64,000 nucleotides of DNA, from positions 161,386,001-161,450,000 of the forward strand of contig NC_086102.1 of the NCBI RefSeq assembly GCF_963921235.1. Reading direction: 5' to 3'. The translations under genes were made by a program, and so were the position numbers. The stretch comes from Mobula hypostoma (Eukaryota). Below, one piece after another: positions 1-64,000 of the stretch. Each line of letters opens with the position of its first letter. Within the stretch, counting starts at the first letter, position 1. The notes beneath the pieces were generated by a model. The model was not told where the DNA came from and ran no database searches. It saw only the letters and a list, made by a program, of their open reading frames with translations.

Positions 1-1633
1 CTCCAATGGCAAAACTTCCAGAAAAAAAGAGGAGTAGAGGAGCTATGATAGTAAAACAAACAAAAGCTTTCTTTGTATCTGGGGGTGAGGCACCACAGTT
101 TTATAAATAATTTAAATCTTTGCAGTGCCTTAAAGACGTGCCTGCTAGATTTGAGTTTTTAGTTACAGGAAAGCCAATGCCAGATGTGCTTTGGTATAAG
201 GGATAGTACCAGATCAGTCAGTGTGTGCATTACAACCTGAGTTACAACTCCAGTGGTTCTGGTTCACTAACTATCCATAATGCGCAGAAGGAGGATAGTG
301 GCTGGGACTCCTGCAAAGCATTTAACTCATTTGGAGATGCAACTTGCACTGCAGAGAAAATTGTGATTACCAAGTAAAGAAGCACACCCAGACCAAGCAG
401 AACAAACTGAATCCTTTGAAATGAAAATTGACAACTTGCTTTCTGAAGTCAAAACTGATCCTCTGCCAGAAAAATATCTCCCGTCTGTAACTCTACCTAT
501 ACAGAGAAAGTGTTTACAATTGAAGAAAAAGAGCAGTGTGCAGTAATAAGAGTCTGATAATACTTTCAAACAGTTCAGTACTACAACAGACTGCGCAATA
601 GTTGAAGATGGTTCTTTTGTCATTTTCGAAGCCATAAATACAGCAGTTTGTGAAAATAAATATGAACCAAAACTAACTTCAACTTCTGTGCAAGTTAAAG
701 AAAACACAATGTCTATAGAAAGTACTAATATGCTAGAGTCTGCAGAAGAAGATTTTGTAATAGGGATCCAGAGGGACAGTTAGCAAGATTTCCATTGTTG
801 CTTCAAGAAAAACAAATTATTGAAGAAGAATGCTCTTCAGATTTTAAGCTAGGTACAGTTGCAAAGCCAGCTGATAGGCTAGAAAAATTAGGCATCAGTA
901 TCACTCCTGCAAAAAGGGCAGTAGAAGCTGTCAACATTGATGAAAGTAATTTGGATATGGGGAAGGATAGGATGGGAAGAACTGAACTAAAAATACAGAC
1001 TGAAGAGTTATTGCAATCTACAGTTACCCAGCAGTACCCAAAGAAAGCAGCACCTAGTTATAAAGGAAAACAGCAGCCAGTAGTTTCAGCAGATAAATCA
1101 ACATCGGGTGTATCAACTGAGGCTATATATCAGGAAACACAATCTCAACAACGTGTAGCAATGGCTAAATCAGAGGGTTTTTCTCAAGAATTTAAATCTG
1201 TAGAGTCAATTGGAAAAATGGAAGTTGTGAGTCATGTAAAAGATATTAGAGATGCAATATTTAGCACTGGTGCCCCTTCGCTGTCTGTTCTCGTCAAACC
1301 CTTGTATTTCTAAAATGAAAATGCCAAGCAAAACACTAATAAAAGGTACTATAGTCAATCCAATTATTATTAAAGGCCTTATTGATATCATCGCAGATGA
1401 AGGCAGCCAAGTGACATTTAGCACGTTGATAAAAGGAGTGAGAAGTGTAAATTGGTATATCAATGGGAAGAAAATTACTTCAAAAATTAGTTCAAATGTT
1501 TTCAGGATTTCGATGCATATTCACATAATCAACAAAGTACAGAAAGAAGAACATCAAGGAGAATATGTCTTTGAGATACTGATTGAAGCAAGAATAGCAA
1601 CTACTTCTGCAAAACTTACTGTTGTAATAAGAG
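1..1633 (+). pseudogene. TTN: Decayed cardiac N2B exon homologue (I25 + N2B unique sequence + I26); 5' part outside window
   Basis: 78-377 reads [43 protein letters not shown]...[32 protein letters not shown] (I25-like; stops at 108, 204, 375). Further stops at 544-549 and 781, with frame changes 0/1/0/1. I26-like [14 protein letters not shown] ends at donor G|GTTGGA (1633/1634). Confidence 0.88.
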
Positions 1634-4600
1634 GTTGGATTATGGGGATAAAACTTTATGAATATGAAATTCACAATCTAATCCATTCAACTGACAAAAC
1701 AGTTAACTTTCGTTTTTATTTTACTCTAATAAATTAATATGACTCAATCTTTTGTCCCACCACCCTTTTCCTTCTTTCTTTCCCATAATATTTTAATGGT
1801 AAGGAAGTAATTGTGTTACCGACTTGATATCAAAATACAATGCTGTCAAAGCTTGTTAAAACCACATTCTTTTTCCCCCACGAAATATGCATTATAAATG
1901 TTAAATCTTGACAGTATTGTTTAAAAAAAAACTTAATGTGAATTTAATACCCTTTATGTGATCTTCATATGCTCTTACTAACAATAACAAAAAGCACTTA
2001 AAGTTAACCTTATGTTTAAAATATTGCTATGGATATTTTATTCAATTTTCACACCTTTTTATTTTGTTATTAACAATTAATTAACGTCAACTGCCATTTT
2101 AAAATTTTTACTAACACAATATTGCTCTCATCCCCATATCCATTTTTGAGGAGATGCTAGATAATTATCATCACCATCACTGTTCCATAATGAGAGGACA
2201 ATTGAATATTTCTATACTCTTCATACTGTATATGTCAAATAAATGTTGAATTTCATCCATTGAAATATTTTCATTGAGCACAGCCAGCTAACAACTTTAA
2301 ACCATCATTTCTTCTCTACAGTCACTCCATGGATTCTTAACTTCTGTCACTTCTGAGATTTCAGCGGGCCAGGACTAAACTCTATGCTGAAAGAATTAGT
2401 TTGTTGTTACAATCTTCTTACATTTTCTTTTAAATTTATATCTACAGTGCCTCCAGCTTTCAAAAGGAAGATTGAATCACAGGAGGTGATAATTGGACAT
2501 GCTACTCAGTTTGAATGTGAGGTTGAACCTGTATCTGATGTGAGGTTCCAGTGGTTCCGGGCTAGAGCCGAACTCCGTGATAGTGAAAAATATAGCATTG
2601 TGAACAAGAAATATATTTCCATCTTGAAACTTCTGAAGCCACAGCTAATTGACTGTGGAGAATATACTTGCAGAGCATCAAACCAGAGTGGAAGTGTAAG
2701 CAGCACAGCTAAATTGATTGTGACTGGTAAGTAGATTAAGTTTTGATTTTTACGTTTCACTTAATAATTTAATTTTCAATTTGATTTGGTCTTAGAAGAT
2801 TTGCATAGATTTAGCTTTATGTTACCATTTCATGTAATCAGAATGTTAGTTTCATACTTTAAGTAATGACCTGGATAGAAGCAACAAAGGTACCACTGCT
2901 AAATTTGCTGAAGGCACAAAAATAGATGGCACAGTAAACAGTGAAGGTGACAAAGTGAATCTACAAAGGAGTATTGATAGGTTAAGGGAGTGTGCAAAGG
3001 TCTGGCAAATTGAGTATCATGTCAAAAAATGTGGAATTGTCTATTTTGTTATAAAAAATTAAGTATATCATCTAACTGGTGAGGGATTGCAAGGCAAACA
3101 AGAGAAAATCTGTAGATGCTAGAAATCTGAGCAACACTCACAAAATGCCAGAGGAACTTAGCCAGTCAGGCAGCATCTATGAAAAACAGTACAGCTGATG
3201 TTTCAGGCCGAGACCCTTCTTCAGGATTGAAGAAAAAAGATGAGAAGTCAGAATAAGAAGATGGAGGAAGGGATTGCAAAACTCTGAGGTGTAGAGGGAT
3301 CTCAATGTCCTAATGCATGACTCACAAAAGGCTAGACTGCAGGTATTACAAATAGGAAAGTGAACACAAAGTTATTATTTATTGATAGGTGAATTGAATA
3401 TCGAAGTGGAAATGTTTTGTGGAGCATTCCTAAGACTTTGTCTGGACTACAGCATTCATTATTGGTCTCATTATATAAAGAAGGATGCTTATACTGTACA
3501 TTGAAAGCGTTTTAGGAAGGATTTACTAGACTAATATCTCAGATATGCAAGTTTTACAAGGAAGCACTTTGGAACAGGCTAGTCTCATATTTACTGGGGT
3601 TTGAAAGAGTGAGAGGGATCCTGGGAGTCTTCAAAGGGTGGTTGCTGAGAGGAAATTAGCTCTTGACAGAGCCTCTTAGTCTAGTGGTCTCTGTTTAAAA
3701 ACATGGAGTTACCCATAAAAATAGAGATGAAGTGATACTTTTCTCTCATTGGGTTGTGAATCATTGGAATTCTCTACTTCGAAGGTGGGTGGAAGCAGTG
3801 TTTTCAAATATTTTTAAGGTAGAGGTAGATAGATGCTTGTAAAACAAAGAGGTAGGCAAGAATACAGAAATGCGATTACAATCACATTGGTCCTTATTTT
3901 ATTGAATTGTGGAAGACGTTCAAGGGATTGAGTGGCCTGCTCCTGTTCCTAGTTTGTGTATTTGTATGTATGTTCATATGTAAAAAGATCATTGTAGTTT
4001 GCAAATGAGTGGAACAATATTACTTTCCAAAATTGTGTAGATTTTGTAAGATGTCTTCTATTTCTAACACTTCAATTTCATATAACACAAGTATTGAGTT
4101 TACATTTCTTTCAGTATCTCTCAATAATGCAATACACATCTTTGGCATTTAAAGCTGTTTTGATACCTAGACAAAATTGTTTGAAAAAATATATTTGTTT
4201 AATTTGGTAAGATCAATAAGTGATCTAACAAATACATTAGAACATCAGCAGTTCTCTTTCTCTTAAGGAGATAGGACAATGTACCAGTTCTTAATTATTA
4301 TCTTAAAATTTAATTCCTTCAGTAAATGACAATACTCAACCCAGATGTTTATTTTGCAGAGCTGACCCCACCAAGCTTTGTAACAAGACTGGCATCAGTA
4401 ACAACATTTGTAGGTAAAACTGCAAGACTTGAGTGCACAGTAGCTGGATCACCTGTGATTCATACGGTTTGGCAGAAGAATGGTATTAATATTACAGATG
4501 AAGAGAACTATAATGTATCAGCCAAAGGCAACAAACGTGCTTTAGAATTTAGTAACTTAAATGTTCAGAACAAAGGCAACTATTCTTGCAAAATTACCAA

Positions 4601-7600
4601 TAACTGTGGCACTGATATCTGTTATGCTGATCTAATCGTCCTTGACAAACCGTATTTCACTAGGACCCTTGAATCTACTCAGACTGTAATTAACAATAGT
4701 GTACGTCTTGAATGTCAAGTAGATGAAGACACAGCAGTAACAATTTCGTGGAAAAAAGATGGATTAGCACTTCATTCCAGCAAATATTATAAAATTACAT
4801 TTGAAGACAAAGTAGCAGTTTTGGAAATCCTGAAAACTAGGTTGAAAGATGCTGGGAGTTATGAATGCATGGCTTCCAATGAGGCTGGAAGTGATTCCTG
4901 CTCAGCACTATTAACAGTTAAAGGTAAGAAATATTGTAAATCACAAGCTGTTTTTAAGCAGTACTTGCAGTTACCCAATATAAAACTAAAAATATTTTTT
5001 GCAGGTTCCATTATAGCCAATGTCTCTTGCTGTATTATTTGTTTTTCTTTTAATTTTCTTATGACATAAGGGCTGGATATTTGGCCCATGTGGGTTCTTA
5101 GAGCAATCTCATCAATGCATTTCTACACTTAGCTGTAACCCACTCCTGTATGTGTATCAACTCCAACTGAGCTCCTGCCATTTACCTTTCATTGGAGTAG
5201 TTTAATGTAGCCAAAAAAAACTATAAGCCAGCATATTTTTGGGTTTCTGGGAGGAAACTGGAACACCTGGAGCAAACCCACAGAAATCACAGAAAGAAAA
5301 TGCAAACTCAAAATAGACTGCACTGGATTTCAGGAGGAACCTTGGTCAATGCACATGAGAGGCAATAGCATTGACTGCTTTGTGATAGTGCTATGCTGAG
5401 AAATACTTTAATCATAGTTTCTGTATTTTACATTTATTCATTTGTACTTCTGATATAGTGATTTAATTAAAATGTCACAAGTAAAGTAGGTTTTCTAAAG
5501 CAGTTGACTCTCTTGTAACTGTATCTCATCTTGAGTTTGTTGCTTCTGACAATCCTCTTCCAAAGGACTCCTGCTAGACTCCCTCATATTTTCCTCCATT
5601 TGAAGTCAACTGAAATGCTTGACAGTAACTGAAGTTTTACTCGGTTACCTTCACTGATTGCTCTGTTGCTCACTTGTTTCTGATTAAGCAACACTTCACT
5701 TTTGAAATTGTAATTCTTACTTCGAATCCCTTGATAATTCCTCCTATCTCCCTGAGCTCATCAAGCCTCTGAGGTAATTTTGCACTTTCAATTCTGACTT
5801 GCTAAGCATTCCTAATTTTAATCACTTTCCTAAGGTAGGCCTTTACTATCAAGCTCTGGAATAGTCCTTTGTCTCCCTTCCTTTCTTTCTTTTTTAAGGA
5901 GACTTGTTAGATCTCACCTCTTTGATCAAGTTGTCTATAATCAGCTTGTTATCTCCTTTTTGTGGTTTGTGTTAAATTGTTGTTTATTAGTCATCCTATG
6001 AAAGACCTTGGGCGTTACGTATGTGCCTATAATAGTAAATGTCCAAAAAAATGGACATTAACGTCTTCCTTGTTACATAATCAGTAATACTGAAGAAATA
6101 ATGAGAATATAAGAAATAGAGGATCATGTAATTTGGATCTGTTCAACCATTCATTGTGATAAAGGTTGGTCTTTTACCTCAGCCATGTTTTCCTGTTCTA
6201 CCCTATATCTATTATTTTAATATCTAAAAAATTGATCTCTGTCCTGAATATACTTATGAAATGAGCCTTCATGGCTCTCTTCAGTGGAGAATCCTCGATG
6301 CTCTGGGTGAAAAAATGTACAGTATTCTCTTCTCAGATCTTGTTATTATGACCCTTGTCTTATATGCCCAAACCAGGTAATATCAGCCCTGTCAAATTTT
6401 GTAAGGAGTTCGAATTTTTCATGAAATCATTTATTTTTGTAAATTGCCGGGTATAGGCCCAGACTACATAATCTCTTCTCATAAGACAATAATTCTATAT
6501 TAGGAAACACACTGGTGAACGGATGTACTTTAATTGAATTGGTACTCAACTAGGTATTTGCTTTTATAAATTGACTGCAAAATTATCTTCAAAGTTCAAA
6601 GTATGAACTTTGCAAGGTATGACTTGTCTCCTTACAGGCAGCCACAAAACAAAGAAACCCAGTAGAGCCCATTAAAAGAAAGACTATGAAAAACTCAATA
6701 TGCAGAAAAAAACTGTGCAAACAATAAAAGTAAGGAAGTAACATTCAGAGCTGAAATTCTTGAAACTGAGTCCACAGCCACAAAGCCAGTCAGCACTGCA
6801 GCTGATTCAGGAGACTGTTATTTGCTGGCCACAGCCTCAGTTCAAATGAATAAATCTCGCGAGCAGTGAGCTGAACACCGGCCCTGATAGTCTTATCTTT
6901 TAAAACCAGTCCATTGCTTAAAATCCTCCAAATAGTTGTTTCTCACTCTCGGACATGGGCCCTGTTGCTTCGATGCGTTTCTAGGCCTGGGACCCACTGC
7001 CTGGATTCGGCCCATACCTGACCTTTCCAGTATAGCCTGGCACTTAAATCCGTCAAACATCAGCAAGGCAGAGTTGGGTGGTGGAGCCCAGGCTTGCTCT
7101 CATAGTCCACTTCAGCAATGACCGTACATTGGCTTATTCCTCGCTCTTGAGCCCTGGCCCCCCGCCCCCACCTCAACGCAACCATCCTGGACCTTCAAAA
7201 CTTCAGTTTGCACTCCAAAAATGCTAGGTCAACAAGCAGTTCAAAATCTCATCTCCAAAAAGGAAGTTAAATGTTATTGATTGAAAAGATTGTTTTTGAG
7301 AAAAAGTGTAATTAATAAAGTAGTTAATAGTTTTGTTTGCTGCCAGCAAATTGTTGCTGTACTTCACCAGTGTTATCCTAAACCAAAACTACAATAGTAA
7401 CTATCATAAAAAATTTTGCAACTACAATTGTAGTTTTATTCTTTTCATTGGAATTCAGATTCATAAAACCTGTGAAAATCTTATTTGATGGTGATAGGGA
7501 AGCAGATTTGTTGTGTTTATTTTTTGCTTTTATTTCATAACGGAAGACATTACACATAGAAAATTGATCATTTGAAATGGGATGCAGTTACTAAATCAAG

Positions 7601-10600
7601 ATCTCTATTGATGACATGATATTATGAAAACAAAGCTATATTAACCAAAAATGTTATCAATCCCTAAAATGTAATTGCTGCTTTGTATCCTTAACATTTT
7701 TATAACTTTATTTATTATCTGTTTACTTTGAAAAGAAGGAGTTTGTTTTTTTTCCTTAAATTATCACCAAGGAAAAATAGCTTATGTGTTGTAACCTTTC
7801 TTTTAACGATTGCTTGGGATATTAGTTCTCTTTCATAACGGATTTTACTCTGGCAATTCTTAATATTTTTCTTTAAACTTATCTTCAGAGCCACCTTCGT
7901 TCGTCAGGAGACCAGAACCATCAATACTGTTGAAAAAAGGTGATTCAGCACACTTGAATTGCCAAGTGAAAGGGTCTCCTGAAATTAATGTTGCCTGGTA
8001 CAAAAACAATAAGATTCTCAATTCCTCGGAAAAATACACAATATCATTTACTGACTCTTCAGCTGATCTTGAGATTAATGATCTAAATGTAGAAGATAGT
8101 GGGGATTATGTGTGTGAAGCACAAAATGAAGCTGGGACAGATAGCTGCAGTTCTGTCATTACAATCAAAGGTTTGTACAGTATTGATATTGCTACTCTTC
8201 ACATTGCTGCTATTGAAAAATCCATACTGTTTGTATTTTTAATCTTTTTGAAAAGCAGATAGTTTGAAAAACATATTTATGTATTCCTTTTTAGAACCAC
8301 CCTCTTTTATCAAAACTTTTGATCCTACTGAAGTGGTAAGAGGATTCAATTGTACTCTTGAATGTGAGCTGATGGGTACAACTCCATTTGAAGTTGTTTG
8401 GCACAAAGACAAAAAACTGATCCGATCTAGTAAGAAGTACAAGATGATTTTCCAAAATATGCGTGCTTATCTCCACATTAGTCTTTTTGAGTTCTCAGAT
8501 GTTGGTGATTATCAATGCACAGTGTCGAATGAAGTAGGGAAGTGTCTCTGTGGTGCAACTTTGAAAATGAAAGGTCAGTGATCTCAATGGAAACTGGGAG
8601 AAATATGTCACAATAATGTACAGATTTAACAGATGGACAGATAATGTATAACCCACTATTTTTATTTTAAATTAGAACCACCATCATTTGTGAAGAAAAT
8701 TGAAAACGCAACAGCAATTTTGGGAAGTTCAGCAATGTTTCAATGCAGCATAAAAGGCTCAATGCCAATCACTGTAACATGGCTGAAAGATAAAGATCTT
8801 ATCACAGAAAGCAGTAATGTCAAAATGACTTTTGAGAATAATATTGGTACTCTTCACATTGCTGCTGTAGAAATGAACAGCAGTGGCAGATACACTTGTC
8901 ATGCAGAAAATGATGCAGGAAGTCAGAAGTGTCTAGCAACATTAATTGTGAAAGGTCAGTTTGACAATATATTGGTCTGGTTTATAAAACAACATACTTT
9001 GCATTGCTAAGCTTTGTTAATGTTAACCATTCCATTTCACTACAGAGCCAGCAAATATCGTAGAAAAAGCAGAACCAATTAGTGTGACTGCTGGAGACCC
9101 AGCAACTTTGGAGTTCGTAATAACTGGCACACCAGAACTTAAAATTAAATGGTTTAAGAACGGGAAGGAGCTAATATCCAGTAGAAAATGTAAAACAAGT
9201 TTATTAAATAAAATTGCCAGCCTAAGGATTATTTCTGCAGAAAATGAGGATAGTGGTGAATATACTTTCGAGGTAAAAAACGATGTGGGGAGTTGCAGCT
9301 GCAAAACTTCTATTACAGTATTGGGTTAGTACATAACTTATACCTCCCTTTCTTTCAATAATTTAAGCATAATTTAATTAATTCAAGTAATATCATTGAT
9401 TTGTTGCTCTGCCTCGGACAGATCGTATGATTGCTCCAACCTTCACTAAAAAACTGAGGAAAATGACCAGCAATTTGGGTGCGACCTTTCATATGGATTG
9501 CAAGTTCTCTGGTTCTATCCCTGTTGGTATTTCTTGGTATAAAGATGACAAAGAGTTATCAGCCAATGATAAGTACACAATGTCACGTCAAGACAACACC
9601 GCTGCTTTGACGATTAAACAATTAGAAATTGCGGATGGTGGAACTTACTCCTGTAAAGCTACTAACTCTGCAGGAAGTGATGAATGCAGTGGAGTCTTAA
9701 ATGTAAAAGGTCTGAATTAGTAATTTAATTTTGACATAAGTCATTTGCTAATGTAGCTTTGTTCCTTCTGCAAAACTGTTTTCATTTTTAATACATATTC
9801 ATTGATAAGTATGTTGAAATCTGGCAATATTTTGGAGCATTTTTGCTTTCTTAACATCTGTTGCTGTATCTCTGCCAAGGAAGCATTTATGTTATGTTAC
9901 CTTTCAGTTTTCTATCTAATGATCCATAATACTTGCATGAAGCTTGATAGAGATAATTAGTAGAATATTCAATTATAGTAGTCCACCTTGCAGAGCTGCT
10001 ACCTGCTTTTATTCAATGACAAAATGCACAATATTCAAGTCAAATATTGGAAATAAGCACCCTATAGTTTTTTTTCTCTCTTATACCTCACTTCTGTTTT
10101 ATAATGGTGTCACTTTCATCCTTTGGAGATCAGCTTACAAAGTACAAATTAGCAATTATTCCTTGTATGTTCTGGTTTGTGTTAGTTAACTACTTGACAG
10201 ATTACTGTGCCTTTTCAATATTAGAATGTATTCAGTTATCTGATTCCAAATATTTAAAGTACTAGTAGACTACTGAATTTATGACAGTGTACATCTTCAG
10301 AGAAGGTGGAGAAAACTTACTTGATATGTTTAATTGTTATGAATTATTGTGCTATTTTTTAAAATGTCTTTTAGAGCCTCCAAGCTTCATAGTAAAACCT
10401 GCATCAGAGAAAGTCCTGCCGGGTACAACTGTGAAATTTAAGGTTGTTGTAAATGGAACACCTCCAATGTCAATGAAATGGTTCAAGGGCCACACAGAGC
10501 TTGTGACTGGTGGCAGCTGTTTCATCATGAAGGATATTTCTACAACCTATCTTGAGCTTTTTTCGGTGAAGCCATCTGATATGGATGATTACATTTGTGA

Positions 10601-13600
10601 AATCAGCAATGATGCTGGAACAATTTCCTGTACAACAAATCTTTTCGTTAAAGGTGATTTTTTTTGTTTCTATCCATAATGCTTAATTGTATTTTATTAA
10701 AATATCTTTAATGATCTTTGATATGCTCTTCGTAATAGGAGGAGCTGAGTGGAAAAGATGCTCTTTATTGCATTTTTGTTAGCTTTTATGAAAATCTTTC
10801 AAATTTATTCTTCATGGCATCTTGACTCTTATAGAACCACCAACATTCACCCGGAAGCTAGAACCAGCAAAATTACTGAAAACTGGTGACTCGGCTCAAT
10901 TTGAATGCGAAGTTACTGGCACACCTGAAATTAAAATTACATGGTATAGAAAAGACAAGCAGGTTCATCCCAGTGACAAATACCGAATCTCATTTGTTAA
11001 CAATGTGTCAGTTCTTGAAATTCTTGATGGTGACGTGGAAGACAGTGGTGAATACACTTGTGAAGCTAAGAATGAAGTTGGTAGTGAGAGTTGCAGTGTT
11101 ACTGTAACAATTAAAGGTCTGTGAACATATAATTTTATGACTTTGGCTACAGTCATAAGATATTTATCAATCTTATGAATTTGTATCTAAATGTCAAATG
11201 ACATTTTAGATTGAATTTATTATTTATGTTTTTGCAGATCCTCCATCATTCATAAAAATGCTTGAACATCTTGAGGTGATTAAGGCCTCTAATGTTATAC
11301 TTGAATGTGAACTGGCTGGTACAGCACCTTTTGAAGTTTCTTGGTATAAGGATAATAAACAGATTAGGCCGAGCAAAAAATACAAGGCAGTCTGTCAAAA
11401 CTCTTTTGTTTATTTACATATTCTTAATTTTGACACTGTGGATGTTGGTGAATATCAATGCAAGGTGTCAAATGAAGTTGGAGGTTGTTCATGCAGTTCT
11501 GCAGTGGCTTTGAAAGGTTAGTTAAATTTTAGCAAGAATTTATCATCCACAATGTTACAATGAAATTGATTTTGTTTTTCTCTAGTTAAAATTTGACTTT
11601 GCATTAACTAACCTAAGAGTCCTGTTTTAACAACAGAACCACCATCATTTCTCAAGAAGATTGAAAATAATACAGTGCTTTTGGGAACATCTGCATTGTT
11701 TCAATGTGCTGTGAAAGGTTCAAGACCAATTTCCATAACCTGGCAAAAAGATAAGGATGATATTACTGAAGATGCTAATATTAAAATATCTTTTGAAGAT
11801 GATATAGCAACACTGCATATTGCTTCTGCTGAAAAACATCATGGTGGGAAGTTTGTTTGTGAGGCAAAGAATGATGCGGGAATCACAAAATGCGTTGCAA
11901 ATTTAATTGTGAAAGGTTGGTTTAAAGATTACTGTCATCTGTGTTAAACCTTCAGTCAGTTCTTTTAATTAACAGATTTAAATGTTTTGAGTTACTTCAA
12001 TTTTTGGAAAGATCTTTTAAGATACTAAATGGCAATAAAAGCATATTATTTTCTGGAAAGATTATCCTATAAAGGAAGTCCTAAACTTAAACTTAGGGCT
12101 AGAGTTTTGATTTTTTTAGTGTCCACCATTTCTGCTGCATAAAACTTCTGGGATTTGTGGTAGGGCAGTGATACACCATTAATTGCTAATGCCACAAATT
12201 GCTGGATTTGCACCAGCCTTACAAAAGTGGGAACTTTACTCTCCTGCTTAAAGTTCAATCTTTTGTCTCAGAAAGAGATTTGTAATTGTTCAATTGAAGC
12301 TATCAAATTATAAGCAGGTGATAAACTACTCTGAGATTTTCAAACATTTTTATTTTCTTTCTGTTGCTTTCTGTTTATAGTTCTAATTACTCTTTTAATC
12401 CCATCTTTCTTTCAGTCTCTATTTATTTTTACCTATTTAATTTGTCCTTAATTCATTCTTTTTCTTTCTATGTTGTTCCACCTATCACTTTATCTATCTA
12501 TAAAGTTAAGTATTATATGAATTTGACAGCTGAACGATATTCAGAAAATACCACTTGTTCCTTGTGCAAAGTGGTGCCCTGATACTTTGTATTATTTTGC
12601 CACTTGTTTTGTAAAATTAATGAATTCTGAAGGGTGTAGAAAACAATGGACTTTGATATTTACTCCTTCCTTTCTGAATACCCTGACAGCCTATGGCAGT
12701 TAGCCATAGTCCACGGCTTTTGAATTTTTCTCAATATCTCTGAAGGAGACTCTTAGATATTAGTCAAAATAGATTTAGTTACTTTTAGAAGCTAAACAAA
12801 AATTTAAAGCCACATAGAGAATTTGAAAGCATTAAAGTAATGCAAAGATTTCTTTTATTGATTTTTTTTTACCAGCGTTGATTCAAATAAATTGGGTCTC
12901 CTTTGCAAACCAACTAGCCCTAGCATAGAATTGAGGGAACAGTTGAAAAGTGCCCATTCCCATTTCTCCAGATTATTGCTTTGCCTCTGGATTTGACAAT
13001 GAGTCAAGAATTTGAGAAAGTTGCTAGATATGCTGGCATCTGACTTCCAGAGTACTTTGGAGCTTTGTGTGAATAGCTAAGACAAACTTAGTCACTAATG
13101 GTTCATAGATGGATTGAATGAACCCCAAATTGATTGGATATTTGTTTAATCAGTTCTCCTGAACACGAGGTGTGTATGAAGAGATGCACTGATATTTATA
13201 ATCAGAGATTGTCTGCATGTGGTTTTAGATTTGATAGCTTGGCTCAGGGGAAGTAAAATGAAAGCTCTTAAATAGTCTTCCATTGTTTCTTATATTCTTG
13301 TCCTCTAATATTAGTTTTTTTTATTGTCACAGAACCTGCAAGTATTATAGAAAAAGCAGATTCTATTAGTGTAACTGCAGGAGAGCCAGCAACATTGGAC
13401 TGCAGTTTTACAGGAACACCAGAAATTAAAGCCAGATGGTTTAAGAATGGCACAGAATTGATTACTGGGAGAAAATACAAAATCAGCGTTGCAAATAAGA
13501 TTACTAGTTTAAAGATCCCTTTTACTGAGAAAGAGGATAGTGGTGAATATACCTGTGAGGTCGAGAATGACGTTGGTAGCAGCAGTTGCAAAGCTTCCAT

Positions 13601-16600
13601 TACAGTACTGGGTTGGTATTTTTACTTTTTCATTTTATAATGATCACTGAAATATTTAAAAGAAGATTGTGGGAGAAATAGTAATCTTTGATTTCCTACC
13701 ATGTGTTGGACAGATCGCATAGTTCCACCATCATTTAAAAGAAACTTAAAAAATACGGATGGCATCAAAACTTCTTTTGTTAAGATGGAATGCAAAATCT
13801 CTGGTTCTCTTCCAATGACTGTACTTTGGTATAAGGACAATGAAGAATTAACATCTAATGAAAAGCATAAGTTTTCTTACTATGATAACATTGCACAGCT
13901 GGAGATTCATCAACTAGAAATGACAGATGGTGGAAGCTACACTTGCAGAGCAACAAATTCTGCTGGAACTGATCAAAGTATTGGTGTCTTAACTGTGAAA
14001 GGTTCGAAATGTTGCATTCAATTGATTAATTGCTTAAGAATTAGATTGACTAATATCCTTCAGTTAACCAAGGCATAACTTTTATCCACGGCTTCCATTT
14101 AATTTACTGCATTAACAAACATGTTGAGAATGCATGTATTAGGTTTATGCTCTCTTATTTTGTGTGGGCACGTGGCCAAGTGGTTAAGGCATTCGTCTAG
14201 TGATCTAAAGGTCGCCAGTTCGAGCCTTAGCTGAGGCAGCGTGTTGTGTCCTTGAGCAAGGCACTTAACCACACATTGCTCTATGTCTGTGTGAGGAGTG
14301 GCACGCCACACAGTCTTTCGTTCAGCACCTTGTAAGGCATGAAAGTCCCCGACGCTGGCCTCCTAGGCCTGAGTCGACGATCCCCTCCCTCCTCTTATTT
14401 TAACATTTTATTTTCAGAAAAAGTACAATTTTCATTTACTTTTCTTGTGATAATGATTTGTCTTCCTCTTGAATTTTCAGAACCTCCTTATTTTACTCTG
14501 AAACCTTTGTCCCAGGATGTTATACCTGGTTCTAAAGTACAGTTTAGGAGTGTTATTGGTGGAACTCCTCCAATAACCATCAAATGGTTCAAGGACAAAA
14601 AGGAACTGGTGCCAAGTAGTTCACTTTACATTTCCAAAGAAGGTTCAACAAGTATGCTACAGCTCCATTCAGCAAAAATCTCTGATACTGGTGACTACAC
14701 TTGTCGAGTCAGCAATGAAGTTGGCAGTGAAACATGTGTGGCACATCTTTTTGTCAAAGGTGTGTTATTTCTAATGACTCTCTATAGCATTGTAAACTGT
14801 TTGAAAACAATCTTTATTTGAAGACCTTCTCATTGCTACAACATCTTTCTATTCAATCTGAGGCTTCCTTCAACATTAATACTAATTACTTTGTCTTACT
14901 TATGTTAGAACTATGAAAACTTTACCCTTTTATGTCTTCCATTGATTTAACTTCTTGTAATATAACCACATAATTCTTTTATGAGATTCTAAATTTGTAT
15001 TCACTTTGCATGTGTTATATAATATGATGGCCAAACTGAAGTGCTTGCACCATATGCTACCTTTGAAATCTGGTAGATCAGTTTCTAATTACATAATTTT
15101 AGCCAGCTTTTTAGTAGGCAAGGCACTGGAAAACAGTCAGGAATGTCTTATTTTTACAACTATTCCCTTGTTGGATAATGATTATAGGATAGAAAAGGTA
15201 TCAGTAATTAAGCACACCAATAATGGGGCGGCACGGTAGCATAGTGGTTAGCCCGACGCTTTACGGAACAGGCAACCTGGATTCACTTCCCACTGTTGCC
15301 TGTAAGGAGTTTGTATGTTCTCCTAGTGACTGCACGGGCTTCCTCCAAAGACTTATCAGTTGGTAGGTTAATTGGTCATTGTAAATTGTCCCATGATTAG
15401 ACTAGGATTAAATCGGGTGATTACTAGGCAGCATGGCTCGAACCTATTCCATGCTGTATGCCAATAAATAAATAAATAATGCTTAGCCTGTCCTCCCACA
15501 AAACCCCTTGATCTCTCTAGGTATGACCAAATGTTTTGGTGCTGTGGGTCCACTTTTCTAAGAAGCTTGGCTGTCGCACAAAGCGGAGTGGTTCAAAAAC
15601 ATCTCACGGTCCTCAATTTTTATTAATCTCTAATTTTAGACAATAGAAATTATAGTTAATGAGGAAGATATTGGAAATAAAAATTCCCATTGTTTTTTGA
15701 GAGAACACTGGCAACACAATGGATGGATTGCAGTATCAGTTGTTCAATGAATACAGAGGAAAAACATGATAAGTGATGTTAGGTGGTGCATATCATTGGT
15801 AGAAATTAAGTACAGAGCTAAGGTTTTCATTTGAATGGATATGCCAATAAATAGAGAAGAAGGCAGTTGCATAAAACAAGCATATAATCTGTGAAAAGTA
15901 ACCTAAAAGACTTATTTTGTTTGGAAACGAGTATTTGTTTGATTTTAGTTAGCTATTGATCTATTTTATAAAGGTGCTATTCACATATTTGACTGAACAT
16001 AGCTTTCTTAATATTCCAAAATGTGTCCTTTTTCAGATACCTTTATAAATATTAGTACAGTAAATTTTAAAATAATGATTGATGACAGATGAAATATTTT
16101 CTCGAAGCTATATACATACCACTTTATTAGGTGCCACCTGTATCTGATAAAATGGTCACTGAGTGCATGCTTGTGATCTACTGCTGTAGTTCAGCCATTT
16201 CAGATTTCAATGTGTTATGTGTGCAGAGAAGCTCTTCCACACACCACGATTGTAATGCCTGGTTATTTGAGATGCTTTTACTTTCCTGTCAGCTTGGATC
16301 AGTCTGGCCATTCTCTTCTAACCTCTCTCATTAACAAGGCATTTTTGCTCACAGAACTGCCACTTACTGGATGTTTTTTGATTTTTGCACAAATCTCTGT
16401 GGTGTGTGAAAATTCCAGATCGGTGGTTTCTGAGATATTCAAACCTTCCTGTCTGGCATCAACAATTATTCAAAGGTCAAAGTCACTTAGATCATCTTTC
16501 TTCCCCATTCTGAGGTTAGGCCGAACAACAACAGAACCTCTTGACTATTTCTGCATGCTTTTATGCATTAAGTTACTGCCACATGATTGGTTAATTAGAT

Positions 16601-19600
16601 ATTTGCATAAACAAGCAGGTGTACCTGATAAAGTGGCCTGAATATTTGTGTATACCATCAAAGACTTGCTAATCCTCTTTAATTATGCATAAAATCTTTA
16701 AAAAATTTTCTCATTCTGTTCATTACATTTTGGTTTATAGAGCCTCCAAGCTTCATTCAGAAGCCGGATCGTACAACATTATTGAAGAAGGGAAGTTCTA
16801 CATCTCTTGAGTGCTCAGTAATTGGTACACCTGAGATCAAAATAACTTGGTACAAGCAAGAAAGTGAAATTCTCCCAAGTGATAAATTCAGGATGTTATT
16901 TGTCGATTCAAAACCTGTGCTTGAGCTTACTAATGTCAATGTGGAAGACAGTGGTCAATATACTTGTAGAGCAGAAAATGAAGCTGGCTTTGACAACTGC
17001 AGCGTTACAATTACTGTTAAAGGTGTGTGACCACAAAATGTAAAAGAGCTATAGAGTAAGCAACACAGAAGTAGGCCCTTTGGCTCGACTCATCTATATC
17101 CTGTTTGACCAACCCCTCTCAATTTTTCTTATCCATGTAGCTGTCCAAGAGTTTTAAATGTTGTTGCCTTAAGGCTGATTTATACTTGTGCGTACTACCT
17201 TACGCCGTGGCCCACGCAAGTGGGCTGTGCTGTTGTGACCATTTATACTTGTGTGTTGGTGTGTCTGCGTCGCTCTGCAATTTACTGCCAAAATGCTAGT
17301 TGGCGGTGGGGTTTCTAAGCCACTGTGTTGAGTTTCTTCATATTGAAACTCAAGACGAAGAAACTCAAACTTCAAACAATGGCGACTGAAACTGAAGGAG
17401 GGTGAATTTTCTGTGCTTGTCCGGCCACTGAGAGACATGGATGAGGAAATGCATTTCAAATATTTTCAGATGTCAGCAGGTAGATTTGATGATTTGGTGC
17501 ATCGTCTCCAACCATTTATTTCGCATCAGCGTACGCACAGTATACTCAGAGACTGGCAATCACCATTCGAGTTTTAGTTTCAGGTGGAAGTCAACAGGCT
17601 GTAGCAGCTAGCTACAAACTGCCATCAAGCACAGGGTCCTCCTTAATTTCGGAGGTCTGTAAAGCTTTATGGAAAGCATTGCAGCCAGAGTTCCTTCCCT
17701 GTCCTTCAGTCGCCCAATGGGAAGCTATTGCAGCGTAGGAAGGAATGGGATGCTACCAAGCGGTCCAATCACAGTTGTTGCAGTCTGCATCACCGCGACG
17801 CATAGTTACATTTTTGGGGAGGTGCGCGTCAGACTACGGCATAGGGTAGGGTGTAGGGTACGTGGCTATGCGGTACCTACGATGTCAATTTGACGCACAA
17901 GTATAAATTGGCCTTTAGTCATTTCTTCTGGCAGTTCATTCTACATACACACTGCCCTCTGCGTGAAGAGGTTGCCTCTCAGGCTCTTTAAGAACTATCC
18001 CCTCTCATTTTAAATCTATATCCTATGGTTTTTTTATTCACTTTTACTATGAAAAAGACTATGTACATTCACTCTATCTATACCCGTCATAATTTTATAT
18101 AGCTCTATAAGGTTACTGTTGAGTTTCCTGCACTCTAGGGAATAAAGTCCTAGCCTGAAGATCTCTCCTTCTATTGTAAGTCAGGCCCTAAGGTATTGAC
18201 AGCATTCTTCTTTGCAGTCTTTCCAGCTTAATGACATCATTCCTATAACTGTACACAGTACCCCAGGTAGAGCCTCACCAATGTTTTGTTTCAATTCCTG
18301 TCTCACGTGCCCTGACTGAGGAAGACCAACATGGAAAATGTCTTATTCACCACCCAGTATCCCTGTGACAAACGTATATGTACTCCTCAGTCCCTTTGTT
18401 CTCCAATACATACGAGAGTCCTAACGTTTATTATGAAAGTCCTACTCGAATTTCACTTCTCAAAATATCTCATATTTAGTTACCTGGTTGATAACCTATT
18501 TTGCTGACTACAATACCACCCATTTAAAGTCATCTGCAAACTTACTGACCATGCCTTGTACATTCTCATCTAAATTGTTTATATGAATGACAAACAACAA
18601 TAGATGCAACACCATTCATAGTGTTTAACACTAGTCACAGGCCTTTGGTTTAAAAAATTAATTTGTATCATCGCCCCTGCCTCCTACCATCATGTCAATT
18701 ATGTATCCACTTAGCTAACTCACCCAGGATTTCATGCGATCTAATCTTCCGTACTGATGTTCCAGATAGGACCTTGTCAAAGGTCTTGCTTAAGTCCATA
18801 TAGACAATATCAACCAACTCCCCTGTTCTCATCAATTCTCTAAGTTACCTCTTCGAAAATCTTAATAGACTTTAATGAAGGAGTTTTGAAAACTTATTTT
18901 CCAGTGATATTTCTTTTTTGCTTGGTATCTTAACTTTTGTTCTTCCTTTTTTTCAAAGAACCTCCTTCTTTTAGCAAGAAACTGGAACCTATGGAGACAG
19001 TGAAAGGAAATGATGTCAGTCTTGAATGTGGAATTGCTGGTTCAGGTCCATTTGATGCCACTTGGTATAAAGACAATAAGCAGATTCAGTCAAGTATAAA
19101 ATTCAAGCTGACAACTGGAAAATCTTTAACAAGTCTTTTTATTCAGAATGTTGATAATTCAGATGCTGGTGAATACCGGTGTGAAGTAACAAATGACGTG
19201 GGAAGTTGTTCTTGTGCTGCAGTGGTCAAATTAAAAGGTCAGTTACCAAAGGCCACATTTTATCTCTTTTGATAATTTCAGTAATCCCATTCATTCTCAC
19301 TTGGCTTTATGACTGTAGCATCACAAAGTTACTGAACGTCTGATTCTTATCTCTAATTGATACAATTCTTAACTCTAAACCAGAACCACCTTTCTTCATG
19401 AAAAGGATTGAAAATGTTACAACATTATCTGGAAATTCTGCCACTTTTAATAGCCAAATAGAAGGCTCATCTCCCATATTTATCACATGGATGAAGGACA
19501 AAGAAGAAATCAGAGAAGATGACAATATTAATATATCTTTTGAGGACAGTATTGCTGTACTGCACATTGTTTCTGTTGAATCATATCACAGTGGAAAGTA

Positions 19601-22600
19601 CGCCTGTCAGGCTAGGAATGATGCAGGAACTGAGAAGTGTTTTGCAACCTTGTCAGTAACAGGTTGGTATAATGCACTTGACCTTCGTGAATCTCAGTAA
19701 TTTGTTCATTAGTAAGAGGTAAAACATTTTTTAACTTAATCCATTGAGAAAATACGGTTTTCCTTTCAGAACCTGCACAAATCCTAGAGAAACCAGAGCC
19801 TTTAAGTGTAACTTCAGGAACAATGGCAATCTTGGAATGTGTTGTTGCTGGTACTCCAGAGCTAAAAGTTAGATGGTTCAAGAATCAAGAAGAATTGACA
19901 TCTAGTAGGAAATATAAAGTGACATTTGTGAACAAAGTGGCAGCCCTAAAGATACAATCTGTTGATAAGGATGATAGTGGAGAATATGCTTTTGAAGTAC
20001 AGAATGAGTTTGGACACAGCAGCTGCACAACTTCGTTGACAGTACTAGGTTGGTTTTATTGTAATGTCTTAAATCCATTAATAGTACGTATTAAAACAGT
20101 AGCTGAAAGGGTACAATATAATTACAACATAGTTGGACTAAGAAGGTTATAATTTTAAGTGTTCTGAACTTGAAATTATGTATTCAACATATTGTCTTCT
20201 AAATATACGCAATTGGTTATGAACAGAATAATCAGTACCTTCATGATTGTGTCTCATCATCCAGTTGTTATGGAGTGGAGTATGTATCTACTGCTGAATA
20301 GTCCATAGTATTATAATGAGGTACTAGTATATAATGCAATCAGAATTTACATTGCATTATGTTATAGATCATCTAATTTTGCCATAGAAATGGAAAGTGT
20401 CAGCACTTCCACCTCTTACATTTTAACTCCATTACCATCCAATTTCTATGAATGAGGATGAATAAAAATCTTATTCTTGATGTTTCCGCTGATAAGCTTT
20501 CTTTTTTGTTCCGTGTTGTATAGATCGAATAATTGCTCCAACTTTTACTAAAAGTTTAAAGAAAATGGATAATATATTAGGAGCTTTGATGCACATGGAG
20601 TGCAAAGTATCTGGTTCACTTCCAATCAGCATTTCTTGGTATAAAGATAACACAGAAATAATGGCTGATCACAAATACAAAATGTCTTTTGAAGAAAATA
20701 CAGCATTTTTGGAGATTAACGAACTTGAAATCAGAGATGGTGGAAACTACTCTTGCAAAGCAACAAATGCTGCTGGAAGTAGTAAATGCAGTGGATCTCT
20801 AACTATAAAAGGTTTGAAGATATACTCACCTTAATCCACTTTTGTTTAAAGACGCATCAAATACTGATTTTCTGGTTAAAAGGGTGCTAGCTAATAGCAG
20901 AAGTTCCAGAATCTGTTTAAGTACTGGTAAGTTCAAATGTTATGTTCATTCTGCCTCTCGACTTCATATGAAGTTGGACTGAACACGAGATTTGAACTCC
21001 ATTATTTCAAATGGTTTTGTAAGGCTTTGGATTAGAAGGCAAATTGGCCTTGATTAAACTTGCCTATTTAATTTTAACTGAACATTGTTAATTTATTGCC
21101 TAAATCTTTTAATTGCAATATATTTTAAACTTAATTGTTTTAATAGCTTAAAGTTATTAAAATCATCCTCACAGCTTTTACAGCTGGCTGAGTTGCAGAC
21201 TGGGCTTTGCTGCCTGTTAAAGCATAACTGTCAGCTATCATTCCAGACCAGGGGTTCCCAACTTTTTTTTATGCCGTGGAGCCCTGCCATTAACCGAGGG
21301 GCCACAGACCTCAGGTTGGGTATCCCTGTTCTAGATCATGCCAGTGGATACGTATGGAAACTTAGGTGTGGGGGTCCATATCAGGAAAATTTCACCCAAT
21401 ATTATATTTTTCTTAATTTTCTGTAACAATGTAGATAAATTATATATATTTAAACTTCCTAAAGTATTTTGAAGTCATCTATTTCAATGACAGAGTGCTG
21501 GAGTAGTATAAATAATTATAGAAGTTTTAGTATTTTTACTTCTGAAAATACTAAAAAAACATTATTTTTCTCAAATGAATTTTAGAACCGCCAAGCTTTA
21601 TAGAAAAACCGATGTCCCAAGAGATTGTACTTGGTTCTACACTACAGTTTAAAAGCATTGTGAAAGGAACTCCTCCATTGTTTATCAAGTGGATTAAGGA
21701 TAATAAGGAGCTGAAACCTGCCCCAAGATGTTCCATTTGGAATGAAGAAACAACATACTTCCTCGAGCTAATTTCAACCAAAACTTCTGATGCTGGTGTT
21801 TACAGCTGTCAACTCACTAATGAAGCTGGTTCAGTCATTAGTACTGCAAATGTATTCATTAAAGGTTTGTGTTTATTGTTAATCTTAATTGTAATTTAAT
21901 GTTGTGTGTCATTTTTGACACTGTGATATACTTTTGCATTCTTAAACTCGCAGAAGAGTGACTCTTACCGAAAGGTTATTATTTCTTCTCTTTTCTTAAC
22001 CTTATTTACTATGCCAAATTTGTCTAATTTTAACTATATTTAAGTTTCCTACATTTCATTTCTCAGAACCTCCAAACTTTGTTACAACGCCACCTTCGTC
22101 AACATCTCTGAAACAAGGAGAATTTGCACGTTTTGAGTGCAAAATTACTGGTACACCTGAAATCACAGTAACATGGTATAGAAATAACCAGGAAATTAGA
22201 ACCAGTGACAAGTATAGGATGTCATTTCAAAACTCATTGGCTGTTCTTGAGATTGCTGATGTAAGAGTGGAAAACAGTGGGGATTATTCTTGTGAAGCCC
22301 AGAATGATGCTGGCATTAACAGCTGCAACTTTGTGATTCAGGTTAAAGGTGTGTAAGTAAACAGTACTTTAAAGGGAGATTGAGAACTTTGGCATATGAC
22401 TGTTTTCTAAGCCACATTGTTATGTTTTACTTTTTAGAACCTCCCTCATTTACAAAGAAACTTGAATCTATTGAGATAATTAAAGCTAGCAATGTTACTC
22501 TTGAATGTGAGATGACTGGTACAGCTCCATTTGAAGTTTCGTGGTATAAGGACAATAAACAAATTCGTCGCAGCAAAAAGTACAAAATGATCTCAGACAA

Positions 22601-25600
22601 TTTGTTAGCCAGTCTTTACATTGTAACACCTGATATTACGGATATTGGCGAATACAAGTGTACTGTAAAAAATGATGTGGGAAGTTGCTCATGCAGTTCT
22701 ACAGTCAGGTTGAAAGGTCAGTTAATGTGTTTCTGGGAGCATATTTGGCTTCTGCAATTTGAAACAATGTTCAGTTATTTATGGAAAAAAACTACCTTTT
22801 AGATTAAAGCATTTCTACACAATAATGAAAAGCTAAAATTAAAACTCATTTTTGTATAACTATTTGTTTTAAATTAGAACCCCCAAGATTTATAAAGAAG
22901 ATTGAAAATATGACCATATTGTCAGGTAATTCAGTTGTATTCCAATGTCAAGTAAAAGGCTCAAAGCCTATTTACGTAACTTGGATGAAAGATAGAAGTG
23001 AACTCCAAGAAGATGGTAATATTGCTTTGTCTTTTGAGAATAATATTGCTACTCTTCAAATAAATGCTGTTGGAGAAAATCATGCTGGGAAGTATACGTG
23101 CCAGGTCCAGAATGATGCAGGAACTGAGCAGTGTTTTGCCACTTTGTTGGTAGCAGGTTAGTTAATTGTTTGGCCTCCATTTTAATTAATAGTGGATTCA
23201 GATTTTTTTTAACCATGAATCAACTGAAATGAATTAATGCAAGTCATGTATTGAAGAGATTTCTTTTCCCTCATAGAACCAGCAAAAATCACAGAACAAG
23301 CACAGTCACTCAGAGTGACAGCAGGAAATGCAGCAAACCTGGAATGTACTGTAACTGGTACACGAGAACTAACAGTTAAATGTTTTAAGGATGGTAATGA
23401 AATGGTGTCCAGTAGAAAACACAGGATCAGCATTGAGCATAATGTGGTCAGCCTAAAGATTCCTTCTGTTTCTAATGAAGACACTGGGGAATATACTTTT
23501 GAAGTCAAGAATCAGTTTGGAACCAGCAGCTGTAAAGCTTCGTTGACAGTATTAGGTTGGTGTTTTGCTTGCAATTTGAATTTGATTATGAAATTATGTT
23601 CACATTAATCATCAGCAAATATAAAAGCTGTAGGCATTTTTGCATATGCAATAGGATTAAGATTTTTGCCAAATTTAGTGTGCTGGCTAGGTTTTGTCTC
23701 TCTCCAGGCAGCAAGGCTATTGTACCTGGTATTCTCAGATGGTTTTCATTCAATCGTTGATTAACCCTGAGCTTCTTAACTGGGTACTCCCAGGCAATAC
23801 ACGAGGATGCTCCAGATTCTAGCATCTGCGCTCTCTCTTGTTTTCATAATGATGCTGGTATATTATTTCCCATATAATATCCCAATTCTGCAGGGAAATA
23901 CTGGTGATTCCTTTTATAATTGCCAACCTTTTTAATGTGTAATTATCAGTAACTTAGTGATTTCCACGCAAGTCTTCATGTTGTGGGTTAACAATGCAGC
24001 CAAATTTTATAGTGTGCTATTTGTGCTACGTGCCCAGAGACAGGGAGAATGTGTCTCCATTCAGGAAGGGAAACATGAATAATAATGGAAATTTTAGACT
24101 GGTGAGTCTCATGTCAGTGGTGGGGCAGTTACTGGAGAGGGTTCTTAGAGATAGGACTTATGAATAATTAGAAAACTATGGCCTAGTAAGGAACAGTCAA
24201 CATGTTTGTATGCAGAAAAACATGTCTTACTAACCTAATTTTTTTAAAGAGGCAATGAAGGTGATTGATGAAAGCAGAACTTTGAATGTTGTCTGCATGG
24301 ATTTCAGAAAGGTGTTTGACAGTATTTTATATGTATATATTAATAAAAATCTGGATGAAAATATAGATGGATGAGTTAGTGAGGTTTCAGTTTAATGAAG
24401 ATTGGTGGTGTTGTGGATAGTGTAAAAGAACGACAAAGGATAGAATGAGATATAACCCAGTTGCGGATGTGGGTGGATAAATGGCAGATGGACTTTAACC
24501 CAGCTGTGGTATTAACTGTGGTATTGCACCTTAAGAGATCAAGTGTAAAGTGACAGTACACTGTCAATGGCAAGACCCTTAACAGTGTTGATAAGTAGAG
24601 AGATCTTGGAGTTCAAAGTTATAGCTCTCTGAAAGAGGCTGCACAGATTGATATGGTGATAAAGAAGGCATTTGGTATGCTTGCAGGGCAAATAATTTAC
24701 ACACTAACTGGTGGGTGCCCAGGATACTCTGCCTGGGTTGTGGTGGAGGCAAATGCAATAAAAGTATTCAGGAGGTTCTTAGATAGACACATGAATGTAC
24801 AGGAAATGGAAGGATATGGACATTGTGTAGGTAGAAGAGATTAATTTAGTCATGCGTTTGATTACTAATTTAATTCATTTGGCACATCATTGTGCCTGAG
24901 GGGCCACATTTTGTGTTGTACTATTCTACATTCTCTATTTTTTGTTTTATAAATTCATTGGAATAAAAAGGTCTTGTCAAAGACTAAAGTCAGTAAAGAT
25001 TGTTTAAATTTATTAATTTTGAGTATATTAGGCATTTAAACTTTTAAAGCTTTTTAAACATTTAAAATATTTAATAGTTTAAAAGTTTGAAATGCTCTTT
25101 AATAACTTTTGAGTATATCTGATTCTATGTGTCTCAGAATCATTCAGAAGATTTCAGTGTCCAATAGCAGAAGGCACTTGCTAAGCCATTTCACCAACAG
25201 GAGAAAATCTGCAGATGCTGGAGATCCAAAGCGACACACACAAAATGCTGGAGAAACTCAGCAGGCCAGGCAGTATCTGTGGAAAAGAGTAAATAGTCTC
25301 TTTTACAGATGCTGCCTGGCTTGCTGAGTTCCACCAGCATTTTGTGTCTGTTGCTTTGGTAAGCAAAGTATATGGCATAGGCATTTGTCAATTTTTTGGG
25401 GTATTTTCAGTGGATCAGGGTGTTTTGTCCCATTGTCGCATGTGATACCATTTTATCACCATAGCCTTGCTGTCATGAAGAATGTTGCTACGATGGAATC
25501 AGCTAATACTTTGTGAGAGAGCTGCATTAGAATGTGACATATTAGTTACCGATAAGGATGGTCATTGATGATTGAAAAATCTATGTTCCATAACTGTGGA

Positions 25601-28600
25601 AGAATGCACAGCAGCTTTATTAGGACTTTTTGGTATATTTCTGAATATTCACTAAAAGTACAACCTAATGAACACAATTTTTTTTTGGGAACAAAAAGCA
25701 CAATGAATTTTATTCATTTAAAGCATTTGCTGTTTGAATTGATCAGCTATGCTTTTGGTATCTTGGACAGATCAACTAATTCCCCCAGTGTTTACACGGA
25801 AATTACGGAAAATGGACAGTGTTTTAGGATCATCTGTACAAATGGAATGCAAAGTTTCTGGTTCTCTTCCAATGAGCTTCTCATGGTATAAGGATGGCAT
25901 TTTAATAATGACTAGTGAAAAATATAAAATATTATCTCAAGATAACACAACAACTTTGGAAGTCAATCAACTAGAGCTTTCAGATCGTGGAATTTACGTT
26001 TGCAAAGCAGCCAATTCAGTGGGAAGTGATGAATGCAGTGGTTTCTTAAATGTAACAGGTTTGAAAGTTGAATTTGCTTTCAATTCAATTTATATCTTTA
26101 TTGTATTTATCCACTTATTTAATTTTTTTATTTTTGCCTCTTACTCAATAGAAAAGTAATATACCTACATGCTTCAAATTTGATTGGAATTTATTGTAAT
26201 TTCTTATTTCAATTTTGAGCTCTTGTATTTCTTGACATACAGTACAATGCGGTGTAAATGATGTACTGTTGGAATTCAATGTTTTTTTTCACCTGACTTT
26301 CAGAGCCTCCAAGTTTTATAGAAAAACCATTGGCCCAGGAAAGCTTACCTGGCTCAACGGTGCAGTTTAGAAGTGTTGTGAAAGGAACTGCTCCACTAAC
26401 TATAAAATGGCTGAAGGATGGCAGGGAACTGATGTCTGGAGCTGATTATTTCATTTTAAGTGAAAGCTCAACAAGTTTACTTGAGCTGTTTTCAGCCAAA
26501 GTTTCTGATTCTGGTGACTATATTTGTGAAGTGAGCAACAAAGTGGGCAGTGCCTCTTGTGCGGCAAGACTCTTTATAAAAGGTGTGCAATATGTTTGTA
26601 TTCGTTTAATTGTTGTGGGATGGTTTTAAATGTACAATCTATTTACATAGTGTGTAGGAGCCTTTCCTTGATCTGCTACATAACTTTCTCTTTGATATTT
26701 TTAATGTTAATTTTGTGTGAAGTGTTGTCTTTCTTTGTTCATCTTAATGTTTCATGTATCTCATTCTTTGTGCTGAATAGAATTGTTTGGGACTTCTGTA
26801 TGTCTAGCTAAACTAACAATGTTATTTCCACAGAGCCTCCATATTTTATTATGAGGTTAGAACCAACAGCAATTTTCAGAAAAGGAGAGACAGCAAGTTT
26901 TGAGTGTAAAATAACCGGCACACCAGAAATTAAAGTAACTTGGTTCAAGAATCATCATGAAATCTGTGCCAGCGAAAAATATGAAATATCATTTATTGAT
27001 TCTGTGGCATTCTTGGAGATTACTGATGTAAGCTTGGATGACAGTGGTAATTATACCTGTGAAGCCCAAAATGAAGCTGGCACTGAAACTTGTGACATGA
27101 CAGTTACAGTTAAAGGTGTGCATAAACTCTTTATTACATTTAATCATTAGTCCATCAGCTTTGTGAGTCATGTTGCAACCTATATTTAATTAAGGATTAA
27201 TGAGGTCCCTATCATAAGAAGCTGATTCTTCTACATTTTGAATTGGCCAATACACTTACCATTTGATTGCCACGTGAATTTTGATTTTACTAGTCCATAA
27301 AATAAAATATAAACATTTTTCAGTGATTATCAGTGGAACGCTGCTAAAGCAGACCAGATTTTTCTGTTGGAGGCTTGGCATATTTTAAGAGCTATGGATA
27401 TCACATCCAAGAACCTTGAGGCCTGATGAGGTCACAAATTCTCTTTCTTCATCTGATCCCTTAAGACATAGGAGCAGAATTAGGCTATTTAATTTAGGCT
27501 ATGGGTATGACCATGGCTGATTCATCTTCCTTCTCAACCCCATTCTCCTGACTTCTCCCAATAACTTTTGATATTCTTACTAATCAAAAACCTATCAACT
27601 TCCACTTTAAATATACCTGATGACATGGCCATTGGTGACAATGAATTCTGCAGATTTACCACCCACCGGCTAAAGACATTTCTCTTCATCTCTGATCTAA
27701 AGGGATGTCTTTGAATTCTGAGGTTGTGCCCTCTGATGATACACTTTTCTACTATTGGAAACATCCTTTCCACATCCACTCTATCTAGTCTCTTCAATAT
27801 TTAGTTACTGTCAATGAGATACCCCTTTGTTCTACTAAACTCCAATGAGTGCAGGCCCAGAGGCATCAAATGCTTCTTATATGTTAACCCCTTCATGCCC
27901 AGGATTATTCTTACAAACCTCCTCTTGACCCTCTCCAGTGTCAGCATATCCTTTCTTAGATATGGGGCCCAAAACTTCTCACAATACTTGAAATGTGGTC
28001 TGACCAATGCCTTATAAATTCCAGTATGAGCCATAGAGCCATAACAAACAAAACAGGCCCTTCAGCCAAGCATCAAGCATGTATCTCTACTAATCCCATT
28101 TAAATGTAGTTGATCCTTAGCTTTCTTGTTACTTATCATGGTATGAGTATACAGTATATCTTTATCATCCAGTTAGTTTGTGTGTTCCATATTCCATCCA
28201 CTCTCTGGATGAAAAGGTTTTTTCTCAGATCTTCTCTAAAAGTCTTATTCCTTTTCCTAAACCTATGCCTCTGATACCTCTGCTATGTGAAATACTTCCT
28301 TCTATCTATCACTATCAATGCCCATCATAATTTTGTACATCTTTATCAGGATCCACTTCTCAGCTTATGCTATAAGGAAAGCAAGACCCTTTACGATCCG
28401 GCCTTTCCTCTGAATGGAAATACTCCATCCTCTTATATTTATTTTATAGTCCTATCACATTATATAATATACCTCCATGCTCTTTTATTACATGCCTCAG
28501 CTACTGAAAGTAAACATTCCATTTGCCTTCTTCACTGGCTTATCCACATGTTTGGGTCCTTATACTTGTACATTGGCATCTCTCTATTTTCCATACTCCT

Positions 28601-31600
28601 TCCCTACCTATCACTGAGTGGGTCCTGCCCTTATTTGTCTTCCCATAATGTATCACCTTGCACTTAACAGGATTAAATTGTGGAATTTATCTGTGGGCAT
28701 TTGCAGTGGACATGTTGCTAGGTGGATCTTTAAACTGCTGTTTGAGTCGTTTATGCATCTTAGTGTGCCATTTCCAGTCAATATAGTAACTACTTTTTCT
28801 GAGAGTGGATTTTTATGAGAGTCATTGTGCAAACTTGAATTTCGTCACCTGTGATTCATAAATCATGATATCATGTTTACTCTTCAGAACCTCCCATATT
28901 CACAAAGGAACTCGAACCTGTTGAGGTAGTTAAAGCCAATGATGTTACTCTTGAATGTGAGGTGGCTGGAACTGCTCCCTTTGAAGTTATGTGGTATAAG
29001 GATGATAAACAAATACGACGAAGTAAAAAATACAAAATGGTTTCTGACAAATCTTTAGTCAGTCTTTGCATTCTAACATCTGATAGCTCAGATGTTGCTG
29101 AATACAAATGCATGGTAAAGAATGATGTGGGAAGTTGTTCCTGCAGTTCTACAGTCAATTTGAAAGGTCAGTTAAATATTAATTTTAGTAAGTAACCTTA
29201 CCTGGATCTTGTGTGTTATTTGATTCTTTATCATGAAATTATGTAGTAATAAACGTTTTAAAGCAGAATATTTTTCATTATTAAGTGTATATTCTTTTTA
29301 CTTCAAACCAGAACGACCAGTCTTCGTACAAACAATAGAAAATGCAACGGTATTTTCTGGAAATTCTGCCGTATTCCAATGTCTTGTAAGAGGCTCAGTT
29401 CCTATAATTACAAGCTGGAGAAAAGATGACAAACGTATCAAGGAGAATGAAAATATTAAGATTTCCTTTGAAAACAATACTGCCACATTACATATCATTA
29501 AGGCTGAAGAACACCACAGTGGAAGTTATATTTGTCAGGCAAAAAATGATGCTGGAACAGCAAAGTGTTTCGCCACATTGGCTGTAATGGGTTAGTAGGA
29601 AATTGTAAATAGAAATACAGTATTGCCCAGAAATTATTGATTTCAGATTCAGGCCATTTACTTTTCATAGTAAAATTGTTGTTATTTTCTTAAAGAATTT
29701 TATGAATATTAAAGTAATATATGTAATAAGACCATAGGATATAGGAGCACAATTAGGCCACTTAATCCATCGAGTGTGTTCCGCTATTTCATCATGGCCG
29801 ATCCATTATTCCTCTCAGCTCCAATCTCCTGCTTCTCCCCGTATCCCTTCATGCCCTGACTAATCAAGAATCTATCAACCTTCATAAAGACTTGGCTTCC
29901 ACAGCTGCCCGTGGCAACGAATTCCACAGATTCACCAGTCCCTGGCTAAAGAAGTTCCTTCTCATCTCAGTTCTAAAAGGATGCCCCTCTATTCTGAGCC
30001 TGTGTCCTCTGGTGCTTGATATTATGGTTGATTATGGGAACTTTTTCCTTCTTGAGAAGTCATTGTAGGGGTTGCTTAGTAATATTTAGAATGTAAGCCC
30101 TTCTGCTTGTCTCCAACAAGCTGTATGCAAATCCTTTGAAAAGAATTTCCAGTTAAATAGTTTGTTATTTTATCCATTTTCACTCACTGTCTATTTTGTG
30201 AGGCACTGCAAGCTGAACAGAGATTTCTAAACTTATTGCAAGGAATACATTCAGCAAACATGTAGTAGAAATATTTATTACAGTAATATATTTTAGATTT
30301 GAAACTGTCAATTAAGTAAAACAAAACAAGTGACATCTGTTAACTGCAAAATCTACTATCAATCCTGACATAAATATTGTATAATTTGTGATGTAAATAA
30401 TGTACCTTTCCACAGAACCTGCAAATATTATAGAAAAAACTGAGCCACTCACAGTGACTTCAGGAAATCCTGCTATTCTGGAATGTACAGTAGCTGGAAC
30501 ACCAGTATTAAATGTTGCATGGTTCAAAAATGGAAAGCAGCTAGAATCAAACAGAAGATGTAAATTAACTTTTGTGAATAAGGTGGCCAGTCTAAAAATT
30601 TTGTCTGTTGAAATGAACGACAGTGGAGACTATACTTTTGAAGTCCAGAATGAGTTTGGAGTCAACAAATGTAATATTTCTTTGACCGTGATAGGTCAGT
30701 ATATAAATAGTGTTGACGTTTTCCTTTTATATCTTTTAATTGAAAGCCATACTTATTATAAAGTTATGTACAATACATCATTGGTGTTTTATTATTTTTC
30801 CCCTTTATATTGAACAGAACAAATAATTCCTCCATTGGTTACAAGGAAGCTAAAGGACGTTGGCAGTATTTTAGGGTATTTTGTGCGAATGGAATGCAAA
30901 GTTTCTGGTTCTATTCCAATGAGGATTACTTGGTACAAAGAGGATCAAGAAATATCAGCTAGTGACAAATACAAGATGCTATTTCAAGAAAACACTGTCT
31001 CTTTAGAAGTCAATGAGTTAGATTTTTCAGATGGTGGAATTTACACTTGCAAAGTAGCAAATTCAGCAGGAAAGGATGAATGCAGCGCTGTGTTAAGTAT
31101 AAAAGGTTGGAATTGATGCTTTCTTTCATGTCTTTCTCAGTTTCACATATAAATGCATTCTTTACAGAATAGTTTCTATATGTAGATGGATATAGTAGTA
31201 TCTAAATAAATAAATCAACCATCTTTCTCTTTAAGAGCTCTAGACTTTTGAAGGATAAATTCAGTGGTGCAATGCTAACTGGAGCGTACCGGAGCACGTC
31301 CGGCACATCTTTAAGAAAAAAGCCAAAATAAACAAGCTAATTAATTAGGTGCCACCCAGGATGATTTGAGTATCTGGCTGTTCTGTGAGCGAAAACATCT
31401 TGTTAAATCCACTCGCTGGATGTTTTTTGTCTTTGGCACCATTCTTTGTAAACTCCAGAGTCTGTTGTGCGTAAAAATCCCAGGAGATCAGCAGTTTCTG
31501 AGATACTCAAATCACCCTGGGCGGCACCTAATTAATTAGCTTATTTCGGCCTTTTTCTTAAAGATATGCCAGATGCGCTCCGGTACGCTCCGGCTAGCAC

Positions 31601-34600
31601 TGTACTACTGGATAAATTAGCACATAAAAGTTAACTTTAATCTGGTCAGTTTTTATAGTTTGTTTATAATCTTGTTAATTGTTTTTTATTTGATTTTTAG
31701 AACCCCCACGTTTTACAGATAAAATAATGTCCCAGGATGTTGTACTCGGTTCTACAGTGCAATTTAGGGGTGTTGTGAAAGGAAGCATACCATTATCCAC
31801 AAAATGGTTCAAAGGAGACAGAGAATTGATGCATGGTACAATGTATAATATTTGGAATGAAGGCTCAATGTATTTTCTAGAATTGGTCTCAACTAAGATA
31901 TCTGATGCGGGTAGATACACTTGCCAAGTTAGCAACGATGTTGGTACAGATGCCTGTTCTGCCGAACTGTTTGTTAAAGGTGTGGATTTTTTTTTATCTA
32001 TAGTTTTGAGTTGTATGCATTGTTTTTCTTTTTGCTGCTTTGCTACGTTGAACTTTAAGCTATATCATTTTGTCTTCTTGACAGTTGACCAGATGTTGTC
32101 AAAGAAATGTATCTTGGCAAACATGAAGTGTGCATTGTGGTCTTGTGACATTCCAATCTGAGTTGATTGTCAGACTCAGTGCTCTCAGAAGCCCAACTGT
32201 ATACAAGTTGAGGCACATTTAATGATGGGGAGTCCTGTCTCATATAGTGGCAATTATAAGTATTCTCATAAGCTAGTATCTCGCACCACTACTGTGTAGA
32301 AAGCTATTTTACTGGTTGCAGTGATGAGGAACATGAAAAAGAATGTTGTTTTGCTGATTTAAGAGAGAGCTAACTTTTGAATGTGTTTGGTGAATCTGAT
32401 CTTTGTATTTTATGGCCAATTATTTATGCATATACATTTGCTTGAATTTGTTTTGATTGCCTTATAAACGTGTGTTGAGATCTGTAATATTTTGGATTCT
32501 AGAACCTCCAAGCTTCATTAAAAAGCTGCACTCCCCAACAATCCTAAAGGAAGGTGTCTCAGCACGTTTTGAATGCAGTATAAGGGGCACACCTAACATT
32601 AAAGTTACCTGGTACAAAAATGGTGATGAAATTATAGTCAGTGAAAAGTTTCTGATGTCTTTTGATGGCGCTGTGGCAGTTCTTGAGATTATTGATGTGA
32701 TTCCGGAAGACAGTGCATGCTACATCTGTGAGGCACAAAATGAAGCTGGCAGTGAGAGCTGCGGCACTGAAGTTGAAGTTAAAGGTCTGTAGTAATGTCT
32801 TTTATTCAATAAGACTATATATGTTTTACTTTCTTGAGCAGGGATTTTGATAGCTTCTGTATTTTTATTCATTTAGATATTTTTACTGTGATTACTTTTT
32901 TTAGAACCACCAAGCTTTAGACGGAAACTTCAATCCATTGAGATAGTTAAATCCAATGATATTTCCCTCGAATGTGAGGTGGCTGGTACAGGTCCCTTTG
33001 AAGTTATGTGGTATAAAGATAATAAACAAATTCGACGCAGTAAAAAATACAAAATGGTCTCTGACAGTTCTGTAGTTAGTATTTGCATTCTAAACTCCGA
33101 TACCTTGGATGTTGGCGAATACAAGTGCATCATTCAAAATGATGTGGGATGTTGTTCCTGCAGTTCTACAGTCAGTTTGAAAGGTCAGTTTTACTATGTT
33201 GTCAGAAGATATTTTCCTTTTGATGGTTAAGGTGATGTTAAAAACATCTTATTACGTGCTTGGACACTCAATGCTGATTTACTTGCAAAATTCTTTCAAT
33301 TTATCTGACCTCTTAAGTGTCATGAAGAAGCGAAATAATCCCATTAAGTCATGTTATTATTTATTTTAAACTAGAACCCCCAGGATTTATAAAGAAGATT
33401 GAAAATATTACAACAGTATCAGGCAATTCAGTTGTATTCCAAAGTCAAGTAAAAGGCTCAAAGCCTATCTATTTAACTTGGATGAAAGATAAAGATGTTA
33501 TTGAAGAAGATGGTAATATTGCTTTGTCTTTTGAGAATAATATTGCTACTCTTCAAATAAATGCTGTTGGAGAAAATCATGCTGGGAAGTATACATGCCA
33601 GGTCAAGAATGATGCGGGAACTGAGAAGTGTTTTGCCACATTGTTGGTAGCAGGTCAGTAGGATATTGATTACCTTAATATTTCCCTGCACTCCAATGAT
33701 TTTTCTAATCATAAGTCAATTCAAATACTTTGCAATGCATCAACTAAATTAAAATAATGACATATAAAAGAGATTTTTATTCCCATAGAACCAGCAAAAA
33801 TCACAGAACAAGCACAGTCAATCAGTGCGACAGCAGGAAATACAGCAAACCTGGAATGTACTGTAACTGGTACACCAGAACTAACAGTTAAATGTTTTAA
33901 GGATGGTACTGAAATGATGTCCAGTAGAAAACACAGAATCAGCTTTGAGCATAATGTGGTCAGCCTAAAAATTCCTTTTGTTTCTAATGATGACACTGGT
34001 GAATATACTTTTGAAGTCAAGAATCAATTTGGAACCAGCAGCTGTAAAGCTTCGTTGACAGTATTAGGTTGGTGTTTTATTTTCAATTGGAAGTCAGCTA
34101 ATCTACTTATCTAATGGGTTAAAATATGGTTATTAAATAAGGAAATCCTAATTGCATTGAACATAAACTTATATAAAGGCAATGTTAGAATTTTTAAATT
34201 GAAATCTAGTGATAATAGGATTTGGCTGATTAGCTATAATGGAAAATTTCAAATTAATGTTATTTTTCAACAGTCACCTTAGATATATATAAAACATGAC
34301 AAATCTTACTTTAAAAATGCACAATAAATTTTGATTCATTTAAATATTTTCTATATGAATTGATTGACTGTGCTTTTGTCACTTTACCTTGGACAGATCA
34401 ACTAATTCCCCCATTATTCAAAAGAAAATTACGCAGAATGGACAGTGTTTTAGGGTCTTCCATACAAATGGAATGCAAAGTTTCTGGTTCTCTTCCAATG
34501 AGCTTCTCATGGTATAAGGATGGCATATTAATAACGACTAGTGAGAAATACAAAATATCATCTCAAGATAACACAACAACTTTGGAAGTGAATCAAACAG

Positions 34601-37600
34601 ATGTTTCAGATCATGGAACTTACATTTGCCAGGCAGCCAATTCAGTGGGAAGTGATGAATGCAGTGGTTTCTTAAATGTAACAGGTTTGAAAGTTGAATT
34701 TGCTTTCAGTTCAATTTATATCTCTTCTGTATTTATACACGTAGTTAAATAATAATTTTGACTCTTACTTAAAGTACAATTAATACATGTAGAGCTTAAA
34801 ATTTGATTAGAATTTATTGTAAATTCTTCTTTTAGTTCCAACTTCTCATTTACACGATGATGCAGTGTAAACGATATACTGTCGGAACCAATAGTGTTTC
34901 TTTTCCGCCTGATTTTCAGAGCCTCCAAGTTTCATAGAAAAGCCTATAGACCAGGAAAGCTTACCTGGTTCATCAGTGCAGTTTAGAAGTGTTGTGAAAG
35001 GAACTGCTCCACTAACTATAAAATGGCTGAAGGATGGCAGGGAACTGATGTCTGGAGCTGATTATTTTATTTTAAATGAAAGCACAACAAGTTTACTTGA
35101 GCTGTTTTCAGCCAAAGTTTCTGATTCTGGTGACTACATTTGTGAAGTCGCCAACAAAGCTGGCAGTGCCTCTTGTGCGGCAAGACTCTTTATAAAAGGT
35201 GTGCAATTTGTCTGTACTTGTGTTGTGGAATGGCTTTAAATATCGTGTGCAGAATCTTTTTTGATTTGTTCTGTAATGTTCTCTTTGTTAATTATGTAAC
35301 TTCTGTTTTGTGTATTGTCTTTCTTCATACTTTTAAATATTCTGTGTGTCTCATTCTTCTTAATACTAAGTAGATCTGTTTTGGATTTTTATATTTCTCA
35401 TGAAGTTTGCAACTCTTTTTTCTACAGAGCCTCCATATTTTATTAAGAAATTAGATCCAACAGCAATATTTAAAAAAGGAGACACAGCAATTTTTGAGTG
35501 TAAAGTAACTGGCACACCAGAAATCAAAGTCTCTTGGTTCAAGAACTATCGTGAAATTAGTTTTGATGAAAAATACAAAATGACATTTGTTGATTCAGTG
35601 GCAATCTTAGAGATTGCTAATGTAATCTTGGATGACAGTGGCAATTATTCTTGTAAAGCCCAAAATGAAGCTGGCAGTGAATCTTGCGACATTATGGTCA
35701 CAGTTAAAGGTGTGTAAATATTCCCAATTTCATTTTTCATGATTGATCCAGAAGTCTTTCCAGCCTTGTTGCATCTTTTGTTTCTTGAAAGCCATTATTT
35801 AAAACTCTGAATACTAGGCTTTTCAAATTGGATGTTAAAATAAACTGCAGACTCAAATTGAATTATGAAACAATGCTAATCTTGATAGACTGACTTCAGA
35901 ACTGATTTCTGAAGACTGATTTTAACTTTCAGATCATTACTGTAGGAATGCCTCACTTAGAGTCCAAAATTTTCTTCATGGGACCAGAAGGAACTCTGCT
36001 CTTCCTCATATTGCTATTATGGAAAGATAATTAAATTCTCTCAAAAGCCTTGCTACTTTCCCAGCAATGTTTATTTGTCCATAGATGTGTCATGGAATCA
36101 GCACCATTAGTTTCCTCTTGTCTAGTGCAATTTAAAGTTCAATTCCTACACTTGTCTCAATTCTCCTTAACCAATTCAAATTGAAGATTGGATTCATGGG
36201 AATCTCGTGAAATATTTTAATAGGCCTGGCTAAGAATGATTTTGGATTTGTAAATGATTTATGAAGCACAAAGGCTGCAGGCATTTATTGATGTATTTTG
36301 TTGATCTGTGTAAAATAGTAGCTGTAACAAGATTTACCCACATGCTGATTGGTCTCCTATAATAAATTAACACTTTAAAATAAAAAAATTATTCAGAGTT
36401 TTCTTTTGATGATTATTGCTGGAAATCATTGAGTAGGCCTAATGTTTGTACCCAGTGATTTATAGACCATTTTATCATGTTTGCTCTTCAGAACCTCCAA
36501 CATTTATGAAGATACTTGAACCTGCTGAGGTAGTTAAATCTAGTGATGTTACTCTTGAATGTGAGGTGGCTGGTACAGCTCCCTTTGAAGTTTTGTGGTA
36601 TAAGGACAATAAGCAACTTCGTCGCAGTAAAAAGTACAAAATGATCTCTGACATTTCTTTAGTCAGTCTTTGCATTCTTACATCTGATAGCTCAGATGTT
36701 GGTGAATACGTGTGTGTGGTCAAAAATGATGTGGGAAGTTGTTCCTGCAGTTCTACCGTCAAACTGAAAGGTCAGTTATGTCCTTATCCTTGTTTCCTTG
36801 ATATTGTGTGCTACTTATTCTATTAGTATATTTTTATCAAATAATACCAAATTTTCCAAGCATGATAGAAATATAACAAGCTATATTCTCTTCAAACTAG
36901 AGCGACCAACCTTCTTACAAACAATAGAAAATGCAACCGTATTTTCCGGAAATCCAGCTGTGTTTCAGTGTGTTGTAAAAGGCTCAGGACCTATTACTAC
37001 AAGTTGGAAAAAAGATGACAAACATGTCCGCGAAGCTGAAAATATAAAAATTTCCTTTGAAAACAATATTGCTACATTACAGATCATTAATGCTGAGGAA
37101 AATCACAGTGGAAATTATATTTGTCAGGCAAAGAATGATGCGGGAACAGCAAAATGCTTTGCTACTTTGGTTGTAATGGGTTAGTAAGCAATTATAAGCA
37201 CAAATATTATCTGCATAATATAGTAATTATGTTGCGACTGAAATTATTTTAATTTTAAAATTAAATGAGAGCATAAAAGTGAGAAATGTGAAAAATGGAA
37301 ATATATTGAGTAGCCAGTTAAGTGTACGCAGAACACTGTTCCCTTTCTGAATCTTTGTAGTACCCAATGTACATAGAGCAGTACAGCACAGTACAGGCCC
37401 TTCGGCCCATGATATCTTCTTGTCCAATATAAACATACTCCCTGATCAATTTAACACTTCCCTCCTACTCAGCCCATATCTCTCTATTTTTCTTAAGTGT
37501 GTCTAAGATTCTTTTAAATACTCTTATTGTATCTCGCTCTACCACACCTCTAGCAGTGTATTCCATGCACTCACCACTCTCTGTGTAACATTACCTTGCT

Positions 37601-40600
37601 TCTCTTGAACTCAATCCCTTAACTAATGATGACCAACACACCATTGGCCTGCATGGCAGCTTGAGGCATCTATGTACTTTGACGCTAATATCCCTCTGTT
37701 TCTCCATATTACTAAGAATCATGCTATTAACTTTGTACTCCACCATCAATTTCAATCTGCCAAAGTATATCAGCTCACATTTTAATGGATTGAACTCCAT
37801 CTGTGACTTCTCTGCCCAACTCTGTATCCTGTCCATATCCTGTTGTAGCCTATGACAACGTTCTACACTACCTACAATTTATTACCCTATCCTTCCACTT
37901 TCTTATCTAAGTCTTTATAAAAATCACAAAGAGCTGGGACCCCAGAACAGTACCATTGTCAGCTCTTCAAAAGATTATCGCTAGGTATCAACAAGACATT
38001 TTATCCTCAAGTGTGTTTCTAAAGAGATTTATAAATGGTTGACCAGTTAAGGATAATTTGGTACCATCAGCACTGGGATTGCTAAAGCTGATTTCACATG
38101 AAACACCTTTGGCTGCATGCAGAAGGGACCTTTATTCCAATAGACCTGATTGCTTTGACCTGGGTATGAGGAATCATACACATCAGCGGTTCATCCCTTG
38201 TGAAATTATTCCCTTAAAATGGCAACTTTTGCTTCAATTTTGCTAAATTCTCTTGATGTAAATGATCTATTTTTTTCACAGAACCAGCAAATATTATAGA
38301 AAAATCTGAACCACTCACAGTGACTTCAGGAAACCCAGCCATTTTGGAATGTACTGTAGCTGGTACACCAGTATTAAATGTTGCATGGTTCAAAAGTGGA
38401 AAGCAACTGGAATCAAACAGAAGATATAAATTGAGTTTTGCAAATAAGATAGCCAGGTTAAAAATTTTGTCTGCTGAACCCGATGACAGTGGAAATTATG
38501 CCTTTAAAGTCCAGAATGAGTTTGGGGCTAACAGCTGTGATATTCATTTAACTGTATTAGGTCAGTGATTACATTTTGTTAATAGTGTTGTTTTCTTAAA
38601 ATATCAAAAATAGTGGAGCTCAAAATTTGAAATATTGACACTTGATCATTAATGTTATTGTCATTTGTCCCTTTATATGAACAGAGCAAATTATTCCTCC
38701 GTTGTTGACAAGGAAGTTAAAGGAAATGGGCAGTACTTTAGGATCTTTTGTGCGAATGGAATTCAAAGTTTCTGGTTCTATTCCAATGAGCATTACTTGG
38801 TATAAAGAGGACAAAGAAATATCAGCTAGCGACAAATATAAGATGTTATTCCAAGAGAACACAGTCTCCTTAGAAATCAATGAGCTAGACTTTTCAGATG
38901 CTGGAATTTACACTTGCAAAGCAGCAAATTCAGCAGGAAAGGATGAATGCAGTGCTGTCTTAAGTGTAAAAGGTTGGAAGTATTTCTTAATACGGTTTTT
39001 ATCATTGAATTTGTTTACAAAAGAGATTGCGTTTGCTATTAGCTGCAAAAGTGAAATTTCCAATTAAATGAATCAACTAATTCTACACTCTGTTAAGCAT
39101 TATTAGAATTTCAAAGGCTATGTTAGTTCGTATAATTGATAAAGTTAGCTTTAATCTGATCTTTTCGTCCAATTTATGTATGAACTTAAGTTAATTAAAT
39201 GTTTCTTTGTTGTATGATTTTTAGAACCCCCAAGCTTTACAGATAAAGTAATGTCCCAGGATGTTGTACTCGGTTCTACGGTGCAATTTAAGGGTGTTGT
39301 GAAAGGAAGTACACCATTATCTACAAAATGGTTCAAAGGGGACAGAGAATTGATGCATGGTGTGGCATATTCTATTTGGAATGATGGCTCGACATATTTT
39401 CTAGATTTGCTCTCAGCTAAGATATCTGATGCGGGTAGTTATACCTGCCAAGTTAGCAATGATGTTGGTACAGATGCCTGTTCTGCAGAACTATTTGTTA
39501 AAGGTGTGCAAATCTGTCTTTACTTTGCAATTTTGACTTAGAACAGTTTATATTGCTTTGCCGTCTTAAAAGTTTAGAAACATTAGAAAAGCGGCCCAAG
39601 TACTACACCTGCCTATTCACCTCTTTCCTCACCTCCATTCAGGACCCCAAACAGCCCTTCCAGTGAGGCAAGAGTGAACCTGCAAATCTGATGGTCTATT
39701 GTATCTGGTGCTCCTTATGCAGCCTCCTCTACATTGTTGAGACCCATCGTAAATTGGGGGACCGCTTCACTGAGTACCTCCATTCCATCCACTAAAAGCA
39801 TAACTTCATGGTGACCAAACATTTTAATTCCAATTCCCATTCTTGTTCTGACATGATGGTCCATGGTCTCCTCTTGTGCCAAGATGAGGTGATCCTCAGG
39901 GTGGAGGAACAATACCTTATATTTCATCTGGGTAGCCTCCAACATGATGGCATGAATATTGATTTCTCCTTCCAGTAATTTTCCCTCCCTTCCCCTCTTC
40001 TTCTATTCCCCACTCTGGCCTTTTACCTCTTCTTGCCTGCCTATCACTTATCCCACGTCCCCTTGTCCTTTCCTTACTCCTATGGTCCACTATCCTCTCC
40101 TGTCAGATTCCTTTCTCTCCAGTCCTTAACCTTTCCCACTCACTTGACTTCCAGTATCACCCTCCTTCACCATCCCTCACCTTTTTAATCTTGCATCTTC
40201 CCCCTTCCTTCTCAGTCCTGAAGAAGTGTCTCAGCCCAAAACATCAACTGTTCATTCATTTCATAGAAGCTACCTGATCTGCTGAGTTCCTCCAGCATCT
40301 TGTGTGTGTTTCTTTAGAAACATTATCTTTTTCTTGATAGTGATATACTCAAGTGGTAGAATTTTGTAGAGCTGTAGATGGAGAGGGTAAGATATCTTGA
40401 AGCACTCTGATTTTATCTTAAGATCAGATTAATAGAGAACATCTATATATGATGTTTAGTTTAAGAAAGACCTTGCAAATCAGGTAGTGACCATTGTTAT
40501 TTATGCATCATCCAGTCCTAGAGGAATAATTATGGCAATTTGAAGGATTTTTTGACTATCCCCCCCCCCCAATTAAATGATGAAGGCTGCATCCTAATAG

Positions 40601-43600
40601 CATATTAATAACAAAATACTGTTTGCTCGAATTAACCTATGAATTTCCTAAATTAGTAATTTGGATTATAATCATTATATAGTCAGTTGTTTATGACTTG
40701 GTTTGAATTTTTATTGAATAACGTTTAAATGTATATTTAAATTTTTAATATTCTGGTTTCCAGAACCCCCTACTTTCATTAAGAAGTTGAATTCTTCAAC
40801 AATATTGAAAAAAGGCATCTCAGCACGCTTTGAGTGCATTGTTACTGGAACGCCTGAAATCAAAGTCTCTTGGTATAAAAATTGTGCTGAAGTTGTTGCC
40901 AGTGACAAATATATAATATCATTTGATGGTTCTGTGGCAGTTCTTGAGATTATTGATATGGTTGTCGAGGACAGTATGTGCTATGTTTGTGAGATTCGAA
41001 ATGAAGCTGGCAGTGACAGCTGCAGCACAGAAGTTGAAGTTAAAGGTCTGTAATAATGTCCAGATTGGTATTAAACTACATTTGTTACTTTCTTGGGTAG
41101 GGATATTGTTAGTTTTAGTAATTTTGTTAATTTTGATTTCTTTACTATGATTACCTTATAGAACCTCCCAGTTTCAGAAGGAAACTTGAATCTGCTGAGG
41201 TTATAAGAAGTAGTGGTCTTACTCTTGAATGTGAGGTGGCTGGTGCAGGTCCATTTGATGTTATGTGGTTTAAGGACAATAAAAAGATCCCACCAAGTGA
41301 AAAATACAAGATGATCACAAAGAATGTTTTAATTAGCCTTCACATCTTGAAGGTGGATATTCCACTTGTTGGTGAATATAAATGCACAGTAACAAATGAG
41401 GTGGGAAGCTGCTCCTGCAGTTGCATTGTCAGTTTAAAAGGTTAGTTACATGGCGATACAAATATACATTTTGCCATCTTTATTGGATATATTTTAAAGT
41501 AAAATTCTAGTAAAAGGATATATATTGGGGGTTGGGAGGTAACTTGAATCTTAGACTTTTTAATGATTTTCATAACACCACATATTTTGCCATTTTATTT
41601 TCATCTTGAAAGAGGGCAGGGCATATCACTCATATTTATTTGTATGCTTCTTTATCTTGAATTAGAACCTCCATCATTTATAAAGAAGATTGAAAATATT
41701 ACAACATTTGTTGGAAATTCAACTTGTTTTCAGTGCCTTGTAACAGGCTCAGAGCCTCTATCTATAAGTTGGATGAAAGATAATGTCAATATCAAAGAAG
41801 ATGAAAATATATCAATTTCCTTTGAAAACAATCTTGCTGTGCTAACATTTGCGGCAGTTGAAGCAAAAGACGGTGGGAAATACATCTGTCAGGCCAAAAA
41901 TGATGCAGGGGTTGAGAAGTCTTTTGCCACATTGATAGTAACAGGTTGGTTGGGAATATTAAATATAATTAGCTGACATATAAACACAAATTATTTCTGT
42001 TCAAAATTATTTATCAGTTTAGCGTGAAAAAGAAGGTGGTGTTATATTGAATGTACTGACATCACTCAGAATAATATTTTCTTTTAACAGAGCCTGCAAA
42101 AATTGTTGAGGCAGCAAAATCATGCAACGTAACTGTAAAAAATCCAGCAGTTTTGGAATGTATTGTAGCAGGCACACCAGACCTAAAGGTTAAGTGGTTT
42201 AAAGACAGAATGGAGCTCACATCCAGCGGAAAGTATAAATTGACTTTTGAGAATAATGTGGCTAGTTTAAAGATTCATTTGGTAGAGAAGTCAAATAGTG
42301 GTGAATATACTTTTGAGGTCCAGAATGAATTTGGAGTTGACAACTGCAAAGCTTCCTTGACTGTATTAGGTTAGTATTTCTAATTTGGACATGAAAAATA
42401 GAATTCTGTAATGACAAACGAAACTTTGCTGTTTTAAGTTAACCTTTGCATCTTAAGCTTACTAGTTGTGCTCTGTGTTATACAGATCAAACGATTGCTC
42501 CAACATTTACAAAAAAATTAAAGGACATGGGCACTTCTCTAGGGTCTTCTGTGACCATGGAGTGCAAAGTATCTGGCTCTGTTCCGATGACCATTCTTTG
42601 GCATAAAGATGGGAAGGAGATAATGGATAGTAGCAAATATAAACTATCACAGCAAGATAACGCCTCATCTTTGGAAATTAATCAACTAGAAATCTCAGAT
42701 TGTGGAATTTATTCTTGCAGAGTATCAAATATAGCAGGAACTGATGAATGCAGTGGCAAACTAATTGTGAAAGGTGTGACTGTCTTTGTATTTTTACTCA
42801 TATTTTTGGCAAATTAGATGTTTGACGTCATGTTTTAACCTCATGAATGTCTTTTGTATGACCTAATTATTCTAAATTTATTATTCATTACTTAAAATGC
42901 AAAAATTGTAAGTTTATGCTCTTTCTTGCAACAAATATATTCTTTGTTCGATGAATTTTAGAGCCACCAAGATTTATAAAAAAGCCTATGCCTCAGGAGG
43001 TTCCCCCACGCTCTACAGTGCTGTTCAAGAGTGATGCAACAGGAACGCCCCCACTGTCTTTCAAGTGGTTTAAGGATGACAAGGAGCTAAGTTCTGATGC
43101 AACATGTTGCATTGTGACAGAAGTTTCATCCAGTTCTGTGCAACTGTATTCAGTAAACCATTCCAATACGGGATATTATACTTGCCATGTCACCAATGAT
43201 GTTGGCACAGATTCTTGTACAGCAAAATTGTTTGTGACAGGTGTGGAATTCTTAATTGTGTGTGCATGTGTGTGTGTGTTTTCTCAGTGTCTTGTTTAGT
43301 TCTCACCTGTTGTTAACGTTTTCTAGGATTCTGAGTTTTCGCAGTTTGTGCAAACCTTTTTTTATATGTATTCTGTGTTGGCATCTGTTGTCCGTATGAC
43401 ATTGTTTGTATCGTCATATACTCTTTATCACATCAATCCTATATTATCTTCTTGCACTCTTCATGATCTCAAGAATGTACTCTTCATTAAATTAGTTCCT
43501 TTTTATATAAAAAATACAATAAAATTACAGTTGGTTTACGTATGCCTTTTAAATGTTTTTGAAGCATTCTCATCTGATTAATATTCATGATTCAAATTCC

Positions 43601-46600
43601 TTCCACAAATTTAACAATTCCACTTTCCAAAAGATAATCCTCTGTAAAACCAGTGCTACATGTGTTGTATTTTGGTTTTCTAGAGCCACCATCTTTCATC
43701 CAGAAGCTGGAGTCATCAAAAATTCTGAAGAAGGGCGAGTCAGCACATTTTGAATGCAAAGTGACTGGAACACCTGAAATCAAAATTTCGTGGTTCAAGA
43801 ATGATACTGAAATCAGAAACAGTGAAAAATATAAAATGCATTTTGATAATTCTGTAGCATTTCTTGAAATTAATGACTCTGGTGTAGAAGACAGTGGCGA
43901 TTACATTTGTGAAGCTCAAAATGAAGCTGGCAGTGTCAGCTGCAGTGTTGCAGTTAATGTCAAAGGTAGGCAGTTATTTCCTGTTACCAATCAAAAAATG
44001 TTATCAAATGACTCATTGTAAATATATAAATGAGTCAATTATGTTCTTTTTTCCCAGAACCACCTGTTTTCAGTAAAATGCTTGAGACATTGGATGTAAT
44101 AAAAAGTTCTGATGTCATACTGCACTGTGAATTCAGTGGTACATCTCCTTTTGAAGTTACCTGGTACAAAGACAAAAGGCAAATTCGAGCAAGTAAAAAA
44201 TATAAAATTACATATGAAAACAATGTAGCAAGTCTTTACGTTCTTAAAGTGGAGACACCTGACATAGGGGAATACATGTGTATGGTGAAGAATGATGTGG
44301 GAAGTATTAGTTGCACTGGCACATTAAATCTCAAAGGTTAGTAAATTTTCTAAGTTCAATACTTAACTTTTACTGTACCAATTTTGGGAAATTATTACTG
44401 TGAGTTTTTGTTCCACACATAAGATATACTTTATTTCTTTAGAGCCACCCATGTTTGTGAAGAAACTTTCAAACATTTCTTCAGTATTCGGAGAGCCTGT
44501 CACATTACAAGGTACTGTTAGAGGTTCGGAACCAATTCAAGTAACATGGATGAAAGAAAAGAAACAAGTGAAAGATAATGAGGACATAACTATTACCCAT
44601 GTACAAAACATTGTTACTTTGCATATTTCAAAAATGGAGCCTGTCCATGCTGGAATGTATGTTTGCCAAATCAGAAATGATGCTGGAGTGCAAGAGTCCT
44701 CTGCTGCATTATCACTCTTGGGTCAGTAACTTAATGTCAATATATATGAAATTTAATTCATGTTTGAGAACACTGCAGACCATTGTTTCATTAACGATAT
44801 ACAAGAATATTTTGTAAAATTGAATTTGCTTCTTACAGAACCTGCCACTATAGTGGAAAAAGCAGAATCTGTCAACGTAACTTCAGGAGATCCGGTAATC
44901 TTGGAATGCATTGTTAAAGGCACACCTGAACTAAAAGTAAAATGGTTGAAAGACGATCAAGAATTAGTGTCTGGCAGAAAATACAAGATCAGTTTTCTTA
45001 ATGGAATTGCTACTTTAAAAGTTTTATCTGCAGAGAAAGCAGATGGTGGTGAATATACCTTTGAAGTCCAGAATAATGTGGGTAGCAGCAGCTGCAAAGT
45101 ATCAGTCAACGTTCTAGGTTTGACTTCCTGTGTTTTCTTTACTCTTTATTAATTCATTTTTAAAATCTCTTTCTAATCATGGTTCATTTTTGCTATTTAA
45201 ACAGATCGTATTATTCCACCAACATTTATTAGAAAATTAAAGAAAATGGATGGTATCTTGGCTTCTCCACTCAAAATGGAATGCAAGGTTTCTGGATCGC
45301 CTCCAATTACTATGTCTTGGTTCAAAGATGGCCATGAGATTGTCCATGGAGAAAAATATCACCTGGTATTTGGAGAAAATAAATGTGATTTGAAAATCAA
45401 TACTTTGGAACTATCCGATGCTGGCAATTATTTATGTAAAGCAACCAATGCTGCAGGAAGCGATGAATGCAGTGGTGTTTTAACTGTGAAAGGTCAGTTT
45501 GATTTTTAATAATGGTACTAATTTTTATTATTCTTTGTATAAAAATTGCACTTTATGGTTTAATAATTTTCATTTGATAGCAATTTGGCTATAAATTTGT
45601 GAATATTTATTGCAAATGAGTGGTGTTCAAAGACATAATTTATGAAAAGCTGTAAACTATAAATGACAAAAATATAAAATAAAAGACAGGACATGGTTGT
45701 TATATCAATTAATCAGGCAATATCTTTAGAGATAAAAACAGTGCTTATACTTCAGGTTGATGACCTTTCTGTCACAATCGGGGCGCTGGTAGCGGACCCA
45801 AATGCAAGACACAGACACTGAAGTACAAGGAACAGGACCTGACTAGAGTAGGGACGTGACAGGATACAGACAAGGAGCAGGGACAAGAACGCAGACTTGG
45901 GCTAGGACATGGACTAGACACAGGGAACCCGGACAAGGAACTATGAACTAGGCGCCTGGGCTTAGACTCCGAGCCAGAGACTGGACAAGGACCTAGGACC
46001 TGGGTCTTGCCTCGGGCTCAGACCCCAGAACTAGGCAAGGACATGACATGGCTGGGGTCTTGGCTCTTGAGGCTTGAGGCTAATAACTCGGAGGCTGGAG
46101 CTCAGAGACAGACTGGGAACTGTACATCAACATAGAGCCGGGACTTATCCTTCGAAAAGCCAGGACTCATCTTTAACACGGTACTAACAGGAGACTGGAC
46201 AGTACATAGACAGAGCCAAGACTTATCCTTGGACAAGCCGGGACTCATCTTTAACACGACACCAGCACGAAACAGGACAGTACCTAGGCATATGGCCAGG
46301 ACTCCACTTCTCCACACCAAGGTGGGACAGGACCATCCATCGGGTAACAGCAGAACAGCCAGACTTACCCAACAGAGGTAAAGACAAGACAGGACAGGAC
46401 AGGTCCCCCCACAGGGCAACAGCAGAACAGCCTGACTTACCCCACAGAGGCAAGGACAAGACAAGACAAGACAGATCTCCCCGCAGGGCAACAGCAGAAT
46501 GGCCTGACTTACCCCACGGAGGCAAGGATAAGGCAGATCCCCCTGCAGGGCAATGGCAGAATGGCCTGACTTACCCTACAGAGGCAAGGACAAGACAAGG

Positions 46601-49600
46601 CAGATCCCCCCACAGGGCAATGGCAGAACAGCCTGACTTACCCCTCAGAGGCGAGGACAAGAAGAGACAAATACCAAAGAATGACAGACAGTTCCATTTC
46701 TGCATTGGCAATTGAATTTGACAGTGGTGCAGGGGAGGTATCCAGGCAGAGAGTCAGGCAACGGTGGAAAAGAGAGTGAGGGAACAGGACAGTCCAGCAA
46801 GGAATCCCTGGTTTGCAGAGGTATTTATGTCTCAGCCCCAAAACGAGAATCATGTGCCCACAACAGAAACTGGGGAAAACCAGAAACCCCGGAACAAGGA
46901 ATCCTGGACCGGACCATGAACCGGAACACGGATTTCCCGGACCGGACCATGACACTTTCATCAAATTGAGGCAGGTTAGAAATTAGTTAATATTTCAGTT
47001 TGAAACCCTGTTCTGATGGAGAGTTTTGATTCAAAACATAAACAATTTCTTCTCCCCCACTGGTGGCACTAAACCCACTGAATTCCTCTCACAAACAACA
47101 GGAATTCTGCAGATGCTGGAAATTCAAGCAACATACATCAAAGTTGCTGGTGAACGCAGCAGGCCAAGCAGCATCTATAGGAAGAGGCGCAGTCGACGTT
47201 TCAGGCCGAGACCCTTCGTCAGGACTAACTGAAGGAAGAGTGAGTAAGCCCTCTCTTACTCACTCTTCCTTCAGTTAGTCCTGACGAAGGGTCTCGGCCT
47301 GAAACGTCGACTGCGCCTCTTCCTATAGATGCTGCTTGGCCTGCTGAATTCCTCTCACAGATTGCTTGTTGATCCAGCTTCCAACACCTGTAGTCTCCTG
47401 TGTCTCTTAAAATCAGTTGGAGAGAAGGGGGAGAGAGGGTGGACCCAAAGAAATCTCTGTGATAGAGGCCAAGAGATAGCAAAAGGGATGTATGGGTGTA
47501 GGGCCAGCTGATCTTACAAATTACAATTAATTTGTCTAGAGAAGTTGTAAATAGGAAAAGACAAGTCATAGCATAGAGGAGAAAAATACACAATGCTGGA
47601 ATTGTGAGATAGAAAATGGGGAAATGTTTGAAAGGACACCAAAGTTAGTCTTGAGTCAGGATGGAAACAAATTCTTTAAAAATTATTTGTAGAACGGAAT
47701 AGCCTGATGTCCTGATCCTTTAACTTAGACCTAAACTTTAAGGAAGGGAAAAATATAGGATAAAGTTTGTAGTAATATGGCTTGCTGTCAGAAGAAGAGG
47801 ATTACAAAGGTGTGAAGTCTATAAAAAAAAGGACAATTGATTTTATTTCCATTTACAACAAAATGTCTCTAAAATTTTCCATTTAAAATAAATTATGCGA
47901 TATATTATTTCATTTTCACCCTTTAGAACCACCCTCATTTGTGACTAAACCAGATCCTCAAGAAGTTTTACCTGGCTCAACAGTGAAATTTGTAAGTGTT
48001 ATTACTGGCACAGCACCATTGAAAGTAAAATGGTTTAGAGGCAGCACTGAACTGATAACAGGAAGAAGAAGTCGCATATCTTTAAGTGACTCAACATCAG
48101 TACTTGAGCTACTAAATGTGGAACCTTCCCAAAGTGGTGACTACACTTGCCGAGTTAAGAATGAAGCTGGTGAAGATTTTTGTACAACAAAATTAGTTGT
48201 GAAAGGTTTGTAAAATACACATTTTAAAGATGAACATGAGTAATAACATTTTATCAAAGTTACAAGTATATATTTTTACAATTATTTGTCTATGTTTTTT
48301 TTTACCAGAACCAGCAGTATTCCAGAAAAAAATAAAAGATTCCAGTGCAGTACTGGGAAAGTCAGTTTGTCTTGATTGCATATACTCTGGTACTCCAGAA
48401 ATCAAAATAACCTGGAAAAAGAATGGACTTGAGATACTCCAGTCTGAAAAGCACATTATTACAACTACTGAAACATCTTGCATTTTGGAAATTCTCAACT
48501 CTGTTAGAGATGATGGTGCAACATATACTTGTGAAGTACAAAATGATGCTGGAGGGGACACTTGTCAGGCTGAAGTAAAAATACTGGGTTTGTTCACTTT
48601 TAATTTCTTCCATTTAGAAACCATAGAAAAACTACAGCACAGAAACAGGCCTTTTGGCCCTTCTTGGCTGTGCTGAACCATTTTCTGCCTAGTCCCACTG
48701 ACCTGCACAGGGACCATATCCCTCCATACACCTCCCATCCATGTATCTGTCCAATTTATTCTGAAAAGTTAAAAAAGAACCCGCATTTACCACCTCGACT
48801 GGCAGCTCATTCCACAGTCCCTCCACTCTCTGTGTGAAGAAGCCCCCCCTAATGTTTCCTTTAAACTTTTCCCCCCTCACCCTTAACCCATGTCCTCTGG
48901 TTTTTTTCTCCCCTTGCCTCAGTGGAAAAAGCCTGCTTGCATTCACTCTATCTATACCCATCATAATTTTATATACCTCTATCAAATCTCCCCTCGTTCT
49001 TCTACGCTCCAGGGAATAAAGTCCTAACCTATTCAACCTTTCTCTGTAACTGAGTTTCTCAAGTCCCGGCAACATCCTTGTAAACCTTCTCTGCACGCTT
49101 TCAACCTTATTAATATCCTTCCTGTAATTTGGTGACCAAAACTGAACACAATACTCGAGATTCGGCCTCACCAATGCCTTATACAACCTCATCATAACAT
49201 TCCAGCTCTTATACTCAGTACTTTGATTAATAAAGGCCAATGTTCCAAAAGCTCTCTTTACGACCCTATCTACCTGTGACACCACTTTTAGGGAATTTTG
49301 TATCTGTATTCCCAGTTCCCTCTGTTCTACTGCACTCCTCAGTGCCTTACCATTTACCCTGTATGTTCTACCTTGGTTTGTCCTTCCAAAGAGCAATACC
49401 TCACACTTGTCTGTATTAAACTCCATCTGCCATTTTTCAGCCCATTTTTCCAGCTGGTCCAAATCCCTCTGCAAGCTTTGAAAACCTTCCTCACTGTCCA
49501 CTACACCTCCAATCTTTGTATCATCAGCAAATTTGCTGATCCAATTTACCACGTTATCATCCAGATCATTGATATAGATGACAAATAACAATGGACCCAG

Positions 49601-52600
49601 CACTGATCCCTGTGGCACACCACTAGTCACAGGCCTCCACTCTAAGAAGCAATTCTCTACTACCACTCTTTGGCTTCTTCCATTGAGCCAATGTCTAATC
49701 CAATTTACCACCTCTCCATGTATACCTAGCGACTGAATTTCCCTAACTAACCTCCGATGCGGGACTTTGTCAAAGGCCTTACTGAAGTCCATGTAGACAA
49801 CATCCACTGCCTTCCCTTCATCCACTTTCCTGGTAACTTCCTCGAAAAACTCCAATAGATTGGTCAAACATGACCTACCACGCACAAAGCCATGTTGACT
49901 CTCCCTGATAAGTCCCTGTGTATCCAAATGCTTGTAGATTCTGTCTCTTAGTACTCCTTCCAATAACTTGCCCACTACCGACGTCAAACTTACCGGCCTA
50001 TAATTTCCCGGATTACTTTTCAATCCTTTTTTAAACAACGGAACAACATGAGCCAGTCTCCAATCCTCCGGCACCTCACCCGTAGACACCGACATTTTAA
50101 ATATATCTGCCAGGGCCCCTGCAATTTCAACACTAGTCTCCTTCAAGGTCTGAGGGAATACCCTGTCAGGTCCTGGGGATTTATCCACTTTAATTTGCCT
50201 CAAGATAGCAAGCACCTCCTCCTTTTCAATCTGTACAGTTTCCATGATCTCACTACTCGTTTCCCTTAATTCCATAGACTTCATGCCAGTTTCCTTAGTA
50301 AATATAGATGCAAAAAACCCATTTAAGATCTCCCCCATTTCTTTTGGTTCTGCACATAGCCGACCACTCTGATCTTCAAGAGGACCAATTTTATCCCTTA
50401 CAATCCTTTTACTCTTAGTATAGTTGCAAAAGCTCTTTGGATTATCCTTCACTTTGACTGCCAAGGCAACCTCATGTCCTCTTTTAGCCCTCCTGATTTC
50501 CTTCTTAAGTATTTTCTTGCGCTTTTCATACTCCTCAAGCACCTTATTTACTCCCTGTTTCCTATACATGTCATACAACTCTCTGTTCTTCTTCATCAGA
50601 GTTGCAATATCCCTTGAGAACCAAGGTTCCTTATTCCTATTCACTTTGCCTTAAATCCTGACAGGAACATTTGTGGAATTAAAACCAATACCTTTCTTAT
50701 TTGCTTTCTTTTATCAAAACATTTGGTATGCATCTTCTTTAATCATAATAATGTATTGTTTTTATCTTAGAACCGCCAACATTTGTCCAACATTTAGAGC
50801 CTCTGGAAGTAACCGTCGGTGACTCAGGATCTTTTCAATGTGCGCTGACTGGAACACCTGAAATAAAAGTAGCTTGGTACAAGGGAGATACAAAACTGAG
50901 ATCCACCCCAAATTGCAAAATGGAATTTGTGAACAATATTGCAAAATTGGAATTAAAGAAAGTAGCAATGAACGACTGTGGGGAATTCATATGTAAAGCT
51001 GAAAACAAAATAGGTGTCTGTTCATCAAAAGCTGTGCTCACTGTACAAGGTAATTTTGGATGATACATTAATTAGCATTGTGCAGAATGTGAATACCTTT
51101 GTTGGAACATTTTGACCTTTTAACTATTGGTAAAAGAAGCTTGTACAATTATATTAACTTTTCTGTTATGGTTTGTTTTACAGAGCGCAAAACTGCACCT
51201 TCTTTTGTAAGAAAAGTTAAGAATATGGAAGTAACCCTCGGTCTTTCAGTAACATTTGAATGTCATACTGCTGGTTCAGCTCCCATTGAAACTTCTTGGT
51301 TTAAAGATGGTGTAAAGTTGGTCCCTGGAGAAAATTTAAATATGTCTTTCATGGAGAATGTAGCAACTCTTAAAATTCTTAAAGCTGAGATGGAGCATGC
51401 TAGTGAATACACTTGCAAAGCATCAAACATGATGGGAGATGCTTCATGCAGTTCCAGATTATCTGTCAAAGGTATATTGAGTTAAACATTTATGATTTTG
51501 ACTTCTATAATATTTACCATAAACTATATAGAACATAGAATAGTACAGCACAGTACAGGTCCTTCGGCCCACAATGTTGTGCCGACTCTCAAACCCTGCC
51601 TCCCATATAAGCCCCCACCTTAAATTCCTGCATATACCTGTCTAGTAGTCTCCTAAACTTCACTAGTATATCTGCCTCCACCACCGACTCAGGCAGTGCA
51701 TTCCACGCACCAACCACTCCTTGAGTAAAAACCTTTCCTCTAATATCCCCCTTGAACTTTCTACCCCTTACCTTAAAGCCATGTCCTCTTGTATTGAGCA
51801 GTGGTGCCCTGGGGAAGAGGCGCTGGCTATCCACTCTATCTATTCCTCTTATTATCTTGTACATCTCTATCATGTCTCCTCTCATCCTCCTTCTCTCCAA
51901 AGAGTAAAGCCCTAGCTCCCTTAATCTCTGATCATAATGCATACTCTCCAAACCAGGCAACATCCTGGTAAATCTCCTCTGTACCCTTTCCAATGCTTCC
52001 ACATCCTTCCTATAGTGAGGCAACCAGAACTGGACACAGTACTCCAAGTGTGGCCGAACCAGAGTTTTATAGAGCTGCATCATTACATCGCAACGCTTAA
52101 ACTCTATCCCGCGACTTATGAAAGCTAACACCCCATAAGCTTTCTTAACTACCCTATTCACCTGTGAGGCAACTTTCAGGGATATGTAGACAAGTACCCC
52201 CAGCTCCCTCTGCTCCTCCACACTACCAAGTATCCTGCCATTTACTTTGTACTCTGCCTTGGAGTTTGTCCTTCCAAAGTGTACCACCTCACACTTCTCC
52301 GGGTTGAACTCCATCTGCCACTTCTCAGCCCACTTCTGCATCCTATCAATGTCTCTCTGCAATCTTTGACAATCCTCTACACTATCTACAACACCACCAA
52401 CCTTTGTGTTGTCTGCAAACTTGCCAGCCTACCCTTCTACCCCAACATCCAGGTCGTTAATAAAAATCATGAAAAGTAGAAGTCCCAGAACAGATCCTTG
52501 TGGGATACCACTAGTCACAATCCTCCAACGTGAATGTACTCCCTCCACCATGACCCTCTGCCTTCTGCAGTCAAGCCAATTCTGAATCCACCTGGCCAAA

Positions 52601-55600
52601 CTTCCCTAGATTCCATGCCTTCTGACTTTCTGAATAAACCTATGTGGAACCTTGTCAAATGCCTTACTAAAATCCATGTAGATCACATCCACTGCACTAC
52701 CCTCATCAATATGCCTGGTCACCTCCTCAAAGAACGCTATCAGGCTTGTTAGACACAATCTGTCTTTCACAAAGCCATGCTGACTGTCTCTGATCAGACC
52801 ATGATTCTCTAGATGCCCAGAGATCCTATCTCTAAGAATCTTTTCCAACAGCTTTCTCACCACATATATAAGGCTCACTGGTCTATAATTACCCGGACTA
52901 TCCCTACTACCTTTTCTGAACAAGGGGACAACATTCGCCTCCCTCCAATCCTCCAGTACCATTCCTGTGGACAACGAGGACATAAAGATCCCAGCCAGAA
53001 GCTCAGCAATCTCTTCCCTCACCTCGTGGAGCAGCCTGGGGAATATTCCATCAGGCCCTGGGGACTTATCCATCCTAATGTATTTTAACAACTCCAACAC
53101 CTCCTCTCCCTTAATATCAACATGCTCCAGAACATCAATCTCACTCATATTGTCCTCACCATCATCAAGTTCCCTCTCATTGGTGAATACCAAAGAGAAG
53201 TATTCATTGAGGACCTCGCTCACTTCCACAGCCTCCAGGCACATCTACCCACCTTTTTCTCTAATTGGTCTTACCTTCACTCCTGTCATCCTTTTTTTCT
53301 TCACATAATTGAAGAATGCCTTGGGGTTTTCCTTTACCCTACTGGCCAAGGCCTTCTCATGCCCCCTTCTTGCTCTTCTCAGCTCCTTCTTAAGCTCCTT
53401 TCTTGCTTTCCTATATTCCTCAATAGACCCATCTGACCCTTGCTTCCTAAACTTCATGTATGCTGCCTTCTTCCTCCTGACGAGATTTTCCACCTCACTT
53501 GTCACTCATGGTTCCTTCACCCTACCATTCTTTATCTTCCTCACCGGGACAAATTCATCCCTAACATCCTGCAAGAGATCTCTAAACATCGACCACATGT
53601 CCATAGTACAATTCCCTGCAAAAACATCATCCCAATTCATACCCGCAAGTTTTAGCCTTATAGCCTCATAATTTGCCCTTCCCCAATTAAAAATTTTCCT
53701 GTTCTGTCTGATTCTATCCTTTTCCATGATAATGCTAAAGGCCAGGGAGCAGTGGTCGCTGTCCCCCAGATGCTCACCCACTGAGAGATCTGTGACCTGA
53801 CCCAGTTCATTACCTAGTACTAGATCTAGTATGGCATTCCCCCAGTCGGCCTGTCCACATACTGTGACAGGAATCCGTCCTGGACACACTTAACAAACTC
53901 TGCCCCATCTAAACCCTTGGAACTAATCAGGTGCCAATCAATATTAGGAAAGTTAAAGTCACCCATGATAACAACCCTGTTATTTTTGCACCTTTCCAAA
54001 ACCTGCCTCCCAATCTGCTCCTCTGTATCTCTGCTGCTAGCAGGGGGCCTATAGAATACTCCCAATAGAGTAACTGCTCCCTTCCTGTTCCTGACTTCCA
54101 CCCGTACTGACTCAAAAGAGGATTCTGCTACATTACCCACCCTTTCTGTAGCTGTAATAGTATCCCTGACCAATAATGCCACCCCTCCTCCCCTTTTTCC
54201 GCCCTCTCTATCCCTTTTAAAGCACTGAAATCCAGGAATATTGAGAATCCATTCCTGCCCTGGTGCCAGCCAAGTCTCTGTAATGGCCACTACATCATAA
54301 TTCCATGTACGTATCCAAGCTCTCAGTTCATCACCTTTGTTCCTGATGCTTCTTGCATTGAGGTACACACATTTCAGCCCTTCTACCTTGCTGTCTTTAC
54401 ACCGTATATTCTGCTTCTCTTTCCTCAAAGCCTCTCCATATGTTTGATCTGGCTTTATTCCATGCACCTCTTTCACTGCTCTATCGCTCTGGGTCCCATC
54501 CCCCTTGCAAATTAGTTTAATATAGTGTTGACATTTTAATATCTGCTTTCATGTTGCCTTGCATAGTTATTACTTTGTTACTTTTACAATAAAATATTTA
54601 TGTTTACATTTTTAGAGCCTAGGGTTGCACCCCGCTTTGACAAAAGACTAGAACCAGTAGAAGTTACAACAGGGGAAAGTGTGGATCTTGAATGCCATTT
54701 AACTGGATCTTTCCCAATTAAAGTTACTTGGCTGAAGGATGGCAAAGAGATTCGATCTGGTGGCAATTACAACATAACTTATGTAGAAAATACACCCCAC
54801 CTGATCATTCTGAAAGCAGACAAAGGAGATGTTGGTCAATACATTTGTGAGGCCAGCAATGATATTGGAAAGGATTCATGCAAAACTGAAGTGACTGTGA
54901 AAGGTACTGATCAATAATAATTACAAATCTTTGCTCTCTGTTATATCTTGTGAGCCTAGATGTTAGTAATTATAGAAGAAATCTTTTAAATATTTAAAAA
55001 TGAATGTGAGTTGTAAGAATCCAGGTTTGATTAGTTTCAAAAGATACTTCTTTAACATCTGCAGTGTGATTCTTAATGGTTACTTGGTCAATTTTTTTTT
55101 GCTATCCTGTGCATGTGCATTTCTTATTTTGATTTTCCTAACCATCTTTGGGTTGGAGCTTTTCTTGCTATAATAGTTGGCATTGCTTTTGTAGCTAATA
55201 GGTTTATTCAATATCCAGATATAGGTTAACTATTAATAAAATTGAATTAGGAAAAAAAATGAAAAGATCCAAACAAGGTAACAAAAATGCATAAACACCA
55301 ATAAATAAAAATATCAAAATAATACAAAAACAAAACTAAAGAGTAATACATTCCTCCCCAAGTTCTGCTCTACAATCCCTATGAAAATCAACAAGCTGCC
55401 AGAATTTCCACCAAATATGACTTTGTACATGATCCAGGAGGCAACTTCCTCAGCTTAAAGGTGACCAGAATCCTGTGGTGTAGTGACTAGAAGCCTTAGC
55501 TAAAGTTAGCATGCTTCACGACAACTGGTTGTTTATCACTTTCATAGTGCTACTTCTGTCGGTTACAGATCGTAAAATTCCACCAAGCTTTACTAAAAAG

Positions 55601-58600
55601 CCTCTTGAAACAATACACGAAGTAGAAAGAAAACCTATAAAACTTGAAGCTCGTGTTTCTGGTTCACAACCATTATCTGTAACCTGGTTCAAAAATGAGC
55701 AAGAGATATTGCAAACTGAAAACTATGAGCTATCATTTAAACACAACGTCGTAATGTTGAACATTAAAAAAGCACAGCATGCTGATTCTGGTGTGTATAC
55801 ATGTGAAGCATCCAATGAAGTAGGCACTGCACAGTTTAACGTCTCTGTTTCAATCGAAGGTTAGTAATGCTATTAGTGATTACAATGGGTATTATTTTAT
55901 TATTCTGTTACTTGCTGTCAAATGAGTTAACCAATGACTTAACATAGAGAATGTTCTGTGTACAATCAGTCCTCATTATTAATATATTCACTTTCACTTA
56001 CTTGTGAAGTTGTCCCCAGTCCCTATCTTGAACTTCTTTGGACAAGTATTTCTATAACCATATACATGCTGAGGTACTAATCATTATCTCTATAAACATA
56101 GTGATCAGTTTTCATACTGCTTGGGTCAAGTGGTTCCCTGCTGTTTGCTGTTGCAGTCAAGAATAGCCTCAGGCTTACATAGCTGTTCCCTATGATTTCA
56201 GAACTGATCTCTGCATTCAAGTATAAATGCATTCATTTAAACTAATACTGTTACCTTATAGGTATTTTTTAAAAACTGTAATACTTAAGGGACTATTTTA
56301 TGATTATTTGGACGGTCATAGGGTACAAAAGACAGTGTCTAAGTGGTGTTCATTTTATCTGGTGTATGCGGGAAGCCCCTGTCTCTTGTGGATAATGAAG
56401 AAGGAGTTGGTGTAGAAATTTTTACTATTTATTTTTCATAATATGGCATTACTTGTATCTTCTTCACTTATTGCGAAGGTGGTGTTGAGCCACCTTCTTG
56501 ATCAGCTAATGTTCTCCTAGGGAAGATGTACACACACGTTTTCAATGGGAAGTCAAGAAAATAGATCTTGTGACAATCAATGAGCAGCAATATATTTACA
56601 AACCAGAGTATTAAGTAGATGAGCTTGCAAGTGGTTGTGTTCCAAATGTCCACAACACGCTGGAGAAACTCAGCAGGTCGGGCAGCATCCGTGGAAACGA
56701 TCAGTCAACCTTTCGGGCCGGAACCCTTCGTGACAAAAGGTTCTGGCCCGAAACGTTGACTGATCGTTTCCACGGTTGCTGCCCGATCTGCTGAGTTCCT
56801 CCAGCGTGTTGTCAGTGTTGCTTTGACCCCAGCATCTGTAGATTATTTTGTGTTTGTGTTCCAAAAGTGCTTTCTTAGTGATAGAAGTAAGAGATGCTGT
56901 CAGAGAGACAAGTAAATGAAGTACATTGTGCAGCCATGGCACACAGAAAATTGAGGAATGGATGTTTAAAGTGGTTTACAGTTGCAAATATGGTGCCAGT
57001 TAAATTAGTTGCTTTGTCAGGCTTCTCAAGTATTGTTTCATGCTGAGAGTGTTGGTATGTAGAGTAATCTTGGTTTCTTTGCGGATGAATCACTGAAATT
57101 TAATATGTACATGGGGAAGCAAGTAGGAAGTCTGAATTGTCTTCTCAATCTGTAATGGTTTATTTTGCAGAACATAAAATGGCACCTTATTTCATCAGGA
57201 AAATTAAGAATATGGAAGTATCTCTTGGTTTACCAGTGACCTTTGAATGTTGCACTGCTGGTTCTGCTCCTATTAAAATATCTTGGTTTAAAGATGGTGT
57301 AAAATTACTCCCTGGAGAAAACTTAATTATATCTTTCATGGAGAATGTAGCAACTCTTAAAATTCTTAAAACTAAGATGAATCATGCTGGTGAATACACT
57401 TGCAAAGCTTCCAACGAAGTTGGAGTTGTTTCATGTAGTTCAAAACTAGTTCTTATAGGTATGTTGGATTGAATATTTACCTTATTTTTTCTTTAATAAT
57501 GTTTTGATCTATAATTGATATATGTTGTTACTTTACAATTGATAGTTCTATAATAGAGTTGTTGTAATTATTGTATTAATTATTATAATGTTTTCAGAGT
57601 CCAGAGTTGCTCCTCTATTTGACAAAAAACTGGAGTCAGTGGAGGTAACAACCGGACAAACTGTGGACTTTGAGTGTCACTTAATTGGCTCTCCACCAAT
57701 TAAAGTTACTTGGCTGAAGGATAGCAAAGAGATTCGATCGGGTGGAAATTACAAGATAACTTATGTGGAAAGTACACCCCGTCTGATTATTCTGAAAGCA
57801 GACAAAGGAGATATTGGTCAATACATTTGTGAGGCCAGCAATGATATTGGAAAGGATTCATGCAAAACTGAAGTTATTGTGAAAGGTATTGATTAATAGC
57901 AGTTATAATCTTAACTCTCTCATGCATCTAATGAGCCTAGACTTCAACAATTTCAAAACTGAATGTTTATTTTTGCACTTCAAAATGATTCTGACAAGTC
58001 ATTTGATCATTTCTGTTATATTTTTATCTGTGTTTCTCATTATTATAATATTTTAAAATGGCTTAACACTGATCATTAGTTCTCTATTTTTGTGCACATC
58101 AATCTCTCCTTTTCCTGAAGCATATATTTAACTTTGAAGACCCAAAGAATGTGAACACCATTTAACAAGAATAAGGCTGAACTTTTACAACAACTCCATT
58201 TTCCTGTATTTTCCCTTGTTTACTATGATCTGTAAACAATACTCTGTAATTCTTAGTCTTGAATATATTTAGATCAGTTAGTGTCTACATTTCATTCATG
58301 GAAAAATAATATTATTGAAGAAATTAAAAATAGCTATGTGTCTGATCAAACAATCTGGTTTCCTACTTAAATTGCTGTTGCTTTTATCTTGTCCAATGGA
58401 AAGGCTCCGTCCTAATAACTTTCCACATCCCTGGAGTTCAGCAACATTTCTATCAGGTCATGCAAAATAGAGGCCCTTTCCTGGAAACTTTCCGATGATT
58501 GGCAAAGTTGGGGACAGGGCTTTGCTAACTGTAGTAGTCGCCAATAGTTTTATTAGTTTTTAATTGCATAATATTCAAAGGTAGTTTAAAAACTATAAAA

Positions 58601-61600
58601 ATTAAGGCAAATAATAAATTAAATAGAACTACTTGAAAAAAAATGTTGCTTAAAGCACGTAACAATTAAAAGCAAGTCAAAGCAAACAAAATTAACTATG
58701 TAAAACTATTGCTCTGCAATTCCCATTAAAGTAAGCGTGGCCACAAATCTTTCAGAAATTTTGTCAAACGTACCACTGCCTCTGTGTACTACAATGAACT
58801 AACAGTAAGTCCATGTGAGTACGGCAAAAATTACCAATTAATCAAGTTGAAACCATCATTAAAAGTCAGCCTGCCTCAAGCCAATTGAAAGTATGTGATA
58901 TTTATATTGTTACTCCTTTCTAATGCAGATCATAAAATTCCACCAAACTTTACTAAAAAACCTCTTGAAACAATTCATGAAACAGAAGGAAAATCTATAA
59001 AACTTGAAGCTCATGTTTCTGGTTCACAACCATTATCCGTAACCTGGTTCAAAGATGAGCAAGAGATCTTGCAAACTGAAAACTATGAGCTATCATTTAA
59101 AAACAATGTCATAATGTTGAACATTAAAAAAGTACAGCTTGCTGATTCTGGTGTGTATACATGTGAAGCATCCAATGAAGTAGGCACTGCAAGGCTTAAT
59201 GTATCTCTGCTGATCAAAGGTAAGTGAAGGGTAATGATGATTGTATGGAGTGCAAATTCTCCTCTTTCTTCAGTCGCATTTATTGGTAATTTTTTAGAAG
59301 TGTTATTAGAACTATATTTGTTTAAAGTACAAATACCAAAAGGAAATTAAAGATAGTATCAAATAAAATGAAGAACCTAATAAAGTTGTCAGAGATTGCA
59401 GTACATTATAAGATGGCAAGCATTTAGAACTCAGTGCAAGTAAGCCAAGAAATTGATAAAGGCAAGATGGAATATTAGAGTAGACTATTAAGAAACATAA
59501 AAATTGAGTAATTCATTATTGTAATCTTCAATAGGCATTTTAAAATCCTTATTGTTATAAACTCTTCTTGTCAGCATATCATTTTGATGGTATCTTTTTT
59601 CATGATTATACATTAGTTAAAATCCAACAATTATTTCCCATCTCTAATAGCCCTTTATATGGTGGTAGTAAGCCACCTTCTTGAACATGCCATGGATTCC
59701 CAGGAAAGCAGCTCACAATGCCATTGAGAAGGGAATTCCATGATTTAGACCCATTTGTGATGACAATGATATCTTTCCAAGTCAGAGTATTGTGTGATTT
59801 AGAGAGGAACCTGTAGATGCCATGTGCTTTCTTGGCATTGAGTTCGTAGCTTTTACAGGTCCTATCAAAGTTGCCTGGGCAATTGATTTCAGTGTACTTT
59901 GTAAATGGCATATACTGTAGCCATGGTGCGCAGGTACTGATTGCAGGAAATGTTTTGAGTGGCTTAGAGTGGTTGCCTTGTGTATGAACGACTAAAAGTT
60001 AACTTGTCAGTATGGCATGCAAGTAGGGTATCAAATGATCTTATTTTCATAACATTTTATTTTACAGAACATAAAATTCCACCTTCTTTCTTAAGAACAA
60101 TGGAGAATATTGAAATGACTGTTGGCTTACCAATCACATTTGCATGTCATACTGCTGGTTCAGCTCCTATTGTAACTGCTTGGTTTAAAGATGGTGTAAA
60201 ATTAATTCCTGGAGAAAATTTAATTATATCATTTATAGAGAATGTAGCATCTCTTAAAATTCTTAAAACTGAATTGAAGCATGCTGGTGAATACACTTGC
60301 AAAGCTTCCAACATAGCGGGAGATATTTCATGTCATTCAACACTGTCTCTCAAAGGTACAGTATATTGAGTTATATTTACTAATTCAGCTTCTTTCCTTA
60401 ATTAATAATTACCTTTTATAGTATTAGGACTTTAGTATCTACTTTCATCAATCAGTACTAAACGTTATTACTTTGCTGTTGATGCATTTATAATAGAGTG
60501 CAATTCTTGTTATGGTTTCAGAGTCTAGAGTTGCTCCTCTATTTGACAAAAAACTAGAACCAGTGGAAGTTACTGTTGGAAAAACTGTGGATCTCGAGTG
60601 CCACTTAATTGGGTCTTCCCCAATTAAAGTTAGATGGCTGAAGGATGACAGAGAGATTCATTCGGGTGGCAATTATAAGATAACTTTTGTGGAAAATACA
60701 CTGCATCTGATTATTCTGAAAGCAGACAAAGGAGATGTTGGTCAATACATTTGTGAGGCCAGCAATGATATTGGAAAGGATTCATGCAAAGCTGAAGTGA
60801 TTGTGAAAGGTTATTGTTCAATAACAATTATAATTCTTTATTCGTTGACGTATGATATGTGTCTGGGCTTTATTTATTATGGGGAAAATGTTCACACCTT
60901 TTAACAATGATTTTTATTTGTTGTGCTACCATTCAACAAGAATAAGGCTGAACTTTCATATCAGCTGCAATTCCCTCCACTTTCCCATTTCTCTTCTTCC
61001 CAATTGTGCTCAAAATCCTGTAGATCTTAATACAGAATATATTTAGTGTCTTGAGCAATTGCTTTTTGCTCAGTGGAGATTAATATCACTGAAGATATAT
61101 AAAAAAATTTATGGACCATATCATACTTGAATCACTGCCAGTAGTCTGTCTGACCACCTTATTGGCACTCATTGCTGAGGCTCTAACTTATTAATCTTCC
61201 ACATTCTGGAATGCAGCAATATTTTATCAGGTGTTGCAGAAAAGATACCCTGCCCTCAAAACTTCCTGGTAGTTAGCAAAACTGGAGATGAAGCTCTTGA
61301 AATTATTTCTTCATGTAAATAATTAAATGTGCAACAAAATTATTTTTGAATCAAGACAAATAGAATGAACTAAAATACACAAAAATAGTTTAAAATAATT
61401 AAAAACCGCAAAGCAAACACAAAATTAAGAAGTAAGACATTTCCATTGGCCTTCTAAAATGTACACAGATCAAACCCTTTGATGTCAATGGGGTCTCAGA
61501 TTTTACTCCAGGCTTGATCCTAGTGTATAATCCAAGGAGCAATTTGCTCAGTTTAATGTTCTGGTCTGCTGCAGAATTCCAGTTGAATTGAAATTTTAAA

Positions 61601-64000
61601 TGACAAATGATAGCAGTTCTAATTGGAACTGTTGATAATAGTCAGCATGTTTTAGGCCAGGTAGATGTGTGTGTGTTTTTCACAATGCTATTCCTTTCTG
61701 ATACAGATCGTAAAATTCCACCAAGTTTTACCAAAAAGCCTCTTGAAACAATTCATGATACAGAAGGAAAATCTGTGAAACTTGAAGCTCGCGTTTCTGG
61801 TTCACAACCATTATCTGTCACCTGGTTAAAAGATGAGCAAGAGATCTTGCAAACGACAAACTATGAGTTCTTATTTAAAAATAATCTCATAACAATGGAC
61901 ATTAAGAAAGCACAGCTTGCTGATTCTGGTGTTTATACATGTGAAGTATCCAATGAGGCAGGCTCTGCAACATTTAATGTGTCTCTGCTAATCAAAGGTT
62001 AGTGATGGATATTCATGGCTATAAGGGTTGGCGAAACTTACACTTGCCGATGTATATTTAGAAACGTAGAAAATGTACAGCACATTACAGGTCCTTTGGT
62101 CCACAATGTTGTGCCGATCATGTAACCGACTCTAGAAACTGCCTAGAATTTCCCTACTGCATAGCCCTTTATTTTTCTAAGCTCTATGTACCTATCTAAG
62201 AGTCTCTTAAAAGACCCTATTGTATCCACCTCCACCACTGTTGCTGGCAGTGCAATCCATGCACCCACCACTCTCTATGTGGAAAAACTTACCTCTGACA
62301 TCCCCCTTATACCTACTTAAAAGCACCGTAAAACTATGTTCCCTCTTGTTCGCCATTTCAGCCCTGGGAAAAAGCCTCTGGCTATCCACACAAGCAATGC
62401 CGCTCATCAACTTATATACCTCTGTCAGGCCACCTCTCATAATCTGTCGCTCCAAGGAGGAAAGGCCAAGTTCACCCAACCTATTCTCTTAAGGCATGCT
62501 CTCCAATCCAGGCAAAATCCTTGTAAATCTCCTCTGCACGCTCTCATTTTGTCATTTTTTAATATTTATTATTACAAAGTCCATTGGACTTCTAAAATCT
62601 GTTGTTGATTTCTCTTATATACATTTTGTTTAAAATACTGCATTTTAATCAATAACTATAAATACAAAGGTGTTCTCATTATTCATTTTTCACAATTTGG
62701 GCATTGCTGGAAAGGTCAACATTTATCGCTTCCCTCTAATAATTACTTGGGATGTGGTGGTGAGTCAAGTTCTTGAGCCATCACAGTCCTTCTGGAAAAG
62801 CTAGTCCTATTGTGCCTTTGGGAGGAGATTCCAGGTTTTAGGCCAAGTCACACTGAAGGAACATCAATTTATTTCAAAATCAGTATGTTCTGTGATCCGG
62901 ACAGAATCCTGGAGGTAATGGTATTCTCATAAATCTCTCTGGTTGTAGAAAAGCTGCTGTCAGAATTGGCTGGGCAAATAACTAGTGCATTTGTTGATGG
63001 CACACACCATACATATGTTGCATATAGTGAGTGGAATGGATATTTACAGTAATTTAGGATGGTAGATGTGGTGCCTATCAAGTCAAGTGCTTTGCTACAG
63101 TGGTGTCAAACGTATAGAGCATTGTTTCAATGTCAGAGATTGAAAAGTGTTGGTGTTCAGAGGGACCTGGATATTTCTGTACACAAATAGCTGTTAACTT
63201 GTTGAGCAGGTAAGTAGGAGTTTAGAATTCCTTTATCTGTTTCTTCAGTTTTATAAGCTTATATTGCAGCCGTGATCATCAAGAATAAAGTATACTATCT
63301 TGCCCTTGTATTAGTACATGAGTCCCTTGTTACTTCTGGAATCACTATGTTTCTGCAAATTGAGTTTCTTTCCTTGATTTTCTGTCTTTATCAAAGCTTG
63401 CCTGTTTTGTTAATTAGAATCCAATTCAAGCGGTAGGAATCCATATCCTAATTGAGTTACAATAGCAATCATTCTGTGTTATTTTGTTGTTGGGCAAGTT
63501 TTATCATCCAGGATAGGTCATTAGATGAAACTTTATCTATGAAAAAGTGCTAAAAGTGTCGGAGCTAAAATGCGGATATTATTGTGTTATTAATGTTTTG
63601 AGCAAGTCTGTATCTAAACATTCTTAAGTGAAAGAGGAAATGTGTTAATTGGAAACAACAAGGACATGAACACAAAGGGGAGAGAATATGTAAAATGATA
63701 ATAGAAATTTTCTGTATTAAATATTAACATTTATTTTGTTGTTTTTTTAGAACTTAAGAAGCCACCTGTCTATGATATTCCACTCAAACCAATGACAGCA
63801 ACTGAAGGAGAGTCTGTGCAGCTAAGTTGTCATGTCCATGGGTCTGAACCAATTAAAGTACAGTGGTTCAAAGATAGGAAAGAAATAAAACCATCTGACA
63901 AATTGAACATGACTTTCGTAAATGGCACAGCTACCCTAGCAATTAAAACAGCTGCAAAGACAGATAGTGGTGACTACTTGTGTAAAGCCACAAATGAGGC
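1..64000 (+). CDS. TTN: Titin (connectin) gene, partial: I-band from the N2B exon to the Ig domain preceding N2A; spliced, 68 intact coding exons in window
   Basis: Serial I-set Ig exons (PPxF...C...W.K...D.G.Y.C...N..G), all phase 1 and 279-291 nt (one 564 nt). Domain order and sequence match recalled human titin I25-I79, e.g. VRFQWF..CGEYTC of I27 and [21 protein letters not shown] of I79. Confidence 0.98.
2448..2726 (+). CDS. TTN: TTN exon, Ig I27-like
   Basis: AG/GTAAGT, 279 nt, open, [11 protein letters not shown]. Confidence 0.95.
2863..3950 (+). mobile_element. Degraded CR1-clade LINE 3' portion (RT C-terminus), approximate bounds
   Basis: aaatttgctgaaggcacaaaaatagatggc = [10 protein letters not shown]-like remnant; similar to the intact copy at 48.6-50.7 kb. 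Confidence 0.75.
3093..3268 (-). mobile_element. Penelope-like terminal-repeat fragment nested in the CR1
   Basis: Flanked by 11-bp TSD AGGGATTGCAA (3082-3092, 3269-3279); contains a degenerate hammerhead (minus strand CTGAAGA...GAAACATC). Confidence 0.75.
4360..4923 (+). CDS. TTN: TTN exon, two Ig (I28-I29-like)
   Basis: AG/GTAAGA, 564 nt, open, [11 protein letters not shown]...DKPYFTRTL. Confidence 0.95.
5215..5398 (-). mobile_element. Degraded V-SINE/HE1-like tRNA-derived SINE
   Basis: ggaggaaactggaacacctggagcaaacccac...atgcaaactc is the reverse complement of the V-domain core. Confidence 0.6.
6098..6520 (-). mobile_element. Degraded CR1-like LINE 3' fragment, approximate
   Basis: Resembles other CR1 3' ends in the window (gagaatataagaaatag..., ctctgggtgaaaaaat). 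Confidence 0.45.
6588..7262. repeat. Unclassified GC-richer interspersed-repeat-like segment, approximate
   Basis: Compositional shift within an AT-rich intron; family not assignable by eye. Confidence 0.3.
7889..8170 (+). CDS. TTN: TTN Ig exon, 6-Ig super-repeat SR1-a
   Basis: 282 nt, open, [11 protein letters not shown]. Confidence 0.93.
8295..8573 (+). CDS. TTN: TTN Ig exon SR1-b
   Basis: 279 nt, open, [11 protein letters not shown]. Confidence 0.93.
8676..8954 (+). CDS. TTN: TTN Ig exon SR1-c
   Basis: 279 nt, open, [11 protein letters not shown]. Confidence 0.93.
9046..9324 (+). CDS. TTN: TTN Ig exon SR1-d
   Basis: 279 nt, open, [11 protein letters not shown]. Confidence 0.93.
9422..9709 (+). 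CDS. TTN: TTN Ig exon SR1-e
   Basis: 288 nt, open, [11 protein letters not shown]. Confidence 0.93.
10375..10653 (+). CDS. TTN: TTN Ig exon SR1-f
   Basis: 279 nt, open, [11 protein letters not shown]. Confidence 0.93.
10835..11116 (+). CDS. TTN: TTN Ig exon SR2-a
   Basis: 282 nt, open, [11 protein letters not shown]. Confidence 0.93.
11238..11516 (+). CDS. TTN: TTN Ig exon SR2-b
   Basis: 279 nt, open, [11 protein letters not shown]. Confidence 0.93.
11637..11915 (+). CDS. TTN: TTN Ig exon SR2-c
   Basis: 279 nt, open, [11 protein letters not shown]. Confidence 0.93.
13333..13611 (+). CDS. TTN: TTN Ig exon SR2-d
   Basis: 279 nt, open, [11 protein letters not shown]. Confidence 0.93.
13714..14001 (+). 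CDS. TTN: TTN Ig exon SR2-e
   Basis: 288 nt, open, [11 protein letters not shown]. Confidence 0.93.
14162..14391 (+). mobile_element. tRNA-derived SINE with CORE-like domain
   Basis: A box TGGCCAAGTGG, B box GTTCGAGCC, then gtgtccttgagcaaggcacttaacc; 10-bp TSD CTCTTATTTT (14152-14161, 14392-14401). Confidence 0.8.
14481..14759 (+). CDS. TTN: TTN Ig exon SR2-f
   Basis: 279 nt, open, [11 protein letters not shown]. Confidence 0.93.
15225..15479 (+). mobile_element. V-SINE (HE1-like) with (AAAT)n tail
   Basis: Head ggggcggcacggtagcatagtggttagc, V-domain-like gagtttgtatgttctcc, tail aataaataaataaat. Confidence 0.8.
16119..16636 (-). mobile_element. Tc1/mariner non-autonomous deletion derivative
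   Basis: TIRs ccactttattaggtgccacctg / caggtgtacctgataaagtgg; minus strand encodes [27 protein letters not shown] (Tc1 transposase N-terminal HTH remnant). Confidence 0.8.
16741..17022 (+). CDS. TTN: TTN Ig exon SR3-a
   Basis: 282 nt, open, [11 protein letters not shown]. Confidence 0.93.
17043..18865 (-). mobile_element. Degraded CR1-clade LINE fragment interrupted by a Harbinger element, approximate
   Basis: 17043-17168 and 17918-18865 align by eye with the CR1 copies at 48.6 and 51.5 kb (ggaataaagtcctagcct, gaccttgtcaaagg). Confidence 0.75.
17172..17914 (+). mobile_element. PIF/Harbinger non-autonomous element
   Basis: TIRs aggctgatttatacttgtgcgt / acgcacaagtataaattggcct; TTA TSD (17169-71, 17915-17); internal [15 protein letters not shown]...[23 protein letters not shown]...[12 protein letters not shown] (Harbinger transposase N-terminus). 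Confidence 0.88.
18959..19237 (+). CDS. TTN: TTN Ig exon SR3-b
   Basis: 279 nt, open, [11 protein letters not shown]. Confidence 0.93.
19384..19662 (+). CDS. TTN: TTN Ig exon SR3-c
   Basis: 279 nt, open, [11 protein letters not shown]. Confidence 0.93.
19770..20048 (+). CDS. TTN: TTN Ig exon SR3-d
   Basis: 279 nt, open, [11 protein letters not shown]. Confidence 0.93.
20524..20811 (+). CDS. TTN: TTN Ig exon SR3-e
   Basis: 288 nt, open, [11 protein letters not shown]. Confidence 0.93.
21249..21328. mobile_element. 80-bp hAT (Charlie-like) MITE
   Basis: TIRs caggggttcccaac / gttgggtatccctg; imperfect 8-bp TSD ttccagac / ttctagat. Confidence 0.7.
21586..21864 (+). CDS. TTN: TTN Ig exon SR3-f
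   Basis: 279 nt, open, [11 protein letters not shown]. Confidence 0.93.
22067..22348 (+). CDS. TTN: TTN Ig exon SR4-a (absent from ORF track)
   Basis: 282 nt, hand-translated open frame [38 protein letters not shown]...[17 protein letters not shown]...VK. Confidence 0.93.
22438..22716 (+). CDS. TTN: TTN Ig exon SR4-b
   Basis: 279 nt, open, [11 protein letters not shown]. Confidence 0.93.
22878..23156 (+). CDS. TTN: TTN Ig exon SR4-c
   Basis: 279 nt, open, [11 protein letters not shown]. Confidence 0.93.
23277..23555 (+). CDS. TTN: TTN Ig exon SR4-d (core Trp replaced by Cys)
   Basis: 279 nt, open, [11 protein letters not shown]...LTVKCFKDG. Confidence 0.92.
24085..24910 (+). mobile_element. 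Degraded CR1-clade LINE fragments, approximate
   Basis: gatgttgtctgcatggatttcagaaaggtgtttgac = YMDFSKAFD-like remnant; 3' end ggatatggacattgtgtagg. Confidence 0.75.
25195..25359. mobile_element. Penelope-like fold-back insertion (imperfect ~62-bp inverted repeat)
   Basis: ccaaagcgacacacacaaaatgctgg...aagag / ctctt...ccagcattttgtgtctgttgctttgg; same family as the 3.1, 40.2, 47.1 and 56.7 kb copies. Confidence 0.75.
25771..26058 (+). CDS. TTN: TTN Ig exon SR4-e
   Basis: 288 nt, open, [11 protein letters not shown]. Confidence 0.93.
26304..26582 (+). CDS. TTN: TTN Ig exon SR4-f
   Basis: 279 nt, open, [11 protein letters not shown]. Confidence 0.93.
26834..27115 (+). CDS. TTN: TTN Ig exon SR5-a
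   Basis: 282 nt, open, [11 protein letters not shown]. Confidence 0.93.
27460..28700 (-). mobile_element. Degraded CR1-clade LINE fragments, approximate
   Basis: Minus-strand ORFs 27534-27797 and 27801-28034 resemble CR1 ORF2 C-terminus ([15 protein letters not shown]). Confidence 0.8.
28888..29166 (+). CDS. TTN: TTN Ig exon SR5-b
   Basis: 279 nt, open, [11 protein letters not shown]. Confidence 0.93.
29312..29590 (+). CDS. TTN: TTN Ig exon SR5-c
   Basis: 279 nt, open, [11 protein letters not shown]. Confidence 0.93.
29728..30020 (-). mobile_element. CR1-clade LINE 3' end, approximate
   Basis: aagaccataggatataggagc... and gaattccacagattcacca match CR1 3' ends elsewhere in the window. Confidence 0.65.
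30416..30694 (+). CDS. TTN: TTN Ig exon SR5-d
   Basis: 279 nt, open, [11 protein letters not shown]. Confidence 0.93.
30818..31105 (+). CDS. TTN: TTN Ig exon SR5-e
   Basis: 288 nt, open, [11 protein letters not shown]. Confidence 0.93.
31262..31610. mobile_element. hAT-type MITE with ~115-bp TIRs enclosing a Tc1-derived fragment
   Basis: CAG...CTG termini; perfect 8-bp TSD GATAAATT (31254-61, 31611-18); long TIRs; core resembles 16360-16445. Confidence 0.82.
31701..31979 (+). CDS. TTN: TTN Ig exon SR5-f
   Basis: 279 nt, open, [11 protein letters not shown]. Confidence 0.93.
32503..32784 (+). CDS. TTN: TTN Ig exon SR6-a
   Basis: 282 nt, open, [11 protein letters not shown]. Confidence 0.93.
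32905..33183 (+). CDS. TTN: TTN Ig exon SR6-b
   Basis: 279 nt, open, [11 protein letters not shown]. Confidence 0.93.
33375..33653 (+). CDS. TTN: TTN Ig exon SR6-c (absent from ORF track)
   Basis: 279 nt, hand-translated open frame [28 protein letters not shown]...FATLLVA. Confidence 0.93.
33789..34067 (+). CDS. TTN: TTN Ig exon SR6-d (core Trp replaced by Cys)
   Basis: 279 nt, open, [11 protein letters not shown]...LTVKCFKDG. Confidence 0.92.
34397..34684 (+). CDS. TTN: TTN Ig exon SR6-e
   Basis: 288 nt, open, [11 protein letters not shown]. Confidence 0.93.
34920..35198 (+). CDS. TTN: TTN Ig exon SR6-f
   Basis: 279 nt, open, [11 protein letters not shown]. Confidence 0.93.
35428..35709 (+). 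CDS. TTN: TTN Ig exon SR7-a
   Basis: 282 nt, open, [11 protein letters not shown]. Confidence 0.93.
36492..36770 (+). CDS. TTN: TTN Ig exon SR7-b
   Basis: 279 nt, open, [11 protein letters not shown]. Confidence 0.93.
36901..37179 (+). CDS. TTN: TTN Ig exon SR7-c
   Basis: 279 nt, open, [11 protein letters not shown]. Confidence 0.93.
37360..37870 (-). mobile_element. Degraded CR1-clade LINE fragment, approximate
   Basis: Minus-strand ORF 37591-37836 [17 protein letters not shown] matches CR1 ORF2. Confidence 0.8.
38282..38560 (+). CDS. TTN: TTN Ig exon SR7-d
   Basis: 279 nt, open, [11 protein letters not shown]. Confidence 0.93.
38685..38972 (+). CDS. TTN: TTN Ig exon SR7-e
   Basis: 288 nt, open, [11 protein letters not shown]. 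Confidence 0.93.
39225..39503 (+). CDS. TTN: TTN Ig exon SR7-f
   Basis: 279 nt, open, [11 protein letters not shown]. Confidence 0.93.
39586..40312 (+). mobile_element. Penelope-like element 3' fragment (GIY-YIG endonuclease remnant + terminal repeat with decayed hammerhead)
   Basis: 39694-39792 [33 protein letters not shown]; 40214-40249 agtcCTGAAGA...aaaacatcaact; 13-bp TSD TTTAGAAACATTA (39573-85, 40313-25). Confidence 0.85.
40764..41045 (+). CDS. TTN: TTN Ig exon SR8-a
   Basis: 282 nt, open, [11 protein letters not shown]. Confidence 0.93.
41162..41440 (+). CDS. TTN: TTN Ig exon SR8-b
   Basis: 279 nt, open, [11 protein letters not shown]. Confidence 0.93.
41666..41944 (+). CDS. TTN: TTN Ig exon SR8-c
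   Basis: 279 nt, open, [11 protein letters not shown]. Confidence 0.93.
42091..42369 (+). CDS. TTN: TTN Ig exon SR8-d
   Basis: 279 nt, open, [11 protein letters not shown]. Confidence 0.93.
42486..42773 (+). CDS. TTN: TTN Ig exon SR8-e
   Basis: 288 nt, open, [11 protein letters not shown]. Confidence 0.93.
42962..43240 (+). CDS. TTN: TTN Ig exon SR8-f
   Basis: 279 nt, open, [11 protein letters not shown]...[17 protein letters not shown] (resembles last human 6-Ig f domain). Confidence 0.93.
43684..43965 (+). CDS. TTN: TTN Ig exon, 10-Ig super-repeat a
   Basis: 282 nt, open, [11 protein letters not shown]. Confidence 0.93.
44058..44336 (+). CDS. TTN: TTN Ig exon, 10-Ig b
   Basis: 279 nt, open, [11 protein letters not shown]. 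Confidence 0.93.
44443..44721 (+). CDS. TTN: TTN Ig exon, 10-Ig c
   Basis: 279 nt, open, [11 protein letters not shown]. Confidence 0.93.
44839..45117 (+). CDS. TTN: TTN Ig exon, 10-Ig d
   Basis: 279 nt, open, [11 protein letters not shown]. Confidence 0.93.
45205..45492 (+). CDS. TTN: TTN Ig exon, 10-Ig e
   Basis: 288 nt, open, [11 protein letters not shown]. Confidence 0.93.
45770..46954. mobile_element. Solo LTR of an LTR retrotransposon/ERV (1185 bp)
   Basis: TGTCA...TGACA termini; 5-bp TSD CTTTC (45765-69, 46955-59); no internal coding sequence. Confidence 0.85.
46350..46665. repeat. ~60-bp minisatellite, about 5 copies, inside the solo LTR
   Basis: Recurrent cagggcaa(c/t)(a/g)gcagaa..gcctgacttaccc...gaggcaagga unit. 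Confidence 0.8.
47191..47226 (-). ncRNA. Identical minimal hammerhead ribozyme on the minus strand
   Basis: Exact reverse complement of 47277-47312. Confidence 0.72.
47277..47312 (+). ncRNA. Minimal type I hammerhead ribozyme (Penelope-associated), sense to titin pre-mRNA
   Basis: AGTC-CTGACGA-AGG(GTCTCGG)CCT-GAAA-CGTC-GACT: stem I AGTC/GACT, intact core, palindromic ACGT stem III; predicted cleavage after C47308. Confidence 0.75.
47927..48205 (+). CDS. TTN: TTN Ig exon, 10-Ig f
   Basis: 279 nt, open, [11 protein letters not shown]. Confidence 0.93.
48309..48587 (+). CDS. TTN: TTN Ig exon, 10-Ig g
   Basis: 279 nt, open, [11 protein letters not shown]. Confidence 0.93.
48617..50670 (-). mobile_element. 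5'-truncated young CR1-clade LINE
   Basis: Contains the uninterrupted ORF2 segment; 3' tail read as ...tttctatggtttcta. Confidence 0.92.
48689..50644 (-). CDS. CR1 ORF2 reverse transcriptase (651 aa, lacking N-terminal endonuclease)
   Basis: [49 protein letters not shown] motifs with no stop or frameshift. Confidence 0.9.
   Translation of the reverse strand: MNRNKEPWFSRDIATLMKKNRELYDMYRKQGVNKVLEEYEKRKKILKKEIRRAKRGHEVALAVKVKDNPKSFCNYTKSKRIVRDKIGPLEDQSGRLCAEPKEMGEILNGFFASIFTKETGMKSMELRETSSEIMETVQIEKEEVLAILRQIKVDKSPGPDRVFPQTLKETSVEIAGALADIFKMSVSTGEVPEDWRLAHVVPLFKKGLKSNPGNYRPVSLTSVVGKLLEGVLRDRIYKHLDTQGLIRESQHGFVRGRSCLTNLLEFFEEVTRKVDEGKAVDVVYMDFSKAFDKVPHRRLVREIQSLGIHGEVVNWIRHWLNGRSQRVVVENCFLEWRPVTSGVPQGSVLGPLLFVIYINDLDDNVVNWISKFADDTKIGGVVDSEEGFQSLQRDLDQLEKWAEKWQMEFNTDKCEVLLFGRTNQGRTYRVNGKALRSAVEQRELGIQIQNSLKVVSQVDRVVKRAFGTLAFINQSTEYKSWNVMMRLYKALVRPNLEYCVQFWSPNYRKDINKVESVQRRFTRMLPGLEKLSYRERLNRLGLYSLERRRTRGDLIEVYKIMMGIDRVNASRLFPLRQGEKKTRGHGLRVRGEKFKGNIRGGFFTQRVEGLWNELPVEVVNAGSFLTFQNKLDRYMDGRCMEGYGPCAGQWD
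50771..51049 (+). CDS. TTN: TTN Ig exon, 10-Ig h (absent from ORF track)
   Basis: 279 nt, hand-translated [44 protein letters not shown]...LTVQ. Confidence 0.93.
51184..51471 (+). CDS. TTN: TTN Ig exon, 10-Ig i (triplet 1, i)
   Basis: 288 nt, open, [11 protein letters not shown]. Confidence 0.93.
51530..54519 (-). mobile_element. ~3-kb CR1-clade LINE, ORF2 frameshifted, endonuclease domain present
   Basis: 53826-54476 [32 protein letters not shown] (APE endonuclease); RT pieces at 52606-53244 and 51589-52362; (TTCTATG)n-like tail at 51530. Confidence 0.92.
54616..54903 (+). CDS. TTN: TTN Ig exon, 10-Ig j (triplet 1, j)
   Basis: 288 nt, open, [11 protein letters not shown]. Confidence 0.93.
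55569..55859 (+). CDS. TTN: TTN Ig exon, I78-like k (triplet 1, k)
   Basis: 291 nt, open, [16 protein letters not shown]. Confidence 0.93.
56647..56853. mobile_element. Penelope-like fold-back insertion (~76-bp imperfect inverted repeat)
   Basis: acaacacgctggag...gaaccctt / aaggttctggccc...ctccagcgtgttgt; 12-bp TSD TTGTGTTCCAAA (56635-46, 56854-65). Confidence 0.82.
57171..57458 (+). CDS. TTN: TTN Ig exon, triplet 2, i
   Basis: 288 nt, open, [11 protein letters not shown]. Confidence 0.93.
57598..57885 (+). CDS. TTN: TTN Ig exon, triplet 2, j
   Basis: 288 nt, open, [11 protein letters not shown]. Confidence 0.93.
58929..59219 (+). CDS. TTN: TTN Ig exon, triplet 2, k
   Basis: 291 nt, open, [11 protein letters not shown]. 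Confidence 0.93.
60068..60355 (+). CDS. TTN: TTN Ig exon, triplet 3, i
   Basis: 288 nt, open, [11 protein letters not shown]. Confidence 0.93.
60522..60809 (+). CDS. TTN: TTN Ig exon, triplet 3, j
   Basis: 288 nt, open, [11 protein letters not shown]. Confidence 0.93.
61707..61997 (+). CDS. TTN: TTN Ig exon, triplet 3, k
   Basis: 291 nt, open, [11 protein letters not shown]. Confidence 0.93.
62060..62545 (-). mobile_element. CR1-clade LINE 3' end
   Basis: Minus-strand ORF 62207-62479 [30 protein letters not shown]; similar to 51530-52000. Confidence 0.85.
63751..64000 (+). CDS. TTN: TTN Ig exon, I79-like (truncated by window end; absent from ORF track)
   Basis: [42 protein letters not shown]...[12 protein letters not shown], open to window end. 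Confidence 0.92.

Follow-up and report, generated by a model that had tools for sequence, protein, structure and literature searches.

The titin exon that should encode the N2B element is broken in the ray Mobula hypostoma. Very probably it decayed into a pseudo-exon on the branch from which this animal descends, and the heart titin would then be without a canonical N2B. What is left of the exon occupies bases 1-1633 (+ strand) of the window, as the whole 64-kb stretch of DNA analysed is called here, and amounts to its 3' two thirds, with the start of the exon, I24 included, lying upstream of the window. In its ancestral form the exon would have coded for I24 and I25, followed by a long unique spring sequence and I26.

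N2B counts as the element that defines cardiac titin: it acts as a main spring, as a docking site for FHL proteins and as a kinase target through which diastolic stiffness is tuned, and passive tension falls when PKA, PKG, ERK2 or CaMKII phosphorylates it (PMC7912658). A nonsense mutation in the N2B exon of zebrafish ttna is lethal to heart function (PMC7912658), and in elephant shark the ventricle expresses the N2B exon, in an N2BA isoform, while skeletal muscle skips it (PMC12241362, 2025). A literature search found no report of natural N2B loss, or of an N2B pseudo-exon, in any vertebrate.

Identity of the exon and its intact relatives

The order of parts in the window, as seen by Pfam, tblastn and codon alignment, is I25 remnant, unique sequence and I26 remnant, and these share the strand of titin and come immediately before the I27 and I28-I29 exons. 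The same order is found in the three comparators described below. Human TTN exon 49, the N2B segment of elephant shark connectin (PMC12241362) and the zebrafish ttna N2B exon share this place upstream of I27/I28-I29, the single-exon Ig-Ig-unique-Ig layout and the phase-1 donor. Unlike those N2B elements, the ray exon has had its frame destroyed and about 590 codons of unique sequence deleted, and it cannot encode the spring or the signalling sites. By position, layout and sequence 1-1633 is the orthologue of the N2B exon, yet no open reading frame runs through it and, judged on these sequence features, it is filed as a pseudo-exon.

Comparators were fetched with the intact I27 ORF as the query, for which Logan assemblies of public sequencing runs yielded three ORFs. 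The closest, L003 (run SRR17051962), has an I27 protein 90% identical to that of the window and an open N2B exon of 1203 codons (L003 2252-5860) that ends 840 nt upstream of I27; a contig from a second sequencing run, L004, is 99.86% identical to it and replicates the 3' end of the N2B exon. Nucleotide identity between the window and L003 is 76-81%, introns included, and since even the introns align (at ~76%) L003 is considered a relative of the window's species. The other two, L005 and L006, were taken as outgroups (distant species): their I27 is 51-52% identical to that of the window, with ORFs of 1343 and at least 1189 codons, respectively, in the same position. The long ORFs of L003, L005 and L006 all contain I24, I25, 800-900 residues of unique sequence and I26, and they are colinear across more than 1000 residues (E 1e-147); all three are intact N2B exons. 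In the window, the remnants of I25 and I26 match L005 and L006 (tblastn, E 1e-18 to 1e-20). Because N2B is intact in these three comparators and expressed in elephant shark heart, its loss is lineage-specific. The proposal in the initial annotation, made from the window alone, of a pseudo-exon within an intact I-band resulting from loss in the lineage or in one paralogue, thus finds support in the intact exons of the comparators.

Protein databases were less informative about the remnant. The open piece of 194 residues (729-1310) had no match among 1.84 billion proteins in an exhaustive HMMER search, nor did the I26 ORF (1240-1734) in a word-indexed protein search. When the I25 and I26 pieces were compared with the PDB, generic titin and other Ig domains were matched and nothing N2B-specific.

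Two features of the outgroup contigs are recorded here in passing. An Ig-rich ORF of at least 2589 codons (L005 1-3793) ends 1.7 kb upstream of the N2B exon, and its sequence would fit a novex-3-type giant exon. The introns of L005 and L006 are just ~100 bp.

Lesions in the exon and its intact surroundings

Lesions were called in the reading frame of L003 from blastn together with global and codon alignment (Table 1). In all, the remnant carries three stops in the ancestral frame (108, 204 and 1488), at least seven frameshifts (of -1301 net, -10, -2, -1, about -50, -1 and -2 nt) and two large deletions.

Table 1. Parts of the N2B remnant and the first exons beyond it, by position in the window
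Feature	Position	Strand	Observations
I24-I25 linker remnant	1-80	+	Frame 3; in-frame 15-nt deletion near 30-36 relative to L003 (tblastn, codon alignment)
I25 homologue	81-374	+	Frame 3; TAA 108-110 (GAA in L003), TAG 204-206 (AAT in L003)
Deletion junction	366-399	+	L003 3146-4480 (~445 codons of unique sequence) replaced by 34 nt; net -1301 nt, frame shifted
Unique-sequence remnant A	400-846	+	Homologous to L003 residues 744-895; 79.6% nucleotide identity to L003
Site of in-frame 423-nt deletion	846-847	+	L003 4935-5357, residues 895-1035; L003 colinear with L005 and L006 there
Unique-sequence remnant B	847-905	+	Frame 3; homologous to L003 residues 1036-1055
369-nt stretch	906-1274	+	Open in frame 3; holds AVEAVNI motif; without counterpart in L003, L005 and L006
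Junction	1275-1306	+	Net loss of ~50 nt relative to L003 (at 1290-1299), frame 3 to frame 1; frame-3 ORF stops at 1311
Pre-I26 linker and I26 homologue	1307-1633	+	Open in frame 1 but damaged; I26-like domain ~1354-1632
GT donor	1634-1635	+	Phase 1; 30/31 surrounding positions match L003
I27 exon	2448-2726	+	First intact exon past N2B; dN/dS versus L003 0.10
I28-I29 two-Ig exon	4360-4923	+	Intact; dN/dS versus L003 0.22

Much of what the initial annotation had read from the letters stands. Direct translation confirms its frame-3 stops at 108 (TAA), 204 (TAG) and 375 (TAA) and its DSGWDSC in place of the usual I25 tyrosine-corner motif, in which Y has become D (codon 306-308). The repeated changes of frame that it described are found on translation of 1-1700, with the reading path going from frame 3 to 1, back to 3 and again to 1, and the gap of some 330 codons between I25 and I26 measures ~327. 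The short unique sequence in the ray N2B is the outcome of the net 1.3-kb and 423-nt deletions. In other respects the lesion map had to be redrawn. The third of the frame-3 stops (TAA 375-377) sits inside the deletion junction at 366-399. Further stops had been listed at 544-549 and 781 and are indeed present in frame 1, but they lie in shifted frames and the true lesions there are frameshifts: remnant A has indels of net -10 near 502-509, -2 at 549 and -1 at 769, with an in-frame +6 at 792, such that the TAATAA at 544-549 falls in the shifted stretch between the -10 and -2 indels and the stop at 781 was created by the -1 at 769. Treating I26 as unbroken, as had been done, hides a -1 at 1474 and a -2 at 1524, which together scramble ~16 residues in the open frame 1; between the two the ancestral frame reads 11 letters that match L003, but with a TAG at 1488-1490.

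The 369-nt stretch at 906-1274 resembles the beginning of I25 only weakly (E 0.02). It is either ancestral unique sequence that was lost in the L003 lineage or an insertion.

Antisense ORFs cross the remnant at 330-779 (150 codons) and 1209-1520 (104 codons), both on the - strand. Antisense ORFs of this sort also overlap many of the intact Ig exons; base composition is therefore their probable cause, and they are unlikely to be genes.

Might the exon be intact in the animal, and the lesions be errors of sequencing or assembly? For the single-base deletions at 769 and 1474 a sequencing error is conceivable. Errors of that type would not, however, account for three stops that arose by base substitution, for deletions of 10, ~50, 423 and ~1300 nt or for the many replacement changes, and the ~19 kb of neighbouring coding sequence is clean. 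The number and kinds of the lesions argue against an artefact, which was already held unlikely in the initial annotation and which we consider extremely improbable.

The surroundings of the remnant are in good order. The window, which contains 0 N and ~35% G+C, covers part of the titin I-band (+ strand). Searched with a profile made from its own Ig exons, it shows 69 complete Ig domains, carried by 68 exons, from 2448 to the window end. All of these domains are open-frame and cover the full model, at 90-132 bits, in keeping with the earlier reading that the 68 downstream exons are intact. The only broken Ig fragments that the same profile detects in the 64-kb window are the I25-like one (25 bits, with half the model covered) and the I26-like one (21.7 bits). 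The downstream Ig exons are phase-1 symmetric, mostly 279-291 nt and a multiple of 3 in length, with donors of the AAAG|GT type; that of I27 scores 65 bits with Pfam I-set. The ~19 kb of coding sequence adjoining the N2B remnant is error-free.

This good order bears on a further explanation, that the loss is confined to one copy. An intact second titin gene, or a duplicated N2B exon, would then serve the heart and the copy seen here would have decayed after subfunctionalisation, in the manner of zebrafish ttna and ttnb. Zebrafish does have two titin genes, of which the heart needs only ttna (PMC7912658), but a single connectin gene is described for elephant shark (PMC12241362). Moreover the rest of the ray locus is fully intact, unlike a decaying paralogue, and the missing N2B blocks have no match anywhere within the 64-kb window. 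We judge decay of one of two copies to be quite unlikely.

Several other features of the window deserve mention in their own right. Between 22800 and 41500 the Ig exons include repeated runs that are very similar at the protein level (only a few residues distinguish 22878-23156 from 33375-33653), a pattern that fits a recent multi-exon tandem duplication within the middle-Ig segment. Counts of middle-Ig domains are 51 for elephant shark and 63 for whale shark (PMC12241362), and the 69 in the Mobula hypostoma window alone are above both. Reverse-transcriptase-like ORFs of up to 653 codons are present in titin introns at 48692-54548 (- strand), where G+C climbs to 40-46%, and shorter reverse-transcriptase-like fragments occur near 37600 and 62200; these ORFs look like copies of a non-LTR retrotransposon. 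An intronic tandem array at 46134-46662, with periods of 62-78 and 134 nt, ~81% matches and a richer G+C content, is the source of spurious ORFs on the two strands, the longest of 175 codons.

Possible loss of constraint and its probable timing

Apart from the stops and frameshifts, the Ig domains of the remnant have lost residues that their relatives keep. I26 has three core substitutions (C to F, N to I and G to R), and each of the four Ig core residues altered in the remnant (Y, C, N and G) is otherwise conserved, in 61-69 of the 69 downstream domains as well as in L003 and L005. With Pfam I-set the I25 of the window scores 16.2 + 31.4 bits, in two pieces, and its I26 24.6 bits, whereas the intact orthologues score about twice as much: 72.5 (L003) and 75.2 (L005) for I25, and 50.5 (L003) and 60.1 (L005) for I26. 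At the nucleotide level the N2B remnant is 76-80% identical to L003, close to the 74-78% seen for most introns, with an intron segment just upstream of I27 reaching 83%; I27 itself is at ~90% and I28-29 at ~86%.

By the Nei-Gojobori method dN/dS versus L003 is 0.365 for N2B (dN 0.176), 0.10 for I27 and 0.22 for I28-29. The pairwise N2B value is well below 1. With L005 and L006 used to polarise the amino-acid changes in I25 and I26, 15 are assigned to the window lineage versus 6 to that of L003, which is a trend only and not significant (p = 0.078).

How old is the loss? In a simulation over the 406 aligned ancestral codons three stops are expected at ~0.05 neutral substitutions per site, with a plausible range of 0.02-0.14; the pairwise distance to L003 in introns or at synonymous sites, when halved, comes to 0.14-0.24. 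We infer that the loss probably came well after the L003 lineage had branched off, yet not recently. Decay of ~0.05 substitutions per site also explains the persistence of open stretches, of which one of 194 codons (729-1310) and others of 165 and 131 codons are left.

Those same stretches could be viewed otherwise. Part of the remnant might still be spliced in, whether as an I26-only exon from a cryptic in-phase acceptor (for instance one giving a start at 1355 and a length of 279 nt) or as a regulated poison or terminal exon that leads to a truncated novex-3-like titin. The donor that follows position 1633 differs from that of L003 at just one of 31 positions, in-phase AG sites would give open exons of 279-384 nt, and open stretches of 194 and 165 codons do remain. 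The candidate acceptors, however, are preceded by weak pyrimidine tracts (20 nt with 35-45% Y), the I26 remnant has 16 scrambled residues and is without the invariant C, N and G, and the long open stretches fit neutral decay at ~0.05 substitutions per site. Conservation near the donor is, for its part, unexceptional along the L003 alignment. A residual function of this sort appears quite unlikely.

Possible consequences for the heart, and known systems

With the exon read as a pseudo-exon, the consequences for expression would be considerable. Were it included, translation would end inside I25, in an mRNA with hundreds of downstream junctions. As the exon is unreadable, productive titin mRNAs would have to skip 1-1633 in every tissue, and the heart would be expected to rely on an N2A-like isoform, with tandem Ig domains and PEVK and no canonical N2B. 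A broader proposal, to which we incline with less assurance, is that N2B has been knocked out naturally in the ray, and possibly in an entire clade of rays: there would be one titin gene, and a heart without the N2B spring or its docking sites for kinases and FHL, in which passive stiffness would be set only by tandem Ig domains, PEVK and the splicing of an enlarged middle-Ig segment.

An ancient loss of N2B would be a natural experiment. How does a heart set and regulate its passive stiffness without N2B, and what compensates? The ray would, in addition, be a comparison case for the N2B-knockout mouse and for human N2B variants. The mouse with an engineered deletion of the N2B exon (Radke et al. 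2007 PNAS, reference 94 in PMC7912658) is reportedly viable, with diastolic dysfunction and cardiac atrophy. Like the ray it has titin without N2B and with the rest kept, a state compatible with life; its deletion was engineered, whereas the loss in the ray is natural, old and presumably compensated.

Two other systems offer partial likenesses. The N2A isoform of skeletal muscle resembles the product predicted for the ray in that it skips N2B and keeps the middle-Ig segment, N2A and PEVK; elsewhere in vertebrates, however, that skipping is a tissue-specific choice, while in the ray it would be forced everywhere, heart included. Zebrafish, with ttna and ttnb, likewise has one titin gene on which the heart does not depend for N2B, but that arrangement rests on a teleost gene duplication, whereas in the ray, within the 64-kb window, there is no sign of another titin gene.

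Follow-up and report, generated by a model that had tools for sequence, protein, structure and literature searches.

The stretch of Mobula hypostoma DNA analysed here (64,000 nucleotides, hereafter referred to as the window) raises the question of whether a block of three immunoglobulin (Ig) exons, present three times in tandem shortly before the N2A region of titin, is a genuine copying unit of the titin spring, and if so, how old it is and whether all of its copies are kept in use. The length of the titin spring sets the passive stiffness of muscle, and the 6-Ig and 10-Ig super-repeats within it are reportedly the subject of earlier work by Kenny, Witt and Bang. The middle tandem-Ig segment has been described as three N-terminal Ig domains, a variable number (n) of 6-Ig super-repeats, 10-Ig super-repeats (members A-J) plus a C-terminal pair of Ig domains (78 and 79), with published counts of 3x6 + 3x10 for human, 3x6 + 1x10 for zebrafish, 6x6 + 1x10 for elephant shark and 8x6 + 1x10 for whale shark (PMC12241362). 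The layouts of these four species lack a 3-Ig period and have one 78-type domain (PMC12241362), which agrees with the first-pass annotation, where a single I78-type domain in human and known super-repeats of six and ten Ig domains were assumed. We conclude that the locus very probably holds a genuine, old and lineage-restricted tandem triplication of the I-J-78 exon block in the middle tandem-Ig spring of titin, with the term lineage-restricted being based on the domain counts of one paper (PMC12241362).

Exon and domain structure of the array

A splice-aware exon scan (AG acceptor, open phase-1 frame with Ig core motifs, and a G/GT donor) identified 66 complete Ig exons with AG/GT borders on the + strand of the window, which contains no runs of N; each codes for a single I-set Ig domain in ~279–291 nt and is in phase 1-1. 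The domain order is three Ig domains, eight 6-Ig super-repeats, one 10-Ig super-repeat (A-J), an I78-type domain, I-J-78, a second I-J-78 and an I79-type domain, which can be written as 8x6 + 1x10 + 78 + (I-J-78)x2 + 79. Up to the I78-type domain, and again in the closing I79 type, this order is in agreement with the published layout (PMC12241362). Based on the pattern of best matches, exons 2–49 (7889–43240) form the eight 6-Ig super-repeats with types A-F, and exons 50–59 (43684–54903) form the single 10-Ig unit, consisting of A-F followed by G, H and two exons designated i1 and j1. An open frame of 247 aa is located 5′ of the 6-Ig array (4326–5066) and apparently encodes two Ig domains in one exon, which together with the exon at 2448–2726 would account for the middle segment's three N-terminal Ig domains. 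Within the 6-Ig array, comparison of exons 20–31 with exons 32–43 (22067–40000) showed that partners 12 positions apart are 71–92% identical at the amino acid level, far above other same-type pairs, which confirms a 12-Ig duplication of younger age.

A repeat search of positions 50000–64000 gave three families of 300-nt direct repeats, each with three copies at 77–86% identity, starting at 51162/57149/60046, 54595/57577/60501 and 55502/58862/61640. The array (i-j-k)x3 consists of nine Ig exons of 288, 288 and 291 nt, all in phase 1-1, between positions 51184 and 61997. These are the I-type exons i1 (51184–51471), i2 (57171–57458) and i3 (60068–60355), the J-type exons j1 (54616–54903), j2 (57598–57885) and j3 (60522–60809), and the I78-type exons k1 (55569–55859), k2 (58929–59219) and k3 (61707–61997), all on the + strand. 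On the same strand, the H-type exon lies directly before the triplicated block (50771–51049), and the G-type exon of the single 10-Ig super-repeat is found at 48309–48587. A block of three Ig exons of these lengths, present three times in tandem at high identity and with every exon intact, was what the first-pass annotation had described, and the borders that it gave were recovered exactly; all nine exons have an open frame (0 stop codons), a preceding AG and a GT donor directly 3′, with 13–15 pyrimidines per 20 nucleotides in the tract before the acceptors. Between copies, the exons share 80–90% of nucleotides and 67–84% of amino acids. In the manner of a super-repeat, each of the nine exons (e58–e66) best matches its two same-type copies, at 67–84% amino acid identity, and matches any other domain at no more than 44%. 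Since the unit contains three different types, neighbouring domains within the array share only ~37–42% identity, with same-type domains two positions apart, and such dissimilarity of neighbouring domains has been argued to avoid co-aggregation (PMC12241362).

Exons i2, j2 and k2 match the Pfam I-set domain with E-values of 1e-20 to 1e-25, and the closest match among solved structures is titin I65-I70 (3b43). Domain types were assigned with titin fragments from other vertebrates, represented by 150 sequences from an exhaustive search (ranked by summed Ig matches) that were re-screened locally. Fragments with the domain orders H-I-J-78 (P0147), H-I-J-A-B-C (P0093) and 78-79 (P0041) gave the best hits for H, i, j, k and the next exon, and the H-i-j order agrees with P0147, P0093 and P0123. 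In a maximum-likelihood tree, k grouped with I78-type domains (support 99/98) in a clade that includes domain 4 of P0147, residues 1488–1582 of P0041, P0003 and P0004, while the clades of j with J-type domains, of H with other H domains and of the last exon with I79-type domains had support of 91/82, 100/99 and 99/96, respectively. The predicted assignment of j to the J type and of k to the I78 type is supported. The i exons form a well-supported clade of their own, which the tree does not clearly join to the I-type domains of other vertebrates, their best hits at 46–53% identity; they were assigned to the I type of the 10-Ig unit by best hit and position only. With this qualification for i, the best matches, the domain order and the tree bear out the initial proposal that i and j are the last two members of the 10-Ig repeat, and that k is an I78-like domain.

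The exon downstream of the array (63748–63998, + strand, start only as the window ends here) has the acceptor tttttag/AA, is 51% identical to the domain following 78 in P0041 and is of the I79 type; N2A itself lies beyond the window. The array had been placed directly 5′ of the N2A-proximal domain, which holds in so far as an I79-type exon follows, with the refinement that I79 sits one domain before N2A proper. The resulting architecture is H-(I-J-78)x3-79 in place of the usual H-I-J-78-79. Adjacency of 78 and 79 was found in P0041 and in L004. The latter is a 7726-nt Logan contig of SRR26131391 containing titin sequence of another vertebrate, and displays a different filling of the same titin segment, with D-E-F-G-H, approximately eight divergent Ig exons (most of which are G-like), a single I78-type exon and an I79/J-like exon, and with introns that are all very short.

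Orthologous copies, selection and introns

In the comparison with other species, the species of the window is labelled A, and B, C and R are other species. Sampled 31-mers were found at 96–97% in independent contigs of species A, at 60–62% in species B and at 5–19% in several others. DNA contigs of species C cover 30 of 30 bins of 56030–62029 at ~94–97%, with one piece that leaves the end of k2, spans the complete intron and enters i3, and another in which the intron 3′ of k1 is joined to a k-type exon. Word-indexed protein searches with k2, i2 and j2 of a collection without species A returned only ORFs of species R and distant I78-type ORFs. The species R contigs, all from one Logan-assembled run, contain G-H-i-j (L003), j-k (L001) and j-k (L002), and in BLASTN searches, by copy-specific collinearity of introns, L003 matched copy 1 only, L001 matched copy 2 only (58287–58621 and 59220–59507), and L002 matched copy 3 only (61065–61706 and 62564–62777). 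The R orthologues are located at L003:176–454 for the G-type exon, L003:573–851 for the H-type exon, L003:978–1265 for i1 and L003:1425–1712 for j1, at L001:198–485 for j2 (by the copy-specific intron matches) and at L002:379–666 for j3. The K2P distances of introns were 0.26–0.37 between A-R orthologues, versus 0.42–0.94 for paralogous flanks, and the alignable length of the j-k intron was 53–74% between orthologues versus ~12% between paralogues. In the protein-level tree, k2 pairs with R_k2 (93/82) and k3 with R_k3 (95/85). The copy-specific intron matches of L003, L001 and L002 to copies 1, 2 and 3 therefore place three copies before the split of A and R, so that the triplication is older than the separation of A from this deeply diverged species. 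Orthology was not recovered from trees of the j exons, which is attributed to concerted evolution, because the 3′ ends of j are near-identical, some states are shared within a species and the dS between k1 and k2 is low; the intron matches were used instead. The first-pass annotation had proposed a lineage-specific 3-Ig periodicity, straddling the boundary of the 10-Ig repeat and adding six Ig domains. The straddling and the six added domains stand, but the array is not private to this genome, as at least three further species carry it too, including a deeply diverged one.

The dN/dS values of the orthologous A-R exon pairs were 0.35 for i1, 0.22 for j1, 0.30 for j2, 0.28 for j3, 0.28 for k2 and 0.26 for k3, at dS values of ~0.29–0.46, with no stops or lost splice sites in these six pairs. 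Paralogous dN/dS between copies ranged from 0.15 to 0.66, and on the orthologous and paralogous values together all copies have therefore been retained as coding sequence under purifying selection. The last 96 nt of j (54808–54903, 57790–57885 and 60714–60809) are 97–98% identical among the A copies, synonymous sites included, 91–95% identical among the R copies and 90–95% identical between A and R, and some states are common to all three paralogues in one species and different between species. Furthermore, the dS between k1 and k2 is 0.20, half of the orthologous dS (0.42–0.46). This points to gene conversion or strong nucleotide-level constraint (e.g. a splicing enhancer) that acts on parts of the exons only and keeps these alike.

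Intron sequence is partly co-duplicated, comprising the i-j intron, 100 nt 5′ of i2 and i3, an intronic island and a weak homology downstream of k. Within the window, the 22-mer aacaagaataaggctgaacttt occurs at two positions only, 58164 and 60935 (chance expectation of 0.06 matches for a degenerate 21-mer), and the claim of co-duplicated intron sequence at these two sites was thereby upheld. The j2-k2 intron (58164–58184, + strand) and the j3-k3 intron (60935–60955, + strand) share the 21-nt island AAYAAGAANAAGGCTGAAMTT without a single difference, and the orthologous introns of R carry it with three changes each (at L001:833 and L002:993). The island is purine-rich, and the intron around it is otherwise unalignable. 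It was not found in the j1-k1 intron, and a search of the window for a base-pairing partner gave no reverse-complement copy with ≤3 mismatches. The same old repeat had been proposed to follow each k exon; a faint homology of 59–64% is indeed present 3′ of every k exon (56419–57163, 59593–59973 and 62673–63254), but the clear repeat (51525–51990 and 62055–62545, 69% identity) is a LINE fragment located after i1 and after k3.

The i-j intron is 3144 nt long in copy 1, versus 139 nt in copy 2 and 166 nt in copy 3. In copy 1 it contains a decayed LINE in antisense orientation (51589–54476, - strand), broken into five ORF pieces and absent from the orthologous 159-nt intron of R. A further antisense LINE in the G-H intron (48689–50644, - strand) retains an unbroken ORF of 651 aa that includes a reverse-transcriptase domain, and is absent from the orthologous 118-nt intron of R. 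Both LINEs were shown by this comparison to be later insertions. An inverted-repeat element of 161 nt (56652–56812, 91% self-complementary) stands out by very high contig depth in each of the four runs mapped, and is related to sequences at 47146–47354 and 25192–25358.

Unequal crossing-over between introns, which would have taken place in two steps before the A-R split, may have produced the array. The breakpoints would lie in the H-i and k-79 introns, and the exon distances, in which i2 is close to i3, j2 to j3 and k1 to k2, would fit another crossover within the j-k intron once two copies were present. This two-step history is weakly supported, with exon distances being blurred by gene conversion. 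It would involve a recombinant middle copy, with i and j like copy 3 and k like copy 1; this fits the exon dS, is without clear support from flanking-intron distances, and is retained as a possibility only. The finding that k1 and k2 are closer to each other than orthologues are points to later gene conversion, which would account for the exon distances as well. In the protein, the triplication would add six folded Ig domains, arranged in series immediately N-terminal of I79/N2A, and from what is generally known of titin these are expected to lengthen the low-force extensible segment of skeletal (N2A-type) titin.

Splicing and alternative readings

Expression was assessed with de Bruijn contigs, based on 31-mers, from small runs whose RNA origin is a guess (two from species A and one from species B). 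Since the same runs also contain intronic contigs, pre-mRNA or DNA must be present as well. Contigs were mapped to 56030–62029, and as copy 1 lies outside this region, contigs of copy 1 were placed on copy 2. A GT..AG joint from j to k2 with exact exon borders was present in 3 of 3 RNA-like runs, with one X11 contig matching k2 exactly and a second, k1-like contig placed at the same position. The j3-k3 joint was found in X11, in a 1219-nt contig that comprises the end of j3 (the shorter side of the joint being 47 letters), k3 and a further 879 nt beyond k3. In X14, a GT..AG joint connects k1 to i2, with 26 letters of the distinctive 3′ end of k1 followed by the start of i2. Exact RNA-like contigs cover i2 (57169–57253, X11), i3 (60066–60333, X11), j3, k2 and k3, and no joints into j2 or i3 from the preceding exon were among the RNA-like contigs listed. 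Contigs of two species, from guessed-RNA runs, indicate that the exons are probably spliced at their exact borders.

The copies have almost the same j donors and k acceptors and all exons are in phase 1-1, so that any j donor could be joined to a k acceptor further downstream. The array may on that basis be a splice-tunable cassette, yielding one, two or three I-J-78 units with the domain order kept, and with the intronic island and the nucleotide-frozen 3′ third of j as control elements. This reading, which is compatible with the triplication and adds a regulatory layer to it, is possible but rather unlikely. Joints of the GT..AG type that lead from the end of j, positioned at 57883, into k3 at its acceptor (61705) were found in X9 (species A) and X14 (species B), as was a joint from j to j3 in X14, and these would hint at skipping of at least three exons. 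They are ambiguous, as the j side is only 21–27 letters long and just two positions within it distinguish j1, j2 and j3, which leaves the donor copy uncertain; in addition, copy-1 contigs were placed on copy 2, 31-mer contigs can be chimeric across the 31 or more nucleotides common to the j exons, and the canonical j3-k3 junction is present as well. The exact conservation of the island between paralogues, with three changes in each R intron amid unalignable sequence, agrees with a role in control, as does the near-identity of the j 3′ third among copies and its similarity to R, but the island could be any intronic element. A more specific form of the cassette, which we consider speculative and unlikely, is that the pairing of j donors with k acceptors further along sets a countable one to three units between the tandem-Ig spring and the N2A hub, under control of the island, which copies 2 and 3 alone carry in their j-k introns, together with the j 3′ third, which gene conversion would keep identical so that splice signals stay interchangeable.

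Three other readings deny that the array is a retained and restricted novelty. Middle-Ig exons of mammalian titin are skipped in many isoforms, and the i-j intron of copy 1 has accepted a 2.9-kb LINE without apparent harm, which would suit extra copies that are neutral passengers, tolerated or mostly skipped. However, this is very unlikely given dN/dS values of 0.22–0.35 in 6 of 6 A-R exon pairs at dS ~0.3–0.46, the intact frames and splice sites, and the occurrence of copy 2 and copy 3 exons in spliced RNA-like contigs. An assembly artefact, in which one I-J-78 unit was wrongly multiplied or haplotypes were set one after the other, has nothing in its favour other than the general risk in repeated regions, and its probability is negligible with exons that differ by 10–20%, introns that are largely unalignable and copy-specific orthologues in three other species; the first-pass annotation had already called it unlikely on the divergence of the copies. 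Finally, the array could be a known feature that is ancestral or widespread among vertebrates, as the triplication predates a deep split between species, and as the whale-shark count was derived from an old, fragmented scaffold (PMC12241362) and could have missed copies. The chance of this is slim, since one 78-type domain is present in the published layouts of human, zebrafish, elephant shark and whale shark (PMC12241362) and the fragments of other vertebrates read H-I-J-78, H-I-J-A-B-C or a single 78 followed by 79. A full-text literature search also found no description of a 3-Ig titin repeat, and the one paper on cartilaginous-fish titin that it returned describes 6-Ig and 10-Ig repeats only (PMC12241362), in line with the expectation of the first-pass annotation that the array had not been described. 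The reading of an old, lineage-restricted triplication of the I-J-78 block is therefore preferred.

Significance and relation to known titin repeats

Evolution of spring length in titin has so far been documented as copying of 6-Ig and 10-Ig blocks, and the array adds a third period of three Ig domains, which crosses the canonical boundary and multiplies the I78 type, single elsewhere, beside the N2A signalling region. The published layout of cartilaginous-fish titin is hence not general for the group. The array is a real but modest variant of the known lengthening of the titin spring by exon-block copying, and its value may lie in being an old natural case maintained by selection, with which to ask what fixes the size of a duplication unit (for instance the avoidance of similar neighbours), whether gene conversion preserves interchangeable splice signals, and whether block copies serve as length modules selectable by splicing.

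The closest known systems are the 6-Ig and 10-Ig super-repeats (Hanashima et al. 2025, PMC12241362), which share with the array the presence of one Ig domain per symmetric exon, tandem multi-exon blocks, dissimilar neighbours, the same gene segment and a copy number that differs among lineages. The array differs from these in its period of three and in its unit, which falls outside the A-J nesting by combining the last two members of the 10-Ig repeat with the normally unique I78-type domain, and a 3-Ig array was reported in none of the four species of that study (PMC12241362). The triplication of nine exons in the PEVK region of human titin (cited in PMC12241362) is likewise a tandem triplication of an exon block in the titin spring with LINEs nearby, but that event is ~1–3 million years old and involves PEVK exons (PMC12241362), whereas the array described here consists of Ig exons and predates a split with an intron K2P of ~0.3, and its LINEs are later insertions that species R lacks. 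The 12-Ig higher-order duplication in the same window shares the gene and the presumed mechanism of unequal crossing-over between exon blocks, but is much younger (71–92% amino acid identity, versus 67–84% in the array), and copies whole 6-Ig units without creating a new period.
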